From: Polyangium sp. y55x31
Lineage (GTDB): Bacteria > Myxococcota_A > Polyangia > Polyangiales > Polyangiaceae
Length of the DNA stretch: 64,000 nt
Reading direction: 5' to 3'
Assembly: GCF_029946505.1 (NCBI RefSeq)
Contig: NZ_JARZHG010000009.1
Span: 42,927 to 106,926, forward strand
The position numbers were made by a program, and so were the translations under genes. Within the stretch, counting starts at the first letter, position 1. Each line of letters starts with the position of its first letter. Shown piece after piece: positions 1 to 64,000 of the stretch. A model generated the notes under the pieces. It searched no databases. It had not been told where the DNA came from and saw only the letters and a program-made list of their open reading frames with translations.

Positions 1-1
1 C

Positions 2-646
2 ATGGGGCGCCTCGATCCGCCGGGTTTGTCCAAAAAGCTCGAAGCGCCGATGGGCCTTTACGCCGAGCCCACGATCGACCGCGTCGCCAAGGCCGCGCTC
101 CCCTTCCTCGACGCGCGCCTCGCCGAAGGCAAAGGCCTGCACGACCCCGGCTTCGCCAGTGGCTTCCTCGCCGCCGTCCACAAGGCCTTCCCCGACGGCT
201 TGCCGCCCCTCGCGTACGCCCGGCCCCTCGTCGCCGTCGTCGCGCCGGACCTATGGCCGGCATTCCACGCCTTCGACGGCGCCGCGATGGCCTCCTCGCT
301 CGGCGGCTCCACCGCCTCCGACGCCATGCGCGCCCCCGAGACCTTGAACCTCTTCGCCTCTCGCCCGCACTGGGGCGGCGCGTTTTTCGTGACACACGCC
401 GAGGTCGCCGACCTCGCCCGCTTCGAGGGCCCGATCGGCGCCGCCGCCGTCGCCGCCATCACCGCCGAGGCCCAGCGAGCCCGCGCGTTCGTGTATTCGA
501 CGCAAAAGAGCCCCGGCGTGTATCGATTCGTCTTCGTCGCCGACGACCTGCCCTCGATGAACGACCTCGTCCGCGCCCTCGCGGCCCAGCGCGCGCCGTT
601 CGAGGGCGCGCTGGAGGTCGTCGCGCGCCACCCGGCCTCGCATTGA
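2..646 (+). CDS. hypothetical protein (possibly 5'-partial; ATG at window position 2)
   Basis: 214-aa ORF with ordinary residue composition and GC3-rich codon usage. No motif recognised. It is followed by a terminator hairpin. Confidence 0.45.
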   Translation: MGRLDPPGLSKKLEAPMGLYAEPTIDRVAKAALPFLDARLAEGKGLHDPGFASGFLAAVHKAFPDGLPPLAYARPLVAVVAPDLWPAFHAFDGAAMASSLGGSTASDAMRAPETLNLFASRPHWGGAFFVTHAEVADLARFEGPIGAAAVAAITAEAQRARAFVYSTQKSPGVYRFVFVADDLPSMNDLVRALAAQRAPFEGALEVVARHPASH

Positions 647-670
647 AGCGACGCAGAATCGCGTAACCAC

Positions 671-718
671 AAAAAGGCGCCGCCCGCGCCGTCGCGAGGA
701 CGACGCGGGCGGTTTTTT
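671..718. terminator. bidirectional rho-independent terminator between convergent genes
   Basis: AAAAA, then GC-rich stem GCGCCGCCCGCG...CGCGGGCGG, then TTTTTT. The hairpin is flanked by an A-run and a T-run, so it reads as a terminator on both strands. It lies between the stop at 646 (+) and the stop at 757 (-). Confidence 0.5.
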
Positions 719-756
719 CGAGGCGCGAGGGGCTCGCGCCTCGGCCGTTCAGGGTC

Positions 757-3700
757 TCAGGACCGCTTGCTGCTGCGGCGGCGCTTGGCCATGAATGCGC
801 CCACCATCGCGAGGAAGCCGCCCACGGCGCCCACGCCGCGCGCCGGCGCCTCGTCGCCCGGCACCGAGCAGCCGCAACCGCCGACGACGACCGGCTCATC
901 GTCGCCGCCCGCGCCGCCCGCGCCGGTCGTGACGGTGGTGACTGCGGTGACTGCGCCGCCCATGCCGCCGTCGCCGCCCGTGCCGCCGACGCCGCCCGCG
1001 CCGCCTGCGCCACCCGCGCCGCCTGCGCCGCCTGCGCCACCGGCACCGCCTGCACCACCGGCGCCACCAGCACCACCGGCACCGCCTGCGCCACCGGCAC
1101 CGCCTGCGCCACCGGCACCACCTGCGCCACCGGTACCGCCCATTCCGCCTTCACCGCCTGCGCCACCCGCGCCGCCGGCACCACCGGCACCGCCCATTCC
1201 GCCACCGCCGGTCGAGCTGCTGCTCGTCCCGCTCGGCGGCTGCACGAGCACGTCGACCGTATCCGTCGCCGACGCCTGACCGTCGTTCACGGCCACCTGG
1301 AACGTGAGCAGCGTCTCCGTCAGGACGTTTGGCGCGACGAAGTCCGTGCTGACGGTGCTCGGCGCGGTCAGCGTCACGCCCGGACCGACCTGCTGCGTCC
1401 AGGCGAACGTCAGCGGATCGTTATCGGGATCCGAGCTCAGCGCCGCGTCGAGCTTCACGGTATCGCCGCTCGTCACCGTCTGATCGGGGCCGGCGTTCGC
1501 GACCGGCGGCTGGTTCGCCTCGTCGCAGGTCCCCTGATCCGAAGCGATGCTCGAGAACGGCTTGTTCGCGAGGCCGTTGACGGTCAGGCTCTCGACGAAC
1601 CATCCCTGGGTCCCGACCGCCTCGTCCGTGCCGATGCGGAAGCGGATCTTGAAGGTCTTGCCGGCGAACTGATTGCCGAGGTTGATGCTCGTCGTGATGT
1701 TCGTGCCGTTCGCGAAGCCCGTGCTTTGCCCGGTGAAACCCTTCTGGCCGACGAGCGGGTTGCCCGCGTTCGCGGTGCCGATCGTGCCGTTGTAGTTCGC
1801 GCCGAGGTTCGCGAACGTGTTGATGTTGACCCAGGTCTGGCCGCCGTCCTGGCTCAGCTCGATGATGCCGCCGTCCCAGTTCGTGGCCGGCGTCCCGCTC
1901 CGCTCGAACTGATAGCGGTGCACGAGCGACATCGTCACGTTGCCATTGCCCGCCACGAAGTCCGGCGACTCGTAACGCTCGTCGGAGATGCCCGCGCTCG
2001 CCTCGCCGTGGGCGACCACGTTCGACGACGTCGTGAGCGGCCGGATCCGCGCCCACCTGTTGCTCGGACCCGACGCGTTCTTCGCCGCCCACGTCTCCAG
2101 GTTGCTCTCCCAGAGCTCCTGCGTCGCCGCGTTCGGGATGTTGTCGAAATGGACCTTGCGCACGCCCGTGTTGCTGATCGTCGGCGTGCACGACCCGGGG
2201 GCGGCCACGTCGACCTTGAGCTGCAGGTCCGTGATCGACGCGACCGAGTCCGCGAGCGCGATCTGCACCGTCGCGCTGTTCGACGCGAGGATGTTCGTCG
2301 ACGGCAGCACCGCGGACGCGCCGTTCGGGAACGACACGTTCGGGTTCGACGAGCTCACCGTGACCGTGCCGCCGACGAGCGGCGCCCAGCCCTGGTTGCG
2401 CACCTCGATCGTGACTTTGCCGATCTCGCTGTTGTCGAGGACGCCGTCGTTGTCGCAGGAGAGCACGCTGTCGTCGACGTTCACCGAGACCAGCACCGGC
2501 TGCGGCGCCGCCTCGTAGCTCTCGGTCACGCCCACGTTGTCGGTGGAGTTGCGCGGCGGCGAGATCGCGCAGGAGCCGGCGCCGCGGATGGCGAAGCCGG
2601 TCGCGAGGTCCTGGAAGTCATCCACGTTCGCCGCGATTGCCGTCGCGAGGATGCCGTCGCGCTGCTCGGTGAACGTCGGGTTCGCCGGTGCGAGCTGCAT
2701 GCCGCCGGTGAGGTAATCGGCCATCTTGCGCTTGGCCTGGTCGAACGTGTGGCGCGGCGTCGCCGAGTACGCGTCCTCGAGGATCTTCGCATACCCCTCG
2801 AGCACCATCATCGCCCAGATCTCGCCGGTGTTGTGCACCTCTTCGTTGTCGGCGGAGAGCGGCTGCGTGGGAATGCCGGCCGGGAGCGCCTGGCCGGCCT
2901 GGATGTGCTTGAACGTGAGCGCGTTCTTCGAGAAATCGGTCGTGTACGGATAACGCCGGATCCCGAAATACGCGCTGTCGCCGAACGTCGCGCCGCCGTA
3001 CACCGCCGTCGCGTACACGCCATTCGGATCGTCGCCCTCGCGAATGAGCATGTGGAGCGCCACGGTATCGCCCCAGCCCTCGCCCATGCCGCGGGACTGG
3101 ACCGAGCCCACGGCGACGAGGCGGTTGTGGATGTAGTGGCCCCACTCGTGCGCGGCCACGCCATTGTCGATGGTACCGTCGCGCCTCGTGTTCTCGCCGC
3201 GGAAAATCGTGGCCGAGACCGGGCCGGTCTGGAGCGCCGTCTTCAGCGCCGTGCCCACGTCCTTCGTGACACCGAGCACGCCGATGCCGACGGGAATGGG
3301 CGGATCCGATTCGCCCATGGGGCTCGGCGGCAGGCCGGGCGTCAGGTGGTTCGCGATGATTCCGCCCACCGCGCCGGCGGCCTCGATGTTCGCCGCCTTC
3401 ACGTTGAAATCGCACGAGCCGCGATCCGCGAGCACGATCTTCCCGGCGTAATTGCCCACGAGCGTCTGGCAGGCGTCATTGAACGTGCCGGGCGTGGCAT
3501 TCGTCGTGTCCGTGGAGTTGTCGACCGCGAGCGCGACACCCGCCGTGGTGGTGAACGTCTGCAGGCCGAAGCTCGCGACGCCGGTCGGATAGGTCGCGCC
3601 CCCCGGGTTCACGGTCAGGCTCGCGTTGGGCGGGCCGCTCCAGACGAACATCTGCATCCGCGGCTGGGCGCCGTCGCCCGGCGTGCTCATGTTCGCGTTG

Positions 3701-5082
3701 TCGAGCGACGGATCCGCGTTGTGGTAGCCGTCCTGCGCCTCGGCCAGGATCGCGTCGTTGGCAAGGCCGCCGCGGCCGTAGTTGTTCACCTGCGCGTTGC
3801 CGGCCGCCTCGTTGAAGCCCGAGTCGTACCAGTAATCGTGCAGGTAGTTGTTCAGGAAGAAGAGCTGCGTGATCGCCGCTTTCACCTGATCCTGCGTGAC
3901 ATCGGGGTTCTGCGCCGTGTCGTAGACGCGATCGAAGACGCCCGTCGCCGTCACGTTCGCGCGATACTCGCCGGAGCTGAGCCCCTGCGGATCCTGGTGA
4001 TCGACGTATGCGTCGACGTTGTTGCCCGAGGTCTCCGTCGCGCCTGCGGGCAGCCACGGATCGAACGTCCCTTGCGGGTTCGTGTTGAAGCCGTCGATCG
4101 TGACCAGGATCGGCGAGATGAACGCCGGCGCCGAGCCGTCGGGCACGCCCGTCGGGTGCGGCGCGTAGTCGGCCATCGGGCCTTCGGTCGGCGTGTACTT
4201 CGGCGCGCCGTCCGACCAGACGCGGTACGTGTACGCCGCGTCGTGCGTCCGGTCCGCGCGCATGAGCAGCCGCCCGTCGTCCGCGGCGATCACGTAGGCG
4301 TAGAGCTCGTCGTTGTGCAGGCCCTTCTGGCCGCCCCAGATCTCGACGTAATACGCCGACACCACCTGATCCGGCATCGGGAAATAGACCTTCTTGATGC
4401 GCGCCGGCCGCGTCAGCTCGATGTGCACCGTCTCGGGCGAATCGACGAGGTCGTAGAAGGCATAACCGTGCTCGGGCTGCTTTTTGTCCTTGAACGAGCT
4501 CGCGGGCACCTTCGTCGCGAAGAAATCGTTGAACGCGCGGGAGACGGCGGTGGCGGCGTCGAGCTTGAAGTTCTTGCCGCGCTTCATGCCCGGCGTCGCC
4601 GACGGGTGCAGGTTGCCGGCGATCGCCACGAGCTCGCGGCTCTGCGTCATCAGCACCTTCACGTCGTTCTGGAAGACCTCGATCCCGTCGACGTTCTGGC
4701 GGAACACCACGATGATGCCCCCGCCCGTCACGTCGTTCACCACCACGGGCACGGCCGCGTCGATCGCCTTCTTGCCGACGCCGTAGAGGTAGGCGTAGTG
4801 CTCGAGGTAGAGCCGCGCCGACGCGGCGGGCGTCGCCGTCGTCGCGCCCGGCGCCTTCCAGCCGCCCTTCGGCGCCCAGAAGAACGTCGGCACGCCGCGC
4901 TTCTCGTCCACGCCCGTCACGCCGCCGACGCCCGTGTCGTGCAGGCTTTGCAGCGGGCTCACCTCCACCGCCGGGGCGTCGTCGTACGCATGGTAATTCG
5001 GCAGATCCATGTCGCCCGCGCGCGCCGCGGAGCCGGCGAGCAGCGTGATGAGAGCCGTGGCATATCGAGCAGAGCGCTTCAT
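757..5082 (-). CDS. secreted M36 (fungalysin-like) zinc metallopeptidase with PA domain, Gly-rich repeat linker and MYXO-CTERM sorting tail
   Basis: HEWGHYIHNRL...GEGWGD matches the fungalysin HExxH / EGWSD signature. A PA-domain segment (GKIVLADRGSCDF) is present. The N-terminal signal peptide is MKRSARYATALITLLAGSAARA. ATG at 5082 has a GGAGGA SD. The C-terminus is GGCGCS, a hydrophobic stretch, then KRRRSSKRS, which is MYXO-CTERM-like. Confidence 0.85.
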   Translation of the reverse strand: MKRSARYATALITLLAGSAARAGDMDLPNYHAYDDAPAVEVSPLQSLHDTGVGGVTGVDEKRGVPTFFWAPKGGWKAPGATTATPAASARLYLEHYAYLYGVGKKAIDAAVPVVVNDVTGGGIIVVFRQNVDGIEVFQNDVKVLMTQSRELVAIAGNLHPSATPGMKRGKNFKLDAATAVSRAFNDFFATKVPASSFKDKKQPEHGYAFYDLVDSPETVHIELTRPARIKKVYFPMPDQVVSAYYVEIWGGQKGLHNDELYAYVIAADDGRLLMRADRTHDAAYTYRVWSDGAPKYTPTEGPMADYAPHPTGVPDGSAPAFISPILVTIDGFNTNPQGTFDPWLPAGATETSGNNVDAYVDHQDPQGLSSGEYRANVTATGVFDRVYDTAQNPDVTQDQVKAAITQLFFLNNYLHDYWYDSGFNEAAGNAQVNNYGRGGLANDAILAEAQDGYHNADPSLDNANMSTPGDGAQPRMQMFVWSGPPNASLTVNPGGATYPTGVASFGLQTFTTTAGVALAVDNSTDTTNATPGTFNDACQTLVGNYAGKIVLADRGSCDFNVKAANIEAAGAVGGIIANHLTPGLPPSPMGESDPPIPVGIGVLGVTKDVGTALKTALQTGPVSATIFRGENTRRDGTIDNGVAAHEWGHYIHNRLVAVGSVQSRGMGEGWGDTVALHMLIREGDDPNGVYATAVYGGATFGDSAYFGIRRYPYTTDFSKNALTFKHIQAGQALPAGIPTQPLSADNEEVHNTGEIWAMMVLEGYAKILEDAYSATPRHTFDQAKRKMADYLTGGMQLAPANPTFTEQRDGILATAIAANVDDFQDLATGFAIRGAGSCAISPPRNSTDNVGVTESYEAAPQPVLVSVNVDDSVLSCDNDGVLDNSEIGKVTIEVRNQGWAPLVGGTVTVSSSNPNVSFPNGASAVLPSTNILASNSATVQIALADSVASITDLQLKVDVAAPGSCTPTISNTGVRKVHFDNIPNAATQELWESNLETWAAKNASGPSNRWARIRPLTTSSNVVAHGEASAGISDERYESPDFVAGNGNVTMSLVHRYQFERSGTPATNWDGGIIELSQDGGQTWVNINTFANLGANYNGTIGTANAGNPLVGQKGFTGQSTGFANGTNITTSINLGNQFAGKTFKIRFRIGTDEAVGTQGWFVESLTVNGLANKPFSSIASDQGTCDEANQPPVANAGPDQTVTSGDTVKLDAALSSDPDNDPLTFAWTQQVGPGVTLTAPSTVSTDFVAPNVLTETLLTFQVAVNDGQASATDTVDVLVQPPSGTSSSSTGGGGMGGAGGAGGAGGAGGEGGMGGTGGAGGAGGAGGAGGAGGAGGAGGAGGAGGAGGAGGAGGAGGAGGAGGVGGTGGDGGMGGAVTAVTTVTTGAGGAGGDDEPVVVGGCGCSVPGDEAPARGVGAVGGFLAMVGAFMAKRRRSSKRS
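955..1250 (-). repeat. in-frame Gly-rich (GGxGGxGG) tandem repeat encoding the linker of the M36 protease
   Basis: GGAGGAGGAGG... runs for about 100 aa in the minus frame. The same DNA reads PPAPPAPP on the plus strand. Period is 9 nt, with no spacers. Confidence 0.7.
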
Positions 5083-5297
5083 GATTCCTCCACGCCAGAA
5101 TCTTCGTGGTGACCCCGCAGGCGAGCGCCGCGAGCGAAGTACGTTTTCGGTGATCTCGGACAAGGATTTGGCGCTCGTCGCGCCGCGTACACCCCCTGTA
5201 CCCCGTTCCCGCACGGAAGGGAAGCCGTTCCAGGCTTCGCCGCGGCGTGTCCCCCGCCCCGCCGTCCTCGTGCTCGCGCCCTGGATCCGCTACGAAG

Positions 5298-5546
5298 TTA
5301 ACGCCCGAGGACGAGCCCCGCGATCACGGCCGCGATCAGCGCCGCGGCGAGCGCCACCGTCCGAAAAAGACGCTGGTTCTGCGAGGATCGTTGGAGCTCG
5401 AACGTTTTGTCCGTCCCGTCCTCGTCCGGTTCCCTCACGACAAACGTGACAATCTGGTCCCCGCGGTGATCCCCGGCGCTCTGCGAACGATATGGATCGG
5501 CCATCACTTCCGCGGGAATGGGCACGGCCTCGGCGCCGAGGCGCAC
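5298..5546 (-). CDS. small hypothetical protein with C-terminal transmembrane helix
   Basis: 82-aa ORF ending VALAAALIAAVIAGLVLGR. It sits in the upstream region of the protease gene. Evidence is weak. Confidence 0.3.
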   Translation of the reverse strand: MRLGAEAVPIPAEVMADPYRSQSAGDHRGDQIVTFVVREPDEDGTDKTFELQRSSQNQRLFRTVALAAALIAAVIAGLVLGR

Positions 5547-5621
5547 GGCGCCAAACCCGGCGAGCCTGAGCTCCGCCCCGGTGACCGTCCCCCATATCGA
5601 CGCACGACGCCCTTGCGACGC

Positions 5622-6044
5622 TCACGCCGGGCGGCTTCGCTGCTGGATGCATTCGCGCAGCGCGGCCTCGAAGTCCACGCGGGTCGGGTGCACGCGCATC
5701 CCTGGCATCACCACGCTCGCCGCCTGGATGCCGAGCCCCACGAGCTTCGACCGCACGAGGAAATGGGCCCCCTCGTTCCCCTTCCCGAAATCGCGCGCCA
5801 TCTCGGTCAGCCGCGCGCGGGCCCGCGAATCGTAATCGGTCATCTCCTCCCAGTCGTGAAAGCCCATGATCCGCCCGTCCTCGGCCACGACCCTGCGCGC
5901 GATCGCCTCGATCACCGTCGCGCATTGGTCGTCGAGGTGGCCCGCCACTCGTGTCACGAGCACGCGCCGTGCGGGCCGCCACAGCCGCACCGTCGCTCGC
6001 GCCGTCGTCGTGGTTTCGGCCTTGTCGACCGGGAGCAGCTCCAT
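5622..6044 (-). CDS. hypothetical protein
   Basis: 140-aa ORF with balanced composition. No motif recognised. Confidence 0.45.
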   Translation of the reverse strand: MELLPVDKAETTTTARATVRLWRPARRVLVTRVAGHLDDQCATVIEAIARRVVAEDGRIMGFHDWEEMTDYDSRARARLTEMARDFGKGNEGAHFLVRSKLVGLGIQAASVVMPGMRVHPTRVDFEAALRECIQQRSRPA

Positions 6045-6270
6045 CCCGAACGACTACCGCGCAGGGCACAACGCGTCAATTCCGTCGGAACAGCCTCCCC
6101 GGTCGGAATCTTGCCACAGCAGAAAATCCTGCTCCGGGAGCGCGTGTCATTTTGGCAGACCAGGGCGCCCGCCGCGCCGGATTGTCGCGATCCTGGCGAA
6201 CGCGGCGCTGGTTCTCTCTGCAAAACACGCTCGTACCGGCCTGGCACCGAACTTGATATCCTCCCGCTCC

Positions 6271-7131
6271 ATGCCGCCCGAGCCTTACCGCACCCCCTCT
6301 TGCCCCACCTGCGCTGCGTCTCACGTCGAGCAAGTGCGCATCTGCGAGCTCTGCGAAGAGCCGTTCGTCCCGAGCGTCGCGGGCGCCGACGCCTGCGACC
6401 CTTGCCTCCGCAAAGCCTGCCGGGTCGTCGCGCGCGCGAGCGCCGAAAAAACCGCCCCGAAGCGCGCCAAGGCGGTCCTGCGCTGGCTGCCCGTCGCGCT
6501 CGCCGTCCTCACCGTGGGCATTCTGTCGTTCAATACGCTCGTCTTCGTCGACACGGCGCGACGCATCACCGAGCTCCGCGCCGCGCCGCACCCCGCCGGA
6601 AAGCACCGCGCGAAGTCGAAGTCCAAGGGCAAACCGAAGACGCCCGCGCCGCCCAAGCAAATTGCGGCGACGCCCGCCCCGCCCCCGCCGCGCGCGGAGA
6701 CCTTCGACGACACGAGCATCCCGGCCCTCACGAGCGTGCTCGCCGAGCTCCGGCCCGAGGCCCACGATCCGGACGCCCTGCTCGCGCGGGTCCAGAAGCT
6801 CCGCGAGGCCGGCCTCGACATCTTCCTCGTCCGGACGAACATCGGCAAGAACGTCTTCGACGGCGGCAGCGACCTCCGCACGCGCATCAGCCCCGTCCAG
6901 AAGGGCGGAAAGACCGTCGGCGTGCGTTACTCCCGCCTCGGCGCCGACGCGATCGAATCGCTCGCGGGCGTCCAGCCGGGCGACGTCCTCGTCTCCATCA
7001 ATGGCTACGGCGTCGATAGCCCCGACCGCGCGCTCAGCGGCTACGCGTCCTCCCGCGAAAAGGGCGGCGCCGTCTTCGAGCTCTTCCGCAATGGCCGCCG
7101 CGTCGTCCTCGACGTCCGCTGGCCCAAGTGA
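6271..7131 (+). CDS. zinc-ribbon / transmembrane / PDZ-domain protein
   Basis: ATG at 6271. N-terminal CPTC...CELCEE...CDPC cysteine cluster. One TM helix (WLPVALAVLTVGILSF), then a Lys/Pro-rich linker. C-terminal PDZ-like segment GVQPGDVLVSINGYGV. The 5' part of the 421-aa ORF is an R/S-rich artefact. Confidence 0.6.
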   Translation: MPPEPYRTPSCPTCAASHVEQVRICELCEEPFVPSVAGADACDPCLRKACRVVARASAEKTAPKRAKAVLRWLPVALAVLTVGILSFNTLVFVDTARRITELRAAPHPAGKHRAKSKSKGKPKTPAPPKQIAATPAPPPPRAETFDDTSIPALTSVLAELRPEAHDPDALLARVQKLREAGLDIFLVRTNIGKNVFDGGSDLRTRISPVQKGGKTVGVRYSRLGADAIESLAGVQPGDVLVSINGYGVDSPDRALSGYASSREKGGAVFELFRNGRRVVLDVRWPK

Positions 7132-7196
7132 TCCACGCCGTCGGGGACGTCCACGAAAGCCTGGAGTCGCCCTCCGGGTTTTGGTAGACGTTCTCC

Positions 7197-8189
7197 ATGG
7201 CGATCTTCCGAACCTCGTCGATCGCGCCCCTCGTGCTGCTGGCGCTCGCCTGCGGCTGCGGCGGCGCGGGCGCTCAGACGAACCCCGAGACACAGGCCGA
7301 GGCCCCCACCGCCGAGGCCACGTCCTCCGCGCCTCCCGCCCCGCCGCCCGCGAACACGGACGAGGCCCCGAAGCCGCCTCCGCCCGAGGAAGCGAAGGCC
7401 GAGCCTGCCCCGGACAAACCCGCCCCGACCGAGCTCGGCGAGGCCCCGAAGGCGCCGTCGATCACGTGCGAGCCCAAGGCCGGCGCGGCTGCGGGCCCGA
7501 AAAAGAAGCTCGAGATCAGCGTGGATCGGTCCCGCGTCGACCTCGACGGCCACAAGCTCGAAGTGAAGCTCACGCGGGCCGCGTGCAAGGTCGAGCTCCA
7601 GGTCATCGGTGAATCCGGCAAGATCCTGGCGAACGCGGCGAAGGCGTTCGACGGCGCGGCGGCGGGCACGGTGCTCGCGATCGACTGGAGCCCGATCCGC
7701 GCCGAGACGGTCTCGCGTATCGAGGTCTGGGGCCACGATACCGAGGGCAACTACGTCGGCGTGGCGATCACGCCGTGGAACGTGAAGATCGACCACGAGG
7801 AGGTCAATTTCGAGACCGACTCGGACAAGATCCGCGACTCCGAGGTGCCGAAGCTCGAAGCGAGCCTCGACAAGGTCAAGGACGCGCTCTCGAAGCACCA
7901 GGATTTGAAGGGCATCTCGCTCTTCATCGCGGGCCACACCGACACCGTGGGCAGCCCCGAGCACAACCTCACGCTCTCACGCAAGCGTGCGCGCGCGATC
8001 GCCGCCTGGTTCCGCGGCCGCGGCCTGAAGATCCCGGTCGCATACGAGGGGTTCGGCGAGCACAGCCCGATCGTCAAGACGGCGGACGAGGTCGCGGAGG
8101 CGAAGAACCGCCGCGTCGATTACATCCTCGCCCTCGACCCGCCGCGATTGCCGCAAGGCGCGGTCGCGTTCGGATGGAAGGCGCTCTGA
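7197..8189 (+). CDS. OmpA-family (peptidoglycan-associated) lipoprotein
   Basis: Lipobox LALACGC. Pro/Ala-rich linker. OmpA C-terminal-like domain motifs GHTDTVGSPEHNLTLSRKRA...NRRVDYIL. Confidence 0.85.
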   Translation: MAIFRTSSIAPLVLLALACGCGGAGAQTNPETQAEAPTAEATSSAPPAPPPANTDEAPKPPPPEEAKAEPAPDKPAPTELGEAPKAPSITCEPKAGAAAGPKKKLEISVDRSRVDLDGHKLEVKLTRAACKVELQVIGESGKILANAAKAFDGAAAGTVLAIDWSPIRAETVSRIEVWGHDTEGNYVGVAITPWNVKIDHEEVNFETDSDKIRDSEVPKLEASLDKVKDALSKHQDLKGISLFIAGHTDTVGSPEHNLTLSRKRARAIAAWFRGRGLKIPVAYEGFGEHSPIVKTADEVAEAKNRRVDYILALDPPRLPQGAVAFGWKAL

Positions 8190-8190
8190 T

Positions 8191-8610
8191 TCAGTCGAAG
8201 AACTGATTGCAGCACGTCGTATCGAGCCCGCAGAGATACCCGCCGTTCGGGTGCGTGCACCTCCCGATCTCGACCCCATCGACGAAGCAATAACATCTGG
8301 GCTCACCCGTCGCCCATCCACAAACGATCCTGACGGACTCTCCGTTGCACGTACCACTGCAGGAGCAATTGCCACCCGACGATTCGTGGCAAAAGTTGTC
8401 GGCGACGCACGAGAGCGAGCCCGCTTCACCGCCGCCTTCACCGGATCCGCCGCCTCCACCTTCGCCCGTTTCGGGCGGCGGCGCCACGATCGAATTCGCG
8501 CCCTCGCCTTGTCCATCCGTTCCGCCCTTGCCGCTCACGTCACTGTCGTTGCAGGCCACGACGGAACCGATTCCGAACACGAAGACCAATCCGGCCAACA
8601 TTTTCTGCAT
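8191..8610 (-). CDS. small Cys-rich secreted lipoprotein
   Basis: Signal peptide with lipobox VVAC. Gly-rich linker. C-terminal domain with about 12 Cys (CSCSGTCNG...CYCF...CC). Confidence 0.5.
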   Translation of the reverse strand: MQKMLAGLVFVFGIGSVVACNDSDVSGKGGTDGQGEGANSIVAPPPETGEGGGGGSGEGGGEAGSLSCVADNFCHESSGGNCSCSGTCNGESVRIVCGWATGEPRCYCFVDGVEIGRCTHPNGGYLCGLDTTCCNQFFD

Positions 8611-8696
8611 GGCGGCGGAGGCTAGATCGCCTGGCGCGTTCGTCGATCAGAGGCTGCCCGACACGGGTGGAGCAACCACGCACGCAGCGCGGGGCT

Positions 8697-10235
8697 TCAG
8701 CTCACCGCCTCGATGTCCACGACCCACATCTCATTTCCGTCGCCATCGTGCAGCGACGCGCGCAGCCGCCCGCTTTTTCCGTCGATCGCGAGCACCCCGA
8801 ACGATTGTTTTCCCCCGGCGGGCCCGACCGGCGGATCCCCTTGCTTTCGATTCTGAAACTTCACCTCCGGCCCGAACGTCTCGTCGAGCGGCTCCGGCCC
8901 GAACGTACCCGCGTGGAGCGGCCCGGCGACGAGCTCCCAGAACGCATCGAACTTCGTGAACTTCGCCCGCGAAGGATCGTAATGGTGCGCCGCTGCGTAA
9001 TGCACGTCCGCCGTGACCCAGAGGACGTTCCGGATACGTTTCTCCTGGATGAACGACAGAATCGAAGCGATCTCCCGCTCCCGCCCGAGTGGCGGCCCTT
9101 CTCCGTTCGCGAACCCCTCCTGCGCCGTGGGCCCATCCGGAATCACGAGCCCGATCGGCTGGTCGCACGCGATGATCTTCCACGTCGCCACGGACCGCGC
9201 GAGCGCCTCCTTCAGCCATTCGATCTGCGGTTGCCCGAGGATGACGGCGGGCTCCTTCTCCTCGCGATTCGGCCCATTCAGTCCCCGGAAGCTCCGCGCA
9301 TCGAGCACGAACACATCCACGCGCGGCCCGTACGACAAGACCCGATGAATGGGCCCTTGCCGCATCGGCGCATACTCGAACATCGCCTGCTTCGCGAATC
9401 CTGCGAGCACCGACGTCCGCCGCTCCTTGTACCGCGGATCCTCCAGGACCTGCCCTGGGCACCAGTTGTTCCGCACCTCGTGATCGTCCCATTGCACGAT
9501 CGTCGGCACGGCCGCGTGCAACCGCCGCACGTGCTCGTCGAGGAAGTTGTACGCGAAGTTGCCGCGAAACTCCTCCAGCGTCTCGGCCACCTTCGATTTC
9601 GCGGGTGTCACGAGGTTCTTCCAGACAGACCCATCGGGAAGCTCGATCACCTCCGGCAAGGGATTGTCCGCGTAGATTCGATCCCCCGAATGAAGGAACA
9701 AATCCGGCGCGAGCTTCAACATCGACGCATACGTCTTCATCCCGCCGCGGTCCACGTCGATCCCGAACCCTTGCCCGGCCGTATCCCCCGACCACACGAT
9801 CTTCACATCCTCGCCCGGCCCCGGCGGCGCGCGGAGCGACCCCACGACCGGCTCGCTCCGCGCGTGCCCCGCGTCGTCCGCCTCGAAGACCACGCGATAA
9901 TGGATCCGTTTCCCGGCCGGCAACCCGGTGAGCTCCACGCGCGCCGTAAAATCGTTCTCCGCGGTGGCGACGGGCCCTTCGAGCTTCCGCGCGTCGCCGA
10001 GCCGCTCGTCGGTCCCCCATTCCACGAAGAGCCGCGCCGGCCGATCCGTCTTGCTCCAGAGCACGATGCCCGCGGCCGCGGGATCACCGGTCTGCACGCC
10101 AAACGGAATCGTCGGCCGCGCGGCCTCGGGCGTCACGACGCCGGGCGAACCACACTGCCCGGCGCAGGACGGGAGCGCGAGGGCGGAGAGGGAACCGAGG
10201 AGGAAATCGCGGCGGGGCAGGAGGAGCGTGGACAT
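8697..10235 (-). CDS. phoD: Tat-secreted PhoD-family alkaline phosphatase/phosphodiesterase
   Basis: Twin-arginine signal MSTLLLPRRDFLLGSLSALALPSCAG from ATG at 10235. PhoD-like metallophosphatase region (DDHEV, GDxxY, VLDxR motifs). The upstream 86 codons of the long ORF are R/P-rich and were rejected. Confidence 0.85.
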   Translation of the reverse strand: MSTLLLPRRDFLLGSLSALALPSCAGQCGSPGVVTPEAARPTIPFGVQTGDPAAAGIVLWSKTDRPARLFVEWGTDERLGDARKLEGPVATAENDFTARVELTGLPAGKRIHYRVVFEADDAGHARSEPVVGSLRAPPGPGEDVKIVWSGDTAGQGFGIDVDRGGMKTYASMLKLAPDLFLHSGDRIYADNPLPEVIELPDGSVWKNLVTPAKSKVAETLEEFRGNFAYNFLDEHVRRLHAAVPTIVQWDDHEVRNNWCPGQVLEDPRYKERRTSVLAGFAKQAMFEYAPMRQGPIHRVLSYGPRVDVFVLDARSFRGLNGPNREEKEPAVILGQPQIEWLKEALARSVATWKIIACDQPIGLVIPDGPTAQEGFANGEGPPLGREREIASILSFIQEKRIRNVLWVTADVHYAAAHHYDPSRAKFTKFDAFWELVAGPLHAGTFGPEPLDETFGPEVKFQNRKQGDPPVGPAGGKQSFGVLAIDGKSGRLRASLHDGDGNEMWVVDIEAVS

Positions 10236-10383
10236 GGGGAGCGGCGGGAGGATCGCCCGGGGCGAAGGCGATGGCAAGGGGCTCGTGCGAGGATGCGCGC
10301 GGGGTTTGTCTTGGAAGTCGTGGAGGCGCTGGGACAAACGTTTTTCTTGACCGGACGGCGGGCTCCCGTGGTAGCAGGGCTCG

Positions 10384-11229
10384 GTGAGCGACCCTCTCGC
10401 CGCTGCGTCGCCCGATCCCGTGGATCCCTTCCCTGCGGAGGGTCCGCCATGGTACCCTTCGGACATGGGCAACGCGGCGCGCAACCTCGGCACCGACGAT
10501 CCGACCTTCTACCCGACCCACGACGACATGGGTGAAAGCGCGCTTCAGAAGCTCATCATCGAGCTGTTTCGCCCCTTGCTCGCCCGCTTCCTCGCGTCGC
10601 AGGGCGTCCGGGCATTCGTGGGGGCAGACCAGTTCATCTACTGGGTCCAGTACGCCCCGACGGTGACGGTCGCGCCCGACCTTTACGTCCTGCCGGGGGT
10701 CGATCCCGACAGCGCGCCCAAATGCTGGAAGGTGTGGGAAACCGGTATCGTGCCGAGCTTTGCGCTCGAGGTGATGGCGGAAGAGAACCAGAAGGATCAG
10801 GAGCAATCGCCACGTCGCTACGACGAACTCGGGGTGAAGGAGCTCATCGTGTTCGATCCGCACGCGGACGAATTGCCCGACCGCATCCGGTTCAGCGTTT
10901 ACCGCCGGAACGCCCGCGGCAAGCTCGTCCAGGTCGAGGTCACGAATGCCGATCGTGTCCGCTCGACAGTGCTCGATTGCTTCGTGCGCGTGGTCGGGAC
11001 CGGCGCGGCGCAACGCCTGAGGGTCGGGCTCGCACCCAGCGGCGACGAGCTGTTGCCGACCGAGGCGGATGTAGCCGAGCAGGAGCGTAGACGGGCCGAG
11101 CAGGAGCGTAGACGGGCCGAGCAGGAGCGTAGACGGGCCGACGAGGCACGTGCCAGGGCTGAGGCCGCAGAGGCGGAAAATGCACGCCTTCGCGCCGAAC
11201 TCGAACGTATACGCCGCGGCCAGGCGTAA
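10384..11229 (+). CDS. Uma2-family (PD-(D/E)xK restriction-endonuclease-like, DUF820) protein with C-terminal coiled-coil repeat
   Basis: Core motifs VAPDLYVL...PSFALEVMAEENQKDQ give D...E.K. The protein ends in 3x EQERRRA, then RARAEAAEAENARLRAELE. Confidence 0.7.
   Translation: MSDPLAAASPDPVDPFPAEGPPWYPSDMGNAARNLGTDDPTFYPTHDDMGESALQKLIIELFRPLLARFLASQGVRAFVGADQFIYWVQYAPTVTVAPDLYVLPGVDPDSAPKCWKVWETGIVPSFALEVMAEENQKDQEQSPRRYDELGVKELIVFDPHADELPDRIRFSVYRRNARGKLVQVEVTNADRVRSTVLDCFVRVVGTGAAQRLRVGLAPSGDELLPTEADVAEQERRRAEQERRRAEQERRRADEARARAEAAEAENARLRAELERIRRGQA
11077..11139 (+). repeat. perfect 3 x 21-nt tandem repeat (gagcaggagcgtagacgggcc) inside the Uma2 gene
   Basis: Read directly from the sequence. 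It encodes EQERRRA x3. Confidence 0.9.
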
Positions 11230-11237
11230 GAAAGGGG

Positions 11238-13670
11238 ATGGTCGTCCCGCGGCCCCGCCACGCCCTCACCCTCGCGCTCACCCTGTGCGTCGCCTGCGCC
11301 GAGGCGCGGCGCCCCGAGGCGAACCAAACGGCCACGACCGCAACCGCCTCCGCTCCCGCTTTCGCATCCGCCTCTGCATCCGCCTCCGCTCCCGCAACCG
11401 CATCCGCTCCAGCTTCCGCCACCATTCCCGCCTCCGCCTCCGCCTCCGCCTCCGCCCTCCCTGCCCTCGCCCCCGACGCCGAAACCCGCCTCGACGCAGC
11501 CATCCGCGGCGCCATCGATCGTGGCGAAGTCCCGGGCGCCGTTCTCCTCGTCGTCCAGGCGCACCACGTCGTCCTCCGCAAAGCCTATGGCCTCCGCGCG
11601 ACGGAACCTTCCCCTTCGCCCATGGCCACGGATGCCGTCTTCGACCTCGCGAGCCTCACCAAGCCCATTGCCACGGCAAGCTCCATCCTCCTCCTCGCCG
11701 AACGCAATTCCTTGCGCCTCGACGATCCTGCGCAGAAATGGCTCCCCGATTTCACCGGCGACGGCCGCGAGCGCGTCACCCTCCGCCACCTCCTGCTCCA
11801 CACCTCCGGCCTCCCCGCCGGCGACGCGATCACCTCGTACGCCGACGGTGAAGCCCGCGCCCTCGCTCGCATCCAGAAAACCAAGCTCCTCCACCCTCCC
11901 GGCGAGGCCCACGTCTACAGCGACCTCGGCTATATCCTCCTCGGCGAAATCGTCCGTCGCGCCTCGGGCGAGCCCCTCGACGTGTTCGCCCAGACAAACC
12001 TCTTCGGGCCCCTCGGCATGAAGGACACCACCTTCCGCCCCGGGCCCCGGCTCGCCGCACGCGTGGTGCCCACCGAAAAGGTCCACGACAAACTCCTCGT
12101 CGGCGAGGTCCACGACCCGCGCGCCCGCGCCCTCGGCGGCGTGGCTGGACATGCCGGGCTCTTCTCCACCGCCGACGACCTCGGCCGCTTCGTCCGGATG
12201 CTGCTCGGCGGCGGCGAATTCGAGGGACGCCGGATCCTCGCCGAAACCACCGTCCGCGCCATGACCACGCTCGAGCCCGTGCCCCTCCCCGAGGGCAGCC
12301 CCGACAAACCGTCGGTCCGCAGCCTCGCCCTCGGCTCGCTCTTCGGCGGCGCCGGGCATACCGGCTTCACCGGCACGGCTTTTTGGCTCGACGTTCGCCG
12401 CGGCGACGCCGTCGTCCTGCTCGCGAGCCGCCTCCACCCGGACGGCAAAGGCGACGCCGCGCGCATGCGCCGCGACGTCGCGAATGCCGCGGCCGCCGTC
12501 CCCCGAAGCTCGCCCGCCGCCCGCGTCCGTGTCGGCATCGACGTCCTCGAAGCGCGCCGATTCGACGTCCTCGCCGGGCGCAAGATCGGCCTCATCACGA
12601 ATCACACGGGCAAGGACGCGCGCGGCGAGCGCACCATCGACGTCCTCGCGGCCTCGAAATCGTTCGAGCTCAAAGCCGTCTTCAGCCCCGAGCACGGCCT
12701 CGGCGCCGACAAGGATGCCCTCGTCCCCGGCGGAAAAGACGCCCGCACCGGTCTGCCCATTCACAGCCTCTACGGCGCCGATCGACGCCCCACGGACGCC
12801 ATGCTCGCCGGCCTCGACACGCTCGTCTTCGACGTGCAGGACGCGGGGACCCGGTTTTACACGTACATCAGCACGATGGGATATGCGCTCGAAGAGGCCG
12901 CGAAACGAAGCCTCCGCTTCGTCGTGCTCGATCGGCCGAACCCGCTCGGCGGAGTGGACCTGGACGGCCCGCTCGTCGATCCTGGCCGCGCTTCGTTCGT
13001 CGCGTACCATTCGATCCCCGTGCGCCACGGAATGACCGTCGGCGAGCTCGCGCGGCTCTTCGACGCTGAAAAAAAGCTCGGCGCCGATCTCCACGTCGTG
13101 CCCCTCGAAGGCTGGGCTCGTTCCACCCGATTCGAAAAAACCGGCCTTCCCTGGGTGAATCCCTCGCCCAATCTGCGCAGCGTCACCGAGGCGCTCCTCT
13201 ATCCCGGCGTGGGCCTGCTCGAATTGACGAACGTCAGCGTCGGACGCGGCACCGAGAAGCCCTTCGAGCGCGTGGGCGCGCCCTTCCTCTCCGGCGCGCG
13301 CCTCGCCGCCGAGCTCTCACGTTTCAGCCTCCCCGGCGTGCGCTTCTCGCCCGTCCGCTTCACCCCCACGTCGAGCACCCACGCCGGGCTGCCTTGCGAA
13401 GGCGTCTCGCTCGACGTCACCGATCCTGCGAAGATCCAGCCTGTCCGCGTGGGCCTCGCGATTGCGATCGTTTTGCGCAGGCTTCATCCCGAGGAATGGA
13501 AACCTTCGGGCCTCCTCACCCTGCTCGGCAGCGCCCGCGTCCACGAGGCGCTCGTCCGCGGCGAAGACCTCCCGGGCCTCGTCGCGCTCTACGAGCAGGA
13601 TCTAAAGGCTTTTTCGGAGCGCCGCAGGCCCCACCTGCTCTACCCCGTGTTCGAGAAGGACAATCGGTAG
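11238..13670 (+). CDS. lipoprotein fusion: beta-lactamase-family serine hydrolase (N) + DUF1343/NamZ-like exo-muramidase domain (C)
   Basis: Lipobox LTLCVAC. Ala/Ser low-complexity linker. SLTKP (SxxK) serine-hydrolase motif and YSDLGY. The C-terminal half has GLITNHTG...VFDVQDAGTRFYTYISTMGYALE...VLDRPNPLGG, which reads as DUF1343-like. Confidence 0.75.
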   Translation: MVVPRPRHALTLALTLCVACAEARRPEANQTATTATASAPAFASASASASAPATASAPASATIPASASASASALPALAPDAETRLDAAIRGAIDRGEVPGAVLLVVQAHHVVLRKAYGLRATEPSPSPMATDAVFDLASLTKPIATASSILLLAERNSLRLDDPAQKWLPDFTGDGRERVTLRHLLLHTSGLPAGDAITSYADGEARALARIQKTKLLHPPGEAHVYSDLGYILLGEIVRRASGEPLDVFAQTNLFGPLGMKDTTFRPGPRLAARVVPTEKVHDKLLVGEVHDPRARALGGVAGHAGLFSTADDLGRFVRMLLGGGEFEGRRILAETTVRAMTTLEPVPLPEGSPDKPSVRSLALGSLFGGAGHTGFTGTAFWLDVRRGDAVVLLASRLHPDGKGDAARMRRDVANAAAAVPRSSPAARVRVGIDVLEARRFDVLAGRKIGLITNHTGKDARGERTIDVLAASKSFELKAVFSPEHGLGADKDALVPGGKDARTGLPIHSLYGADRRPTDAMLAGLDTLVFDVQDAGTRFYTYISTMGYALEEAAKRSLRFVVLDRPNPLGGVDLDGPLVDPGRASFVAYHSIPVRHGMTVGELARLFDAEKKLGADLHVVPLEGWARSTRFEKTGLPWVNPSPNLRSVTEALLYPGVGLLELTNVSVGRGTEKPFERVGAPFLSGARLAAELSRFSLPGVRFSPVRFTPTSSTHAGLPCEGVSLDVTDPAKIQPVRVGLAIAIVLRRLHPEEWKPSGLLTLLGSARVHEALVRGEDLPGLVALYEQDLKAFSERRRPHLLYPVFEKDNR
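11340..11470 (+). repeat. Ala/Ser low-complexity coding repeat (gcctccgc-type units)
   Basis: Encodes ASAPAFASASASASAPATASAPASATIPASASASASA in the linker after the lipobox. Confidence 0.6.
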
Positions 13671-13825
13671 GACATTTTTCGTCCTCGGAACGGCCCGGAC
13701 ATTGTTCATCACGGCATAAGATGAAAAACCGTGACGGACGGAGGTTCCGTGTTATCATCTCCAAACGACACGGACGGCGCGCGACGGAGAGTGGCCGGCG
13801 CGCCTCCGCGGCCCAGGAGGATCCG

Positions 13826-14419
13826 ATGGACAAGGTCTCGCTGACGTACTTCGTCGATTTCGTTCTGAAATCTGGGACGCCCAAGCTCACCGGCGTGCGC
13901 GAGTACAAGGAGCGCAAGGACGAGCTCAGCACGGACTTTTATCGTCCGATCCGGGAAGCCATCGTCGAGATGCACAAGAACGGCCTGCCGGCCTCCACGC
14001 TTTCGGACGTCGCGCGCGCGCAGGACGACGAGAAGCGGCTGAAGCATTATCCGCTCGTCATCGCCGGATATCGCGCGTTCCTCGCCGAGGGCCCGATGAA
14101 TTTCTTCGAGCCCCCGCGCGCGGGCCTCTCGCTCGGCGCGCTCGAGATCGACGTGAACCCCGAGCTCGGGCTCGTCATCTCGGGCAAACCGCACCTGATC
14201 AAGCTCTATTTCCGCAGCGAGCCGCTCACGCCGCGCCGAACCGCGGTGATCCTCGCGCTTCTTTCACGTGGTCTCTGCGAGGGCCACCCCGAATACGTGC
14301 CCGCCGTGCTCGACGTGCGCAATGGCAAGCTGCACACCTCCGCGAACACGAGCTCGCGCATCGACATCCTGCTGCGGGGCGAAGCCGCAGCGTTCGCCGC
14401 GATGTACGGATCGGTTTGA
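13826..14419 (+). CDS. hypothetical protein
   Basis: ATG at 13826 with AGGAGG SD 6 nt upstream. It is preceded by a ~150-nt lower-GC leader. 198 aa, no motif recognised. Confidence 0.55.
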   Translation: MDKVSLTYFVDFVLKSGTPKLTGVREYKERKDELSTDFYRPIREAIVEMHKNGLPASTLSDVARAQDDEKRLKHYPLVIAGYRAFLAEGPMNFFEPPRAGLSLGALEIDVNPELGLVISGKPHLIKLYFRSEPLTPRRTAVILALLSRGLCEGHPEYVPAVLDVRNGKLHTSANTSSRIDILLRGEAAAFAAMYGSV

Positions 14420-14546
14420 GCTCCAACAGGCTGTCGAGAAACGCCGCGAGCGCCCTGGAGCTAGGGAGGAGGACGCAGGAATACAGGCGTATTCCGAGGA
14501 CGACGACCGACGATCCAGGGCGCGCAGCAAGTTTCTCAACAGCCTG

Positions 14547-15557
14547 CTAACGAGCTCCGTCCGCGCGCTGTACCCACACGGGCCCCTGCGGACGGAGCTC
14601 GAGCGCGCCTTTGCTTTCACGCAGCACGAGCGCCCCATCCGGCAGCGCCTCGCCTTTCTCGGGGCGCTCGGGGATCGGACGCATCGCAATCTTTCCCGTC
14701 TCCCAGAGGACGTAGGTCCACGAAAGCTCGGCCGACGAAAAGACCGCGCTCTTCTCCGCTCGGATCATCGCCGCGTTGCAACGCTGCTCGGGCTCGACGC
14801 CCCAGCGCTCCGACGGCGCGATCGCCTGATTTTCCCCCGCGAACACGACCCCCGAGCCGGTGAGCTTCTCGTCGAACGTCTCCGGCCGGAGCAGGCTCGG
14901 ATCGGCGAGCACGGCGTCGCAATCGAGGGCAGCCTTCGGGCGTCGGATCATGACGTGCATCTCCGGCTCCTCCGAAGGCACGTGCACGAACACGTCCGCG
15001 AGGACCATGCCCCGCGGCCCCGTCAGCCGCACCTGATGCAGCCGCGCCACCGACGTCGCCATGCAGAACACGAGCCCCACAGCGGCCGCCACGAGCTCGA
15101 TCGGCCGCAGCGCACGCCGCGGTTTGTCCGATCGAACCTCCCGCATCGAAGGCCCGAGCACCCGGTAGCCGAGCGCCAAAAAAGGAAGCGCGAGCAGATC
15201 CGTCGGGTCCGCCCAGGTTTGGAAAGGCAAACCAAGCGCCACGAGCGCCGCGTCCCACGCCGCGGCGAGCCCCTCGGAAAGTTCGAGCGCCGCGAACACC
15301 ACGGCCACGGCCACGTGGCAGCCGATCACGGCGCGCCGCCCTCGCGCGCGGACGAGCGTCGCGAGCAGCAGAGGCGCGAGGAACAGCCCCGCCGCGTCGC
15401 TCAGCTTGCCCGTCACGACACCGGGGACGAGGCCGCTGCCCTTGAGAACGTGATCGTTCACCGCGAGCACGGCGAGCGCGATCCACCACGCGGGATGCGC
15501 GAGCCCGCGCGCCGGACGCCACGGGGCCTCGTCGTCTCGTGCTTCGTGCATTTTCAT
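14547..15557 (-). CDS. integral membrane protein (multi-TM N-terminus, soluble C-terminal domain)
   Basis: ATG at 15557 (MKMHEA...). Several hydrophobic helices (WWIALAVLAV, LFLAPLLLATLV, VAVAVVFAAL, ...). Confidence 0.55.
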   Translation of the reverse strand: MKMHEARDDEAPWRPARGLAHPAWWIALAVLAVNDHVLKGSGLVPGVVTGKLSDAAGLFLAPLLLATLVRARGRRAVIGCHVAVAVVFAALELSEGLAAAWDAALVALGLPFQTWADPTDLLALPFLALGYRVLGPSMREVRSDKPRRALRPIELVAAAVGLVFCMATSVARLHQVRLTGPRGMVLADVFVHVPSEEPEMHVMIRRPKAALDCDAVLADPSLLRPETFDEKLTGSGVVFAGENQAIAPSERWGVEPEQRCNAAMIRAEKSAVFSSAELSWTYVLWETGKIAMRPIPERPEKGEALPDGALVLRESKGALELRPQGPVWVQRADGAR

Positions 15558-15640
15558 TCGCCCGGCAACGTTACGCTCGATCACGACATCCGAAAACAAG
15601 CATCTGCGCACCTCGACATCCGCGCCAACTGTCTGCGACA

Positions 15641-16777
15641 ATGTTCACGCCCATGCGACGCGCGACCATTTCCCCTCGCCTCCTCGGCCCCTCGGCCCTC
15701 CTGCTCCTCGCGGCTTGCAGCAAAGACCCGCCGCCCCCCGCGCCCGAAGCCGCGAGCGCCGCATCCACCGCCGCGCCCGCGCCGAGCGCGACGACGCCCG
15801 CGCCGAGCGAGGCCACGCCCGCGCCCGCGCCCACGCCGGAGACGACCGCGGCGGCCGCGCCCGAAAAGCCCAAGAACATCGTCCGCTCGTCGCGCCCCAC
15901 GCCCATCGAATGGTGCCAGGCGCCGATCGCGAAGCTCGGCTGGGAGGGCCACGACGAAGGGGACCTCGTCGAGGCGTGCAAGATGCTCGAGGTCCGCGAG
16001 TGGGTGATGATCGGCTGCCCGCAGAATGGCCGGCGCGAAAACAACAAGCACCTCGGCCGGTACGATCGCGCGCTGCCCGGCGGCGGCAGCATGGCGACCG
16101 ATGACGAACTTTCCGCCGCGGATCTTGGATCGTCGGACGCCGTGATCATCTCGCTCCGCCCGGGGACGAAGGCCAAGCCCGCCTTCACGTACCGGCCTTT
16201 CGAGCACCCCGAATGGATCAAAGACGAGACGTTCACCGTCGAGCTGCCGGAGAGCGCGAGTGGCCTCGAAGATCGGCTCTTCAATGGCGGCGCGTGGCCG
16301 AGCTTCGAGCCGCGCGACACCTCGCGCTGCGAGGAAATGGCCGCCGCGGCGAAACAAGAAGCCGCCGCGAAGGCCGAGGCCGCCGCGAAGGCGCAGGCCG
16401 AGGAGGACGCGAAGATCCTGCCCGACGTCGAGGGAATCTCCGCCGCGCCCGCGGACGAGGCGTTCGCGCCCGAAAAAGAGGTGCTCGTGACGGGCTCGGG
16501 CGCAGTCGGGTGCAAGACGAAGGTCCTCGAGAGCTGGTTCTGGATGCGCTGCGAGGGCAAGGTGAAGATCACCGGCGTCGACATCGAGAAGGGGCGCAGG
16601 CAAACCCAGACGAAAGCGAGCGCCGAGGAAGGCGTGGGCAAGCTCGTCGTGCCTTACGTCGAGGGCACGGATTTCCGGGCGAAGATCACGTTCGAGGGCG
16701 GCGAGAAATTCCTGAAGCTCCGCTGGCCCAAGGGCAAACGGCCGTTCCAGGTCGGCACGATCGGCGAGACGCGTTGA
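15641..16777 (+). CDS. lipoprotein, hypothetical (Pro/Ala/Thr-rich linker, Cys-containing domain, Ala/Lys/Glu-rich helix)
   Basis: ATG at 15641. Signal peptide with lipobox LLLAACSKD. Divergent from the membrane-protein gene. Confidence 0.6.
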   Translation: MFTPMRRATISPRLLGPSALLLLAACSKDPPPPAPEAASAASTAAPAPSATTPAPSEATPAPAPTPETTAAAAPEKPKNIVRSSRPTPIEWCQAPIAKLGWEGHDEGDLVEACKMLEVREWVMIGCPQNGRRENNKHLGRYDRALPGGGSMATDDELSAADLGSSDAVIISLRPGTKAKPAFTYRPFEHPEWIKDETFTVELPESASGLEDRLFNGGAWPSFEPRDTSRCEEMAAAAKQEAAAKAEAAAKAQAEEDAKILPDVEGISAAPADEAFAPEKEVLVTGSGAVGCKTKVLESWFWMRCEGKVKITGVDIEKGRRQTQTKASAEEGVGKLVVPYVEGTDFRAKITFEGGEKFLKLRWPKGKRPFQVGTIGETR

Positions 16778-16780
16778 CGC

Positions 16781-17467
16781 TCAAACGTAACGCGATAGCG
16801 CCGCTTGCACCCGTTCTTTCGCGCCCGAGGCGACGACCTCGCCGTGCGCCATGATCAGCCGATCGAAATCGAGCGCGGCCACCTCGCGGAGCGACGCGCG
16901 CAGCGACGCGCGGTCCTTCGCGATCAGCGGAAACTCCCGGCTCATCGCGAGCTTTCCGTTCGTGCCGAACGCCGTGTAGACGAGCTTCGAAACGAGGCCC
17001 TCGGGCTTCTCGATGTTGAACAGGATGTCGGAGACGATGAGCGTCCGGCTCGCGTGGTGCAGGAACACCACCTCCGATACCATCGGGACGCCTTCGATGA
17101 GCCGCAGATCGAAGGCGCCGCCCCACGCGGCGGGCGGCTCGGCCGATAACACCTCGTCGATGCGGACCGAAGGGATCTTCTCCTTCACCCGCGGCGCGGC
17201 GAAGACACGCGCCTCCGGGAAACGAGCCGACGCAGCGCCGAGGAACAGGTTGTGAAACCGGTTCGGCGCGACGAGATACGCGACGCGCCCGAGCTTTTCG
17301 AGCGCAGCGGCGAGCGTATCGTCGATCGGAATGGGCGAATGGACCCACAGCTCATCCCCCGGGAGGCGCACCACGGTCATCCGCGCGTTCATCCGGACGA
17401 AGCCGGCGAACCGCAGGGGGTGCTCCGCAGCCCACACGTCTTCGGCGATGGACACGAGCTCGGTCAT
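16781..17467 (-). CDS. DUF4336-like protein (copy 1 of tandem pair)
   Basis: 228 aa with MTELVSIAEDVWAAEHPL...LIMAHGEVV. Collinear with, and about 65% identical to, the next gene. Confidence 0.6.
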   Translation of the reverse strand: MTELVSIAEDVWAAEHPLRFAGFVRMNARMTVVRLPGDELWVHSPIPIDDTLAAALEKLGRVAYLVAPNRFHNLFLGAASARFPEARVFAAPRVKEKIPSVRIDEVLSAEPPAAWGGAFDLRLIEGVPMVSEVVFLHHASRTLIVSDILFNIEKPEGLVSKLVYTAFGTNGKLAMSREFPLIAKDRASLRASLREVAALDFDRLIMAHGEVVASGAKERVQAALSRYV

Positions 17468-17486
17468 GGAATGGTTTCCTTTGGGC

Positions 17487-18173
17487 TCAAAGGTACGGGC
17501 CGAGGACCTCGTTCACGCGGGCCTTCGCGCCCGAGGAGACGATCTCGCCGTGCGCCATGATCAGCCGATCGAAATCGAGCGCGACCACCTCGCGCACCGA
17601 ATCCTTCCACGCGGCCTTGTCCTTCACGAGCGCATACCAGATGCGGCTCCGCGCGAGCTTCCCGCGCGTGCCCATCACCGTGAGCAAGGCCTTCGTCCCG
17701 AAGCCCTCGGGCTTCTTGATGTTGAAAAGAAGATCCGAGACGATCAGCGTGCGGCTCGCGCGGTGAACGAAGACCACTTCCGAGGCCTGCGGCGCGCCCG
17801 CGACGAGGCGCTGATCGACGAGGCCCGCCCACGCGGCCGGCGGCTCGGCGGAGAGCACCTCGTCGATGCGCAGCGAGGGGATTCTCTCGCGCAGCCCAGG
17901 CGCCGCGAAGACACGCGCCTCCGGGAAACGTGTCGACGCCGGGCCGAGGAACAGGTTGTGGAACTGGTTCGGCGCGACGAGGTACGCGACCGCGCCGAGC
18001 CTCGCGAGCGCGGCGGCGAGCCCGTCGTCGATGGGAATGGGCGAATGGATCCAGAGCTTTTCGCCCGGGAGGCGCAGCACGGTCATCCGCGCGTTCATCC
18101 GGACGCCGCCGGGCATCTTCAACGGATGCTCCGCGGCCCACAGGTCTTCGGCGAGGGAAACGAGCTCGGCCAT
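17487..18173 (-). CDS. DUF4336-like protein (copy 2 of tandem pair)
   Basis: ATG at 18173 (MAELVSLAEDLW...). The 724-aa six-frame ORF covers two genes; this is the 3' gene. Confidence 0.6.
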   Translation of the reverse strand: MAELVSLAEDLWAAEHPLKMPGGVRMNARMTVLRLPGEKLWIHSPIPIDDGLAAALARLGAVAYLVAPNQFHNLFLGPASTRFPEARVFAAPGLRERIPSLRIDEVLSAEPPAAWAGLVDQRLVAGAPQASEVVFVHRASRTLIVSDLLFNIKKPEGFGTKALLTVMGTRGKLARSRIWYALVKDKAAWKDSVREVVALDFDRLIMAHGEIVSSGAKARVNEVLGPYL

Positions 18174-18193
18174 GACGGGTTTTTCCTTCTTGA

Positions 18194-19477
18194 TCACTCG
18201 TTCACGACGGCCATGAACATGTCCGTGATGTGGTCGTGGCCCGCGGGGTTCGGGTGGATGCAGGTGAGATCGAACCAGCGCGGCGTGTTCGGGCCACGAT
18301 AGCAGGGCGCGGCGGGATTGTCGTTCTCGAACCCGTGCCCGCAGAACTCTTCGAGCAAAAAGAGCATGTCCGCGCCGAACTCCTTGGCGATGGACATGTA
18401 TTGCTCGTTGATCCAGACGATCATCGCTTTCAGGTCGTCCGGCGCGGGGACGGGTTTGTCGAAGCCGGCGAGCCCGGAGACGTCGCAGGTCTGCACGTCG
18501 GCGGTGCCGTCCGTGAACTCGTAGTTGTTCGCGAAGACCACGAAGACGCCGTTCGGGAAGCGGCCGGGCTCGTAGAGCCAGGCGACCGCGTTCCGCATGT
18601 GGGTCACGAACGTCTGCGCCTTGTTCCAGAGCTCGGCCTGCGGCACGCCGTTCGACGCGTCCTTCGTGATCGAGGCGATGTCGTTGCCGCCCATCGTCAT
18701 CACCACGAGCGTGCGCCTTTGCAGGTCGTCCGCGCCGATGCAATCGGTGATCTGGGTGTTGTCCTGCATGAGGTCGTCCGTGCGGGCGCCCCACTTCGCG
18801 CAGCTCGCGAACGCGCCGGACTCGCGGACGAGCGAGACGCCGTCGATGAAGTTCGCCGCTTTCCAGAGCAGGTTCGGTTTTTCGATGCCGAACTTGTCCC
18901 CGAGCTTGTCGGCGAGCTGCGCGCGGTAATAATCGGCGGAGAGCGTCGGCGGCGTGCCGACGGTGATGGAGTCGCCGAGGAAGACGACGCGCTCCACGCC
19001 CGTGATGTCCTGGTGGTTCGTCCCCATGCAATGCGATCCGATCGTCGGATCGAATTGATCGTAATCGGGCCCGTCGCTCTGCGGGTTCACGAAATCGTCC
19101 GAAAAACACTCGGCCGCCGTGAGCTTGCCGGGGCCGCCGCCCGCGCCGCCCGCGCCGCCTTCGCCGCCCGCACCCCCTGCGCCGCCCATCCCTCCGGACC
19201 CGCCTGCGCCGCCTGTGCCGCCTTCGCCCGCGGATCCACCGTCGCCGCCCATCCCCCCGTCCCCGCCGATACCGCCGTCGCCGCCCGCACCTCCGGCGCC
19301 GCCGATTCCCCCGGCCCCGCCCATACCTCCGGTCGCGCCCGATCCGGTCGACGACGCTCCCCCGGTGATCACGCCGGAGGACGTCGCCGATTCGTCCCCG
19401 GAACACCCGAGCACAAAAAACGCGGTCGTCGCGACGGTCAGGGCAAGGCAGCCCGAAAGAATCGAAGAGGTTTTCAT
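18194..19477 (-). CDS. SGNH/GDSL-family hydrolase lipoprotein with Gly-rich (GGxGG) linker
   Basis: Signal peptide with lipobox VLGCSGD. GGMGGAGGIGGAGG linker. Block I is VFLGDSITVG (GDS motif), then GGND, then a C-terminal HPNPAGHDHI (DxxH-like). Start is ATG 19477 or GTG 19498. Confidence 0.75.
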   Translation of the reverse strand: MKTSSILSGCLALTVATTAFFVLGCSGDESATSSGVITGGASSTGSGATGGMGGAGGIGGAGGAGGDGGIGGDGGMGGDGGSAGEGGTGGAGGSGGMGGAGGAGGEGGAGGAGGGPGKLTAAECFSDDFVNPQSDGPDYDQFDPTIGSHCMGTNHQDITGVERVVFLGDSITVGTPPTLSADYYRAQLADKLGDKFGIEKPNLLWKAANFIDGVSLVRESGAFASCAKWGARTDDLMQDNTQITDCIGADDLQRRTLVVMTMGGNDIASITKDASNGVPQAELWNKAQTFVTHMRNAVAWLYEPGRFPNGVFVVFANNYEFTDGTADVQTCDVSGLAGFDKPVPAPDDLKAMIVWINEQYMSIAKEFGADMLFLLEEFCGHGFENDNPAAPCYRGPNTPRWFDLTCIHPNPAGHDHITDMFMAVVNE

Positions 19478-19623
19478 GGCGAGGCGGGAGAGTATCACCC
19501 CTCGCCCCGCGCTCCGAGACCCTCCGCAGCATCGACGAACCCATTCGAGTCCGTCTCCGGCCGATCATTTCTGCGACGTTGGAATGGCGCCGCCCCGCGC
19601 CCTCGTGGTAGACAAGGGCCCCC

Positions 19624-20511
19624 ATGCTGCCTGCATCCGACTCTGACCAGCTCGCCCCCAAGGGCTCGGGGATCGTGCGCCCCGCGCGCCGCCCCGCCGG
19701 CTGGATCGCTCCGGGCCCGCAGCCGCGGACGCCCGATCGCGAGGACGTCTGGCCCGGCCCCGGCGAGGACCTCTGCTACCTGGCCGGTGATTTCCGCATT
19801 CTCCAGCGCGTCGACGGTCACCGCTGGTCGGCCGACGACCTGGTCACGGCCTGGTACGCCATTGAGCAGCTCCGCCATGCGCCCCCGCGCCGCGCCGTCG
19901 ACCTCGGCTGCGGCATCGGCACCGTCCTCCTTTTCGTCGCGTGGGCCTTCCCGGAAGCACGCGTGACGGGCGTCGAGGCGCAGGACGTGAGCTTTGGCCT
20001 CGCGCGGCGATCGCTCGCCTGGAACGGCGTCGACGATCGGTGCGCCGTGCGTTTCGGCGATCTGCGTGATGCGGCGACGACCGAGGGCCTCGAAGGCGCG
20101 GACCTCGTGACGGGCACGCCACCGTATCTGCCCAAGGGGACGGGGATCGAGTCGAGCAAAGTGCAATGCGGCCCGTGCCGCTTCGAATGGCGCGGCGGCG
20201 TGGAGGATTACGCCCTCGCCGCGGCGCGCCTGCTCGCCGAGGACGCGCCGTTCGTGGGCTGCGCGGCCTCGCGCCAGCGCCCGCGCGTGGAGGCCGCGGC
20301 CGTGGGCGCCGGGCTCGTGCTCGAGCGCTACCGCGACGTCGTCCCGCGCGAGGGCAAGGACCCACTCTTTTCGGTGTATGTCATGCGCCGCCCTGCCGCG
20401 GCTCGCGCCCCGGAAATCGAGCCGCCGCTCGTGTTACGCGGCAAGGATGGCCGCTTCACGGCCGCGTTCGACGACGTGCGCCGGGCGATGGGAATGCCCG
20501 TCGAGCGTTAA
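19624..20511 (+). CDS. SAM-dependent methyltransferase, TrmN6/YfiC-like (N6-adenine MTase small-domain type)
   Basis: Motif I VDLGCGIGTV. Motif IV TGTPPY (the N/D-PPY class). An N-terminal LAGDFRILQ matches the TrmN6-type layout. Confidence 0.65.
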   Translation: MLPASDSDQLAPKGSGIVRPARRPAGWIAPGPQPRTPDREDVWPGPGEDLCYLAGDFRILQRVDGHRWSADDLVTAWYAIEQLRHAPPRRAVDLGCGIGTVLLFVAWAFPEARVTGVEAQDVSFGLARRSLAWNGVDDRCAVRFGDLRDAATTEGLEGADLVTGTPPYLPKGTGIESSKVQCGPCRFEWRGGVEDYALAAARLLAEDAPFVGCAASRQRPRVEAAAVGAGLVLERYRDVVPREGKDPLFSVYVMRRPAAARAPEIEPPLVLRGKDGRFTAAFDDVRRAMGMPVER

Positions 20512-20690
20512 GAAATTATCGGTCCCCGCCCACTGCAAGAAAATCGAACCACGAGCGGAAGCAGCACGCGTCGAAGCGGTTTTTCGCCCTTGATGCGTCC
20601 GGCCGAGGGCTGTAAGAATCGTTCCTCTTCGGTCCTGGGCGCGCGGCGCGGCGTCAAGCCCGTGCACCCGGGGCCTCTCGTGGAGGTCTC

Positions 20691-22196
20691 ATGCGCAGGA
20701 ACGTTTTGCTTGGGCTCGTCATTTCTTCCGGGCTTTCCGTGCTCGCGGCCAGCGCTGGTTGCAGTGATGGCGGTTCGAACACCACCGGCGGCGGCGGCGA
20801 GGGCGGAGCCGGCGGCGCTTCGAGCTCGAGCTCGAGCTCGAGCTCGTCGAGCGTCGCGCAATCGGGCTCGGGCGGCTCGACGGCCGACTCGAACATCAGT
20901 TGCGATACCGCGGCGGAGCTTTTCCTCGACGACCCCGGTTTGCAGGACACCCTCGACCCGATCGATACGGACGAGGACTTCTACAAGTTCAAGGGAGCGA
21001 AGGGCCAAGCCATTCTCATCTCGACGGACGCGAAGCCCCCGGCGGACGAATTCGACAACACGTACCCGGATCTCGTCCTCACGCTTTACAAGAAGCAGGG
21101 CGGGCAGTGGGTGCAGATCGCGGAGAACGACGACCCGTTCCCGCGTTCGAGCAACGACAGCGCGCTCTACACGATCCTCCCGGCGTCGGACGACGACGAG
21201 TACTGCATGCGCGTCACCGAATGCAACGTGTGGGTCGGCGGGCAGCCGGGTTGCGCGCCCTCGGCCGACATCACCACGTACGACTACGCGGTCGGCGCGG
21301 GCATCCTCGACGCGTCGCTCGAGAGCATCGCGGCCGAGGCGGAGCCGAACGACGCGGCCGCCGAGGCCACGGCCATCGAGTATTCGAAGAACGCGCAGAG
21401 CGGCAATTATTACCTCTCGCTCCAGTGGGGCGGGTACAGCAGCGCGACCGACGTCGACATCTGGAAGTTCAACGTCCCGGCGGACGCCGTGAAGGTCATG
21501 GGCGATCGCCCCGTCTGCAACTTCGACTTCTATCCGGGCGGCACCGCAGGCAGCGGCTCGACGGCGACGGCGGGCGTGATCGCGTACGTGACGACGGCCG
21601 CGGATCCCACGAAGAAGCTCGCGCAGGTCGACGTGACGTCGGGCCAGACGCCCGCGCAGATCGCCGTGCCCTGCGAGCTCGGGACCGATTACCTGTTCTT
21701 CATGACGCGGAAGGCGGGCTCGACGGCTGGCGAGAACGATTTCTACTTCGTGAACCACGGCGGCACGGGCTCGAACCCGCTCGAAGTGGGGCCGAACGAC
21801 GCGGCCAACATGCCCGAGGCGCTGAAGGCCACGCCGAACGGCACGACGACGAGCTACTTCGTCGACGGCGACCTGGACGCGGCCCCGACGGACATCGATT
21901 ACTACTCGGTCGACGTGCCCGCGGGATCCGCCACGATCAGCGTCGCCTGCGGCGGCCAGCGCTCGGGCTCGGGCCTGCGTGGGCTCAAGGTCTCGGTGCT
22001 CGGCGCGAACGACATGCCGATCACCGGCGGCATCGGCACGGAGAGCGAGACGAAGGACCTCTTCCTCCAGGACGTGAACGTGCCGGCCGGCGTCACCAGC
22101 CTGAAGCTCAAGGTCGAGGCGGCCTCGCAGGACGCCGAGGTTTCGAGCACGTTCTATCGTTGCGGCATCCACATCTCGCCGCCGGAAAACCCGTAG
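20691..22196 (+). CDS. secreted lipoprotein with three pre-peptidase C-terminal (PPC)-like repeat domains
   Basis: Lipobox LAASAGCSDG. Gly/Ser-rich linker. Repeated DEDFYKF / DVDIWKF / DIDYYSV cores, as in PPC/bacterial pre-peptidase domains. Confidence 0.65.
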   Translation: MRRNVLLGLVISSGLSVLAASAGCSDGGSNTTGGGGEGGAGGASSSSSSSSSSSVAQSGSGGSTADSNISCDTAAELFLDDPGLQDTLDPIDTDEDFYKFKGAKGQAILISTDAKPPADEFDNTYPDLVLTLYKKQGGQWVQIAENDDPFPRSSNDSALYTILPASDDDEYCMRVTECNVWVGGQPGCAPSADITTYDYAVGAGILDASLESIAAEAEPNDAAAEATAIEYSKNAQSGNYYLSLQWGGYSSATDVDIWKFNVPADAVKVMGDRPVCNFDFYPGGTAGSGSTATAGVIAYVTTAADPTKKLAQVDVTSGQTPAQIAVPCELGTDYLFFMTRKAGSTAGENDFYFVNHGGTGSNPLEVGPNDAANMPEALKATPNGTTTSYFVDGDLDAAPTDIDYYSVDVPAGSATISVACGGQRSGSGLRGLKVSVLGANDMPITGGIGTESETKDLFLQDVNVPAGVTSLKLKVEAASQDAEVSSTFYRCGIHISPPENP

Positions 22197-22317
22197 TTTT
22201 ACAGGACGCACCCTCCTCCTGCCCTCCCGGCCCCCGCGACGCGTGGGGCCGGGGGCGCCCTGGACGATCCCAGCAAGAATTCGACGCGAGTCACGAATAT
22301 CCGCCCCTTTCGTGGGG

Positions 22318-25300
22318 ATGGACCGCGTCGAACTTTGCGCCGATACTTGGCGCCCCATGCTTCCGGGCCAGGTTGTCGACGGACGGTTCGTCGTCGAAGG
22401 AGTCGTCGGCCAAGGCGGCATGGCCCGCGTGTTTCGTGCGACCGACCGCACGACGGGCGAGGTCGTCGCCCTCAAGGTCCTGCTCGAAGAAGAAGCGGCG
22501 AACGTCGAGCGCTTCGAACGCGAGGCGGAGATCATGGCCGCCCTCCAGCACCCCGGCATCGTGCGGTACGTCGCGCACGGCCGCGAGGGAAGCTTCCCCT
22601 ACATCGCGATGGAGTGGGCCTCGGGGCAGAGCCTCGACCGGCGCATCCAGAGGCAAACCCTGCCGATCGACGGCGCGGTGCGGCTGCTACGTCGCCTCGC
22701 GGAGGCGCTCGCGATCGCGCACGAGCGCGGGATCGTGCATCGGGATCTGAAGCCCGGGAACGTGATCCTGCTCGACGGGGATCTGGAGCGGCCGAAGATC
22801 ATCGATTTCGGCATCGCGCGGCTCGGCGGGGCCACCAAGGAGCTGACGCAAAAAGGCGTCTTGCTCGGGTCGATGGGCTACATGGCGCCGGAGCAAGCGC
22901 GCGGCGCGCAGAGCCTCGACGCGCGCGCGGACGTGTTCGCCCTCGGCTGCCTGATGCTGCACGCGCTGACGGGCAAGCGGCTCTTCGAGGGCGGTGATTC
23001 GCTCGCGTACCTCGTGCGCGTGGTCGTCGAGGACGCGCCGAGGCTACGCACGATGCGGCCCGACGCGCCGCCGTGGCTCGAAGCGCTGCTCGCGCGGATG
23101 CTCGCGCGCGCGCCCGCCGAAAGGCCGGCGAACGCGGGCGCGCTCGCGCTGGAGATCGAGCGGTCGCTCGATGCGGATTTCGACGAGACCACGATCGAAG
23201 CCGTATCGCTGCCAGCCGGCGCACTCGGAGCGCACGAGAGGCGCGTCCGCTGCGTGCTCATCGTGCGGCTGCCGGAAGCGCCTGGCGCGCCTTCCGCGGG
23301 AAAAACCTCGCTCGAAGAGGTCGCCGCGGGGTTCGGCGGGACGGTCGACGAGCTGCTCGACGGGCACTTGCTCGTCACGTTCCACGGCTCGGGCGCGGCC
23401 ACGGACGAGGCCTCGCGGGCCGCGAAATGCGCGCTCGCGTTCGCGGATCGGGTCGACGGCGAGCGCTCGGCGATCGTCGCGGCGGAGAGCGCAGGCGAGG
23501 CGCCGGCGCCTTCGACGATCGAGCCCTTCCTGCCCATGCTCTCGCGCGCGCCGCGCGACGCGATCGCGGTCGACGACGTGACTGCGGGCCTGCTCGGCGC
23601 GCGCTTCGACGTGAGCGGCGACGAGCAAGGCCTCTTCCTGCTCGGCGAGCGTGACGTCGGCGAGCCCGCGCGGACGCTGCTCGGCAGGCCCACGCCGTGT
23701 GTCGGCCGCGACATGGAGCTCTCCGCGATCCAGCGCATCTTCGAGGCGGCCGAGCGCGAGCGGGCGCCGCAGGCGGTGATCGTCACGGGTGAGGCGGGGA
23801 TCGGCAAGTCACGCCTGCGGCACGAGCTCTTGCGCTGGGTCGGCGAGCGAGGCCGGCCGGTGGAGATCTGGATCGGACAGGGAGATCCGATCGCGGCGGG
23901 TTCGTCGTTCGGCTTGCTCGCGCGGGCGCTGCGGAGGGCGGCGAACGTGACGGCGGGCGAGCCGCTCGAGGTCGCGCGGCGCAAGCTCCGAGCGCGCGTC
24001 GGCCGTTATCTCGATCCGATCCGCGCCGCGTCCGTGGCGGAGTTTCTCGGCGAGGCCGCGGGTTTGCCCTTCGAGGACGAGGGCCGCCCGGGCCTCGTCG
24101 CGGCGCGGCGCAACGCGACGCTCTTGGGCGACCGGATCCGCCGATCGTTCGAGGAGCTCGTGGTGGCCGAGTGTCGCGCCGGCACGCTCCTCCTCGTGCT
24201 CGAAGACCTGCATTTCGGCGATCTTCCGAGCTTGAACCTCATCGATGCGGCGCTCGCGCAGCGCTCGCCGCTCGTCGTGCTCGCGCTCGGCAGGCCCGAG
24301 CTCGCGCGGACGTTCCCGGACCTCTGGGCTGCGCGCGGGCCGCTCACGATCTCGCTCGCGCCGCTCGCGGACGGCGACAGCCAGAGGCTCGCGCGCGCGG
24401 CGCTCGGGCCGCGGGCGAAGAACACGGTGATCACGCAGATCGTGGAGCGCGCGGGCGGCAACGCGTTTTTCCTGGAGGAGCTCGTGCGCGCGGCCGCGCG
24501 TGGCCGCGATCGAGCGCTGCCGGAGAGCGTGATCGCCATGGTGCAAGGCACGCTCGAAGAGCTCGATCCACGCGCGCGGAGGGCCCTCCGCGCGGCGAGC
24601 GTCTACGGCGACGTGTTCACGGAAGGCGACGTGGCGGCGCTGCTCGGCGAGGAGACGCGCGACGTGGCCGAGCTCTTCGGCGAGCTCTGCACGCGCGAGC
24701 TTCTGGAGCTTCGCGAGGTGAGCCTCACGCGGCACGAGAACGTCGTGGAGATGTACTCGTTCCGGCACGCCTACGTGCGCGAGGCGGCGTACGCGATGCT
24801 CACGGACGAGGATCGCGTGCTCGGGCACAAGCTCGCGGCGCGCCGCCTCGTGGCGGCCGGAGAGCCCGATCCGACACGCCTCGCCGAGCACCTCTTCCGC
24901 GCCGGTCAGCTCGACAAAGCGATCACGCATTTCTCGCGTGCGGCCGAGCAAGCGCTCCTCGGCGGCGATCTCGGCAAGGCCCTGTCCTGCGCCGAGCGCG
25001 GGATCGACTGCGGCGCGCTCGGCGACGATCTCGGCCGCCTGCTCGTGATCCAGGCCGAGGCGCACAGGTGGCGCGGCGAGAACGTCGAGGCCATGCGGAA
25101 AGCGGAGCGCGCGCTCACCGTGCTGCCGCGCGGCACCGACGCCTGGTGCGTGGCCGCGAGCGAGGTCACCTCGTGCGCGACGACGCTCGGCGATCCGGGC
25201 ACACTCGACCCCGTGGCGGCGGCGCTCTCCGAGGTCGTCTCCGCGCCGCAGGCCTCACCGAGGCCGACACAGATCACCGCCTGCGCGCGCGTCGCCGCCG

Positions 25301-26190
25301 CATTGTACGTGCTCGGACGACATGACCTCGCCGAGTCGCTGCACGAGCTCGCGGCGGGGCACGAGGAGGCGCGGCGGGAGCCGTCCACACGCGCGCGCCT
25401 GCACGAGGTCGACACGCTGCGGGCGCACACGATGGGGGACGCGGCCGGCGCGGTCGCCGCGGTGGAGCAGGTCATCCAGGCCTTCACGGAGATCGGCGAT
25501 CTGCGCAGCGTCGCGCTCCACCGCTCGAACCAGGCCGCGCTGCTCAACGCGATCGGCGCCTACGTCGAGGCCGAGTTCGCCGCGCGCGCCGCGCTCGAAG
25601 CGAGCGAGGCGCAGGGGCTCTCGCAGATCGTGAGCGCGGCCCAGCAGAACCTCGGCTTCTCCCTGGCGCACACGGGCCGGCTCGACGAGGCCCAGACGCT
25701 CCTCTCGCGCAGCATCCGCGACGCCATCCTCCAGAGAAACCGCAGGCTCGAAGCCGGCGCGCGCATCTACCTCGCGATCGCCGCGCTTTATGCGCGCAAG
25801 CTCGACATCGCGGACGCCGAGGCGCGCGCGGCCGCGGACGCGCTCGCGGGTTTGCCCCTCCACGCGTATGCGCAAGGCGTGCTCGCGATGGTCGAGCTCT
25901 TGCGGGGTCGCGCGCGGGAAGCGCTGCACATGGCGGAGAAGGCGATCAGCGCGCTCGCGGCGCGCGGGGGCGCGGCCGAGGAGGGCGAGGGGCTCGTGCG
26001 GCTCGCGTTCGCCGAGTCGCTCGCTGCGACGGGCGACACCGAGGGCGCGCGGCGCGCGCTCTCCATCGCGAGGCGGCGCATCGAGGAGCGCGCGGCCTTG
26101 CTCACGCGGCCTGCGCATCGGCGGAGCTTCGTCGAGCTCGTCCCCGAACACAGGCGGACCCTCGATCTCGCGGCGCACATGGGGGTGTAG
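22318..26190 (+). CDS. Ser/Thr protein kinase fused to AAA+ (STAND/AAA_16-like) ATPase and C-terminal TPR-like helical repeats (PknK/MalT-like architecture), copy 1
   Basis: Kinase motifs GQGGMARVF, HRDLKPGNV, IDFGIA, YMAPEQ. Walker A VTGEAGIGKSRL. About 600 aa of helical repeats. ATG at 22318; alternative start at 22357. Confidence 0.85.
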   Translation: MDRVELCADTWRPMLPGQVVDGRFVVEGVVGQGGMARVFRATDRTTGEVVALKVLLEEEAANVERFEREAEIMAALQHPGIVRYVAHGREGSFPYIAMEWASGQSLDRRIQRQTLPIDGAVRLLRRLAEALAIAHERGIVHRDLKPGNVILLDGDLERPKIIDFGIARLGGATKELTQKGVLLGSMGYMAPEQARGAQSLDARADVFALGCLMLHALTGKRLFEGGDSLAYLVRVVVEDAPRLRTMRPDAPPWLEALLARMLARAPAERPANAGALALEIERSLDADFDETTIEAVSLPAGALGAHERRVRCVLIVRLPEAPGAPSAGKTSLEEVAAGFGGTVDELLDGHLLVTFHGSGAATDEASRAAKCALAFADRVDGERSAIVAAESAGEAPAPSTIEPFLPMLSRAPRDAIAVDDVTAGLLGARFDVSGDEQGLFLLGERDVGEPARTLLGRPTPCVGRDMELSAIQRIFEAAERERAPQAVIVTGEAGIGKSRLRHELLRWVGERGRPVEIWIGQGDPIAAGSSFGLLARALRRAANVTAGEPLEVARRKLRARVGRYLDPIRAASVAEFLGEAAGLPFEDEGRPGLVAARRNATLLGDRIRRSFEELVVAECRAGTLLLVLEDLHFGDLPSLNLIDAALAQRSPLVVLALGRPELARTFPDLWAARGPLTISLAPLADGDSQRLARAALGPRAKNTVITQIVERAGGNAFFLEELVRAAARGRDRALPESVIAMVQGTLEELDPRARRALRAASVYGDVFTEGDVAALLGEETRDVAELFGELCTRELLELREVSLTRHENVVEMYSFRHAYVREAAYAMLTDEDRVLGHKLAARRLVAAGEPDPTRLAEHLFRAGQLDKAITHFSRAAEQALLGGDLGKALSCAERGIDCGALGDDLGRLLVIQAEAHRWRGENVEAMRKAERALTVLPRGTDAWCVAASEVTSCATTLGDPGTLDPVAAALSEVVSAPQASPRPTQITACARVAAALYVLGRHDLAESLHELAAGHEEARREPSTRARLHEVDTLRAHTMGDAAGAVAAVEQVIQAFTEIGDLRSVALHRSNQAALLNAIGAYVEAEFAARAALEASEAQGLSQIVSAAQQNLGFSLAHTGRLDEAQTLLSRSIRDAILQRNRRLEAGARIYLAIAALYARKLDIADAEARAAADALAGLPLHAYAQGVLAMVELLRGRAREALHMAEKAISALAARGGAAEEGEGLVRLAFAESLAATGDTEGARRALSIARRRIEERAALLTRPAHRRSFVELVPEHRRTLDLAAHMGV

Positions 26191-26230
26191 CTCGCGACCG
26201 AAACGCGGCACGGAGGAGGACGAACCAACC

Positions 26231-27328
26231 ATGCTCGAATGGACGAGGGGCCAGGCGCTCGGCGAGATCGACACGCCCGCGCTCATCCTGGACATCGCGG
26301 CGGCCGAGCGGAACATCCGCGCGATGGCCGATCGGCTCATCCATGGCTCGGTGCGCCTGCGCCCCCACGTGAAAACGCACAAATGCCCCCTCCTCGCGCA
26401 CAAGCAGATGGCGGCGGGCGCGATCGGCGTCACGGCGGCGAAGCTCGGCGAGGCCGAGGTGATGATCCGCGCGGGGATCCCCGAGGTGCTCGTGTCGACG
26501 CCGATCGTCGGGCGCACGAAGATCGACCGTCTGATCGCGCTCTCGCGGCACGGCCTGGTCCTCACGGTCGTGGACGACGCGGGCGCGGCGCGGGCGATCT
26601 CCGACGCGGCGACGCGTGCCGGCCTGAAGATCCCGGTGCTCGTCGACGTGGACGTGGGGCAGCGACGCACGGGCGTCTTGCCGGGAGAGCCGGCGCTCGC
26701 GCTCGCGCGGCAGGTGGCGACGATGCCGGGCCTCGTGCTCGTCGGGCTCCAGGGATACGAGGGACATTTGCAGCACGTGCAGAACCGCGACGAGCGCGAG
26801 CTGCATTGGCGCGCCTCGATGAAAAAACTCACGGACACGGCGGACCTCGTTCGCGGCGCGGGTTTGCCCCTCGACATCGTCTCGACGGGCGGCACGGGCA
26901 CGTCGACGTTCGCCCTCGAAGCGGCGGGCATCACCGAGATCCAGCCTGGCTCGTACGTCGTGATGGACGACCATTACGGCACGGTGCAGGGCGTGGGATT
27001 CGAGCAGGCGCTGTTCGTCCTGAGCACGGTGGTGAGCCGGACGCGGACGACGGACGTGATCGTGGACGCGGGGATGAAGGCGCTTTCGAGCGACAGCGGC
27101 CCGCCACGGGTGCGGGGCATCGAGGGCGCGCGCTACTTATTCGCGGGCGACGAGCACGGCCGGATCGAACTCGATAGCGCGGGCAGCGATTTGCGGGTCG
27201 GCGACAGGGTCCTGCTCGTGCCGAGCCACTGCGACACGACGATCAACCTGCACGACCATTTCCACGTGATCGACGACGACCGGCTCGTCGAGGTATGGCC
27301 CATCGCGGCGCGCGGCCGCATCCGGTAG
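26231..27328 (+). CDS. PLP-dependent DSD1-family enzyme (alanine-racemase-N fold; D-serine dehydratase / D-threonine aldolase-like)
   Basis: RPHVKTHKCP, the PLP-lysine motif of the DSD1 family. Overall alanine racemase-like N domain plus C-terminal beta domain. GGAGGAGGA SD before ATG 26231. Confidence 0.7.
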   Translation: MLEWTRGQALGEIDTPALILDIAAAERNIRAMADRLIHGSVRLRPHVKTHKCPLLAHKQMAAGAIGVTAAKLGEAEVMIRAGIPEVLVSTPIVGRTKIDRLIALSRHGLVLTVVDDAGAARAISDAATRAGLKIPVLVDVDVGQRRTGVLPGEPALALARQVATMPGLVLVGLQGYEGHLQHVQNRDERELHWRASMKKLTDTADLVRGAGLPLDIVSTGGTGTSTFALEAAGITEIQPGSYVVMDDHYGTVQGVGFEQALFVLSTVVSRTRTTDVIVDAGMKALSSDSGPPRVRGIEGARYLFAGDEHGRIELDSAGSDLRVGDRVLLVPSHCDTTINLHDHFHVIDDDRLVEVWPIAARGRIR

Positions 27329-27338
27329 GAGAAAAACA

Positions 27339-27932
27339 GTGAGCTACGGCTTGATGGTGTATGCGGTCAAGTTCGACAAACTGAAGCCGGTCTTCGGCAG
27401 CGGCGACGACAAGCTGCGGCGGCAGATCTGCGGCCGGTTCAAGGAGCGGCTCGCGCAGCAGGCGGACTGGTTCAAATCCGAGATTGCAGGCGGCGCGCCG
27501 ACGCCGTTCGACGCGGTGAAGGCCTTGATCATGGGCACGGTCCCCGAGAAGGGGCACGGCTTCATGTATGCGTATGCCTACGAGCGGATCGTCGAGCACT
27601 TCGGCCGGTACCTCGACAACAGCAGGTTCTCCTCGATCCGCTGGTCGTACATGGAGGCCGTCGAGGAGGGCTGGAAACAATCAGGGCTCGACGAGACCTT
27701 GCCCTTCCGTGATCTCCATCTCGGCAAAGCGCTCTGCGTCTTCCCCACCCCGAACGATTTTCCCTCCACGGGCTACTGGAGCCCGGAGCAGGTCGTGGCG
27801 GGAAACAAGCGTTTCGGGGAGATCCAGATCAGCGCGGAAGAGGACTACATAAAGGAAGCGATCTTGGCCGTGCGGGGCTGGCTCAGCCAGGCGGCGGCGA
27901 AGGGCGAAGGAATCGTCGCGTTTTATTACTGA
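27339..27932 (+). CDS. hypothetical protein
   Basis: 197-aa ORF, 10 nt after the previous stop, with Y/W/F-rich balanced composition. No motif recognised. Confidence 0.5.
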   Translation: MSYGLMVYAVKFDKLKPVFGSGDDKLRRQICGRFKERLAQQADWFKSEIAGGAPTPFDAVKALIMGTVPEKGHGFMYAYAYERIVEHFGRYLDNSRFSSIRWSYMEAVEEGWKQSGLDETLPFRDLHLGKALCVFPTPNDFPSTGYWSPEQVVAGNKRFGEIQISAEEDYIKEAILAVRGWLSQAAAKGEGIVAFYY

Positions 27933-27936
27933 CGAT

Positions 27937-28674
27937 TCATTCCTTCGGCAAGCGCGCGCCTTTTCGATAATCGCCCATCACCTTCCGGATCTCGTCCTCG
28001 AAGAGGAACGTCCCCCAGTACTGCTCCACCTCGCCGTCCAGCAGGAAGCCGAGGTGCAGGTGCCAGCTCCCGTTCGCCACGCCGGACGTCCCGATCCGAT
28101 CGCCCCCCTCGATCCGCGTCCGCGGCTTCTTGCCCTCGGGCTGCACGTGCGCGAGCTCGGAGAGGTGTGCGTAATAGATGTGCGTGATCTTGCGGTTTCC
28201 GTAGGGGATCGGGGTATCGAGCTCGATACGTACGCAATAAGGCGTATCACGCGGCCCGGTCCAGAGCGTGTGTCCGGCCTCGGCGTAATCGACGTACCCC
28301 GAGGCAATCGCGTACACCGGCTTTTTGATGCCCATCACGTCGAGCCCGGTATCGGCCCGGTAGCCGGCGATGACCCCCTCGGGCATCGGATTGAACAAAC
28401 CGCTGGGCAACTTGCTCGACCTCTCCCCCGCCGGCCAAAGAGGCACCGCCGGTTCGTCACGAACGGGTTCCAGAAAACCAACAGAGATGACGTTCGCGGT
28501 GGAGGCGAGCACGCGGGGGGTGGGGGGCGTCGAGGAAGGCACGGCGATGTCCGCATCGCGAACCTCGCCTTGGGCGGGCCGAGCGGTGCCCCCCACCGAA
28601 ACAGAACAAGCCGGGAACAAAACGAGCCCCAAAGTTCCAAGCACCCGAGCGGAGGTGATCTTCATGTCGGTCAT
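27937..28674 (-). CDS. secreted M23-like (LytM/lysostaphin-type) metallopeptidase-domain protein
   Basis: Signal peptide MKITSARVLGTLGLVLFPAC. C-terminal ...HIYYAHLSE...GTSGVANGSWHLHLGF resembles the M23 HxxxD...HxH motifs. Confidence 0.5.
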   Translation of the reverse strand: MTDMKITSARVLGTLGLVLFPACSVSVGGTARPAQGEVRDADIAVPSSTPPTPRVLASTANVISVGFLEPVRDEPAVPLWPAGERSSKLPSGLFNPMPEGVIAGYRADTGLDVMGIKKPVYAIASGYVDYAEAGHTLWTGPRDTPYCVRIELDTPIPYGNRKITHIYYAHLSELAHVQPEGKKPRTRIEGGDRIGTSGVANGSWHLHLGFLLDGEVEQYWGTFLFEDEIRKVMGDYRKGARLPKE

Positions 28675-30514
28675 GGCGCTTCGGGATCATCGGGTGACGG
28701 ACGCGTTTCGTGACAACGTCGATCGCGGAAGCGTCTCCGAGGTACCATCCCTCTCCCTCGCGATGACCTCGAAGGCCCCTCCCGCCGCGGACGCCGTCCC
28801 TGTCCCCGATCTCCTCTGTGAAGAGGCCGAAGTCCGCGTCGATCTCGACGAGCTGCACCAGACCTTCGCCTTCGCCTTCGCGCTCGGCACCTCCCCGGAC
28901 GCCTTCGAGCGTGTCCTCGCCGTGGCCGCGCTCCCGTCCTCGACGTGGGATCGCAAGGACTTCGAGCGGGACATCTTCCTCGAAGACCTCCTCACGCGCG
29001 CGCTGCGCATCCGCATCGGCGGGCGCGCCGTCACGCCTTGCTTGCCCTATCTCCTCCGCGCCATCTCCGAGCCGCCGACCGACCTCCGCGTCGTCGCCTT
29101 CCGCCAGCGCATCCTCGCCGAGCTCTCGGAAAAGCCCGAGCTTCGCCGCGACTTCGAGCGCGTCTACCAGCGCCTCGTCACCTTGCGCGCGGCCTTCTGC
29201 TCCGAGGGCGGGTCGCGACGCGGCGGCGATACGCATCGACGCCTCGAAATCCTCCGGTCCGTGCAGGAGGTCGTCGAGGACCTCGCCGGCGCCTTCGACG
29301 GCGCGAGCTCCGGCGTCGCGCGGATCCGCGCGTTTGGCCTCGCCGTGAAGGAGAGCGAGGCGTACAAGCGCCTCGAGGCCCTCCTCGATCACGAGCGGCA
29401 CCTCGGCACCGTCGACCTTCGGGTCCGCGTCGGCGTCGACGGCACCTTGCGCACCTTCCAGATCGTCCGCATCCGCGAAAACCAGGAGAACCCCCTCCAC
29501 ACCTCCGCGATCGCTCGCTTCTTCTCGCGGCTCCGCCTCTTCTTGCGCGGATATCGCGTCACGCCCGGCGAGGTCACCGAGCGCCTGCTCGACGACGTCT
29601 TCAGCGGCCTCGAGCGATCCGTCTCGCTCTTCGTCCAGCTCCTCGGCGACATGGAGTTTTACCTCGCCGGCCTCGGGCTCGCGGACCTCGCGCGGGACAA
29701 GGGTTTGCCCGTTTGTCTCGCCGAGCTCGTGCCCCCCGGCGAGGCCGGGCTCGCGATCGATCGCCTCTACAATCCGCTCCTCCTCGCCGGCAAAGGAAAA
29801 CCCGTCCCCTCGAACCTCGCGACGGCCCACGGGGATGCCGTCGTCATCGTCACGGGGCCGAACTCGGGCGGCAAGACGCGCCTGCTCCAGTCGATCGGCC
29901 TCGCGCAGCTCCTCGGCCAGGCGGGGCTCTTCGTCACGGCCGAGCGCGCGGTCTTGCCGCAGCTCGGTGGCATGTTCGTCTCGCTCATCGAGGAGGCGCG
30001 CAGCGATCAGCCGGAGGGACAACTCGGCATGGAGCTGCTCCGGATCCGCAGGCTCTTCGAGGAGCTCGGGTTCGGCTCGCTCGTGCTGCTCGACGAGCTC
30101 TGCTCCGGGACGAACCCCTCCGAGGGCGAAGAGATCGCGCGGCTCGTGATCTCGCTCCTGCCGGAGCTGAAATCGCCGGTCTTCTTGACCACGCACCTCC
30201 TCACGCTGGCGACGCACCTCGAAGAGGAGCCGCCTGTCCCGCACCTCGAATTTTTGCAAGTCGATCTCGACGAAAACGAGCGCCCCACGTACGGGTTCCG
30301 GCCGGGGGTCGCCAAGACTTCGCTCGCGCACAAGACGGCCGCGCGGCTCGGCGTCACGCGGGACGAGCTCGCGGAGCTCATCGCCAAGAAGAAGCGCGCC
30401 GAGAGCCTGGGGGAGCGGCCGTTGCCGCAGGGCCGCCGCATCGCCCGCCCGATCGCTCCAGAAAAGAGCGCCGCCGTTTCAGAACGGCGCAGGCTCCGCG
30501 CGACGCGGCGCTGA
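28664..30514 (+). CDS. MutS domain-V-only ATPase (MutS2-like ABC-type ATPase with novel N-terminal region and no Smr domain recognised)
   Basis: Walker A VTGPNSGGKTRLLQSIGL. MutS-type Walker B LLDELCSGTNPSEGE. Then FLTTHLL (the TH motif). About 330 aa of unrecognised N-terminus. ATG at 28664 with a GGAGGTGA SD; an alternative ATG is at 28763. Confidence 0.7.
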   Translation: MSVMALRDHRVTDAFRDNVDRGSVSEVPSLSLAMTSKAPPAADAVPVPDLLCEEAEVRVDLDELHQTFAFAFALGTSPDAFERVLAVAALPSSTWDRKDFERDIFLEDLLTRALRIRIGGRAVTPCLPYLLRAISEPPTDLRVVAFRQRILAELSEKPELRRDFERVYQRLVTLRAAFCSEGGSRRGGDTHRRLEILRSVQEVVEDLAGAFDGASSGVARIRAFGLAVKESEAYKRLEALLDHERHLGTVDLRVRVGVDGTLRTFQIVRIRENQENPLHTSAIARFFSRLRLFLRGYRVTPGEVTERLLDDVFSGLERSVSLFVQLLGDMEFYLAGLGLADLARDKGLPVCLAELVPPGEAGLAIDRLYNPLLLAGKGKPVPSNLATAHGDAVVIVTGPNSGGKTRLLQSIGLAQLLGQAGLFVTAERAVLPQLGGMFVSLIEEARSDQPEGQLGMELLRIRRLFEELGFGSLVLLDELCSGTNPSEGEEIARLVISLLPELKSPVFLTTHLLTLATHLEEEPPVPHLEFLQVDLDENERPTYGFRPGVAKTSLAHKTAARLGVTRDELAELIAKKKRAESLGERPLPQGRRIARPIAPEKSAAVSERRRLRATRR

Positions 30515-30592
30515 TTGCGGCCCTTTTCGGCTGGCACGATCCGTGTTCCCCTGAGGTGCTGGCTTTGGCCTTCGGGAGGAAGAGCAGGGGAC

Positions 30593-33409
30593 ATGGAACG
30601 AACCAGCCGAAAGATACCCGTCACCGAACGGCAATTCTTGTGGGTCCAGGACGACGACAAGGGCGAGGTCACCTTGCACGTCGGTCCCACGATGGTCTCG
30701 CCGACCGCGGCCGATCGGGTCGTCATCGACGACGGAATGGGCGGTTTCCGCGAGGACACCACGGGCAAACCACAAAGCATGGTGGAGCTCGGGGACAACC
30801 AGTACGCGGTCCTCTTCAACCCGCTCCTGGAGAGCGACAGCGGACCGAACGGCCGCTTCAAGAATGGCCGCAACGAGTCGCGCCCGCTCCGCAATGGCAC
30901 GCGCTCGATGATCCCCGGCCCGTGCAGCTTCTACCTGCGCCCCGGCCAGCGCGCCGACGTGCGCGACGCGCACGAGCTCGCCTCGAATCAATACCTCGTC
31001 GTCAAGGTGTACGGCGAGGTCGACAAGAATGCGCCGTATCATGAGGTGACGTCGCGATCCGCGGCGATCACGCGGGCCACGGCGGAGAACCTCGACGAGC
31101 AGCCGACGACCACGGTCGGCGCCGTGGAGCCCGCGGCGCTCAAGCGCGGGCAGCTCATCGTGATTCGTGGCCTCGACACGCAGTTTTACATCCCGCCGAC
31201 GGGCGTGGACATCGTGCCGGATACCTCGATCGACGACAGCGGCGCGGCCATCAGCGCGGCGATCGCGCGGCAGGTGCTCGCGCAGAGCGGCGAGGAGACG
31301 GCCCTGGCGGAGGAATATGCGGCCGACGACGAGTCGACCGCGTTCCGGGGCCAGGCGCGCAGCAAGGTGCCGAACCAGTTCATCGATCAATCGGCGCGCA
31401 TGCGCGGACGCAAGGGGGCTGCGCCCACCACGCCCGCGCCGCAGGCCGCGCCCGCGCCCGCGGCCCCGGCGCCCGAGGCCAAGATCGGGGCCGCGGCGGT
31501 GCAGGATTTGCTCGCATCGTCGGCGGTTCGTCGCGCGCTCGAAGCCGATGCGCGGCAGGCGCGCCTCATTCGCCGCGCGGTCGTGCTCGGCGAAAAAGAG
31601 TATTGCGTGATCGTCGACGCCGACGGCAAGCGCGAGATCAAGGTCGGCCCCGCGCGTGTCTTCCCGGGTCCGTACGACACGTTCATGACCCTCGGCTCGC
31701 GCAATCGTGTCTACGACGCGTACGAGCTTCTGCCGCAGCGCGCGCTCTGGCTCCGCGTCATTGCGCCGATCAAGCGCGCGGACCTCGCGGCGAAATTGCC
31801 CCGCGGCTTCGAGCTCGCGAAGGAAGAGTATTTCCCCGGCGACGAGCTCCTCCTCACGGGCGTCTCGACCTTTTTCGTCCCCTTCAACGAAATCGAGTGC
31901 CTCTCGCCCGAGACCGGCCAGGCCGTCGTGGGGAACGACCATAGCCGCGTCTTCATCGAGGCGATCGGCATCGACCAGAAGAGCGGCATTTACGTGCGGG
32001 ACCTCGCGACCGGCGAGGTGCGCCTCGTGCGCGGCAAACAATCGTACCTCGTCGATCCACGCAAGGAAGTGCAGGTCACGCGCACGGTGCCCGCGGATGA
32101 TTGGAACTTGTGGATCGCCTCGAACGAGCCGCACAAGGAGACCGAGCGGGCCATCACGACGCCCTGGGCGCTCTCGATCATGGTGCCGAACAACACGGCC
32201 GTGCTCGTGACGAGCGCGAATTCGCGCCGCGTCGTGGAAGGGCCTTGTGTGACGCTGCTCGGCTACGAGGAGTCGCTCACCTCGCTCTCGCTCTCGACGG
32301 GCACGCCGAAGAGTGACGAAGACCCTCTCCGCACGTGCTTTTTGCGCACGGTGGGCAACCGCATCTCCGACAAGATCGCCGTGGAGACGGCCGATTTCGT
32401 CAAGATCTCGGTGCGCGTCTCGTATTCGGTCGAGTTCCTCCCCGACCACAAGGACAAATGGTTCAACCACGAGAACTACATCCAGTTCATCGTGGATCGC
32501 CTCCGCTCGATCGTGCGCGGCAAGTGCCGCACGATGTCGCTCTCCACGCTCTGGCCCGAGCTCCCCGCGGTGTTTCGCGACACGCTGCTCGGCGAGCGCA
32601 AGGACGGCGCGCGGCCCGGGCGGCTCTTCACGGAAAACGGCACGTTGCTCTCGGAGGTCGAGGTGCTCGGCGCGGAGATCGAGGACCGCGAGGTCGCTGC
32701 GCTCATGCAGAAGGTGCAGACCGAGAGCGTCACGCTCGCGATCGGCGATCGAAAAGCGCAGGAGGCCCTCGCGTCGGCGAAGCTCCGCGCCGAGGTCGAA
32801 CGACAAACGCAGGAGCTCCTCGCCGAGGCGCGGGTGCGCGGCGCGAAGCTCGAAGAGCTCTCGCGCAAGCTCGCGCACGAGGCGGCGCTCGCGAAGGCGC
32901 GCGAGGAGGAGGCCGTGAACAAGGAGCGGCAATCGCTCGCGGACGCGCGCGAGGCCGATGCGCAAAAAGCCCGGCTCACGCGGGAGAACGAGGAGAAGGC
33001 GGCGATGCTCGACGGCTTCCGCAAAGACGCGGAGGCGCGGGCCGAGGCGCAACGGATCACGCACGAGGTCGAGCTCGCCTACGTGGCGCGGCTGCGCGAG
33101 CTCGAAATCAAGCTCATCGAGGTGCAATCGAGCGCGACGGTGGCCGAGCGCCAGGCCGTGCAGAAGCAGCTCGTCGAGGCCATGGTCGGGCTCGGCGACA
33201 AGCTGCTCTTGACCGAGGTCGCGGGGAACATGAACCTCGTGAGCCTCTTCAAGGGCAAAGACGTCGGCACGATCCTCTCCGAAGTGCTCGGCGGAACGAA
33301 GGTGATGCCCACGCTCCGCTCGATCATCGATGCGGCGGCGAGCCCCGCGAAAGGCGAGCTCGAGGCGGGCGACGCGGCTCGCGTAGTGCCGGGCGCGCCG
33401 ATCGTGTAA
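30593..33409 (+). CDS. major vault protein (MVP) homolog
   Basis: About 940 aa. The N-terminal two-thirds are repeat-domain-like. SFYLRPGQR corresponds to human MVP SFFLQPGEQ. LSLSTGTPKSDEDPLRTCFLRTVGNRISDKIAVETADFVKISVRVSYSVEF is collinear with human MVP [52 protein letters not shown] (shoulder domain). A long Ala/Glu/Arg-rich C-terminal helix fits the cap-helix. The human sequence was compared from memory. Confidence 0.8.
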   Translation: MERTSRKIPVTERQFLWVQDDDKGEVTLHVGPTMVSPTAADRVVIDDGMGGFREDTTGKPQSMVELGDNQYAVLFNPLLESDSGPNGRFKNGRNESRPLRNGTRSMIPGPCSFYLRPGQRADVRDAHELASNQYLVVKVYGEVDKNAPYHEVTSRSAAITRATAENLDEQPTTTVGAVEPAALKRGQLIVIRGLDTQFYIPPTGVDIVPDTSIDDSGAAISAAIARQVLAQSGEETALAEEYAADDESTAFRGQARSKVPNQFIDQSARMRGRKGAAPTTPAPQAAPAPAAPAPEAKIGAAAVQDLLASSAVRRALEADARQARLIRRAVVLGEKEYCVIVDADGKREIKVGPARVFPGPYDTFMTLGSRNRVYDAYELLPQRALWLRVIAPIKRADLAAKLPRGFELAKEEYFPGDELLLTGVSTFFVPFNEIECLSPETGQAVVGNDHSRVFIEAIGIDQKSGIYVRDLATGEVRLVRGKQSYLVDPRKEVQVTRTVPADDWNLWIASNEPHKETERAITTPWALSIMVPNNTAVLVTSANSRRVVEGPCVTLLGYEESLTSLSLSTGTPKSDEDPLRTCFLRTVGNRISDKIAVETADFVKISVRVSYSVEFLPDHKDKWFNHENYIQFIVDRLRSIVRGKCRTMSLSTLWPELPAVFRDTLLGERKDGARPGRLFTENGTLLSEVEVLGAEIEDREVAALMQKVQTESVTLAIGDRKAQEALASAKLRAEVERQTQELLAEARVRGAKLEELSRKLAHEAALAKAREEEAVNKERQSLADAREADAQKARLTRENEEKAAMLDGFRKDAEARAEAQRITHEVELAYVARLRELEIKLIEVQSSATVAERQAVQKQLVEAMVGLGDKLLLTEVAGNMNLVSLFKGKDVGTILSEVLGGTKVMPTLRSIIDAAASPAKGELEAGDAARVVPGAPIV

Positions 33410-33419
33410 CGTCGGCCTC

Positions 33420-34418
33420 ATGTTGCCGAAGACCGGCCCGCGCAGCCGCGCGCGGGCGTGGATCCTCTCGGGGGCGCTCCTCTTCGCGCCCCCCGCCTTC
33501 GCAGGCGATCCCCCGAAACATCCGGCCCCGAACGATCCGGCGCCAAAAGAGGATGCTCCCAAGGACGAACAACCGTACGTGCACAAAGGGTTTGTCTACC
33601 GGAGCACGACCGCGGTGCGTTACAATCCGCTCGGGCTCTCGACGTTCTTCCGCGTCGGCTACCAGCGCCCGCTGCTCGGTCCGCAGGACAGCATCCTCCT
33701 CCAGCGCACGTACATCGGCATCAACGCGGTCACCACGATCACGCCGGCGTACGTCCGCGGAGGGCTGCGCCTCGACGTGCAGCCGCTCGCCTTTCTGCAA
33801 TTCTTGTTCGCCTACGAGGGAATGGCCCTCTTCGGGACGTACGACACGATTCAATCGTTCAAGAACGTCTCCGAGGATTTCGGCGACGTGCGGCAGGTCG
33901 AGCGCGGAAAGCAGGGGCTCGCCTATCCGACGACCGGCGGCATCTTCACGGCCGACGTGATCTTGCAGGCCAAGGCCGGGCCGTTCCTTCTCGTATCGGA
34001 CACGCAGTTCATCCACACCGATTTCACGATCACGCCCGGCGACCGGTTCTATTTCGATCTCCCGTTCGGCATGCTCGCGAAAGACGACGGCTGGATGGTC
34101 TCGAACGAGACGGATCTGCTGTTCGTGACCTCGTTCGGCCTCATGGCGGGCGCGCGACACGGGGTGTACCACACGTTTTTCCCGGCCGAGGTCGTCGCCG
34201 GGGAGGAGGCGCGGGCCGATCAGATCACGCCGATCGAGTTCGCGGGTCCGCTCGTCGGATGGCAATTCCCCGAGCACAACGGGCCCAAACGTTTCAATGC
34301 GCCCGGCATTTTTCTGAACGTGAGCTGGTGGATCCGGAACCCTTATCGAACGGGCCAGGAGGTCGCCGCCACGGTGCCGTACATCGTGGGTGGATTCACG
34401 TTCAAGGGGACGCTTTGA
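33420..34418 (+). CDS. secreted protein, putative outer-membrane beta-barrel (C-terminal ...FTFKGTL)
   Basis: Starts 11 nt after the MVP stop. Signal peptide ILSGALLFAPPAFAGD. Alternating aromatic/hydrophobic pattern. Confidence 0.55.
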   Translation: MLPKTGPRSRARAWILSGALLFAPPAFAGDPPKHPAPNDPAPKEDAPKDEQPYVHKGFVYRSTTAVRYNPLGLSTFFRVGYQRPLLGPQDSILLQRTYIGINAVTTITPAYVRGGLRLDVQPLAFLQFLFAYEGMALFGTYDTIQSFKNVSEDFGDVRQVERGKQGLAYPTTGGIFTADVILQAKAGPFLLVSDTQFIHTDFTITPGDRFYFDLPFGMLAKDDGWMVSNETDLLFVTSFGLMAGARHGVYHTFFPAEVVAGEEARADQITPIEFAGPLVGWQFPEHNGPKRFNAPGIFLNVSWWIRNPYRTGQEVAATVPYIVGGFTFKGTL

Positions 34419-34530
34419 GCACGAAATTCGCGCGCGTGGTCCGCCCTGGCAATCGTGTATCCTTTGCAGAATCACCGCGCGAATTCGACGCTAGACGCCG
34501 CGAAGAACGCTGGTACGGTTCGTTCTGCGC

Positions 34531-34968
34531 ATGGAAAACGATTCGCCGGAACGCATTGCCGTGGGCCCGCACCTCGTGACCATCCTGCCGCCCAACATGC
34601 TCCTGGTCGATTTCGGCTCTCCGCTCGATGGGAACCAGGCAGGCCGCATCCTCGACTTGATGTGGCAAACGGGGTCCCGTCGAGGCCCGCTCAAGGTCCT
34701 GATGGACATCACCCAGGTGACGAACGTGCCCCGGGGCGTGCGGGAGACCATCCGCAGCCGCAACACCGAAAGCACGACCGCGGCCCTGGCCTTCGTCGGC
34801 GCGCGGTTCGGCGTGCGCGTCGCCATCGACATGATCATCGCCGCCGTGCGAATCCTCCGGCCCGACGTGCCCGCGTATCCCCACGGCTTTTTCAGCCGCA
34901 AGGAGGAAGCGCTCACCTGGCTCCGCGCCGCCCCCTCCGCCCCGCGCCGATCGAGCGGGTCCTTTTGA
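34531..34968 (+). CDS. STAS/SpoIIAA-like domain protein (paralog 1)
   Basis: 145 aa. C-terminal FFSRKEEALTWL is shared with the next gene. Family assignment is tentative. Confidence 0.45.
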   Translation: MENDSPERIAVGPHLVTILPPNMLLVDFGSPLDGNQAGRILDLMWQTGSRRGPLKVLMDITQVTNVPRGVRETIRSRNTESTTAALAFVGARFGVRVAIDMIIAAVRILRPDVPAYPHGFFSRKEEALTWLRAAPSAPRRSSGSF

Positions 34969-34969
34969 A

Positions 34970-35078
34970 CACAAACCGTACGGAAGGCGCCCCTCACGCA
35001 TTCTTCGATCGCAAGGAGGAAGCGCTCGCCTGGATGCAATCGCAGCCACGCGTCGCTTTCTCGAACCACGCCGCTTGA
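34970..35078 (+). pseudogene. duplicated C-terminal fragment of the STAS-like paralog family (gene remnant)
   Basis: A different frame encodes ...PHAFFDRKEEALAWMQSQP. This mirrors the C-termini of both flanking genes (PHGFFSRKEEALTWL and CEFFDDQATALAWL). A ~45-nt near-duplicate sits 120 nt after the original. Confidence 0.4.
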
Positions 35079-35554
35079 AGGATCGAGGCGACGCGCGATA
35101 CAAGCATGTTTCCATGTCGCCCGCCTCCCCGCCCACGGTCCTCCGATTCGGTGACCATTGCGTCAAATTCGTGGCGCCCGACGTGGTCATCGTGGCGTTC
35201 ACCTCGAACATCCACACCGACGAGGTCCTCGCCATCACCGATACGTTCCGGGCCGTGAAGGAGCGGGAAGGACGGCTCTTCGCGGTGACGGACCTGTCGG
35301 CCGTGACAGCGGTGCCGCGGCGCGTGCGAATGGCGGGGCCCCGCATGGTGCCGGCGTACGACGCCCTCGCCTTCGTGGGCGCCAATTTCGCTCTGCGCGT
35401 GGTCACCGAAATGGTCATGCGCGCGACGAGAGTGCTCGCGCCGAACCTATCGTTTCCTTGTGAGTTCTTCGACGACCAAGCGACCGCGCTCGCCTGGCTG
35501 CACACCCAGCGGCGCGCCCTCGAGGCCACACACGCGGCCGCGCATCCACGCTGA
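35075..35554 (+). CDS. STAS/SpoIIAA-like domain protein (paralog 2)
   Basis: 159 aa, collinear with 34531..34968. The start may instead be the internal MSPASPP at 35114. Confidence 0.45.
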   Translation: MKDRGDARYKHVSMSPASPPTVLRFGDHCVKFVAPDVVIVAFTSNIHTDEVLAITDTFRAVKEREGRLFAVTDLSAVTAVPRRVRMAGPRMVPAYDALAFVGANFALRVVTEMVMRATRVLAPNLSFPCEFFDDQATALAWLHTQRRALEATHAAAHPR

Positions 35555-35566
35555 ACGAATGGCCTT

Positions 35567-36190
35567 TCAGGGCGCCGGCGCGCTCACGCGGTCCTCGATC
35601 GCCTTCAGCACGAACAGCGAGCGCCGCAAGACCTCGAGCGCCACCTCGTACCGAATCGGCTGCGGCTGCTCCATCGCCGCCTGGTAGCTCGATGCGAGCT
35701 CGGCCGTGCGATCGTCGAGGTCGCTCGTCGCGCCGCCGTACGGGCCCTCCGCGAGCGCGAGGAGCGTCTCCACGCCGACGGAGAGCCCGTGCACGAATTC
35801 CCTGCGCGAAGGCGGCGAGCCCGGCAGCCACGGACCTCGCATCGACGCGGCCGCCGCGTACATCTCCTCGGCCGCGACGCTCGCGCCCACCCGCTCGCTC
35901 TCGGGCACTTCTTCCAAGGTGAGCGCGAAGAGCCGGAGCAAGAGCTCCATGTCCCCATCGCCCGGCGGCATCGAGCCGACGAGCGTGCGACGCAGGTTGA
36001 TGCTGAAGTCCCTGAGGCGCTGGGCGAAGCGCTCGGGGGCGACGTAAATATCGGGGGGCCGGGACAACTTCAGCATACCCTGCTGGAACTGACGGACGAT
36101 GGACAGGTCCACGGGCGGCACGTTCTCCCGCACCACGACCACGCACCCGCCGAGCAGGAGCAATCCCCCGCAAAGCGCCCCACGCATCAT
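35567..36190 (-). CDS. lipoprotein, hypothetical
   Basis: ATGATG at 36190. Signal peptide with lipobox LLLGGC. The upstream part of the 398-aa ORF is an R/G-rich artefact. Confidence 0.5.
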   Translation of the reverse strand: MMRGALCGGLLLLGGCVVVVRENVPPVDLSIVRQFQQGMLKLSRPPDIYVAPERFAQRLRDFSINLRRTLVGSMPPGDGDMELLLRLFALTLEEVPESERVGASVAAEEMYAAAASMRGPWLPGSPPSRREFVHGLSVGVETLLALAEGPYGGATSDLDDRTAELASSYQAAMEQPQPIRYEVALEVLRRSLFVLKAIEDRVSAPAP

Positions 36191-36265
36191 GGCTCTCCCC
36201 CGCCGTCCGGGGCTGCAAACCGCGCGCCGGTGACGCCGCGCCGCCGTTCTGTTAAGCCGGAACGC

Positions 36266-36658
36266 ATGACCCACAAGCTGACGTCGCTCGCCCTCGCCGC
36301 GCTCGCCCTCGGCCTCGCGCCGTTCGCCCTCGGCTGCGAGGACGGCGCGCCTTCGCCCTCGCCCGCGGCCTCGGCCGAGCCGGTCACGGCCCCAAAGGCC
36401 ATGGACGTCGTGCCCGCGAGCCCGCCCAAGGTCGACCTCGGCCCGCTGCCCGTGCCGGCCATGTCCGCCGCCGACCTGCCCCCCGATCCCGCCGCGTCGG
36501 CGGCCTCGAAGCCCACGGGCACGACCACGGCCGCGGCCCAGGCCCCCGCGACGACCCCGACCGGCGCGACGAAGGACCCCACGGCGCCCGCGGATCTGCG
36601 CGCCGCGCCTCGAAAATCCCCCGGCCCGATGGCCCCGCGCACCGCGCCCACCGAGTGA
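36266..36658 (+). CDS. Pro/Ala-rich lipoprotein, hypothetical
   Basis: ATG at 36266. MTHKLTSLALAALALGLAPFALGCEDG is a lipobox signal. The remainder is low-complexity. Confidence 0.4.
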   Translation: MTHKLTSLALAALALGLAPFALGCEDGAPSPSPAASAEPVTAPKAMDVVPASPPKVDLGPLPVPAMSAADLPPDPAASAASKPTGTTTAAAQAPATTPTGATKDPTAPADLRAAPRKSPGPMAPRTAPTE

Positions 36659-36752
36659 CCCCGACACACGGCCCCGAGCAGGGCCGTGACGATGGGGGGA
36701 TCCCTTCGACGTGAACCTGTGGCAAACTCGTTCACGGTTCGAGGGAAGCTTC

Positions 36753-37337
36753 ATGAACGACACCGCGCGCCGCGAGCAGATCCTCCAGGCCGCCGATCGC
36801 TTGCTCCGGCATTACGGGCCGCAAAAGACCACGGTGGCGGACGTGGCGCGGGAAGCAGGCGTCGGCGTGGGTACGGTGTACCTCGAATTCCCGTCGAAGG
36901 AGGCGATCGTCGAGGAGCTGTCGCGCTCGCGCTACGAGGTCGTGCTCGAGGCGATGCGGGCGGCGGCGGCGGCGGACGGGCGCTCGTTCGGCGAGCGGCT
37001 CGTGGGCGCGCTCGACGCGCGGCTGCGAGCGTACTTCACGCAGGCAGACGGCGGCGCGCACGCGTGCGACTTCTTCCATTGCGGGAGCGCCGCGGTGAAG
37101 AGCGCGTCCGAGCGGTTTTACCAGGAAGAACGGGCGTTGCTCGCGGACCTGCTCCGGCAAGGGACGGAGGCCGGCGAGCTCGACGTGGCCGACGCGGATC
37201 TCGCAGCGCGGGTCTTGCTCCGGGCTTACAAGAGCTTCACGCCGCCGTGGATCTTCATGGAAGAGCGGGGCGAGGTGGGACGATTGCATGCGGCGATGCA
37301 TGCGATGATGCTCGGAGGCGTGGTGGCGCGGCGATGA
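36753..37337 (+). CDS. TetR/AcrR-family transcriptional regulator
   Basis: N-terminal HTH TVADVAREAGVGVGTVYLEFPSKEAIV. About 195 aa, all-helical. Confidence 0.8.
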   Translation: MNDTARREQILQAADRLLRHYGPQKTTVADVAREAGVGVGTVYLEFPSKEAIVEELSRSRYEVVLEAMRAAAAADGRSFGERLVGALDARLRAYFTQADGGAHACDFFHCGSAAVKSASERFYQEERALLADLLRQGTEAGELDVADADLAARVLLRAYKSFTPPWIFMEERGEVGRLHAAMHAMMLGGVVARR

Positions 37338-37343
37338 ACGCAC

Positions 37344-38384
37344 CTACTTTGCGCCCGTCGCGCTCACCTCCCCGCGCCTCGTAGCATTGGCAGCCATCCA
37401 ATCGAAGGGACGGGCGTGGTCGCGCCGAGGTGGCGCGAGCGGCGGGCTCAGGGCGGCGTGGGGGCGTGTCCGTCGCGCGGTGTCCTCCGTGCGTGTTTCG
37501 CTGTCCTGAACCGGGAAAACCATTCGGCGATCGTTCCGCAGGACGACGCCCGCCAACCCGGCGTGACCTGGCTTGGTCTCGTTTGGCATGGCCTGCGGTG
37601 TCCCCCCGGACGGCCATATGCCGAGCGCCACGCCCACGGCGACGCTGCCCATGGCGCGCATCGGGGACCGCGCGAGGGCCGCGCGGAGCCGCACGAATGC
37701 GGAGGTGACGGCCGCCGCGGCCGAGCGCGTGGCCACGACGAGGAGCAGAACCGGGAAGGCGACGAAACGCCGGCCGATACCACGCGAATGCACCTCCTCG
37801 GGGGATTCGAGCCTCGCGTGGAGGAGATCGATGCCACGAGAATAGCGGACGAAGACGGTGGTCGGGGCCAGCTTCGTCTCGGCGGCGATCTCCCGTATGG
37901 ATTTTCCTTCGACCGCGTGTGCGCCGACGATATCCCGCATGTCGGCCGGCAGCGCGTGATAGGCCATTCGCACCGCGGCGTCGTGCTCGTCATCGCGCGG
38001 TCGGGCGATCCGCTCGCCGGGATCGCCCAATGGCGCGAGAGAATCGTATGTCCGACGGCGCTTGGGTTTGAGGTTCGTCATGGCCTCATATTGAGCGAGC
38101 TTGCACATCCACGCGACAAACTCATGCCATTCGCACGTGCTCGGCCGCTCCGCAATGGGCTTGCACAATGCGGTCACGAATGCATCATGCACGACGTCGA
38201 TCCCATGCACATGCGCCCCGAGCCCGATCCGATGCACGTGCGCCATCATTCGCTCGACGAGCTCCCGATAGGCGGAGACCGTGAGATCGAACGGCCGAGC
38301 CATGGGCTCGCCGCTCTTGGGTGGTTCCGTGTCCTCGTCCGGTCCGTCCATCGGTTCGTCCTCGCGCGCAAAAGCAGACCTCAT
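37344..38384 (-). CDS. ECF-type sigma-70 factor with C-terminal transmembrane/anti-sigma-like extension
   Basis: Region 2-like LVERMMAHV...DVVHDAFVTA. Region 4 HTH SIREIAAETKLAPTTVFVRYSRGIDLL. Then a TM helix FVAFPVLLLVVATRSAAAAV and about 120 aa more. Start may be the internal MARPFDL. Confidence 0.65.
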   Translation of the reverse strand: MRSAFAREDEPMDGPDEDTEPPKSGEPMARPFDLTVSAYRELVERMMAHVHRIGLGAHVHGIDVVHDAFVTALCKPIAERPSTCEWHEFVAWMCKLAQYEAMTNLKPKRRRTYDSLAPLGDPGERIARPRDDEHDAAVRMAYHALPADMRDIVGAHAVEGKSIREIAAETKLAPTTVFVRYSRGIDLLHARLESPEEVHSRGIGRRFVAFPVLLLVVATRSAAAAVTSAFVRLRAALARSPMRAMGSVAVGVALGIWPSGGTPQAMPNETKPGHAGLAGVVLRNDRRMVFPVQDSETRTEDTARRTRPHAALSPPLAPPRRDHARPFDWMAANATRRGEVSATGAK

Positions 38385-38609
38385 GCATGTAAAGGTCGCG
38401 AGCGGCCCTGTTGTTCAGAAAAATCGACACGCGCCTCGACGAACGTCCCGGGCGGGTCCGGTCCCGGGGCCAGGCGGCGCCTCGCCGCCGCGTGCTTCGC
38501 CTTCGGGACGCTCTTCCCGGGGACGCGGGCGCACGCGGACGTCCCGCGGCATCGCCTGGATTTCAGGGTGGATCACGCGTTGCCCCTCTGCGACCGGCCG
38601 CTCGTCTTC

Positions 38610-39446
38610 ATGGCGATCCTCACGAACTGGGTGTCCGTGTCCACGTTCGACCCGCCGGCCGCGCGGACGCTCGTCGTGCGCATCCGGCGCGCATCCGACG
38701 CGGCCAAGCTCGCCGACGTGACGATCGTCGACGAGGCCGGGGACGTCGCGGTGGAGGTGCATCGGAGCTACGAGCCGGCGACGGAGTGCTTCGAGGTGCT
38801 CTACGCGACGGCATTCGACGCGGCGAAGCTGCTCGGCGCGTTCGAGCCGCTTCCGCCGCCGCCGCAGCCGCCTCCCTGTCCGCCTTCGCCGCCGCAGCCA
38901 CCGCCGCAGCCGCAACCGCCTCCGCAGCCGCGGCCGTCTCCGCCTCCGCTTCCGAAGCGGTTCTTCGTGGGCGTGGGGGTTGGGGCCTTCCTGAACGTGG
39001 CGCCAGAGCCGTTTCTCGCGCCGCGGGTCTCGGCGGGGTGGAACGTGTCACCGCGGTGGACCGTGGAGCTGGATGTCACGGCGTGGCCATGGATGACGGC
39101 GAACCCGCAGGACGGGCCAACGTCGGTGGACGTGGAGACGTACCTGGGGACGGCGGCGGGGTGTTATCGGTTCGGGCGGTTTCTGACGTGTGGGCTTTTG
39201 GCGGGGGGCGTGCTGCTGGGGAGTGGGACGAACCGTCCGTATGCAAAGCCGTACGCCTCCCCCTTGCTTGGCGTGGGCGGGCGCGTCGCTGCCGAGATCC
39301 CCGTATGGGGCCGGCTCACGTGGCGGTCGGATGTAGACACACTCGGGTTCGTCGTCCCACAAACGCTGCGGGTGAAGGAGCTACCCCTTTCGGACCCGAT
39401 CCCGCTCGCCCTCAGCGTCTCGACCTCCCTCGTGGTCGCGTTCTAG
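38610..39446 (+). CDS. secreted/outer-membrane protein (PPPQ-rich linker, C-terminal beta-barrel-like domain ending ...VVAF); true start uncertain
   Basis: The first in-frame ATG is at 38610. The same frame upstream (about 38440-38540) encodes a textbook signal peptide RRRLAAACFAFGTLFPGTRAHA|D, but I found no ATG, GTG or TTG in frame there. C-terminal aromatic residue. Confidence 0.45.
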   Translation: MAILTNWVSVSTFDPPAARTLVVRIRRASDAAKLADVTIVDEAGDVAVEVHRSYEPATECFEVLYATAFDAAKLLGAFEPLPPPPQPPPCPPSPPQPPPQPQPPPQPRPSPPPLPKRFFVGVGVGAFLNVAPEPFLAPRVSAGWNVSPRWTVELDVTAWPWMTANPQDGPTSVDVETYLGTAAGCYRFGRFLTCGLLAGGVLLGSGTNRPYAKPYASPLLGVGGRVAAEIPVWGRLTWRSDVDTLGFVVPQTLRVKELPLSDPIPLALSVSTSLVVAF

Positions 39447-39450
39447 CGAG

Positions 39451-40656
39451 TCATGACGTGGCAGCCGCGCAACATACCGTCATGGGTTTGTCAAGGGTCA
39501 GTTCGCCGACGGGTTCACCGCCGCTCGGTGTGCAGGTGCCCTTCGTATGGTTGAGGAGCTCGGCTGTCTTCCCGCTGAGCTGCGTGCCGGGCATCAGATC
39601 GGTGCATGGGGCGACCATCCCCGCGGTGATTTGCGCACCCGCCTGGTAGTCCGTGCAGGCAGGCGCACCGAAGACCGACCACAGCACTGCACACATCCCG
39701 CCCGTCGGCGGGCCGCAGGTACAAGCCGAGCACTCGCGCTCGTCCTTCACCACTCCGTAGAGAACATGCCTCTCCCCGCCCCACCCCTCGGGGCACAGAT
39801 GCTCCCCCTCTCGGTAGATACAAAAGGAGTAGTCGTCCCCCGCCGGCCCGCAGACCTTCCCGCTCTGCCCGGGGCAACCAGGCCAGGGCTCGGCGCGGGT
39901 GCACACCCGGCCGAGGGGTGTTTCCGGTCCACCGTTCCAGTACTTGGGGATCTCCTGCTCCGGATCTCCTTTTGTATGTGCCTTGCAGGGCTGCTCCTCG
40001 ATCACCGGAGGCGAGATGGTGATCGACCGGACGCACGGCACGCCGCCGCAGAGCGTGGCGGAGGGGATCGCCTTGTCCTGATTGCAGGTGCCGTCCCAGT
40101 TTGTCGGCGGGTCGAAGTTTGTCTTGACACCACCACCCGGATCGTCGCAGGCAGTGGAGCTGACCGTCCACATCTCCGGGAACCTGCACGTCCCTTCGGG
40201 CTCGTCGCACGAGCACTCGCCACATGGAAGAGGAGGAGGCGCGGGGGTCCCCTCGAACGCTACGATCGGCGTATCGTCCGGACAGGGCGGCGGCTCGCGC
40301 CAGTCCGAGAAGAAGGCGCCGAGCATCCAGTCTTCCGGGGCCTCGTCCACGCAAGCCCCGCCACCCGGGCAAAGCGACGACGTCCCTCCATCCGTTCCCC
40401 CATCCGAGCACTTCGGGGGGAGCGGGGGCGGACCATCGCAGGCATTCGGGCAGTCCCACGGGATGGGTTTCGGCGTGTAGATCCACGGACGGTCCGGATC
40501 AGAGCACGCCTCTGGAAAGGGACAAGGGCAACACCGGTTCGGAACCTCCGGAGGGCAATCGCCGCCGGGGTCGTTGTCCAAACCGCACGAAAGACCGACC
40601 AACGCCGCCCCCCACCCCGCCGCGATCACCAACATAAACCCGACTACCTTGCGCAT
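39451..40656 (-). CDS. Cys/Pro/Gly-rich secreted lipoprotein
   Basis: Lipobox LVGLSCG. More than 40 Cys in 401 aa. The protein sits in a locally lower-GC segment. Confidence 0.55.
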   Translation of the reverse strand: MRKVVGFMLVIAAGWGAALVGLSCGLDNDPGGDCPPEVPNRCCPCPFPEACSDPDRPWIYTPKPIPWDCPNACDGPPPLPPKCSDGGTDGGTSSLCPGGGACVDEAPEDWMLGAFFSDWREPPPCPDDTPIVAFEGTPAPPPLPCGECSCDEPEGTCRFPEMWTVSSTACDDPGGGVKTNFDPPTNWDGTCNQDKAIPSATLCGGVPCVRSITISPPVIEEQPCKAHTKGDPEQEIPKYWNGGPETPLGRVCTRAEPWPGCPGQSGKVCGPAGDDYSFCIYREGEHLCPEGWGGERHVLYGVVKDERECSACTCGPPTGGMCAVLWSVFGAPACTDYQAGAQITAGMVAPCTDLMPGTQLSGKTAELLNHTKGTCTPSGGEPVGELTLDKPMTVCCAAATS

Positions 40657-40701
40657 GCCGCAAGCCTACCGGGGTTGTCGCCGACGAGGCAACCCGATCC
40701 A

Positions 40702-40734
40702 CAAAAAAAGTTCGTCCCGGGATCCCGGGACGAA
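40702..40734 (-). terminator. rho-independent terminator (minus strand)
   Basis: Perfect 13-bp stem GTTCGTCCCGGGA / TCCCGGGACGAAC. On the minus strand it is followed by TTTTTTT (plus strand AAAAAAA at 40702-40708). Confidence 0.6.
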
Positions 40735-41060
40735 CGAGGCACGATGGCCTAAAAGGCGGAGGACCGCACTCCCACGAGGTCCGCACAATTTGTTTTTTTG
40801 GGGTTTTACTCGGTCCCGTCTCCCGGTGCTACCGGGTGGGTGCTCGCGAGTCGCAGGTGCGCGGAGCGTGGGCCCGTCCTCCTGAGAAATGGTTTGCCCG
40901 AGGAGGGGGCGGAAGGCAAGAGGAAAAGGGGACGTACCCGGAAAAACTTGTTCCCGGCCCGGGCGGGTGGGGAGGAGGGGTCGGGAGGGTCGGGACAAAC
41001 GGGTGGGGGACGCAAACGGTTCGCAGTGGACAGAGACGCCAGTAGCGGTGGGTGGGCGCG

Positions 41061-41591
41061 CTACTGAGTCGAGAGAGGCGGCACAGGAAAGACGGGGTCT
41101 TGGTTGTTTTCCTTCGCCCACTGCGCGTACCGTTCCCGCCACGTGCGATGCGCCGGGCATCGTTCTTTTCTCACCGCGTCCTGGCAGTCGCGCCAGTGGT
41201 AGACACTGTCGCCCTCCCATTCGCTCTCGTCGTTATCAGGCCAGAACAGAGGATCGCAGCGCTCCCGGGCGACAACGAGATCGCGCCAAAACCTGGCGCC
41301 GCTCGGATCCTCGCAGGGCGTCCCACACCACATCGGGTCGAGCTCGGTGCATGTGATTTGCTCAGGGCAGAAGTACATCACACAGCCGGCCTGACAAGCG
41401 TCGAAGACCCCTTCCTCGACGTAGTTGCACGGCCAGTGCGCTCGACTCCCACACCAGTCGAACACGAACCCGAGCTCCGTCTTGCAAGACTCCGGGCTCG
41501 GCTCGTGCCAGTCGTCCGCGCGCGAGCCCGAGCCTAGGCTCAGGAAGGCGACGGCAATGATGACGATGAGCGCTGCGCCATGACGTCTCAT
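41061..41591 (-). CDS. Cys/Trp-rich small secreted protein
   Basis: Signal peptide MRRHGAALIVIIAVAFLSLGSGSRA. About 14 Cys. Confidence 0.5.
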   Translation of the reverse strand: MRRHGAALIVIIAVAFLSLGSGSRADDWHEPSPESCKTELGFVFDWCGSRAHWPCNYVEEGVFDACQAGCVMYFCPEQITCTELDPMWCGTPCEDPSGARFWRDLVVARERCDPLFWPDNDESEWEGDSVYHWRDCQDAVRKERCPAHRTWRERYAQWAKENNQDPVFPVPPLSTQ

Positions 41592-41673
41592 GTACTGATC
41601 TCCTTCGTCGCTCGCGCGGCCGGAACTTTACACCACCGGGTCCAGCAACGCGAGCGTGTGTTCCTCGGTCCCC

Positions 41674-42195
41674 TCAGATCCCGCCCTGGCCCCCGGCTCC
41701 GGGGTCGGCCCATACGCTGCCCGCGCCACCGGCGCCCTGCTCGTCGAACCAGTAGTCGCCGCTGCCGGCCCCCACCCCCACCGTGACGAACGTCCCACCC
41801 GTGGAGCCGGTAAAATCCGGCCCGTTCGATGGGCTGGGCGCGTCGAGGCAGATCAGCTCCGGCGAAGCCTCGAGCTTGCAGTCGGGGTTCCAGGTGATGT
41901 CCTTCTTATCACGCGCCTTGCTTATGCAGGAGTCCCTGTTGTCGCTTGCGCTCCCCCGGTCGACGATCTGGGGATCCAAGAGTGAAGACAGCGGGATCCG
42001 CTTGATAGGGCGGCCGTGGCCAAAATCGCACACCTCAACGATGTTGCACTGCACCGCAGGCCCCCGGATCTCGTTGGCTTGACCCTTCACTCGGTCCCAG
42101 GTGCGCGCCGGGTTCTTACACTCCTTCTCACACCCCACCCCAAACAGAACCCCCCACACCACCAAGACCCCGACCACGACCCGCTGCATACACAT
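41674..42195 (-). CDS. Cys-containing secreted lipoprotein
   Basis: MCMQRVVVGVLVVWGVLFGVGCEKEC lipobox signal. Start is ATG 42195 or 42189. The 5' part of the 268-aa ORF is a G-rich artefact. Confidence 0.45.
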   Translation of the reverse strand: MCMQRVVVGVLVVWGVLFGVGCEKECKNPARTWDRVKGQANEIRGPAVQCNIVEVCDFGHGRPIKRIPLSSLLDPQIVDRGSASDNRDSCISKARDKKDITWNPDCKLEASPELICLDAPSPSNGPDFTGSTGGTFVTVGVGAGSGDYWFDEQGAGGAGSVWADPGAGGQGGI

Positions 42196-42736
42196 CCCCT
42201 GTCCGCCGCGGCCCCACGGCCCTCCGGCGCGCCCACGCGTCGCCCACGCGCACACGTGATCCCCCTTGCCAGACCATCCCCCACCGGGCCAACTATGCCC
42301 GACCAGAACCCCCGACCCACAAAGCCCAAAGGCCCACCTCCGAAGAGCATCCGCGCATTCGTGGAGCCCATCGCCCAGGGCCCCCGCGCCACCGGAGTAC
42401 CCTCCAACGGTCGGCCACGACCCTCCAAGGCTATCCCCGCGGCCTCCAAGGCTCGCCAATGGCCCTGGAGCATGTCTCACGGGTCCCCAAGCCCCTCGAC
42501 CGACCCTCCAAGGCTATCCGGATGCCCTCCAGGGCCATCCGCCGTCCCACCCCCCTGAGCCGCCCAGACGCGGAATCACGGGCCCTCCTCGCGACGGCTC
42601 CGCCGACCCTCCCCAGGCATCTCGCCCGAGCCTCCGAGGATACCGCCCTCGGCTTGGAACGTACGGACGTCCACCCGCGTTGTGCGATCGTCAATCCCAA
42701 ACGGCCGAGCGCCGCAAAACGGAAAGGGAGGCGGTC

Positions 42737-43213
42737 ATGGGTACCCCAAAGAACCCCGAGGTGGGCGACCTCATCATCGACGCAAGTGATATCAAGGTAA
42801 CGGACATCACGCCGGAGCAGATTCAAAAGCTCACGAAGCTACGCGACGGATTCGAGGCCGCCGTCAAGAATATCCTCGGCCTGAAGCCCGAAGACGCCGA
42901 CCGCGCAGGGCTCAACGAGAAAGACAAGGACCGGCTCGCGGCTGCTTTCGCCCGGGATCAGCGGATCGGCGAGCTCCTGCCCGCCTCGCAAAAGCTCACG
43001 GAGCTGCTCCACGAGACGCGCCAGACGACGCGGCACGAGATCGCCACGATCCTCGCCGAGAACGCCGCGCAGGCCAAGCGCAGGGCAGACCGCGTGCAGA
43101 ATGGGGCCGAGGTGCTCGGTCCCGTCGCGCCATTGATGGACTACCAGTATGGGCCGGCCAACAAGGCCGCCGCCACGAAAGAAAAAGCCAAGGAGCCAAA
43201 GCCGGAGGGCTGA
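42737..43213 (+). CDS. hypothetical protein (helical, Lys/Glu-rich; atypical lower-GC codon usage)
   Basis: ATG at 42737 with GGGAGG SD. 158 aa. Codons such as ggtacc, gtaacg, aagcta are unusual for this genome. Confidence 0.5.
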   Translation: MGTPKNPEVGDLIIDASDIKVTDITPEQIQKLTKLRDGFEAAVKNILGLKPEDADRAGLNEKDKDRLAAAFARDQRIGELLPASQKLTELLHETRQTTRHEIATILAENAAQAKRRADRVQNGAEVLGPVAPLMDYQYGPANKAAATKEKAKEPKPEG

Positions 43214-43214
43214 A

Positions 43215-46200
43215 TCAAGCCGCGCCGAGGCACGTGAGCTCATCCCGTCTCCGCCGCAATCGCTCGCCCATCACGTTCGGAATCCGCGACGCCGCTGCCA
43301 GAGCCTTGTCGAGCTGACGCATCGCCCGCTCGCGCTGGCCGAGGCGACATGCATGCATTGCCCGCGCCTCCAGCACCTCGAGGTGCTCCTGCCCCACGCT
43401 CGCGCGGGCCGAGCGGGCTTCGAGCGCCTCCCACGCCGATTCGATGTCCGCGAGGCCGCCCGCGTCGTCCCCCGTCGCGAGCTCGATCATCGCGCAAAGC
43501 ACGTCCTCCGAGGGCGACATCTCGGCCGCGCCGCCGCGTAATGCCGAGGCAATGGCGCGCGCCGTCCGCGCGTCGCCGCGAACGAGGGCGATCCGCGCGT
43601 CGAGCAGGGCGAGCATGGCCGGACGTACGCAGCCGGCCCGCCGCGCCGCGACGGCGAGCGCCGCGCGAATCATGGGCTCGGCGGCCTCGACGTCGTCCAT
43701 CCAGTACAGGTGCTCGGCGAGGTTGTAATGACCCGCGAGCTCCATCGTCGGCTGGCCGAGCTCGCGGCCGAGCTCACTCGTACGCTCGAAGTCCCGGATC
43801 ATGCCCTCGCGATCGCCACGAAGAGCCCGGACCATGGCGCGGGTGTTCCACGCGGCGCCGAGGTGCAAAAGGTCGCCGCGCTCCTCGCAACGGCGAATGA
43901 CCTCGTCGAGCAACGCCGCGGCCTCGTCGACCCGGCCGAGCAAGGGCAATAGGTATCCGAGGAGGAGATGCGCAATGACGTACGTCTCGTATCCCTCGTC
44001 GCCGAGGCGGCTCGCGAGATCGGCCGCGCGCGAGAGCTCGACCGCGGCCTCCTCCTCGCGCTCGGCCCGCACGGCCGAACGGCCGACGCCGAGCAAGAGG
44101 CGCGCTTCGAGGAGCGGCGAGCGCGACGAGAGGGCCTCGTCCTCGACACGCGCGGCGAGCACGCGGCGCTCGGCCTCGCGATATTCGCCCATCCAGTCGA
44201 GCACCATGGCCTCGTCGAGGTAAAGCTCCACGATGATCGACGCCTCCCCGCGCCGCGCCGCGCCCTCGCGCGCCCGCGCGAGCTCGCTCAGCGCGTCGTG
44301 AAAGCGGCCCAGGCGAAAACGCGAGAGGCCGCGGCCGCGCTGCGCGAGCGTCGGCAGCTCGCCCCAGAGCGCCTCGGCCTTGCCATAACATCGCTCGGCG
44401 TCGAGGTAATCCTTGCGGGCCGCCGATTGCTCGGCCGAGGCCAGGTAAAACGAGGCCGCCCGCACCGCCACGCCCCCGCGCTCGAAATGTTCCGCCAGGA
44501 CGAGCGCGTCGGCCTCGCCCTTCTCCTCCAGCCATTCGGCCGCGAGGTGGTGGCCGAGCGCGCGATCCTCGTCCGTGAGCATCGCATACGCGCCCTCGCG
44601 CCAGAGCGCCTGCCGGAACGCATATTGAGGTTCGCCCGGAATGCGGCTCTCGCGCTCGCGCGTGACGATTTCGTGCGTGACGAGGGCCGCGAGGTCGCGC
44701 GCGACGGACTCGTCGGCGGCGCCCGCGAGACGCGCGACGGCGCCGCGCCAGAAGACCTCGCCGAGGATGCTCGCGGCGCGCAAGGTGCGGCGCGTGCTCG
44801 GGTCCAATCGTTCGAGGCGTGATTGCACCATCGCCACGACCGTCCCAGGCGGGGTGCCGCCGCGGCCCTCGGCCTCGGCGCGGATGAGCTCTTCCAGGAA
44901 AAACGGGTGCCCCTCGGAGGACGCGACGAGGCGCTCTTCGAGCCCGGCGCGGAGCTCGCCGAGCGCGTGGCGGACGAGGCGCACACAAGCGCGCGGCGAG
45001 AGCTGCCGGAGGCGGACGTCCTGACGGCCGCGGCTCGACCAGAGGCCGGGGAAGAGCTCGTCGATCTCGGGGCGCGCCGACGCGAGGAGGAAGATCGGCT
45101 CGAACGCGAGGCCCTCGAGCGCGGCGTCGAGCGCGAGCAGCGAAGCGCGGTCGCCCCAGTGCACGTCTTCGAGGAGGAGGACCAAGGGTTTGTCCGCGCA
45201 CTCGGCGCGCAAGAAATCGCGGAGGGCGCGCTGCATCTGCTCGCCGCAAAGCTCGGGGTCCTGGCGCGCGGCGCGGAGCGGCAAGTCTTCGTCGTCCGGG
45301 AATGGCACGCCCGCGAGCTCGCCGAGGAAGTTCGCGACGCGACGGCGATCCCGCTCGGGGACACGACGCGTGACGCGGGCGTAGAAGAGCTCGCGGCGGC
45401 GCGCGAGGGGCTCGCCGCCGCGGATGCCCGAGGCGCCGCGCAGGACCTCGGCGAGCAGGCCGAAGCTCGACGCAACACGCAAAGGGTCGCCGCGGCCGAA
45501 CCAGATCTCGGCGGGCTCGACGCTGGCCCGCTGGCGCTCGACGAATTCGTGGAGCAAGCGCGATTTGCCGATGCCCGCGGGGCCGGAGACGACGACGACA
45601 CGCGCGGCCGGCTCGCTCTTGCACGCGCCGAAGGTGAGGTCGAAGAGGCCGAGCTCGTGCTCACGGCCGACACAAGGCGTGGCCTTGCCGAGCAGGGGCC
45701 GCGAGACCTCGAAGCTCGCGCGCTCGCCGAGGAGCGCGAAGCCGCCGCCTTCGAGGGCCTCGACGTCGAAGCGCGCGTCGAGCAGGCCCGCCGTGGTCTC
45801 GTCGAGGGCGATACGCGCCTCGCGGCTCCGCGCGTGGAGGAGCCGCGCGGCGCGGTCGATGGCCTCGCCGACGGGCACGCCACGCGCGCGCTCGCCGAAG
45901 CCCGCGGCGACGGCCATGGCGGCCCCGGGCGCGCGCTCCCAGAGCGCGAGCGCGCAGCGGGCGACGTGGGCGGCGACGTCGGTGGGCACGCGCGTCCGAT
46001 CGATGACGACGGCCGCGGTGCCGTCCGCGAAGACCTCGAGGTGCCCGCCGAAGCGCTCGGCGATCGCGCCGAGGTCGTCCGTCGGCGAGGCGCAGGCGAG
46101 CGTGGTCGTCGGGCCGAGCGCGCCGAGCGCGGCTTCGCGGCGGCCGCGGAGCACGACGCCGAGGAACCTCCGCTCGCCCTCGCCGAGCGTCGATCGGGGC

Positions 46201-47174
46201 GCGGACGAGCGCGGCGCCTCCGAGCTCGGGGGCTCGAGGTCCTTCTCGGCGGCGAGCGCGATCGCCGCGGCCGCGCCGTCCTGCGGCCTCCCGAGCGGAT
46301 CCTTCGCGAGCATGCGGGCGATGAGGCTGTCGAGCCACGACGGCACGGAGGGCGCGCGCTCGCTGAGGCGCGGCGCATCCTCGAAGATGATCTTCGCGAG
46401 GACGGCGATCGTGTGATCGGCGCGGAAGGGCGGCGCCCCGGTGATGCACTCGAACATCAGGCAGCCGAGCGAGAAGACGTCGGCGCTCGCCTTGACGATG
46501 CTGCCGCTGCGGACCTGCTCGGGCGCCATGTAGCTCGGCGTGCCGATGACGGTGCCGGTCTGCGTGATGCGCGAGGCCTCGCCGCAATGGGCGATGCCAA
46601 AGTCGAGGATGCGCGGCTCCGCGACGGATCCGTTCACGAGGAAGACGTTCTGCGGCTTGAGATCACGGTGCACGATGCCGGCGTCGTGCGCGACGGCGAG
46701 GGCCTCGGCGAGGCGATGGCCGAGCGTGACGGCCTCGCGGAGCGAGAGCGGCCCGCGGGCGAGCCTGCGCCCGAGGTCCTCGCCTTCGAGCCATTCCATC
46801 ACGAGCAGCGGGCTCGACGCCGAGGACGTGTCGTAGGCGACGTAGCGGACGATGCCCGGATGCGAGAGGCGCTCGAGAATCTGCGCCTCGCGACGGAAGC
46901 GCGAGAGGCTTTCGGGAGAAACGGCGACGAGGATCTTCGCGGCGACGACGTGACCGGTCACGAGGTCGGTGGCGCGAAAGATTTCGCCCATCCCCCCTGC
47001 ATTGACACGCGCCTCGACGCGGAAGCGCCCACCGAGCACTTCTCCCGGCCGCACGAGGGGAAGCGTAACCCTAGGATTTCCCGCGTCCAGGGACCATCGG
47101 AAAGGAAACGACAATCGATATCCGACCGGGTCGAATCGTAATGGTGTGGAGCCGCCTGGAACGGAGGGCGTCAT
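43215..47174 (-). CDS. Ser/Thr protein kinase - AAA+ (STAND-like) ATPase - TPR-like fusion, copy 2
   Basis: ATG at 47174. Kinase motifs HRDLKPQNV, DFGIA, YMAPEQ. Walker A VSGPAGIGKSRLL. Helical repeats follow. It is collinear with copy 3 at high identity and with copy 1 at lower identity. Confidence 0.85.
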   Translation of the reverse strand: MTPSVPGGSTPLRFDPVGYRLSFPFRWSLDAGNPRVTLPLVRPGEVLGGRFRVEARVNAGGMGEIFRATDLVTGHVVAAKILVAVSPESLSRFRREAQILERLSHPGIVRYVAYDTSSASSPLLVMEWLEGEDLGRRLARGPLSLREAVTLGHRLAEALAVAHDAGIVHRDLKPQNVFLVNGSVAEPRILDFGIAHCGEASRITQTGTVIGTPSYMAPEQVRSGSIVKASADVFSLGCLMFECITGAPPFRADHTIAVLAKIIFEDAPRLSERAPSVPSWLDSLIARMLAKDPLGRPQDGAAAAIALAAEKDLEPPSSEAPRSSAPRSTLGEGERRFLGVVLRGRREAALGALGPTTTLACASPTDDLGAIAERFGGHLEVFADGTAAVVIDRTRVPTDVAAHVARCALALWERAPGAAMAVAAGFGERARGVPVGEAIDRAARLLHARSREARIALDETTAGLLDARFDVEALEGGGFALLGERASFEVSRPLLGKATPCVGREHELGLFDLTFGACKSEPAARVVVVSGPAGIGKSRLLHEFVERQRASVEPAEIWFGRGDPLRVASSFGLLAEVLRGASGIRGGEPLARRRELFYARVTRRVPERDRRRVANFLGELAGVPFPDDEDLPLRAARQDPELCGEQMQRALRDFLRAECADKPLVLLLEDVHWGDRASLLALDAALEGLAFEPIFLLASARPEIDELFPGLWSSRGRQDVRLRQLSPRACVRLVRHALGELRAGLEERLVASSEGHPFFLEELIRAEAEGRGGTPPGTVVAMVQSRLERLDPSTRRTLRAASILGEVFWRGAVARLAGAADESVARDLAALVTHEIVTRERESRIPGEPQYAFRQALWREGAYAMLTDEDRALGHHLAAEWLEEKGEADALVLAEHFERGGVAVRAASFYLASAEQSAARKDYLDAERCYGKAEALWGELPTLAQRGRGLSRFRLGRFHDALSELARAREGAARRGEASIIVELYLDEAMVLDWMGEYREAERRVLAARVEDEALSSRSPLLEARLLLGVGRSAVRAEREEEAAVELSRAADLASRLGDEGYETYVIAHLLLGYLLPLLGRVDEAAALLDEVIRRCEERGDLLHLGAAWNTRAMVRALRGDREGMIRDFERTSELGRELGQPTMELAGHYNLAEHLYWMDDVEAAEPMIRAALAVAARRAGCVRPAMLALLDARIALVRGDARTARAIASALRGGAAEMSPSEDVLCAMIELATGDDAGGLADIESAWEALEARSARASVGQEHLEVLEARAMHACRLGQRERAMRQLDKALAAASRIPNVMGERLRRRRDELTCLGAA

Positions 47175-47203
47175 GGGAAGGGGACTGCACTTTCCGGGTG
47201 GTA

Positions 47204-48034
47204 TCAGGGCAATCCAGTGGTGATCACGAACTTCGTCGTCGCCGAGCTCTGGCCGGGCCGTTCGATGCAGGACGGATAATACTGGCCCGCGCCGTTCAAG
47301 TTCTGGCAGACGTTCGCGCAGGGGCCGACGATGTCGATCATCCCGCACTCCTCGACGGTCCCGCCGGCGCCGAGGTGCCCCACGGCGCAATCGCGCTTCC
47401 AGGATCGCGAGTTCGACACGGTATTGCTGTTGTAGCAGGCGTGAAGGAACGGCGTGGGCGCCCACAGGTTGCCCCAGAATGCGCCTTCGACATCCGGATA
47501 CGCGGCGAGCTCCGGGCTCCCTGTGAGGGTCTTCAAGGGCTCGGTGAGCGAACGCATCGAAATGGTGACGGGCACCTCGTAATAGTTGACGCGGGCCGCC
47601 AGGCAGGCGCTCACCATGTACTGGCCCTGGGTATTGAGCGGACCCGTGGCCCAGCCGGGCGCGAGGCCGAGCTCGCCCCGATACATCTCGTCGTGGACCA
47701 CGTTCGACGCGTCGGTCCACGAGAAGGAAAAACTCTGCGCGGTGGTGAAGGCGCAGCCAATGGCATATTTGAGGAAAGCGCGGGCGAGGGTGCCCTTGGA
47801 TCCCGGATCCTCGATCACCCCGAGCGCAGCGGGATCGAGGGTGTTCAGCGCGATCCCGTTCAGGGCGATCCCGTTCAACGCCAGCGAATTGAGCGCGAGC
47901 GCGTTCGACGACAGATGGTTTCCCTGCACCAGCGCGACCTCGGCCTCCATGACGTCATCGGAAGTCTCGTCGTTGTAAGCAACACAACCAGGAGTCAGTG
48001 CCAAGAGCAACAGCAACAACGGCCAAGCTCGCAT
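47204..48034 (-). CDS. secreted pentapeptide-repeat / Cys-rich domain protein, paralog C
   Basis: ATG at 48034 with GGAGGTG SD. Signal peptide MRAWPLLLLLLALTPGC. ALALNSLALNGIALNGIALN repeats. Conserved C-terminal domain ...ACYNS.TV.NSR...RDCA.GH...ECG.ID.VGPC..VC..LNG...YYP.C...P...T..VITTGLP. Confidence 0.7.
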   Translation of the reverse strand: MRAWPLLLLLLALTPGCVAYNDETSDDVMEAEVALVQGNHLSSNALALNSLALNGIALNGIALNTLDPAALGVIEDPGSKGTLARAFLKYAIGCAFTTAQSFSFSWTDASNVVHDEMYRGELGLAPGWATGPLNTQGQYMVSACLAARVNYYEVPVTISMRSLTEPLKTLTGSPELAAYPDVEGAFWGNLWAPTPFLHACYNSNTVSNSRSWKRDCAVGHLGAGGTVEECGMIDIVGPCANVCQNLNGAGQYYPSCIERPGQSSATTKFVITTGLP

Positions 48035-48170
48035 GTGCACCTCCAAGGAACGGCATTCTCCCCGGGGCGGTTGGTCCGCGGGGGGTACGGCTCCGATGAG
48101 CTTTCGCTCGAAGGCGTTGCGCGGCTTGGTCGTACACCGCGGGCGGGAGGTGTCCCGGTCGAAACGGGAG

Positions 48171-49007
48171 TCAGGGCAGCGCGGTCGTGACCACGAGCTT
48201 CGTATTGGCGTTTCCGGCGGAGTAGGGTTTCTCCACGCAGAATGGGTAATACTGACCGCCGCCATTCAAGGACGCGCACACGGTGCTACACGGGCCGACG
48301 ACGTCGATCATGCCGCACTCCTCGATCGTGCCATCGTCGCGCACGTGGCCCGTGGCGCAGTCCCGGCTCCACGCCCGGGAATTCGCGACGGTCGCGCTGT
48401 TGTAGCAGGCATAGATGACCGGCGACACGCCCCAGAGGTTGCCCCAGAACGCGCCCTCGACGTGCGGAAAATCGATGAGCTCCTGGGATCCGGAGAGGAG
48501 CCGCAGCGAATACTCCACCGACCGGAGCGAGAGCAGCACCGGCACCTCGTAATAATTGACGCGGGCGGCCACGCAGGCGCTCACCATGCGCTGGCCATTG
48601 AGATCGAGCGGCCCCGTGGCCCAGGCCGGGGCGACGCCGAGCTCGCCCGGATAGGTCTCGTGGTGCACGACGCTCGTCGCGTCCGTCCAGGTGAACGAAA
48701 AGCTCTGCGAGGGGGTGAGGGCGCAACCGGTGGCATACCGGACGAACGCGCGGGCCAGCGCGCCCCGGTCCGTCGGATCCTGGATCGCCGCGAGCGACCG
48801 CGGATCCATCGCGTTGAGGGCGAGCCCGTTCAGGGCGATCCCGTTCAGCGCGAGGGAGTTCAGCGCGAGCGCGTTCGAGGACAGTTTGTTGCCCTCCACG
48901 AGCGCGTCCCCCACTTCGAGGACATCCTCGGTAAAGTCGAGTCCGTTTTCCGCGCAGCCGAATAAGAAAATCCCCGATAGTCCCATCATCCAAAGCCCGA
49001 TACGCAT
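48171..49007 (-). CDS. secreted pentapeptide-repeat / Cys-rich domain lipoprotein, paralog B
   Basis: ATG at 49007 with GGAGGA SD. Lipobox LFGCAEN. The same layout as C, ending VVTTALP. Confidence 0.7.
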   Translation of the reverse strand: MRIGLWMMGLSGIFLFGCAENGLDFTEDVLEVGDALVEGNKLSSNALALNSLALNGIALNGLALNAMDPRSLAAIQDPTDRGALARAFVRYATGCALTPSQSFSFTWTDATSVVHHETYPGELGVAPAWATGPLDLNGQRMVSACVAARVNYYEVPVLLSLRSVEYSLRLLSGSQELIDFPHVEGAFWGNLWGVSPVIYACYNSATVANSRAWSRDCATGHVRDDGTIEECGMIDVVGPCSTVCASLNGGGQYYPFCVEKPYSAGNANTKLVVTTALP

Positions 49008-49185
49008 ACATTCCTCCTCTTCCGGACGTCCGCCGGCGCCTTGAACGACACACGGAAAAACACGCGTGGGTCGGATCGCCGACGGGTTCGTGCTTGGATG
49101 AAGTAGGAGCGCAACGCGTTGCGCGGCCGAGCATCACGTCGGCCACGCAGGGAGGAAGGGGTATGCGGGGACGGGAGGGGCCCGT

Positions 49186-50025
49186 TCAGGGCAGCGCGGT
49201 CGTGATGACGTGCTCGGTCATGGAGGAATCCTGCCCCGGGTTCACGATGCAGGACGGGTACGCGCCCGTCTCGGGGTTCACCGGCACGCAGACCTCGCTG
49301 CACGGGCCCACGATGTCGATGATGCCGCACTCCACGACGGAATTGTCGGGGTTCAGGTGGCCCGCGGCGCAGTCGCGGAAATGGGCCCGGGAGTTCGCGA
49401 TCGTGTCGGCGTTGTAGCAGGCGTGGATGACGGGCGTCTCGCCCCAGAGGTTGCCCCAGAACGCGCCCTCGATGTTCGGATAGGTCGTGAGCTCGTTCGG
49501 GTCGACGACCTTCAAAGGCGCCTCGGGCGAGCGCATCGAGACGGTGACGTGCGTGCCATAGTAGTTCGTGAGCCCCGCGAGGCAGCCGCTCACCATGCGC
49601 TGGCCCGTCAGATCGAGCGGGCCCGTGTGCCAGTCCGGGGCGAGGCCGAGCATGCCGGGGTAGGATTCCTCGTGCTCGACGTTTTGCTCGTCGGCCCAGG
49701 TGAAATCGAACGTCTGCCCCGCGACGAGCGCACAGTTGACCGTGTATTTGACGAACTCGCGCGTGAGGTCGCCGTTCAGCCCGGGCTCCCGGATCGCCGC
49801 GTACATACTCGGGTCGAGCGCATTCACACTGAGCGCATTCAGGCTGAGCGCATTCAGGCTGAGCGCATTCAGGCTGAGCGCATTCAGGCTGAGCGCATTC
49901 ACGACCTGGACCTCGCTCGCCGCCTCCCCCACCGCGTCCTCCACCTCCGGGCCCACTTCTGCAGTGCACCCCGTGAGAGCCGCCGCCACGACCACGAGCC
50001 GAGCCGCACGACCGAGAACACGCAT
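49186..50025 (-). CDS. secreted pentapeptide-repeat / Cys-rich domain lipoprotein, paralog A
   Basis: ATG at 50025. Lipobox AALTGCTAE. (ALSLN) x5 then ALSVNALDP. It ends VITTALP. Confidence 0.7.
   Translation of the reverse strand: MRVLGRAARLVVVAAALTGCTAEVGPEVEDAVGEAASEVQVVNALSLNALSLNALSLNALSLNALSVNALDPSMYAAIREPGLNGDLTREFVKYTVNCALVAGQTFDFTWADEQNVEHEESYPGMLGLAPDWHTGPLDLTGQRMVSGCLAGLTNYYGTHVTVSMRSPEAPLKVVDPNELTTYPNIEGAFWGNLWGETPVIHACYNADTIANSRAHFRDCAAGHLNPDNSVVECGIIDIVGPCSEVCVPVNPETGAYPSCIVNPGQDSSMTEHVITTALP
49816..49905 (-). repeat. 6-unit 15-nt tandem repeat (gagcgcattcaggct, 4 central units identical) inside paralog A
   Basis: Read directly from the sequence. It is in-frame and encodes ALSLN units. 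The corresponding regions in paralogs B and C are degenerate. Confidence 0.9.
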
Positions 50026-50278
50026 GATTGACCTCCGCTCCTGCAGCAAGAAACCGACAGAACCGAAAGATGCAGGGTTTCCGGACATTCCATTATGTCT
50101 ATATGCGCTCGCAGAACGAAGCAAGCACAAAAATGGCGAAAATGGCTGTGCCGAAATTGCTCAACATGCGCAAGGCCCGCGCGTCAGCGATAGGAGTGGT
50201 GCGTCGGCGCACGATCACGACGCATTGCATACAGTCAAAACCGGATGCAGCCCCTACGAAACGGAAGGGAGCTCGCCG

Positions 50279-53200
50279 TCAACCCTGCGCCGCTGCAAGC
50301 GCGCGCCGGAGCCGATACGTCATGACGTTCGGGACCCGCGAGGCCACGTCGAGCGCGACCGCGAGCTGCCGCGCAGCCTCGTCGCGGTGGCCCCGGCGTA
50401 ACGCCGTGAGCGCCCGCGCCTCGAGGACCTCGATCCGCTCCTGACCCACCGAGCAACGCGCCGATCGCTCTTCGAGCTCGTCCCAGCACGCGTCCGACGC
50501 GTCGGTCGTGGCAAGCTCGACCATCGAGCAAAGGACCTCCTCGGAAGGCGCGAGAATCTCGGTCCCCTGCGCCCGCGCCTCGACCTGCGCCACGCGAATG
50601 GCCCGGACCATCGCCGCAGCGCTCGCCTCATCGCCGCGGTAGACGGCGACACGAGCCTGGAGGAGCTCCACGACCGCAGGTTGCGCCCCGATGTTCGGCC
50701 GCTGGACCAAGGCCGCAGCCGAACCAATGTAGGGCTCGGCCGCCGGGAGGTCGTCCATCAGGTAAAGATATTCACCGAGATTGTAATGCCCCACGAGCTC
50801 GACCAAGGGCAACCCGAGCTCCCGCCCGAGCTCGATGGTCCTTTCGAGATCGGAGACCATGCCTTGGCGATCGCCGCGGTAGCCACGCAGGAGCGCGCGC
50901 GGGCTGAGCGCGGCGCCGAGATGGAGAAGATCGCTGCGCTCCTCGCAAGCGTCGATCACCTCGTCGAGCGCCGCGGCCGCCTCGTCGAGCCGCCCGAGGC
51001 CCGGCAGGATGAACCCCAGCAGAAGGAGCGCAATCGTCCGCGTCTCGTAGCCCGCCTCCCCGAGCCGCGCCGCCTTCTCCGCCGCGGCCGAAAGCGCCCG
51101 AGCGGCCTCTTCCTTGCGATCGGCGCGGTGCGAGGAGCGCCCGAGCCCGAGCAAGAGGCGCGCGTCGACGAGCGGCGAGGAGCCTTCGACATACTGCGCC
51201 TGCGCAGCGAGGACGCGCTCCTCGGCGCGCTTCATGTCGCCCATCCAGTCGCAGACCATGGCCTCGTCGAGCACGAGCTCGACCGCGAGGAGGCGATCCC
51301 CCGTCGCCTCGGCCTGGGCCCGCGCGGCCGCGAGCTCGGTGACCGCCTCCTCGTGCTGACCCCGACGGAACCGCGCGAGGCCACGCGCGCGCCGCGCGAC
51401 CGCGGGCAAACCGGAGAGCAGCTCGTCGGCGCGGGCGAAGTAACGCTCGGCGTCCTGGTAATTGCGCCGCGCGCTCGCTTGCTCCGCGCCGCGGATGTAC
51501 ATGGTGCCGGCCCGATCGAGCAGGCCGCCGCGCTCGAAGTGGTTCGCGAGGATCAGCGGATCGGTCTCGCCCGCGCGTTCGAGCCATTCGCCGGCGAGCC
51601 TATGGCCGAGCTCCCGATCGTCGTCCGTGAGGAGCGCATACGCGCCCTCGCGGAGGAGCGCATGGCGGAAGGCGTACTCGTCGTCCGCGGGAAAACGGCT
51701 CTCCCGATGCTTGAGGCAAATCTCGCCGGAGACGAGCGCGGCGAGCGGATCGCTGCTCGGATCCCCCTCACCGACCATGTGCACGACGGCGCCGCGCCAG
51801 AAGACCTCGCCGAGGATGCTCGCCGCGCGCAAAGCCCGGCGCGCGCGAGGCTCGAGCCGCTCGAGGCGCGTCTGCACCATGGCCACGATCGTCTCGGGCA
51901 AAGCTTCGCCGAGCGATCCCTCGGACGCGGCCCGGACGAGCTCTTCCAGGAAAAACGGGTGCCCCTCGGAGAGGGCCACGAGCCGCTCGATGAGCGGAGC
52001 GTCCGCGGCCTCGCCGAGCACCTTGCGCGCGAGGCGGGCGCTCGCCTTCACGGAGAGGTGCTTCAGCCGGATCTCTTGGCGGCCACACTCGACCCAGAGC
52101 TGCGGGAAGACTTGCTCGACCTCGGGGCGCGCGGTCGCGACGAGCAAGATGGGTTCGTCCGCGAGCTCGCGCAGCGCCGCTTCGAGCGCGGAGACGGAGG
52201 CGCGATCGCCCCAGTGCACGTCCTCGACGACGATGAGCGCGAGGCGCTCGGCGCAAAGGGCGCGCAGGAAATCACGAAATGCGCGTCGTATCTGCTCGCC
52301 GCAGAGCTCGGGATCCTGGCGCGCGGCGCGGAGCGGGAGGCTGTCCTCATCGGGGAACGGGATGCCCGAGAGCTCGCCGAGGAACTCGGTCACGCGGCGC
52401 AGATCACGCTCGGGGACGTACCGCGCGACGAATGCGGCGAGGCGCTCGCGACGCACCTCGATCGGCTCGCCGCCCTTCACCTCGGCCGCGCGCCAGAGCA
52501 CGTCGGCGAGCAGGCCGAACGTGGAGCCGGCCCGCTGGAGGTCCCCTCGCCCCCACAGGATCTCGACGGGCGCGGCCGCGCGCTTGCGACGCTCGATGAA
52601 CTCGTGGACGAGGCGCGATTTGCCGATGCCAGCCGAGCCGGTGACCACCACGGCGAGCGCCGCGGGTTCGCTCTCGGCGTTCGCGAAGCTCTGCTCGAGC
52701 AAGGTGAGCTCGTGCTCGCGCCCCACGCACGGCGTGAGCTTGCCGAGCAGGGGGCGGAAGGCCTCGGCCGAGACACGCTCGCCGCGTAACTCGCAGCCGC
52801 CGGGCGCGAGCTCGACGAAGTCGAAGCGGCTGTCGAGCAGGCCCGCCGTGGTCTCGTCGATCGCGACGCGTGGCCCGGGGACGGGGCCCTCCATGTGCAA
52901 GAGCCAGATCGCCCGCTCGATCGCCTCGCCGACCGGCAGGCCGCGACCGAGCTCGCACCAGCCGGTGGTGACCGCGATGGGCACGCCCGGAAAAAACTCG
53001 CGCAGCGCGAGCGCGCACCGGGCGACCTGCGCCGCGATGTCCGTGGGCACGCTCGTGTGGTCGAGGATCACGACGGCCGTGCCGTCCGCGAGCAGCTCGA
53101 GGTGCGCGCCGAACCGCGTGACCACCGAGCGCATCGTGTCGGGCGTGGAGACCGCGAGCGTCTTCGAGGTCGAGGTGATCGGCGGCGCGGACGCGGGCGG

Positions 53201-54097
53201 GCCGAGCAGCACGACGCCGAGGAAGCGCCGCTCGCGCTTGCCGAGCGAGCGCGGCGGCATGTCGTCGAGGCCGTCGTCGCCGAGCGATTCGGCTTCGAGG
53301 GCGCGGGCGAGCGCGGCGCCGTCGCGTGGCCTTCGCGTGGGCTCCTTCGAGAGCATGCGCGCGACGAGGTCATCGAGCCACGGGGGCACGACGACGCCGA
53401 GCTCGAAGAGCCTCGGCGCCTCCTCGAAGATGACCTTCGCGAGCACCGCGACGAAGTGATCCCCCTGGAACGGCGGCCGGCCCGAGAGGCACTCGAAGAG
53501 CAGGCATCCGAGGGAAAACACGTCGGCCGAGGCGGCGACCACGCCGCCGCTGCGCGCCTGCTCGGGCGCGATGTAGCTCGGCGTGCCCATCATCGTGCCG
53601 GTCGCGGTGATGCGGGCGCTTCCGCCGAAAAACGCGATCCCGAAATCGAGGATCTTCGGCGACTCGATTCGACCTCCAACGAGGAAGACATTGCCTGGCT
53701 TGAGGTCGCGGTGGACGATGCCCTGCGCGTGCGCGGCGCCGAGCGCCTCGGCCACGCGTGTCGCGAGCGTGATCGTCTCGGGGACCGTGAGGTGCGAGCG
53801 CGCGAGTTTGTGCGCGAGATCCTCGCCTTCGAGCCACTCCATCACCAGGAATGGCTGACCGTCCGGCATCACGTCGTACGCCACGTAGCGGACGATGCCG
53901 GGGTGCGAGAGCCGCGCGAGGGCCCGTCCTTCCCGCTCGAAACGCGCCACGGTCTCGGGCGACGTGTCGTTCAGGATCTTCGCGGCCACGACCTCGCCCG
54001 TGGAGAGGTCGAAGGCGCGATAGACCTGCCCCATGCCGCCGCCCCCGACCTGGGCGTCGATGCGGAATCGCTGCGCGAGGACCTGACCGACTCTCAT
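50279..54097 (-). CDS. Ser/Thr protein kinase - AAA+ (STAND-like) ATPase - TPR-like fusion, copy 3
   Basis: Starts MRVGQVLAQRFRIDAQVGGGGMGQVY. Motifs HRDLKPGNV, DFGIA, YIAPEQ. Walker A VTGSAGIGKSRLV. Shares LEDVHWGDRAS with copy 2. Confidence 0.85.
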   Translation of the reverse strand: MRVGQVLAQRFRIDAQVGGGGMGQVYRAFDLSTGEVVAAKILNDTSPETVARFEREGRALARLSHPGIVRYVAYDVMPDGQPFLVMEWLEGEDLAHKLARSHLTVPETITLATRVAEALGAAHAQGIVHRDLKPGNVFLVGGRIESPKILDFGIAFFGGSARITATGTMMGTPSYIAPEQARSGGVVAASADVFSLGCLLFECLSGRPPFQGDHFVAVLAKVIFEEAPRLFELGVVVPPWLDDLVARMLSKEPTRRPRDGAALARALEAESLGDDGLDDMPPRSLGKRERRFLGVVLLGPPASAPPITSTSKTLAVSTPDTMRSVVTRFGAHLELLADGTAVVILDHTSVPTDIAAQVARCALALREFFPGVPIAVTTGWCELGRGLPVGEAIERAIWLLHMEGPVPGPRVAIDETTAGLLDSRFDFVELAPGGCELRGERVSAEAFRPLLGKLTPCVGREHELTLLEQSFANAESEPAALAVVVTGSAGIGKSRLVHEFIERRKRAAAPVEILWGRGDLQRAGSTFGLLADVLWRAAEVKGGEPIEVRRERLAAFVARYVPERDLRRVTEFLGELSGIPFPDEDSLPLRAARQDPELCGEQIRRAFRDFLRALCAERLALIVVEDVHWGDRASVSALEAALRELADEPILLVATARPEVEQVFPQLWVECGRQEIRLKHLSVKASARLARKVLGEAADAPLIERLVALSEGHPFFLEELVRAASEGSLGEALPETIVAMVQTRLERLEPRARRALRAASILGEVFWRGAVVHMVGEGDPSSDPLAALVSGEICLKHRESRFPADDEYAFRHALLREGAYALLTDDDRELGHRLAGEWLERAGETDPLILANHFERGGLLDRAGTMYIRGAEQASARRNYQDAERYFARADELLSGLPAVARRARGLARFRRGQHEEAVTELAAARAQAEATGDRLLAVELVLDEAMVCDWMGDMKRAEERVLAAQAQYVEGSSPLVDARLLLGLGRSSHRADRKEEAARALSAAAEKAARLGEAGYETRTIALLLLGFILPGLGRLDEAAAALDEVIDACEERSDLLHLGAALSPRALLRGYRGDRQGMVSDLERTIELGRELGLPLVELVGHYNLGEYLYLMDDLPAAEPYIGSAAALVQRPNIGAQPAVVELLQARVAVYRGDEASAAAMVRAIRVAQVEARAQGTEILAPSEEVLCSMVELATTDASDACWDELEERSARCSVGQERIEVLEARALTALRRGHRDEAARQLAVALDVASRVPNVMTYRLRRALAAAQG

Positions 54098-54395
54098 CCA
54101 GAAGGCGGTTGGCGAAGACCGTGGTCCGACGACGACGAGGTCCAGTTTGCCCGCACCGATGCGAGCATACGCGTCGCCGCGACGCGGATCATCTTCTCTA
54201 CGCGGTCCCGACGAACGTCACGCTCGTGGCGGAAGCAGCCGCACGAGCCTCCCGTACCGTCCCGTCACCTCCTCGCACGTCCCCCCGTTGACGGAGCGGT
54301 GAACGGATTTATGGTTCGTTCACGCCTCGGGCCACCGGACCGGCGAAGCCGACCGTGGCGAGGCGCTCTTTCCTGACGTCCCAAGGAGTCCCACG

Positions 54396-56789
54396 ATGAC
54401 GACGCTCCGCGACGGGGCCCGCGTGCCCTCTTCTCCGTTTCCCGTGCTTCCGCTCCGCAACGGGGTGCTCTTTCCCGGCGCGGTGATCGCTCTGCCCATC
54501 GGCCGCGAACGCTCGGTGGCGCTCGTCCGTACGTTGAGCAAGGGGGACGTGATCGGCGTCCTCACCCAGAAAGACCGTAACGTCGGTGATCCGGCCGAGT
54601 CGGACCTCTATCGCCTCGGGACGTTCGCCCGGGTTGTGGAGACGGGCCGGCTGCCGAGCGGGGACATGAAGCTCGTCATCGAGGGCGTGGGCCGCATGCA
54701 CCTCGGGCGCATCGTGCGCCGGGATCCGTTCTGGCTCGCCGAGGGCGAGGTCGCCGCGGAGGCGAGCGAATCGAGCGAGGAGGCGAAGCTCTTCGCCCGC
54801 GCGCTCTTCGACCAGGTGCGCGAGCTCGGCCGCGGAATCGAGAATTCGATCGAGCCGTCGCTCGCCGAGGAGGATCCGGGTCTGTTCGCGGATCGGGTCT
54901 CGGCGCTGCTCGGGCTCACGTCGGACAAGGACATGCGCGTGCTCGAGGCGCTCGACGTGGTCGAGCGGCTGCGCATCGTGGCGGGCTTCGTCATCGAGCA
55001 AAAATCGCTCTCCGAGGTGAAGCGCAAGATCGAGCAGGACGTGCGCCGCGAGATCGGCAATCACCAGCGCGAGGCGATCCTGCGCGAGCAGCTCCGGGCC
55101 ATCAAGAAGGAGCTCGGCGAGGACGGCGGCGACGACGAGACGGGCAAGCTGCGCGAGCGGCTCGAAAAAGCGAATCTGCCCGAGGAAGTGCGCGCGGTGG
55201 CCGATCGCGAGCTCAAGCGCCTCGAAGCGCTCAATCCGCAGCAGGCCGAATACAACGTGATCCGGACGTACCTCGACTGGATCGCGGAGCTCCCGTGGAG
55301 CCAGCGCGCCGATGCGAAGGACGACATCGACGCGGTCGGCAAGAAGCTCGACGAGGACCATTACGGCCTCGGCGACGTGAAGCGCCGGATCCTGGAGCAC
55401 ATCGCGGTGCTCAAATTGAAGGGCACGGCGAAGGGCAGCATTCTCTGCCTCGCGGGCCCGCCCGGGGTCGGCAAGACCTCGATCGGGCAATCGATCGCGG
55501 ACGCGACGGGCCGGCCGTTCGTGCGGATCGCGCTCGGCGGCGTGCGCGACGAGGCGGAGATCCGCGGGCATCGGCGCACGTACGTGGCGGCCTTGCCAGG
55601 CCGGATCATCCACGGGATGAAGAAGGCGAAGGTGAAGAACCCGGTCGTCTTGCTCGACGAGATCGACAAACTCGCGGTGGGCTGGGCGGGCAATCCCGAG
55701 GCGGCGCTGCTCGAGGTCCTGGACCCGGAGCAAAACAAGACGTTCCAGGACCATTACCTGGAGCTGCCGTTCGACCTGTCCGAGGCGCTCTTCGTTTGCA
55801 CGGCGAACGACCTCGGCACGTTGTCGGCGCCGCTGCGCGACCGATTGGAGATCATCGAGGTCCCCGGATACACGCCGGACGAGAAGGCGCAGATCGCGCG
55901 CCGGCACCTGATTCCGAAGCAGCTCGCGGCGCACGGGATCCCCGAGGGCACCTTGACGATCACGGACGACGCGCTCCGGGCCATCGTGCGCGATTACACC
56001 CGGGAGGCGGGCGTTCGTCAGCTCGAACGGGAAATCAAGAAGCTCTGCCGCGCGCTGTCCCTGGAGGTGGCGCGGGCCAAGGACGAAAAGCCGAACCTGC
56101 ACGTGGAGGAGAGTGATCTCGGGAAGTACCTCGGCAAGGTGAAGTTCTTCGCGGAGGTGGCGGAGCGGACGGCGTCGGCGGGCGTGGCGACGGGAATGGC
56201 GTGGACGCCGGTGGGCGGCGACATTCTGTTCATCGAGACGAGCCGGATGCCGGGCAGAGGTCGCGTGGAAATCACGGGGCAGCTCGGCGACGTGATGAAG
56301 GAATCGGCGAAGGCGGCGCTCTCGTACGTGAAGAGCCACGCGGCGGAGCTCGGCGTGGATACGTCGAAGCTCGAAGAGGAGGATCTGCACATTCACGTGC
56401 CCGCGGGCGCCGTGCCCAAAGACGGTCCGAGCGCGGGCGTGACGATGTTCACGGCGCTGACGTCGCTGCTCTCGTCGCGGCGCGTTCGCAGCGATACGGC
56501 GATGACCGGCGAATGCACGCTGCGCGGGCGCGTGCTACCCGTCGGCGGGATCAAAGCGAAGGTGATGGCCGCGCATCGGGCCGGCATCAAGCGGGTGATC
56601 CTGCCGCAAAAGAACGCGCGTGACGTCGAGGAGGTGCCGGAAGAGGTGCGGAGCTCGCTCACGTTCGTGTTCGCCGAGGACATGAGCCAGGTCATCCACG
56701 CAGCGCTGGAAGATCGGCACGCCGACGAAGAGACCGTCCCGCTCGGCAGCGACGCGGAGACGGCCGGCGAAGTGCGGGCGGTTCATTGA
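54396..56789 (+). CDS. lon: ATP-dependent Lon protease
   Basis: AAGGAG SD before ATG 54396. N-terminal LON domain. Walker A LCLAGPPGVGKTS. Catalytic PKDGPSAGVTM. Confidence 0.95.
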   Translation: MTTLRDGARVPSSPFPVLPLRNGVLFPGAVIALPIGRERSVALVRTLSKGDVIGVLTQKDRNVGDPAESDLYRLGTFARVVETGRLPSGDMKLVIEGVGRMHLGRIVRRDPFWLAEGEVAAEASESSEEAKLFARALFDQVRELGRGIENSIEPSLAEEDPGLFADRVSALLGLTSDKDMRVLEALDVVERLRIVAGFVIEQKSLSEVKRKIEQDVRREIGNHQREAILREQLRAIKKELGEDGGDDETGKLRERLEKANLPEEVRAVADRELKRLEALNPQQAEYNVIRTYLDWIAELPWSQRADAKDDIDAVGKKLDEDHYGLGDVKRRILEHIAVLKLKGTAKGSILCLAGPPGVGKTSIGQSIADATGRPFVRIALGGVRDEAEIRGHRRTYVAALPGRIIHGMKKAKVKNPVVLLDEIDKLAVGWAGNPEAALLEVLDPEQNKTFQDHYLELPFDLSEALFVCTANDLGTLSAPLRDRLEIIEVPGYTPDEKAQIARRHLIPKQLAAHGIPEGTLTITDDALRAIVRDYTREAGVRQLEREIKKLCRALSLEVARAKDEKPNLHVEESDLGKYLGKVKFFAEVAERTASAGVATGMAWTPVGGDILFIETSRMPGRGRVEITGQLGDVMKESAKAALSYVKSHAAELGVDTSKLEEEDLHIHVPAGAVPKDGPSAGVTMFTALTSLLSSRRVRSDTAMTGECTLRGRVLPVGGIKAKVMAAHRAGIKRVILPQKNARDVEEVPEEVRSSLTFVFAEDMSQVIHAALEDRHADEETVPLGSDAETAGEVRAVH

Positions 56790-56918
56790 CGATCGACGCG
56801 CCGCAGCAGGTGTAGGCAGATATCTGCCAAAACCCCGGCGGGCGGCGCGTCGACACTTCTCCAGCCATTCCACGCGTGCTACGTTCCCCGCCGCATCGGC
56901 TTGCGCGGAGGAATGGCA

Positions 56919-57644
56919 ATGACCTTATCGAATTTCGGACGCGCGCTCGCGGGACTCTGTCTCACGGGCGCGCTCGGTCTTTTGGGCTGCAAGGGAACGG
57001 TCGTGATCGGGGGCGGCGGTGACGACGGCCAGCCTGGCCAGCCTGGCCAGCCTGGTCCGGGCGGGCCGGGCGGCGGCGTGAGCCCGCCCCCCGTCTGCGG
57101 CTCCGAGCTGCACCTCATCGGCATCTACGAATCGCACGGCGATCACAGCGGCGGCGTGCACCCGCCCGGCGCCGCTTCGGTGCACGTCGAGCGACAATCG
57201 AGCTCGATCCTGGTCCTCTCGTCGTACGAGCCGGTGCACTGGACCGTCACGGCGGCCGAAGGCGTCACGCTCGAAAAGGTGATCCTGAACGGGTATCACG
57301 ATCAAACGGCCGACGTGCCCGCGGGCGTGACGGTCGAGACGTATGACGGCCCGGACGGCTCGCTCGGCGCGTATGCTTATGCATGGCCGCACGCCGAGGG
57401 CGGCAGCGATACACAGGCGCTCGTCGCGGCGGTCGAGAACCTGACGGGACGCGCGCTGACCTCGTTCCACGGCTGCTATCAGGCCACGCAATTCACGCTG
57501 CACGACGACCTCCAGGCCGACTCGACGTGTGCGATCGAGCAAGGATACACGCAGACGAGCCACGTCGCCGAGAGCATGCTCGAATGCGACGACGAGCCGC
57601 CGGTCGCGGATCCGTGCGCGGGCAAGGCCTGCGACGGGTCTTGA
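56919..57644 (+). CDS. lipoprotein, hypothetical (Gly/Pro-rich linker, His-rich domain)
   Basis: GGAGGA SD 7 nt before ATG 56919. MTLSNFGRALAGLCLTGALGLLGCKG is a lipobox signal. GQPGQPGQPGPGG linker. Confidence 0.55.
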   Translation: MTLSNFGRALAGLCLTGALGLLGCKGTVVIGGGGDDGQPGQPGQPGPGGPGGGVSPPPVCGSELHLIGIYESHGDHSGGVHPPGAASVHVERQSSSILVLSSYEPVHWTVTAAEGVTLEKVILNGYHDQTADVPAGVTVETYDGPDGSLGAYAYAWPHAEGGSDTQALVAAVENLTGRALTSFHGCYQATQFTLHDDLQADSTCAIEQGYTQTSHVAESMLECDDEPPVADPCAGKACDGS

Positions 57645-57845
57645 TCCGATATCGCCGATTGATACACGCCGGGCTCGCCCGCCCGCAGACGCCCGCCGAT
57701 TCTCTTCCTGTCAACACAAAAGCGCGGCTCCGGGATCGACGCTCCGGCAGGCGGGCTTTCATGCTGCGACGCGGCGGCCGATGAGAAAAATCGTTCGCAG
57801 CAGAGGCACATAGCCCACGCGCGGCCGCCATGGTAGAGGCCGGGC

Positions 57846-59096
57846 GTGAGTCCTGTCACCCCTCAGCTACGCCGGCTCTATGCGACCACGTTACCGTTCG
57901 GGATTGCGTGCGGCATCTCGATCGGGCTGACGGCGGTGCACCTGAACCGGGTGGGGTACTCGAAGGACTCGATCGGCTTTCTGGCCCTGTTCTTCGGCGC
58001 GGGGCTCGTGCTCTTCGCGCTCCCGGTCGGGTCGATCATTCGACGTTTTTCGGCCGAGCGCGTCCTTGCCGCGTCGCTCGTCGGGTATGCGGGCTGCCTC
58101 GCCGCCTTCCCGCACGCGCATAACTTCGCCTCGGTCGCGGCGGTGCGCTTCGTCGACGGCCTGTTCACGATCGGCATATGGGTCAGCTCCGAGACGGTGC
58201 TGCTCGCGCAGGCCCGCAAGGAGCACAAGGCCTACCTCACGACCCTTTATGCGATATGGCTCGCGAGCGGATACGTGGCCGGCCCGCTCATGGCGACGGG
58301 CATGGACAAGTTCGTCCCGGCGACCGTCTCGTTCGGCGTGGCGGCCCTCTTCGCGCTCGGCGCCGGCCTTTACGTCGCCCTGAAGATGCCGCCGGCGCCG
58401 CCGGTCGAGGGCGCGAGCACGGATGAAGAAAAGGACGGCGGAAAGGGCTCGGAGCTCTCGGCCGCCACGATCCTCTGGCGCATCAAGACCTCGTGCTTCG
58501 CCTCGTTCTCGTACGGCTACTTCCAGGCGGCCGTGGTGATTTTCCTGCCGCTCTACCTCATCGAGTCGAAGGGGATCCCCGAGAACCGCACGATCGTGCT
58601 GCCGGGGCTCTTTTGCCTCGGCATGATGATCTTCTCGAACGTGGCAGGCCGGATCGCCGACCGCGTGGGGCACCTGCGCGCGGTCCGCGTGCTCTCGTTC
58701 ATCGGCCTCTGCTGCGTGGCCGGCTTCATCTACGCCGACAACTACTGGCTCATGCTCGCCATCGTCTTCGGGTCGGGCGGGTCGTTCGCGTCGATGTCCC
58801 CCATCGCGCTGGCCCTCACGGGCGTCATCGTGGAGCCGCGCGATTACGGCCGCGCGAACTCGATTTACAACATGTTCTACGCGGCGGGCATCCTGACGGG
58901 CCCGCTCGTGGCGAGCCAGATCTTCCAGCGCCTCGGCGGGGTGGCGATGCTTTACCACCACGTGGCGATGTGGGGCGCGTTCGTGCTGTTCACCGTGATC
59001 TTCATGTACGACGATCCGGCGGCGCGGCGGCGGCGGGACCCAAAAGACGCAGGCGACCCTGACCCGACGGAGTTGCCAGGCGGGGCCGCGGGCTGA
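57846..59096 (+). CDS. MFS-family transporter
   Basis: GTG at 57846. About 12 predicted TM helices. Central cytoplasmic loop. Typical MFS layout. Confidence 0.75.
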   Translation: MSPVTPQLRRLYATTLPFGIACGISIGLTAVHLNRVGYSKDSIGFLALFFGAGLVLFALPVGSIIRRFSAERVLAASLVGYAGCLAAFPHAHNFASVAAVRFVDGLFTIGIWVSSETVLLAQARKEHKAYLTTLYAIWLASGYVAGPLMATGMDKFVPATVSFGVAALFALGAGLYVALKMPPAPPVEGASTDEEKDGGKGSELSAATILWRIKTSCFASFSYGYFQAAVVIFLPLYLIESKGIPENRTIVLPGLFCLGMMIFSNVAGRIADRVGHLRAVRVLSFIGLCCVAGFIYADNYWLMLAIVFGSGGSFASMSPIALALTGVIVEPRDYGRANSIYNMFYAAGILTGPLVASQIFQRLGGVAMLYHHVAMWGAFVLFTVIFMYDDPAARRRRDPKDAGDPDPTELPGGAAG

Positions 59097-59102
59097 AAGG
59101 TT

Positions 59103-60404
59103 TCACGGCGCCGGCGCGTCGAGGCTGACCTGCACGGGCGCCGCCGTGGCCTGCGCGAGCCGCATCGGCGGCAGCTTGCCGTACGTCGCGGCGCGCCACA
59201 GCCATTCGAGCGGGCCATAACGGAAACGCGCGAGCCAGAATCGGCTCCAGACGACCTGCACGGCGAAGATCGCCACCGCGATCCCGGTCCCGAGCAGCGG
59301 GCCGACTTTGCCGTACCAGCCGAATCCGTAACTATAAAAGAGCGTGGTCGCGATCAGGCTCTGCGTCAGGTAATTCGTGAGCGGCATGCGCCCCGGGCTC
59401 GCGAGCACGAGGAGCACGCGCTTGCCGCGGTCGGTCTGGAGCAGGAGCGCGATCGCTGCGATGTAAGCGATGCAGAGCAGGGGCCGGTTCACCCGGAAGA
59501 GCAGGTCGGCGGTGAAGCCGTACCAGGTCCAGCCTTCCGGCGGGGGCATGGGTCGGAACGCGAAGAGCAGAGAAAAACCCACCGACGCGGCGATTCCGAG
59601 GCTCAGCGAGATCCAGAGGACCTTGCGAATCCGCGGGAGGTTCTCCGCGACGTCCTCGAGCAGCCGCTTTTTGCCCGCGTAGAGCCCGAGGAGCATCGTG
59701 ACGAACACCGAGAGATACCACCAGATCATGCCGTGGCCGAGCCGGATCATGCCGTACGCATCCGCGAACATCGCGAGCCGCGCCCCGATTTGCTCGAGAT
59801 AGGTCCCCGTCGAGAAGATCCGCATGTGCTCATGCGCCATGGCGACCCAGAAAGATAGCGGATGCGGGGGCGCTTCGTGCAGAAGGAGCCCGATCATGCT
59901 GCGCACGGTCGGCGCGAGGAACGCGATCGCGATGAGCCCGAAGACGAGCCGATCGGAGGCGCGGCGCAAGGCGAGCAAGAAGAGCCCGAGGACCGCATAC
60001 GTGTGCAGCACGTCCCCGTTCCAGAGGAAGATCGCGTGCGCGGCGCCCACGAGGAAAAGCACGGCGACACGTCGCAGGTAGAGAGGCGTGAGGCGCGCGC
60101 CGCTCGCCTCGGCGCGCTGCATCTGGACGGTCAGCCCGAGGCCGAACAGGAACGAGAAGATCGAGTTGGCCTTGCCCGCGAACACGATGGACGTGACGGT
60201 CTCGGCCGCCCGGTCGTAGAAGCGCGGGAAGTAGTGCTCGTCGAGCGCGTGGATGCCGTCGGGCACGCTGAAGCCCGGCATGTTCATCACGATGATGCCG
60301 AGCAGGGCGAACCCGCGAAGGACGTCGAGAAGCGGGTTGCGTTCCTCCGGGGCGACGGGTGTGAGCGGCGGGGCGCCCTCCGTCTTGCTTTGTTCCTCTG
60401 CCAT
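59103..60404 (-). CDS. DUF418 (YeiB-like) membrane protein
   Basis: ATG at 60404 with GGAGG SD. N-terminal LDVLRGFALLGIIVMN. C-terminal GPLEWLWRAATYG, typical of DUF418. Confidence 0.7.
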   Translation of the reverse strand: MAEEQSKTEGAPPLTPVAPEERNPLLDVLRGFALLGIIVMNMPGFSVPDGIHALDEHYFPRFYDRAAETVTSIVFAGKANSIFSFLFGLGLTVQMQRAEASGARLTPLYLRRVAVLFLVGAAHAIFLWNGDVLHTYAVLGLFLLALRRASDRLVFGLIAIAFLAPTVRSMIGLLLHEAPPHPLSFWVAMAHEHMRIFSTGTYLEQIGARLAMFADAYGMIRLGHGMIWWYLSVFVTMLLGLYAGKKRLLEDVAENLPRIRKVLWISLSLGIAASVGFSLLFAFRPMPPPEGWTWYGFTADLLFRVNRPLLCIAYIAAIALLLQTDRGKRVLLVLASPGRMPLTNYLTQSLIATTLFYSYGFGWYGKVGPLLGTGIAVAIFAVQVVWSRFWLARFRYGPLEWLWRAATYGKLPPMRLAQATAAPVQVSLDAPAP

Positions 60405-60490
60405 GGTGGGAACCTCCACCGATGGAGAGTCACTCCGCCTTGCTTTGTTCCTCTGCCATGGTGGGGACCTCCACCAAGGTAGAGTCACTC
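60378..60490 (-). repeat. tandem near-perfect duplication (about 53 nt x2) of the RBS/start region of the DUF418 gene
   Basis: gagtcactccg(t/c)cttgctttgttcctctgccatggtggg(a/g)acctccacc occurs twice, at about 60371-60420 and 60425-60474. The second ATG at 60459 is out of frame with the first. Confidence 0.6.
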
Positions 60491-60569
60491 CGGGCGCGAT
60501 GTGAACGAAAAATCGTACCCGGGCCTCCTTCTCCGGGTTGATCCCGGCGCGAGGCCCTCGGCCCGGCCG

Positions 60570-61256
60570 TCAGCTATGCTGAAACGCCGATTGCCCGGCC
60601 AGGACGCGCTCGGCCTCGGTCTCGTCGAGCAGGATGTAGCCGCCGCGATCCCTGTCGTAGACGTGCACGTCGCCGTTCGCGACGTCGAACCACCAGCCGT
60701 GCAGCGTGATCGCGCCCTCGTCCACGAGCTTGCGGACGTTCGCGTAGCTCGCGATGTGCTCGAGTTGCTGGAGGACGTTCGCCTGGGAGAGGCGATCGAC
60801 AGCCGGCAGGTCGTCCTTGATGAAGGGCGAGCGCACGAGGCGCGCGAAGGCAGCCTCGCCGTGGGCGAGCCAGGCCTTCAGGTTCGGCAAGGAGCTGTAA
60901 TGCTCGCGCCCGTTGAGGATGGCCTCGATGGCGCCGCAGCGCGAATGGCCGCAGACGACGATGTGCCTGATCTTGAGCTTGTTCAGGCTGAACTCGATGG
61001 CCGAGGCCTCGGAGACGTCGCCCACGGAGATGCCGCTCTCGCTCGCTGGTGCGACGAGGTTGCCGACGCTCCGCACCACGAAGAGATCCCCCGGGTCGGT
61101 GGAGACCATCAGGTTCGGGACCACACGGCTGTCCGCGCACGCGAAGAAGAGGACGTCGGGCTTCTGCCCCCGCTCGGCGAGCTGCTTGAAGAGCGGAGCC
61201 AGGCCAGGGAGCTTGTTCTTGCGAAAGTCGATGAGGCCGCGGATCAACTTTTCCAT
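60570..61256 (-). CDS. can: beta-class carbonic anhydrase
   Basis: FFACADSRV and VVCGHSRCGAI. These are the CxDxR...HxxC zinc ligands of beta-CA. Confidence 0.9.
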   Translation of the reverse strand: MEKLIRGLIDFRKNKLPGLAPLFKQLAERGQKPDVLFFACADSRVVPNLMVSTDPGDLFVVRSVGNLVAPASESGISVGDVSEASAIEFSLNKLKIRHIVVCGHSRCGAIEAILNGREHYSSLPNLKAWLAHGEAAFARLVRSPFIKDDLPAVDRLSQANVLQQLEHIASYANVRKLVDEGAITLHGWWFDVANGDVHVYDRDRGGYILLDETEAERVLAGQSAFQHS

Positions 61257-61315
61257 GACCCCGCAAGGTAGCCGAGACGTAATTGGTGGGCCAACGAAAT
61301 AGTTGGCAACGCAAA

Positions 61316-62158
61316 CTAAATTCGTACGAGGTCGGTGGGGTCGGCCTCCGCGGCAAGGCAGGCGACGAACCCCTCGCGGTACGTCGGGTAATCGAGCGAA
61401 ACACCCAGGCTTCGCCGAATCTTCCGGGCGTCGACGCGGCGGTCGTTCCGGAGGGTCGGGGGGAGATCGGCCCGCGGGACCTCGGCGGGTCGCGGGAGGC
61501 CGAGCCGGGCGCAGAGCCAGTCGATGACCTCCGACTGAGGGACGGGCGCGTCGTCGGCGACCACGAAGACCTCACCTTTCGGGGCACGCGCGAGCGCGGC
61601 GAGGGCGAGGCGCGCGAGGTCCTCGACGTGGATGCGGCTGATGACGCTCCGGCCGCCCTCGGCGATCTTGTGTTCGCCGCGGGCGAGCCGGACGTGCAGG
61701 CCCCGGCCCGGGCCGTAAATGGCGGCCGCGCGGAGGACGATCCCGCCGGCGGCGCGGACCGTGGCCTCGGCCTGGAGGCGGGCGGCGGCGCGGGGTTCGC
61801 TGGGGTCGACCGGGGTTTCTTCGTCGATCCGGCCTGAAGCGCTGCCATACACGCCGGTCGAGGAGATGTAGACGGCGGACGCGGCGCGGTAAAGCAGGGG
61901 CAGGAGCGACGCGTCGGCGGCGTCGTCCGGCGGATAGGTGACGAGGACGCGCGTGTCCTCGCGGACGAGCGGCGCGACGAGGGCTTCGTCGAGGCGAGGC
62001 GCGAGGCGGACGTCGACGCCGAGCCGCGACAAGGCGGCAGCGCGCTCGGGGGAGCGGGTCGTGCCCACGACGCGGGTCCCCGCGGCGAGGGCCTGCTTCG
62101 CGGCGTACGTTCCCGTAAAACCACAGCCGAGGATGACGAGTGTGTCCGAGGCTTGCAC
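61316..62158 (-). CDS. NAD(P)-binding SDR/epimerase-dehydratase family protein
   Basis: N-terminal Rossmann ILGCGFTGTYAA. About 280 aa with epimerase-like layout. Confidence 0.7.
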   Translation of the reverse strand: MQASDTLVILGCGFTGTYAAKQALAAGTRVVGTTRSPERAAALSRLGVDVRLAPRLDEALVAPLVREDTRVLVTYPPDDAADASLLPLLYRAASAVYISSTGVYGSASGRIDEETPVDPSEPRAAARLQAEATVRAAGGIVLRAAAIYGPGRGLHVRLARGEHKIAEGGRSVISRIHVEDLARLALAALARAPKGEVFVVADDAPVPQSEVIDWLCARLGLPRPAEVPRADLPPTLRNDRRVDARKIRRSLGVSLDYPTYREGFVACLAAEADPTDLVRI

Positions 62159-62167
62159 GATTCTCTC

Positions 62168-62770
62168 CTATCGCAGGAAAAACGCGCCGAGGAGGGCCTG
62201 CGCCACAAAACCCGCGAGCGCGGCGAGGAGGGCCGTCCGTGTGCGGAGATGGTGCGCCCGCGACAACCCCATCGTACCGAGCACGAGGCAAAAAACCGCG
62301 GCGAGCGGCGCGTAATACCGCATGGCCTTTCCGATGGCCGAAAAGCCGAGGGCGAAGTACACGGCGATGTCGGGGACGATGAAGAGGAGCGTCATCGGCA
62401 CGGCATAGGCCACGCCGAACACCGCGAGCGTCGCGCCCTCGCGGCCCCCCTCCCCGCCCGGCGCGGACGCGCGGCGCGCGAGGGCGTACGCGACGCCGCC
62501 GCCGATGCGCCAGAGGACGAGGTAGAGCGGCACGGCGAGAATCGCCTGGACGAGGTAATGCCGTTCCCGTCCGAGCCCCGGTAAGCCAAACCGCGGCGCG
62601 TGACCCGAAAGGAAAAGGAGAAGGGAAAAGGCCCCGTGCAAAACGCCGAGCACGAGCATGGCCGCCCGGCCTTCCCGCGCATCCGCGCGCGCCGCGACCC
62701 CAGCCATTGCGGAGCGGGGGCCGCGGAGGACGTCGAGGAAAAGCGACCAGGCGGGACGGGAATCGGACAT
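62168..62770 (-). CDS. small integral membrane protein, hypothetical
   Basis: ATG at 62770 (MSDSRPAWSLFLDVLRG...). About 5 TM helices. The 5' part of the 295-aa ORF is an S/T/P/R-rich artefact. Confidence 0.5.
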   Translation of the reverse strand: MSDSRPAWSLFLDVLRGPRSAMAGVAARADAREGRAAMLVLGVLHGAFSLLLFLSGHAPRFGLPGLGRERHYLVQAILAVPLYLVLWRIGGGVAYALARRASAPGGEGGREGATLAVFGVAYAVPMTLLFIVPDIAVYFALGFSAIGKAMRYYAPLAAVFCLVLGTMGLSRAHHLRTRTALLAALAGFVAQALLGAFFLR

Positions 62771-62822
62771 CGGCGCCCATGCGATAGCGGAAAGGATGGG
62801 CGCGGGAAAGGGGGTTTCCGGC

Positions 62823-64000
62823 TCAGGAAGCGAGGGCGTCCTCGGTGTCGTCGTGCAGCGCGGGTCCGCGGGTCCGCGAGGCGGGCGCGATGTCCCGGGC
62901 CGGGACGACCTGGAGCGAGCCGTCGGACGGGGCGAGGAGGTCTGCGATGTGGCGGACGCCGAGGATGTCCTTGGCCGCGAAGAGGCCGGACGTGGCCGCG
63001 CCCGCGACGCCGTGGCTGAGCGTGCTCGCGCCGACGCTGTAAAGGCCGGGGACACTGGAACGAATGGGGAAGGAAAAGGGTCCGAGCTGGGAGGGGATCT
63101 TCGCCGTGCCGTAACTCGCGCCGCGGTGGGTCTCGCAATAAAAATCGTTCGTGAGGGGCGTGCCCACGGAGCGGAAGGTGAGGTTCTTGCCGAGCCCCGG
63201 AATCACGCGTTCGGCCGCAGCGATCATGGCGTCGCCGAGGCGCTCCTTGAGGTCATTGTATTCCTTGGGGCGCGCCGCGGCGGTGCCGGCCCAGCGTTCG
63301 AAGGGTTCGTACGGGACGAACGTGAAGAGCTCCAGGGTATGGTGGCCCTTCGGCGCGTGGCCGGGGTCTTTCAGGGTGGTGACCGTGAGGAAGAAGCCCT
63401 CGACGATTCCGTGGGGGAGCGTGTGGAGGGCGCGCTCGTAGACGCCGCCCACGTCGAGGGTGCGGTAACACCAGTAATTGCCCGAATCGAGGCCCATCGC
63501 GGGCAGGTCGAGGTCGGTGGCGCAGAAGACGCTGAGCAGGCCCACGGAGTATTCCATGCGGCCGACCTTGCGGCGCTCGCGCTCGCCGTGCGGCGGTTCG
63601 AGGAGCTTGCCGAAGGTGATCGCGGGGTCGGCATTGGAGACGACGGCGCGGGCAGCGATACGCTCGCCCGATTCGAGCTCGACGCCGACGGCGCGGCCGG
63701 ATTCGACGAGGATGCGGCGGACCCGGGTGCGGAGGCGGATCTCGCCGCCGCGCTTGCGGAGGGCCTTGATCATGGCCATCGGAATACGCTTGGCGCCGCC
63801 GCGTGGATAATACCCGCCATCGTAGTAATGGGTGATCATGCGGGCATGGAGGGGGAGCGAGACGCGCGACGGGGGCGAGCCATGGTTGCCCGATTGCGCG
63901 GCGAGGATGCCGCGGAGGAGCGGGTCGCGAATGGTGTCGTCGAGGAGGGCGCGCTGGGTGCGCAGGCCCCATACGAAGAGGCTTTTCGCGCGGAAGGGGA
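62823..64000 (-). CDS. phytoene-desaturase-family (CrtI-like) FAD/NAD(P)-dependent oxidoreductase, 5'-partial (N-terminus beyond window end)
   Basis: ITHYYDGGYYPRGG matches the CrtI-family H..GG.Y.P.GG core. The reading frame stays open from 63839 to the window end with no stop. Confidence 0.7.
   Translation of the reverse strand, partial: PFRAKSLFVWGLRTQRALLDDTIRDPLLRGILAAQSGNHGSPPSRVSLPLHARMITHYYDGGYYPRGGAKRIPMAMIKALRKRGGEIRLRTRVRRILVESGRAVGVELESGERIAARAVVSNADPAITFGKLLEPPHGERERRKVGRMEYSVGLLSVFCATDLDLPAMGLDSGNYWCYRTLDVGGVYERALHTLPHGIVEGFFLTVTTLKDPGHAPKGHHTLELFTFVPYEPFERWAGTAAARPKEYNDLKERLGDAMIAAAERVIPGLGKNLTFRSVGTPLTNDFYCETHRGASYGTAKIPSQLGPFSFPIRSSVPGLYSVGASTLSHGVAGAATSGLFAAKDILGVRHIADLLAPSDGSLQVVPARDIAPASRTRGPALHDDTEDALAS

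Follow-up and report, generated by a model that had tools for sequence, protein, structure and literature searches.

The major vault protein homolog of Polyangium sp. y55x31: a likely stand-alone member of the bacterial MVP family

Few particles of eukaryotes are as large as the vault, which has no clear function; its shell is a 78-mer in two halves. A gene of Polyangium sp. y55x31 whose product resembles the major vault protein (MVP) raises the question of whether bacteria also build vault-like cages, and whether the genes beside it take part. The gene lies in a window of 64,000 nucleotides, by which we mean the whole stretch of DNA that was analysed. A preliminary description of the locus had proposed a functional module of three genes, namely a MutS-family ATPase, an MVP homolog and a secreted barrel protein. 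All the open reading frames described are present, with GC3 values of the coding type (0.81-0.89):

27937..28674, minus strand, neighbour: candidate for a divergent M23-like lipoprotein, 245 aa, with a sub-threshold match to PF01551
28664..30514, plus strand, neighbour outside any conserved system: MutS-related ATPase, 616 aa as annotated, with a MutS_V domain
30532..30547, plus strand: sigma-54-like -24 box TGGCACGATCCGTGTT in the spacer between the MutS-related and MVP-like genes, a hint only
30593..33409, plus strand: MVP-like gene, 938 aa, the sole component that we regard as the feature
33420..34418, plus strand, neighbour: putative secreted 12-stranded outer-membrane beta-barrel protein, 332 aa, from its structure model

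That the 938-aa product belongs with MVP was found consistently by Pfam, phmmer, profile searches, hhalign and Foldseek. Pfam recognised the MVP shoulder (PF11978, MVP_shoulder) at residues 590-698 (56.6 bits vs a cutoff of 25, E 3.3e-15) and a Vault_3 repeat at residues 530-584 (35.4 bits vs a cutoff of 28.8, E 1.2e-8); Vault_4 at residues 457-502 came slightly below its cutoff (22.2 vs 22.9 bits, E 1.7e-4). Searched with phmmer, the single sequence already matched human and rat MVP in the PDB (E 1.9e-24, query residues 330-862 to MVP 274-800), and a family profile made from two clades reached E 1.4e-44 and spanned MVP 275-801. The best 12 Foldseek matches of its model were all MVP structures (6e-16 to 2e-12); a second tier held HflK/C, flotillin, prohibitin and stomatin (about 1e-5 to 1e-3). 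Homologs keep the N-terminal methionine and the following ERTSRKIPV, and a purine-rich GGGAGGA/AGGGGA stands 5' of the ATG. By these comparisons the protein is a genuine homolog of MVP and, as had been proposed, runs collinear with it, starting at the first repeat and continuing through the C-terminal segment. Its parts are the following, all on the plus strand:

30593..31288 (residues 1-232): about three N-terminal MVP-type repeats, from hhalign and profile search
31289..31567 (residues 233-325): low-complexity linker rich in Ala, Pro and Arg that splits the repeat array
31568..32359 (residues 326-589): four MVP repeats, equivalent to R6-R9, aligned to MVP 275-519
32360..32686 (residues 590-698): SPFH-like shoulder domain, PF11978
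32687..33190 (residues 699-866): Ala/Glu-rich equivalent of the cap helix, a single helix of ~168 residues by DSSP
33191..33409: conserved C-terminal segment with an NMNLVSL motif, variable tail and stop codon, from the clade alignment

Repeats thus number about three plus four and not nine, as counted from profile alignments and not from a structure, with 93 low-complexity residues inserted between the two sets. No Pfam domain was detected in the N-terminal set (residues 1-232), and its profile alone found MVP in all 7 top matches in the PDB, at a marginal E of 0.011. Given that residues 60-208 align to the protein's own residues 326-437, the equivalents of MVP R6-R7 (hhalign, 93% probability, E 3e-7), the N-terminal region looks like an internal duplicate of the R6-R7-like region. 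With a mean identity of 80% across homologs it is among the best-conserved parts of the protein, and the R6-R9 equivalents reach 82%. The linker (A 28%, R 10%, P 9%) is poorly conserved (39%) and has low pLDDT; another segment takes its place in the clade at 36-41% identity, and it is missing from an 833-aa relative (L083).

The shoulder is modelled with pLDDT 80-90. The long C-terminal Ala/Glu-rich helix noticed earlier was recovered, with residues 699-866 predicted as one helix (pLDDT about 80-86; A 20%, E 16%) that aligns to MVP 647-801. Beyond it, conservation is 69% over residues 867-915 and 8% in the terminal tail; A877, M880 and G888 are invariant in both clades, and N879, N881, L882, V883 and L885 nearly so. 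At full length AF2 gives a poor model (pLDDT 52.8), the monomer being weak outside residues 590-860. In the protein as a whole no membrane segment, anchor or hairpin was predicted (maximum 19-residue hydropathy 1.28) and no signal peptide was found; its predicted location is cytoplasmic.

The preliminary description took bacterial MVP-like genes to be sporadic, which does not hold: the family comprises 983 clusters at 50% identity (490 at E<=1e-30), and its Polyangiaceae clade more than 120 clusters at 60-96% identity. Myxococcota carry two clades, 36-41% identical to each other and sometimes both in one MAG. Two MVP-like paralogs per genome occur, as has likewise been reported for Plesiocystis (PMC3762200; 10.1101/872010). 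Such homologs are not new either, as those of Myxococcales were described in silico in 2013 (PMC3762200) and in 2019 (bioRxiv 10.1101/872010). Earlier examples include Corallococcus H8MNI3, Plesiocystis A6FXM1/A6FXE2, Enhygromyxa A0A0C2D5V5, Saprospira and Microscilla (PMC3762200; 10.1101/872010), and phage MVPs have been reported as well (10.1101/2023.11.10.566534). Compared by description, the earlier homologs resemble the Polyangium protein in their distribution over Myxococcales/Myxococcota and in the domains assigned to them (MVP shoulder, a band-7-like region and a coiled coil), and like it they are known in silico only. The Polyangiaceae clade differs in its very tight conservation. Our literature search found no specific discussion of this clade and, in line with what had been stated before, no experimental characterisation of any bacterial MVP.

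An origin of the gene by recent horizontal acquisition from a eukaryote, in place of a native bacterial family, also has to be considered. Transfer from eukaryote to bacterium was raised for bacterial MVP homologs by Daly et al. in 2013 (PMC3762200), and the patchy spread across bacteria would agree with it. For the Polyangium gene we judge it extremely unlikely: eukaryotic MVP structures share no more than about 20-23% of its residues (Foldseek), the family is deep and broad, Myxococcota alone have two clades at 36-41% identity, and the GC3 of the gene (0.89) matches the host. We place the protein in a bacterial MVP family that is large and uncharacterised, and turn to its neighbours.

The upstream gene is recorded in Polyangium sp. 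y55x31 as "MutS-related protein" (100% identity). Its earlier reading as a MutS-family domain-V ATPase is supported by PF00488 (MutS_V, E 6.8e-19) and by GPNSGGKT and DELCSGT (Walker A and B) and TTH in the translation. In the PDB it comes closest to the ATPase domains of MutS2 (7VUF, 2.1e-27), with which it shares an ABC-like ATPase with Walker A and B. It differs from MutS2 in scoring far under the equivalog cutoffs (TIGR01069, E 1.1e-31, 110 bits vs 400; TIGR01070, 55 vs 642) and in its lack of Smr; Pfam found neither this domain nor the mismatch-binding domain I. The N-terminus of ~330 aa, previously called novel, is mostly unassigned, except that one of 29 homologs gave a weak MutS_III match (E 0.0027). 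The annotated start at 28664 overlaps the start of the M23-like frame by 11 nt. The true start may plausibly be the ATG at 28763 (583 aa), because conservation among homologs begins near residue 46 and most of them are 545-585 aa long.

Downstream, the secreted beta-barrel protein that had been suggested is backed by a signal-like N-terminal segment and a confident barrel model (pLDDT 84). With a signal peptide and a closed antiparallel barrel, it has the outer membrane as its predicted location. It has no Pfam family. The closest known systems are 12-stranded barrels (autotransporter beta-domains, the COG4313 channel 4RL8, FapF and KdgM/NanC), from which it differs in identity (4-10%) and in the lack of a passenger domain. 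One further locus (L083) pairs a more distant barrel homolog (61% identity) with a distant MVP-like gene 1.2 kb away, a second, weak coincidence of the two families. On the other side of the MutS-related gene, the frame said to encode an M23-like peptidase does overlap the annotated start region, but its Pfam match is sub-threshold (PF01551, 23.9 bits vs a cutoff of 28.7, E 4.9e-5). Its hydrophobic N-terminus ends in ...LFPAC, and its position is kept within Polyangium only.

Do these genes form a system? If they were a functional module transcribed as one, the ATPase might, for example, act in loading or remodelling a bacterial vault or be packaged by it, and an envelope component would be attached. 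All three genes point the same way, with a gap of 78 nt between the first two, as described, and of 10 nt (33410-33419) rather than eleven between MVP-like and barrel genes. Scans of the gene gaps detected no terminator between the three and no useful promoter. The sigma-54-like box is invariant across five close Polyangium species and has 2 mismatches to the consensus, and such boxes occur at chance level in the whole window (13 found vs 15.6 expected). Because of this orientation, the short gaps and the lack of a detectable terminator, co-transcription of the three genes is possible in Polyangium sensu stricto. The same layout recurs in the represented cultured Polyangium species and close MAGs (L001-L004, L007, L088), and a JGI contig of 11,018 bp also holds all three families.

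Comparison across genomes speaks strongly against the module. In a sample of 80 MVP-like loci from species-representative genomes, with neighbours sought within 8 kb, the MutS-related gene stood beside MVP in nine loci (L001-L009) and the barrel gene in five, all of them in the Polyangium clade. In the other 71 loci phmmer picked up none of the three neighbour families (MutS-related, barrel, M23) within 8 kb, even at E<=10. The MVP of Byssovorax is 74% identical, yet its locus has neither the MutS-related nor the barrel gene. A distance of 1.3 Mb separates the two genes in Minicystis rosea, where the MutS-related one is at 5.79 Mb and the MVP-like one at 4.47 Mb. Three unrelated MVP contexts emerged when genes were called in Minicystis, Byssovorax and an uncultured deltaproteobacterium MAG. 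Clustering of ORFs across lineages found no shared family of MVP neighbours save ubiquitous Ser/Thr kinases, and the DNA flanking MVP-like genes showed no conservation beyond close relatives. The MutS-related family is itself common in Polyangiaceae independently of MVP, at about 60% identity and beside different neighbours.

Even inside the Polyangium clade the order is eroded. In one locus (L009) a Uma2 gene separates the MutS-related gene from MVP and a Metallophos gene occupies the place of the barrel gene; in another (L089) a Metallophos (phosphoesterase) gene again replaces the latter. A DUF418 insertion also occurs within the clade. The surrounding frame from kinase to TetR, unrelated genes that include M23, is as syntenic as the trio itself. 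The predicted compartments also differ, outer membrane for the barrel and cytoplasm for the MVP-like protein, and PADLOC found no defence system. The preliminary description had held that its module would fall if the three genes were never co-localised in related genomes, and this is essentially what the sample gives outside one clade. We consider the functional module improbable and, as a conserved system, largely refuted. The three genes most likely reflect inherited gene order: the MutS-related ATPase and the barrel protein would be ordinary chromosomal neighbours inherited in the Polyangium clade, and the MVP-like gene is probably an independent unit here, as in every other lineage examined. 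Since it travels alone, the proposed MutS link gives no ground for assigning it to DNA repair or to the handling of nucleic acids.

What the protein might build has to be judged from its relatives. In eukaryotic MVP (rat and human; 4V60, 7PKZ, 9BW5) the parts follow in the same order, with repeats, shoulder, cap helix and C-terminal segment, and the Polyangium protein is, like MVP, predicted to be soluble, without a membrane anchor. They differ in that the Polyangium protein has about 7 repeats vs 9, with a disordered Ala/Pro-rich insertion where the R4-R5 equivalents would be, and a shorter barrel. For the eukaryotic vault partners (vault RNA, TEP1/TROVE, PARP4) we saw no evidence in what was covered: the 64-kb window yielded neither an Rfam family nor a tRNA, and no gene or flanking DNA is conserved beside MVP-like genes. 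Cages of the SPFH/band-7 type (HflK/C, flotillin, prohibitin, stomatin) also have a shoulder fold followed by a long helix that closes the dome, but they are membrane-anchored, one-sided and devoid of MVP repeats, against seven repeats and no anchor in the MVP-like protein.

These likenesses make it probable that the MVP-like protein is soluble and assembles itself into a cage or ring. By homology with MVP and SPFH cages it would assemble in the cytoplasm, its repeats and shoulders packing laterally and its long helices bundling, into a large homo-oligomer, be it a dome, a ring or a vault-like shell, which may enclose or scaffold something. An MVP homolog by descent could also form no closed vault at all, being instead an SPFH-like ring or scaffold or an open half-shell, possibly seated on the membrane or nucleoid surface through partner proteins. 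The count of only about 7 repeats, the ~95-residue disordered insertion in the middle of the barrel wall and the SPFH-like shoulder would suit such an object; the L083 relative matches Band_7 as well, and SPFH relatives, so far as abstracts and the descriptions of the PDB matches tell, make one-sided domes and not two-halved shells. We think this unlikely, as the protein has no membrane anchor or hairpin and MVP structures stand clearly above SPFH structures in Foldseek. In the rat vault structure 4V60 the N-terminal repeats form the waist where the halves meet, and it is these repeats that are among the best conserved here, which again counts against an open shell.

Overall, we find it likely that the feature is a single gene encoding a bona fide bacterial member of the MVP family, which by homology would self-assemble, and that its neighbours are not conserved partners. 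A separate matter is whether the MVP-like proteins of bacteria make vault-like cages in the first place, for which we would put the chances somewhat short of even. Very improbable is the combination in which the Polyangium protein forms a true cytoplasmic vault-like shell of ~7 repeats and has secondarily recruited the adjacent, co-transcribed MutS-related ATPase as cargo or as a loading or remodelling partner; if true, this lineage would have a bacterial "vault system" of its own, including an ATPase that handles nucleic acids.

For this clade of MVP-like proteins, genomic context gives no shortcut to function. The Polyangiaceae proteins are full-length and strongly constrained, their repeats sharing 80-82% identity across the class. 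The known question of vault-like cages in bacteria stays worthwhile, with cultured Polyangium strains as reasonable material for it, and a tractable bacterial homolog could open the assembly, cargo and origin of vaults to experiment.

The window comes from the chromosome of a Polyangium (Myxococcota, Polyangiaceae) and has a G+C content of 66–74%; neither Rfam nor ARAGORN detected RNA genes over the 64 kb. The ORFs of the preliminary description exist and, on the evidence of reading frames, Pfam and PDB matches, needed only minor corrections; coding-type third-position G+C reached 0.81–0.89 in the M23-like, MutS-related, major vault protein (MVP)-like and barrel genes. The genes of interest are as follows.

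11163–13670 (+): 835-aa protein in which a serine beta-lactamase-type domain is fused to both exo-beta-N-acetylmuramidase NamZ domains
22243–26190 (+), 43215–47954 (−) and 50279–54217 (−): three large paralogs of one architecture (Ser/Thr protein kinase, AAA_16 ATPase, TPR) within 32 kb
27339–27932 (+): small gene of unassigned function bordering the trio, full-length DUF7691 (3.8e-46)
27937–28674 (−): M23-like gene
28664–30514 (+): MutS-related gene, first of the trio
30593–33409 (+): MVP-like gene
33420–34418 (+): barrel gene, coding for a secreted protein modelled as an outer-membrane beta-barrel
34531–34968 (+): small gene of unassigned function bordering the trio, weak DUF7793 match (6.2e-5, below the cutoff)

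Genes of this kinase-AAA_16-TPR type also border the MVP block of P. spumosum and that of a Polyangiaceae MAG. Elsewhere the window encodes a Lon protease, an M36 peptidase, a PhoD phosphatase, a TetR regulator and a sigma-70-region-4 protein, and outside the trio it looks like an ordinary myxobacterial chromosome.

The gene at 30593–33409 is a genuine bacterial member of the MVP family and is full-length. Its 938-aa product, which shares 96% identity with its counterparts in Polyangium sp. 15x6 and P. jinanense, exceeded the curated Pfam cutoffs for MVP_shoulder (3.3e-15) and Vault_3 (1.2e-8), with Vault_4 falling slightly under its cutoff (1.7e-4). Among PDB sequences it matched major vault proteins exclusively (phmmer, best 1.9e-24), residues 330–862 aligning with MVP 274–800 and the identity in the shoulder being discernible by eye. 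A family profile built from an alignment of two MVP-like clades, reaching down to 31% identity, gave 1.4e-44 against PDB MVP over residues 275–801, that is, repeats R6–R9, the shoulder and the cap helix. Although no Pfam domain was found in residues 1–232 taken in isolation, this region also appears to consist of MVP-type repeats, because residues 60–208 align with the protein's own residues 326–437 (hhalign, 93% probability, E 3e-7) and the seven best PDB matches of an N-terminus-only profile were all MVP, at a marginal E of 0.011. The collinearity with MVP originally described is thus correct by PDB profile, hhalign and Foldseek, with the qualification that about seven repeats are detectable and not nine.

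The two repeat blocks are separated by a 93-residue Ala/Pro/Arg-rich segment that is poorly conserved (39%), gives way to another segment in the distant clade and is missing from an 833-aa relative (L083, 441–2942 (+)), which carries instead a long insertion ahead of its R9-like repeat and a Pfam Band_7 match. The repeats are the best-conserved parts of the protein, with 80–82% mean identity across 41 homologs. Built with 41 homologs, the full-length AF2 model was poor (pLDDT 52.8) and usable only for residues 590–860; confidence was confined to the shoulder and a single helix, 699–866. In the Foldseek comparison proposed in the preliminary description, 12 MVP structures ranked first (6e-16 to 2e-12), followed by HflK/C, flotillin, prohibitin and stomatin. 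No membrane-spanning hydrophobic segment was found in the protein, which is predicted to be soluble. Taken together, these data establish homology and collinearity with MVP and a strong constraint on the repeats.

Homologs of MVP have been listed before in Corallococcus, Plesiocystis (two copies), Microscilla, Saprospira and others, and the bacterial proteins were predicted to be able to dock into vaults (Daly et al. 2013, PMC3762200). Those of Enhygromyxa and other organisms were later analysed, with band-7 and TolA-like similarities remarked upon (Sokolskyi 2019, bioRxiv 10.1101/872010), and a 2023 preprint placed phage MVPs nested among bacterial ones (10.1101/2023.11.10.566534). Our literature searches returned nothing relevant on an experimental bacterial vault or on any link between MutS and MVP, in agreement with the earlier statement that no bacterial MVP had been characterised. 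Such genes had also been called sporadic, which was not borne out: when 1.84 billion representatives were searched exhaustively with HMMER, 983 clusters were recovered at E<=1e-3 (490 at E<=1e-30), so the family is large. The gene described here therefore belongs to a kind already known and experimentally untouched.

Three MAGs carry two MVP-like genes each, Prado144 (L031 and L070), CAZSDX01 (L059 and L080) and BF4_93 (L041 and L062), echoing the two copies of Plesiocystis (PMC3762200). In the first two, one copy belongs to a clade about 60% identical to the Polyangium protein and the other to a 36–41% clade, and these clades differ in the segment that takes the place of the linker. Genes 57–67% identical to the Polyangium protein were also found in MAGs assigned to other phyla, six labelled Planctomycetota (L014, L029, L033, L038, L039 and L060) and one Thermoanaerobaculia (L016); either the gene, which is highly conserved, was transferred horizontally or contigs of myxobacteria were mis-binned.

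Upstream of the MVP-like gene, at the 78 nt already reported, lies the MutS-related gene; the interval to the barrel gene measured 10 nt and not 11. The MutS-related protein, which matches a protein of Polyangium sp. y55x31 at 100% identity, does contain MutS domain V (6.8e-19), with GPNSGGKT, DELCSGT and TTH confirmed in the translation. Its nearest relatives are MutS2 ATPase domains (TIGR01069 1.1e-31, yet 110 vs 400 bits; PDB 7VUF 2.1e-27), and it differs from MutS2 and MutS1 in being without Smr and without domain I. Its Pfam content is indeed limited to domain V; the description of its N-terminus as novel has to be qualified, since a weak MutS_III match in one of 29 homologs indicates that it may be a divergent MutS core. 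The family to which it belongs (MutS_V only, about 545–620 aa) has thousands of relatives, including Chondromyces, Minicystis and Byssovorax proteins at about 60% identity. In the complete chromosome of Minicystis rosea the MutS-related gene is found at 5.79 Mb, flanked by a two-component pair and by a DUF433/pentose-phosphate cluster, and 1.3 Mb separate it from the MVP-like gene at 4.47 Mb. At its database start (28664) the MutS-related gene overlaps the start of the divergent M23-like gene (28674) over 11 nt. To judge from the lengths of homologs and from conservation, ATG 28763 is probably the true start, in which case about 88 nt would separate the two divergent genes. The M23-like ORF is divergent and overlaps the start of the module as described, but its M23 assignment is sub-threshold (23.9 bits vs a 28.7 Pfam cutoff). 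As for defence systems, PADLOC matched none of six local proteins except for a P-loop-only AriA match.

The downstream protein has the signal-like N-terminus ascribed to it and belongs to a tiny family of 21 clusters. A 59% homolog adjoins an M20 peptidase with no MVP nearby, and a 30% homolog is likewise unlinked to MVP. At L083 a 61% homolog (4197–5183 (+)) lies 1.2 kb downstream of the distant MVP-like gene, with an opposite-strand lysyl-oxidase gene between them; we regard this as a weak coincidence, counted against the verdict that the MVP-like gene stands alone.

To what extent the trio holds together was assessed in 80 loci with MVP-like relatives (36–96% identity), one genome per species (GTDB representatives). 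When the window's neighbours were used as tblastn queries, only nine loci (L001–L009), all Polyangium or close Polyangiaceae MAGs, had the MutS-related gene, and only five of these (L001–L004 and L007) had the barrel gene. None of the other 71 loci, which include the closest outgroup, Byssovorax (MVP 74% identical), contained a MutS-related, barrel or M23 homolog (phmmer E<=10, all ORFs >=110 aa). The MutS/MVP/secreted-protein module is not a conserved system: outside this genus-level clade the trio was never co-localised in the loci surveyed, the outcome that the preliminary description had named as refuting its reading. The contexts of the MVP-like gene in Minicystis rosea (OPT transporter downstream), an uncultured deltaproteobacterium MAG (contig_6474, 1.78 Mb; divergent AAA_15/21 gene upstream) and Byssovorax (convergent trypsin-like gene downstream) are mutually unrelated by gene calls and Pfam. 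Clustering of all flanking ORFs revealed, with one exception, no neighbour family recurring beside MVP-like genes across lineages. That exception, a family whose position and strand vary among the 19 loci that have it, was rejected as a partner, as it comprises ubiquitous myxobacterial Ser/Thr kinases. The MVP-like gene has no conserved partners.

Within the clade, P. spumosum retains the whole block (kinase, D-Ser-dehydratase-like, MutS-related, MVP, barrel, TetR). The Polyangiaceae MAG JADJXL01 (MVP 84%) has a DUF418 gene inserted ahead of the MutS-related gene, a MutS-MVP spacer of 220 nt and a metallophosphoesterase in place of the barrel gene; the frame of kinase and TetR is kept. The surrounding unrelated genes are conserved at least as well as the trio, as predicted for vertically inherited local gene order. 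At L009 a Uma2-family putative restriction endonuclease gene (6896–7873 (+)) separates the MutS-related gene from MVP. A second Uma2 gene lies near an MVP-like gene in an unrelated context (L087, 14630–14871 (−)); these are probably mobile or accessory DNA. An analogue of vault RNA was sought as conserved DNA within 400 nt upstream and 400 nt downstream of the MVP-like gene; similarity was confined to close relatives, which argues against a conserved linked RNA.

Promoter scanning was uninformative, with no sigma-70 consensus site and terminator-like sites at chance level. The MutS-MVP spacer contains a sigma-54-like −24 box, TGGCACGATCCGTGTT (TGGCAC-N5-GTGTT), at 30532–30547 (+), which starts 61 nt before the MVP ATG (45 nt from box end to ATG) and is invariant in five close Polyangium species; more distant loci of the clade have a TTGCGTTACCATGCGC motif in the same place. 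Two-mismatch matches in the window numbered 13 against 15.6 expected, and because this frequency equals chance we rejected the box as promoter evidence. That the MVP-like gene has its own promoter is at most hinted at; within Polyangium, co-transcription of the trio, as put forward in the preliminary description, is possible.

Genomic context yields no lead to the function or cargo of the MVP-like protein. Since MVP and SPFH proteins self-assemble, this protein may do so too, with repeats and shoulders packed side by side and cap helices bundled, and the resulting homo-oligomer would be a large shell or dome in the cytoplasm. With about seven repeats its wall would be shorter, and the disordered insertion would project from it or into it. 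By this analogy, assembly into some cage or ring is a real possibility, if a slightly doubtful one, and a closed two-halved vault is less likely than that. The locus gives no special handle on bacterial vaults beyond the cultured Polyangium strains it offers as material, and whether bacteria make vaults is a real question, though not a new one.
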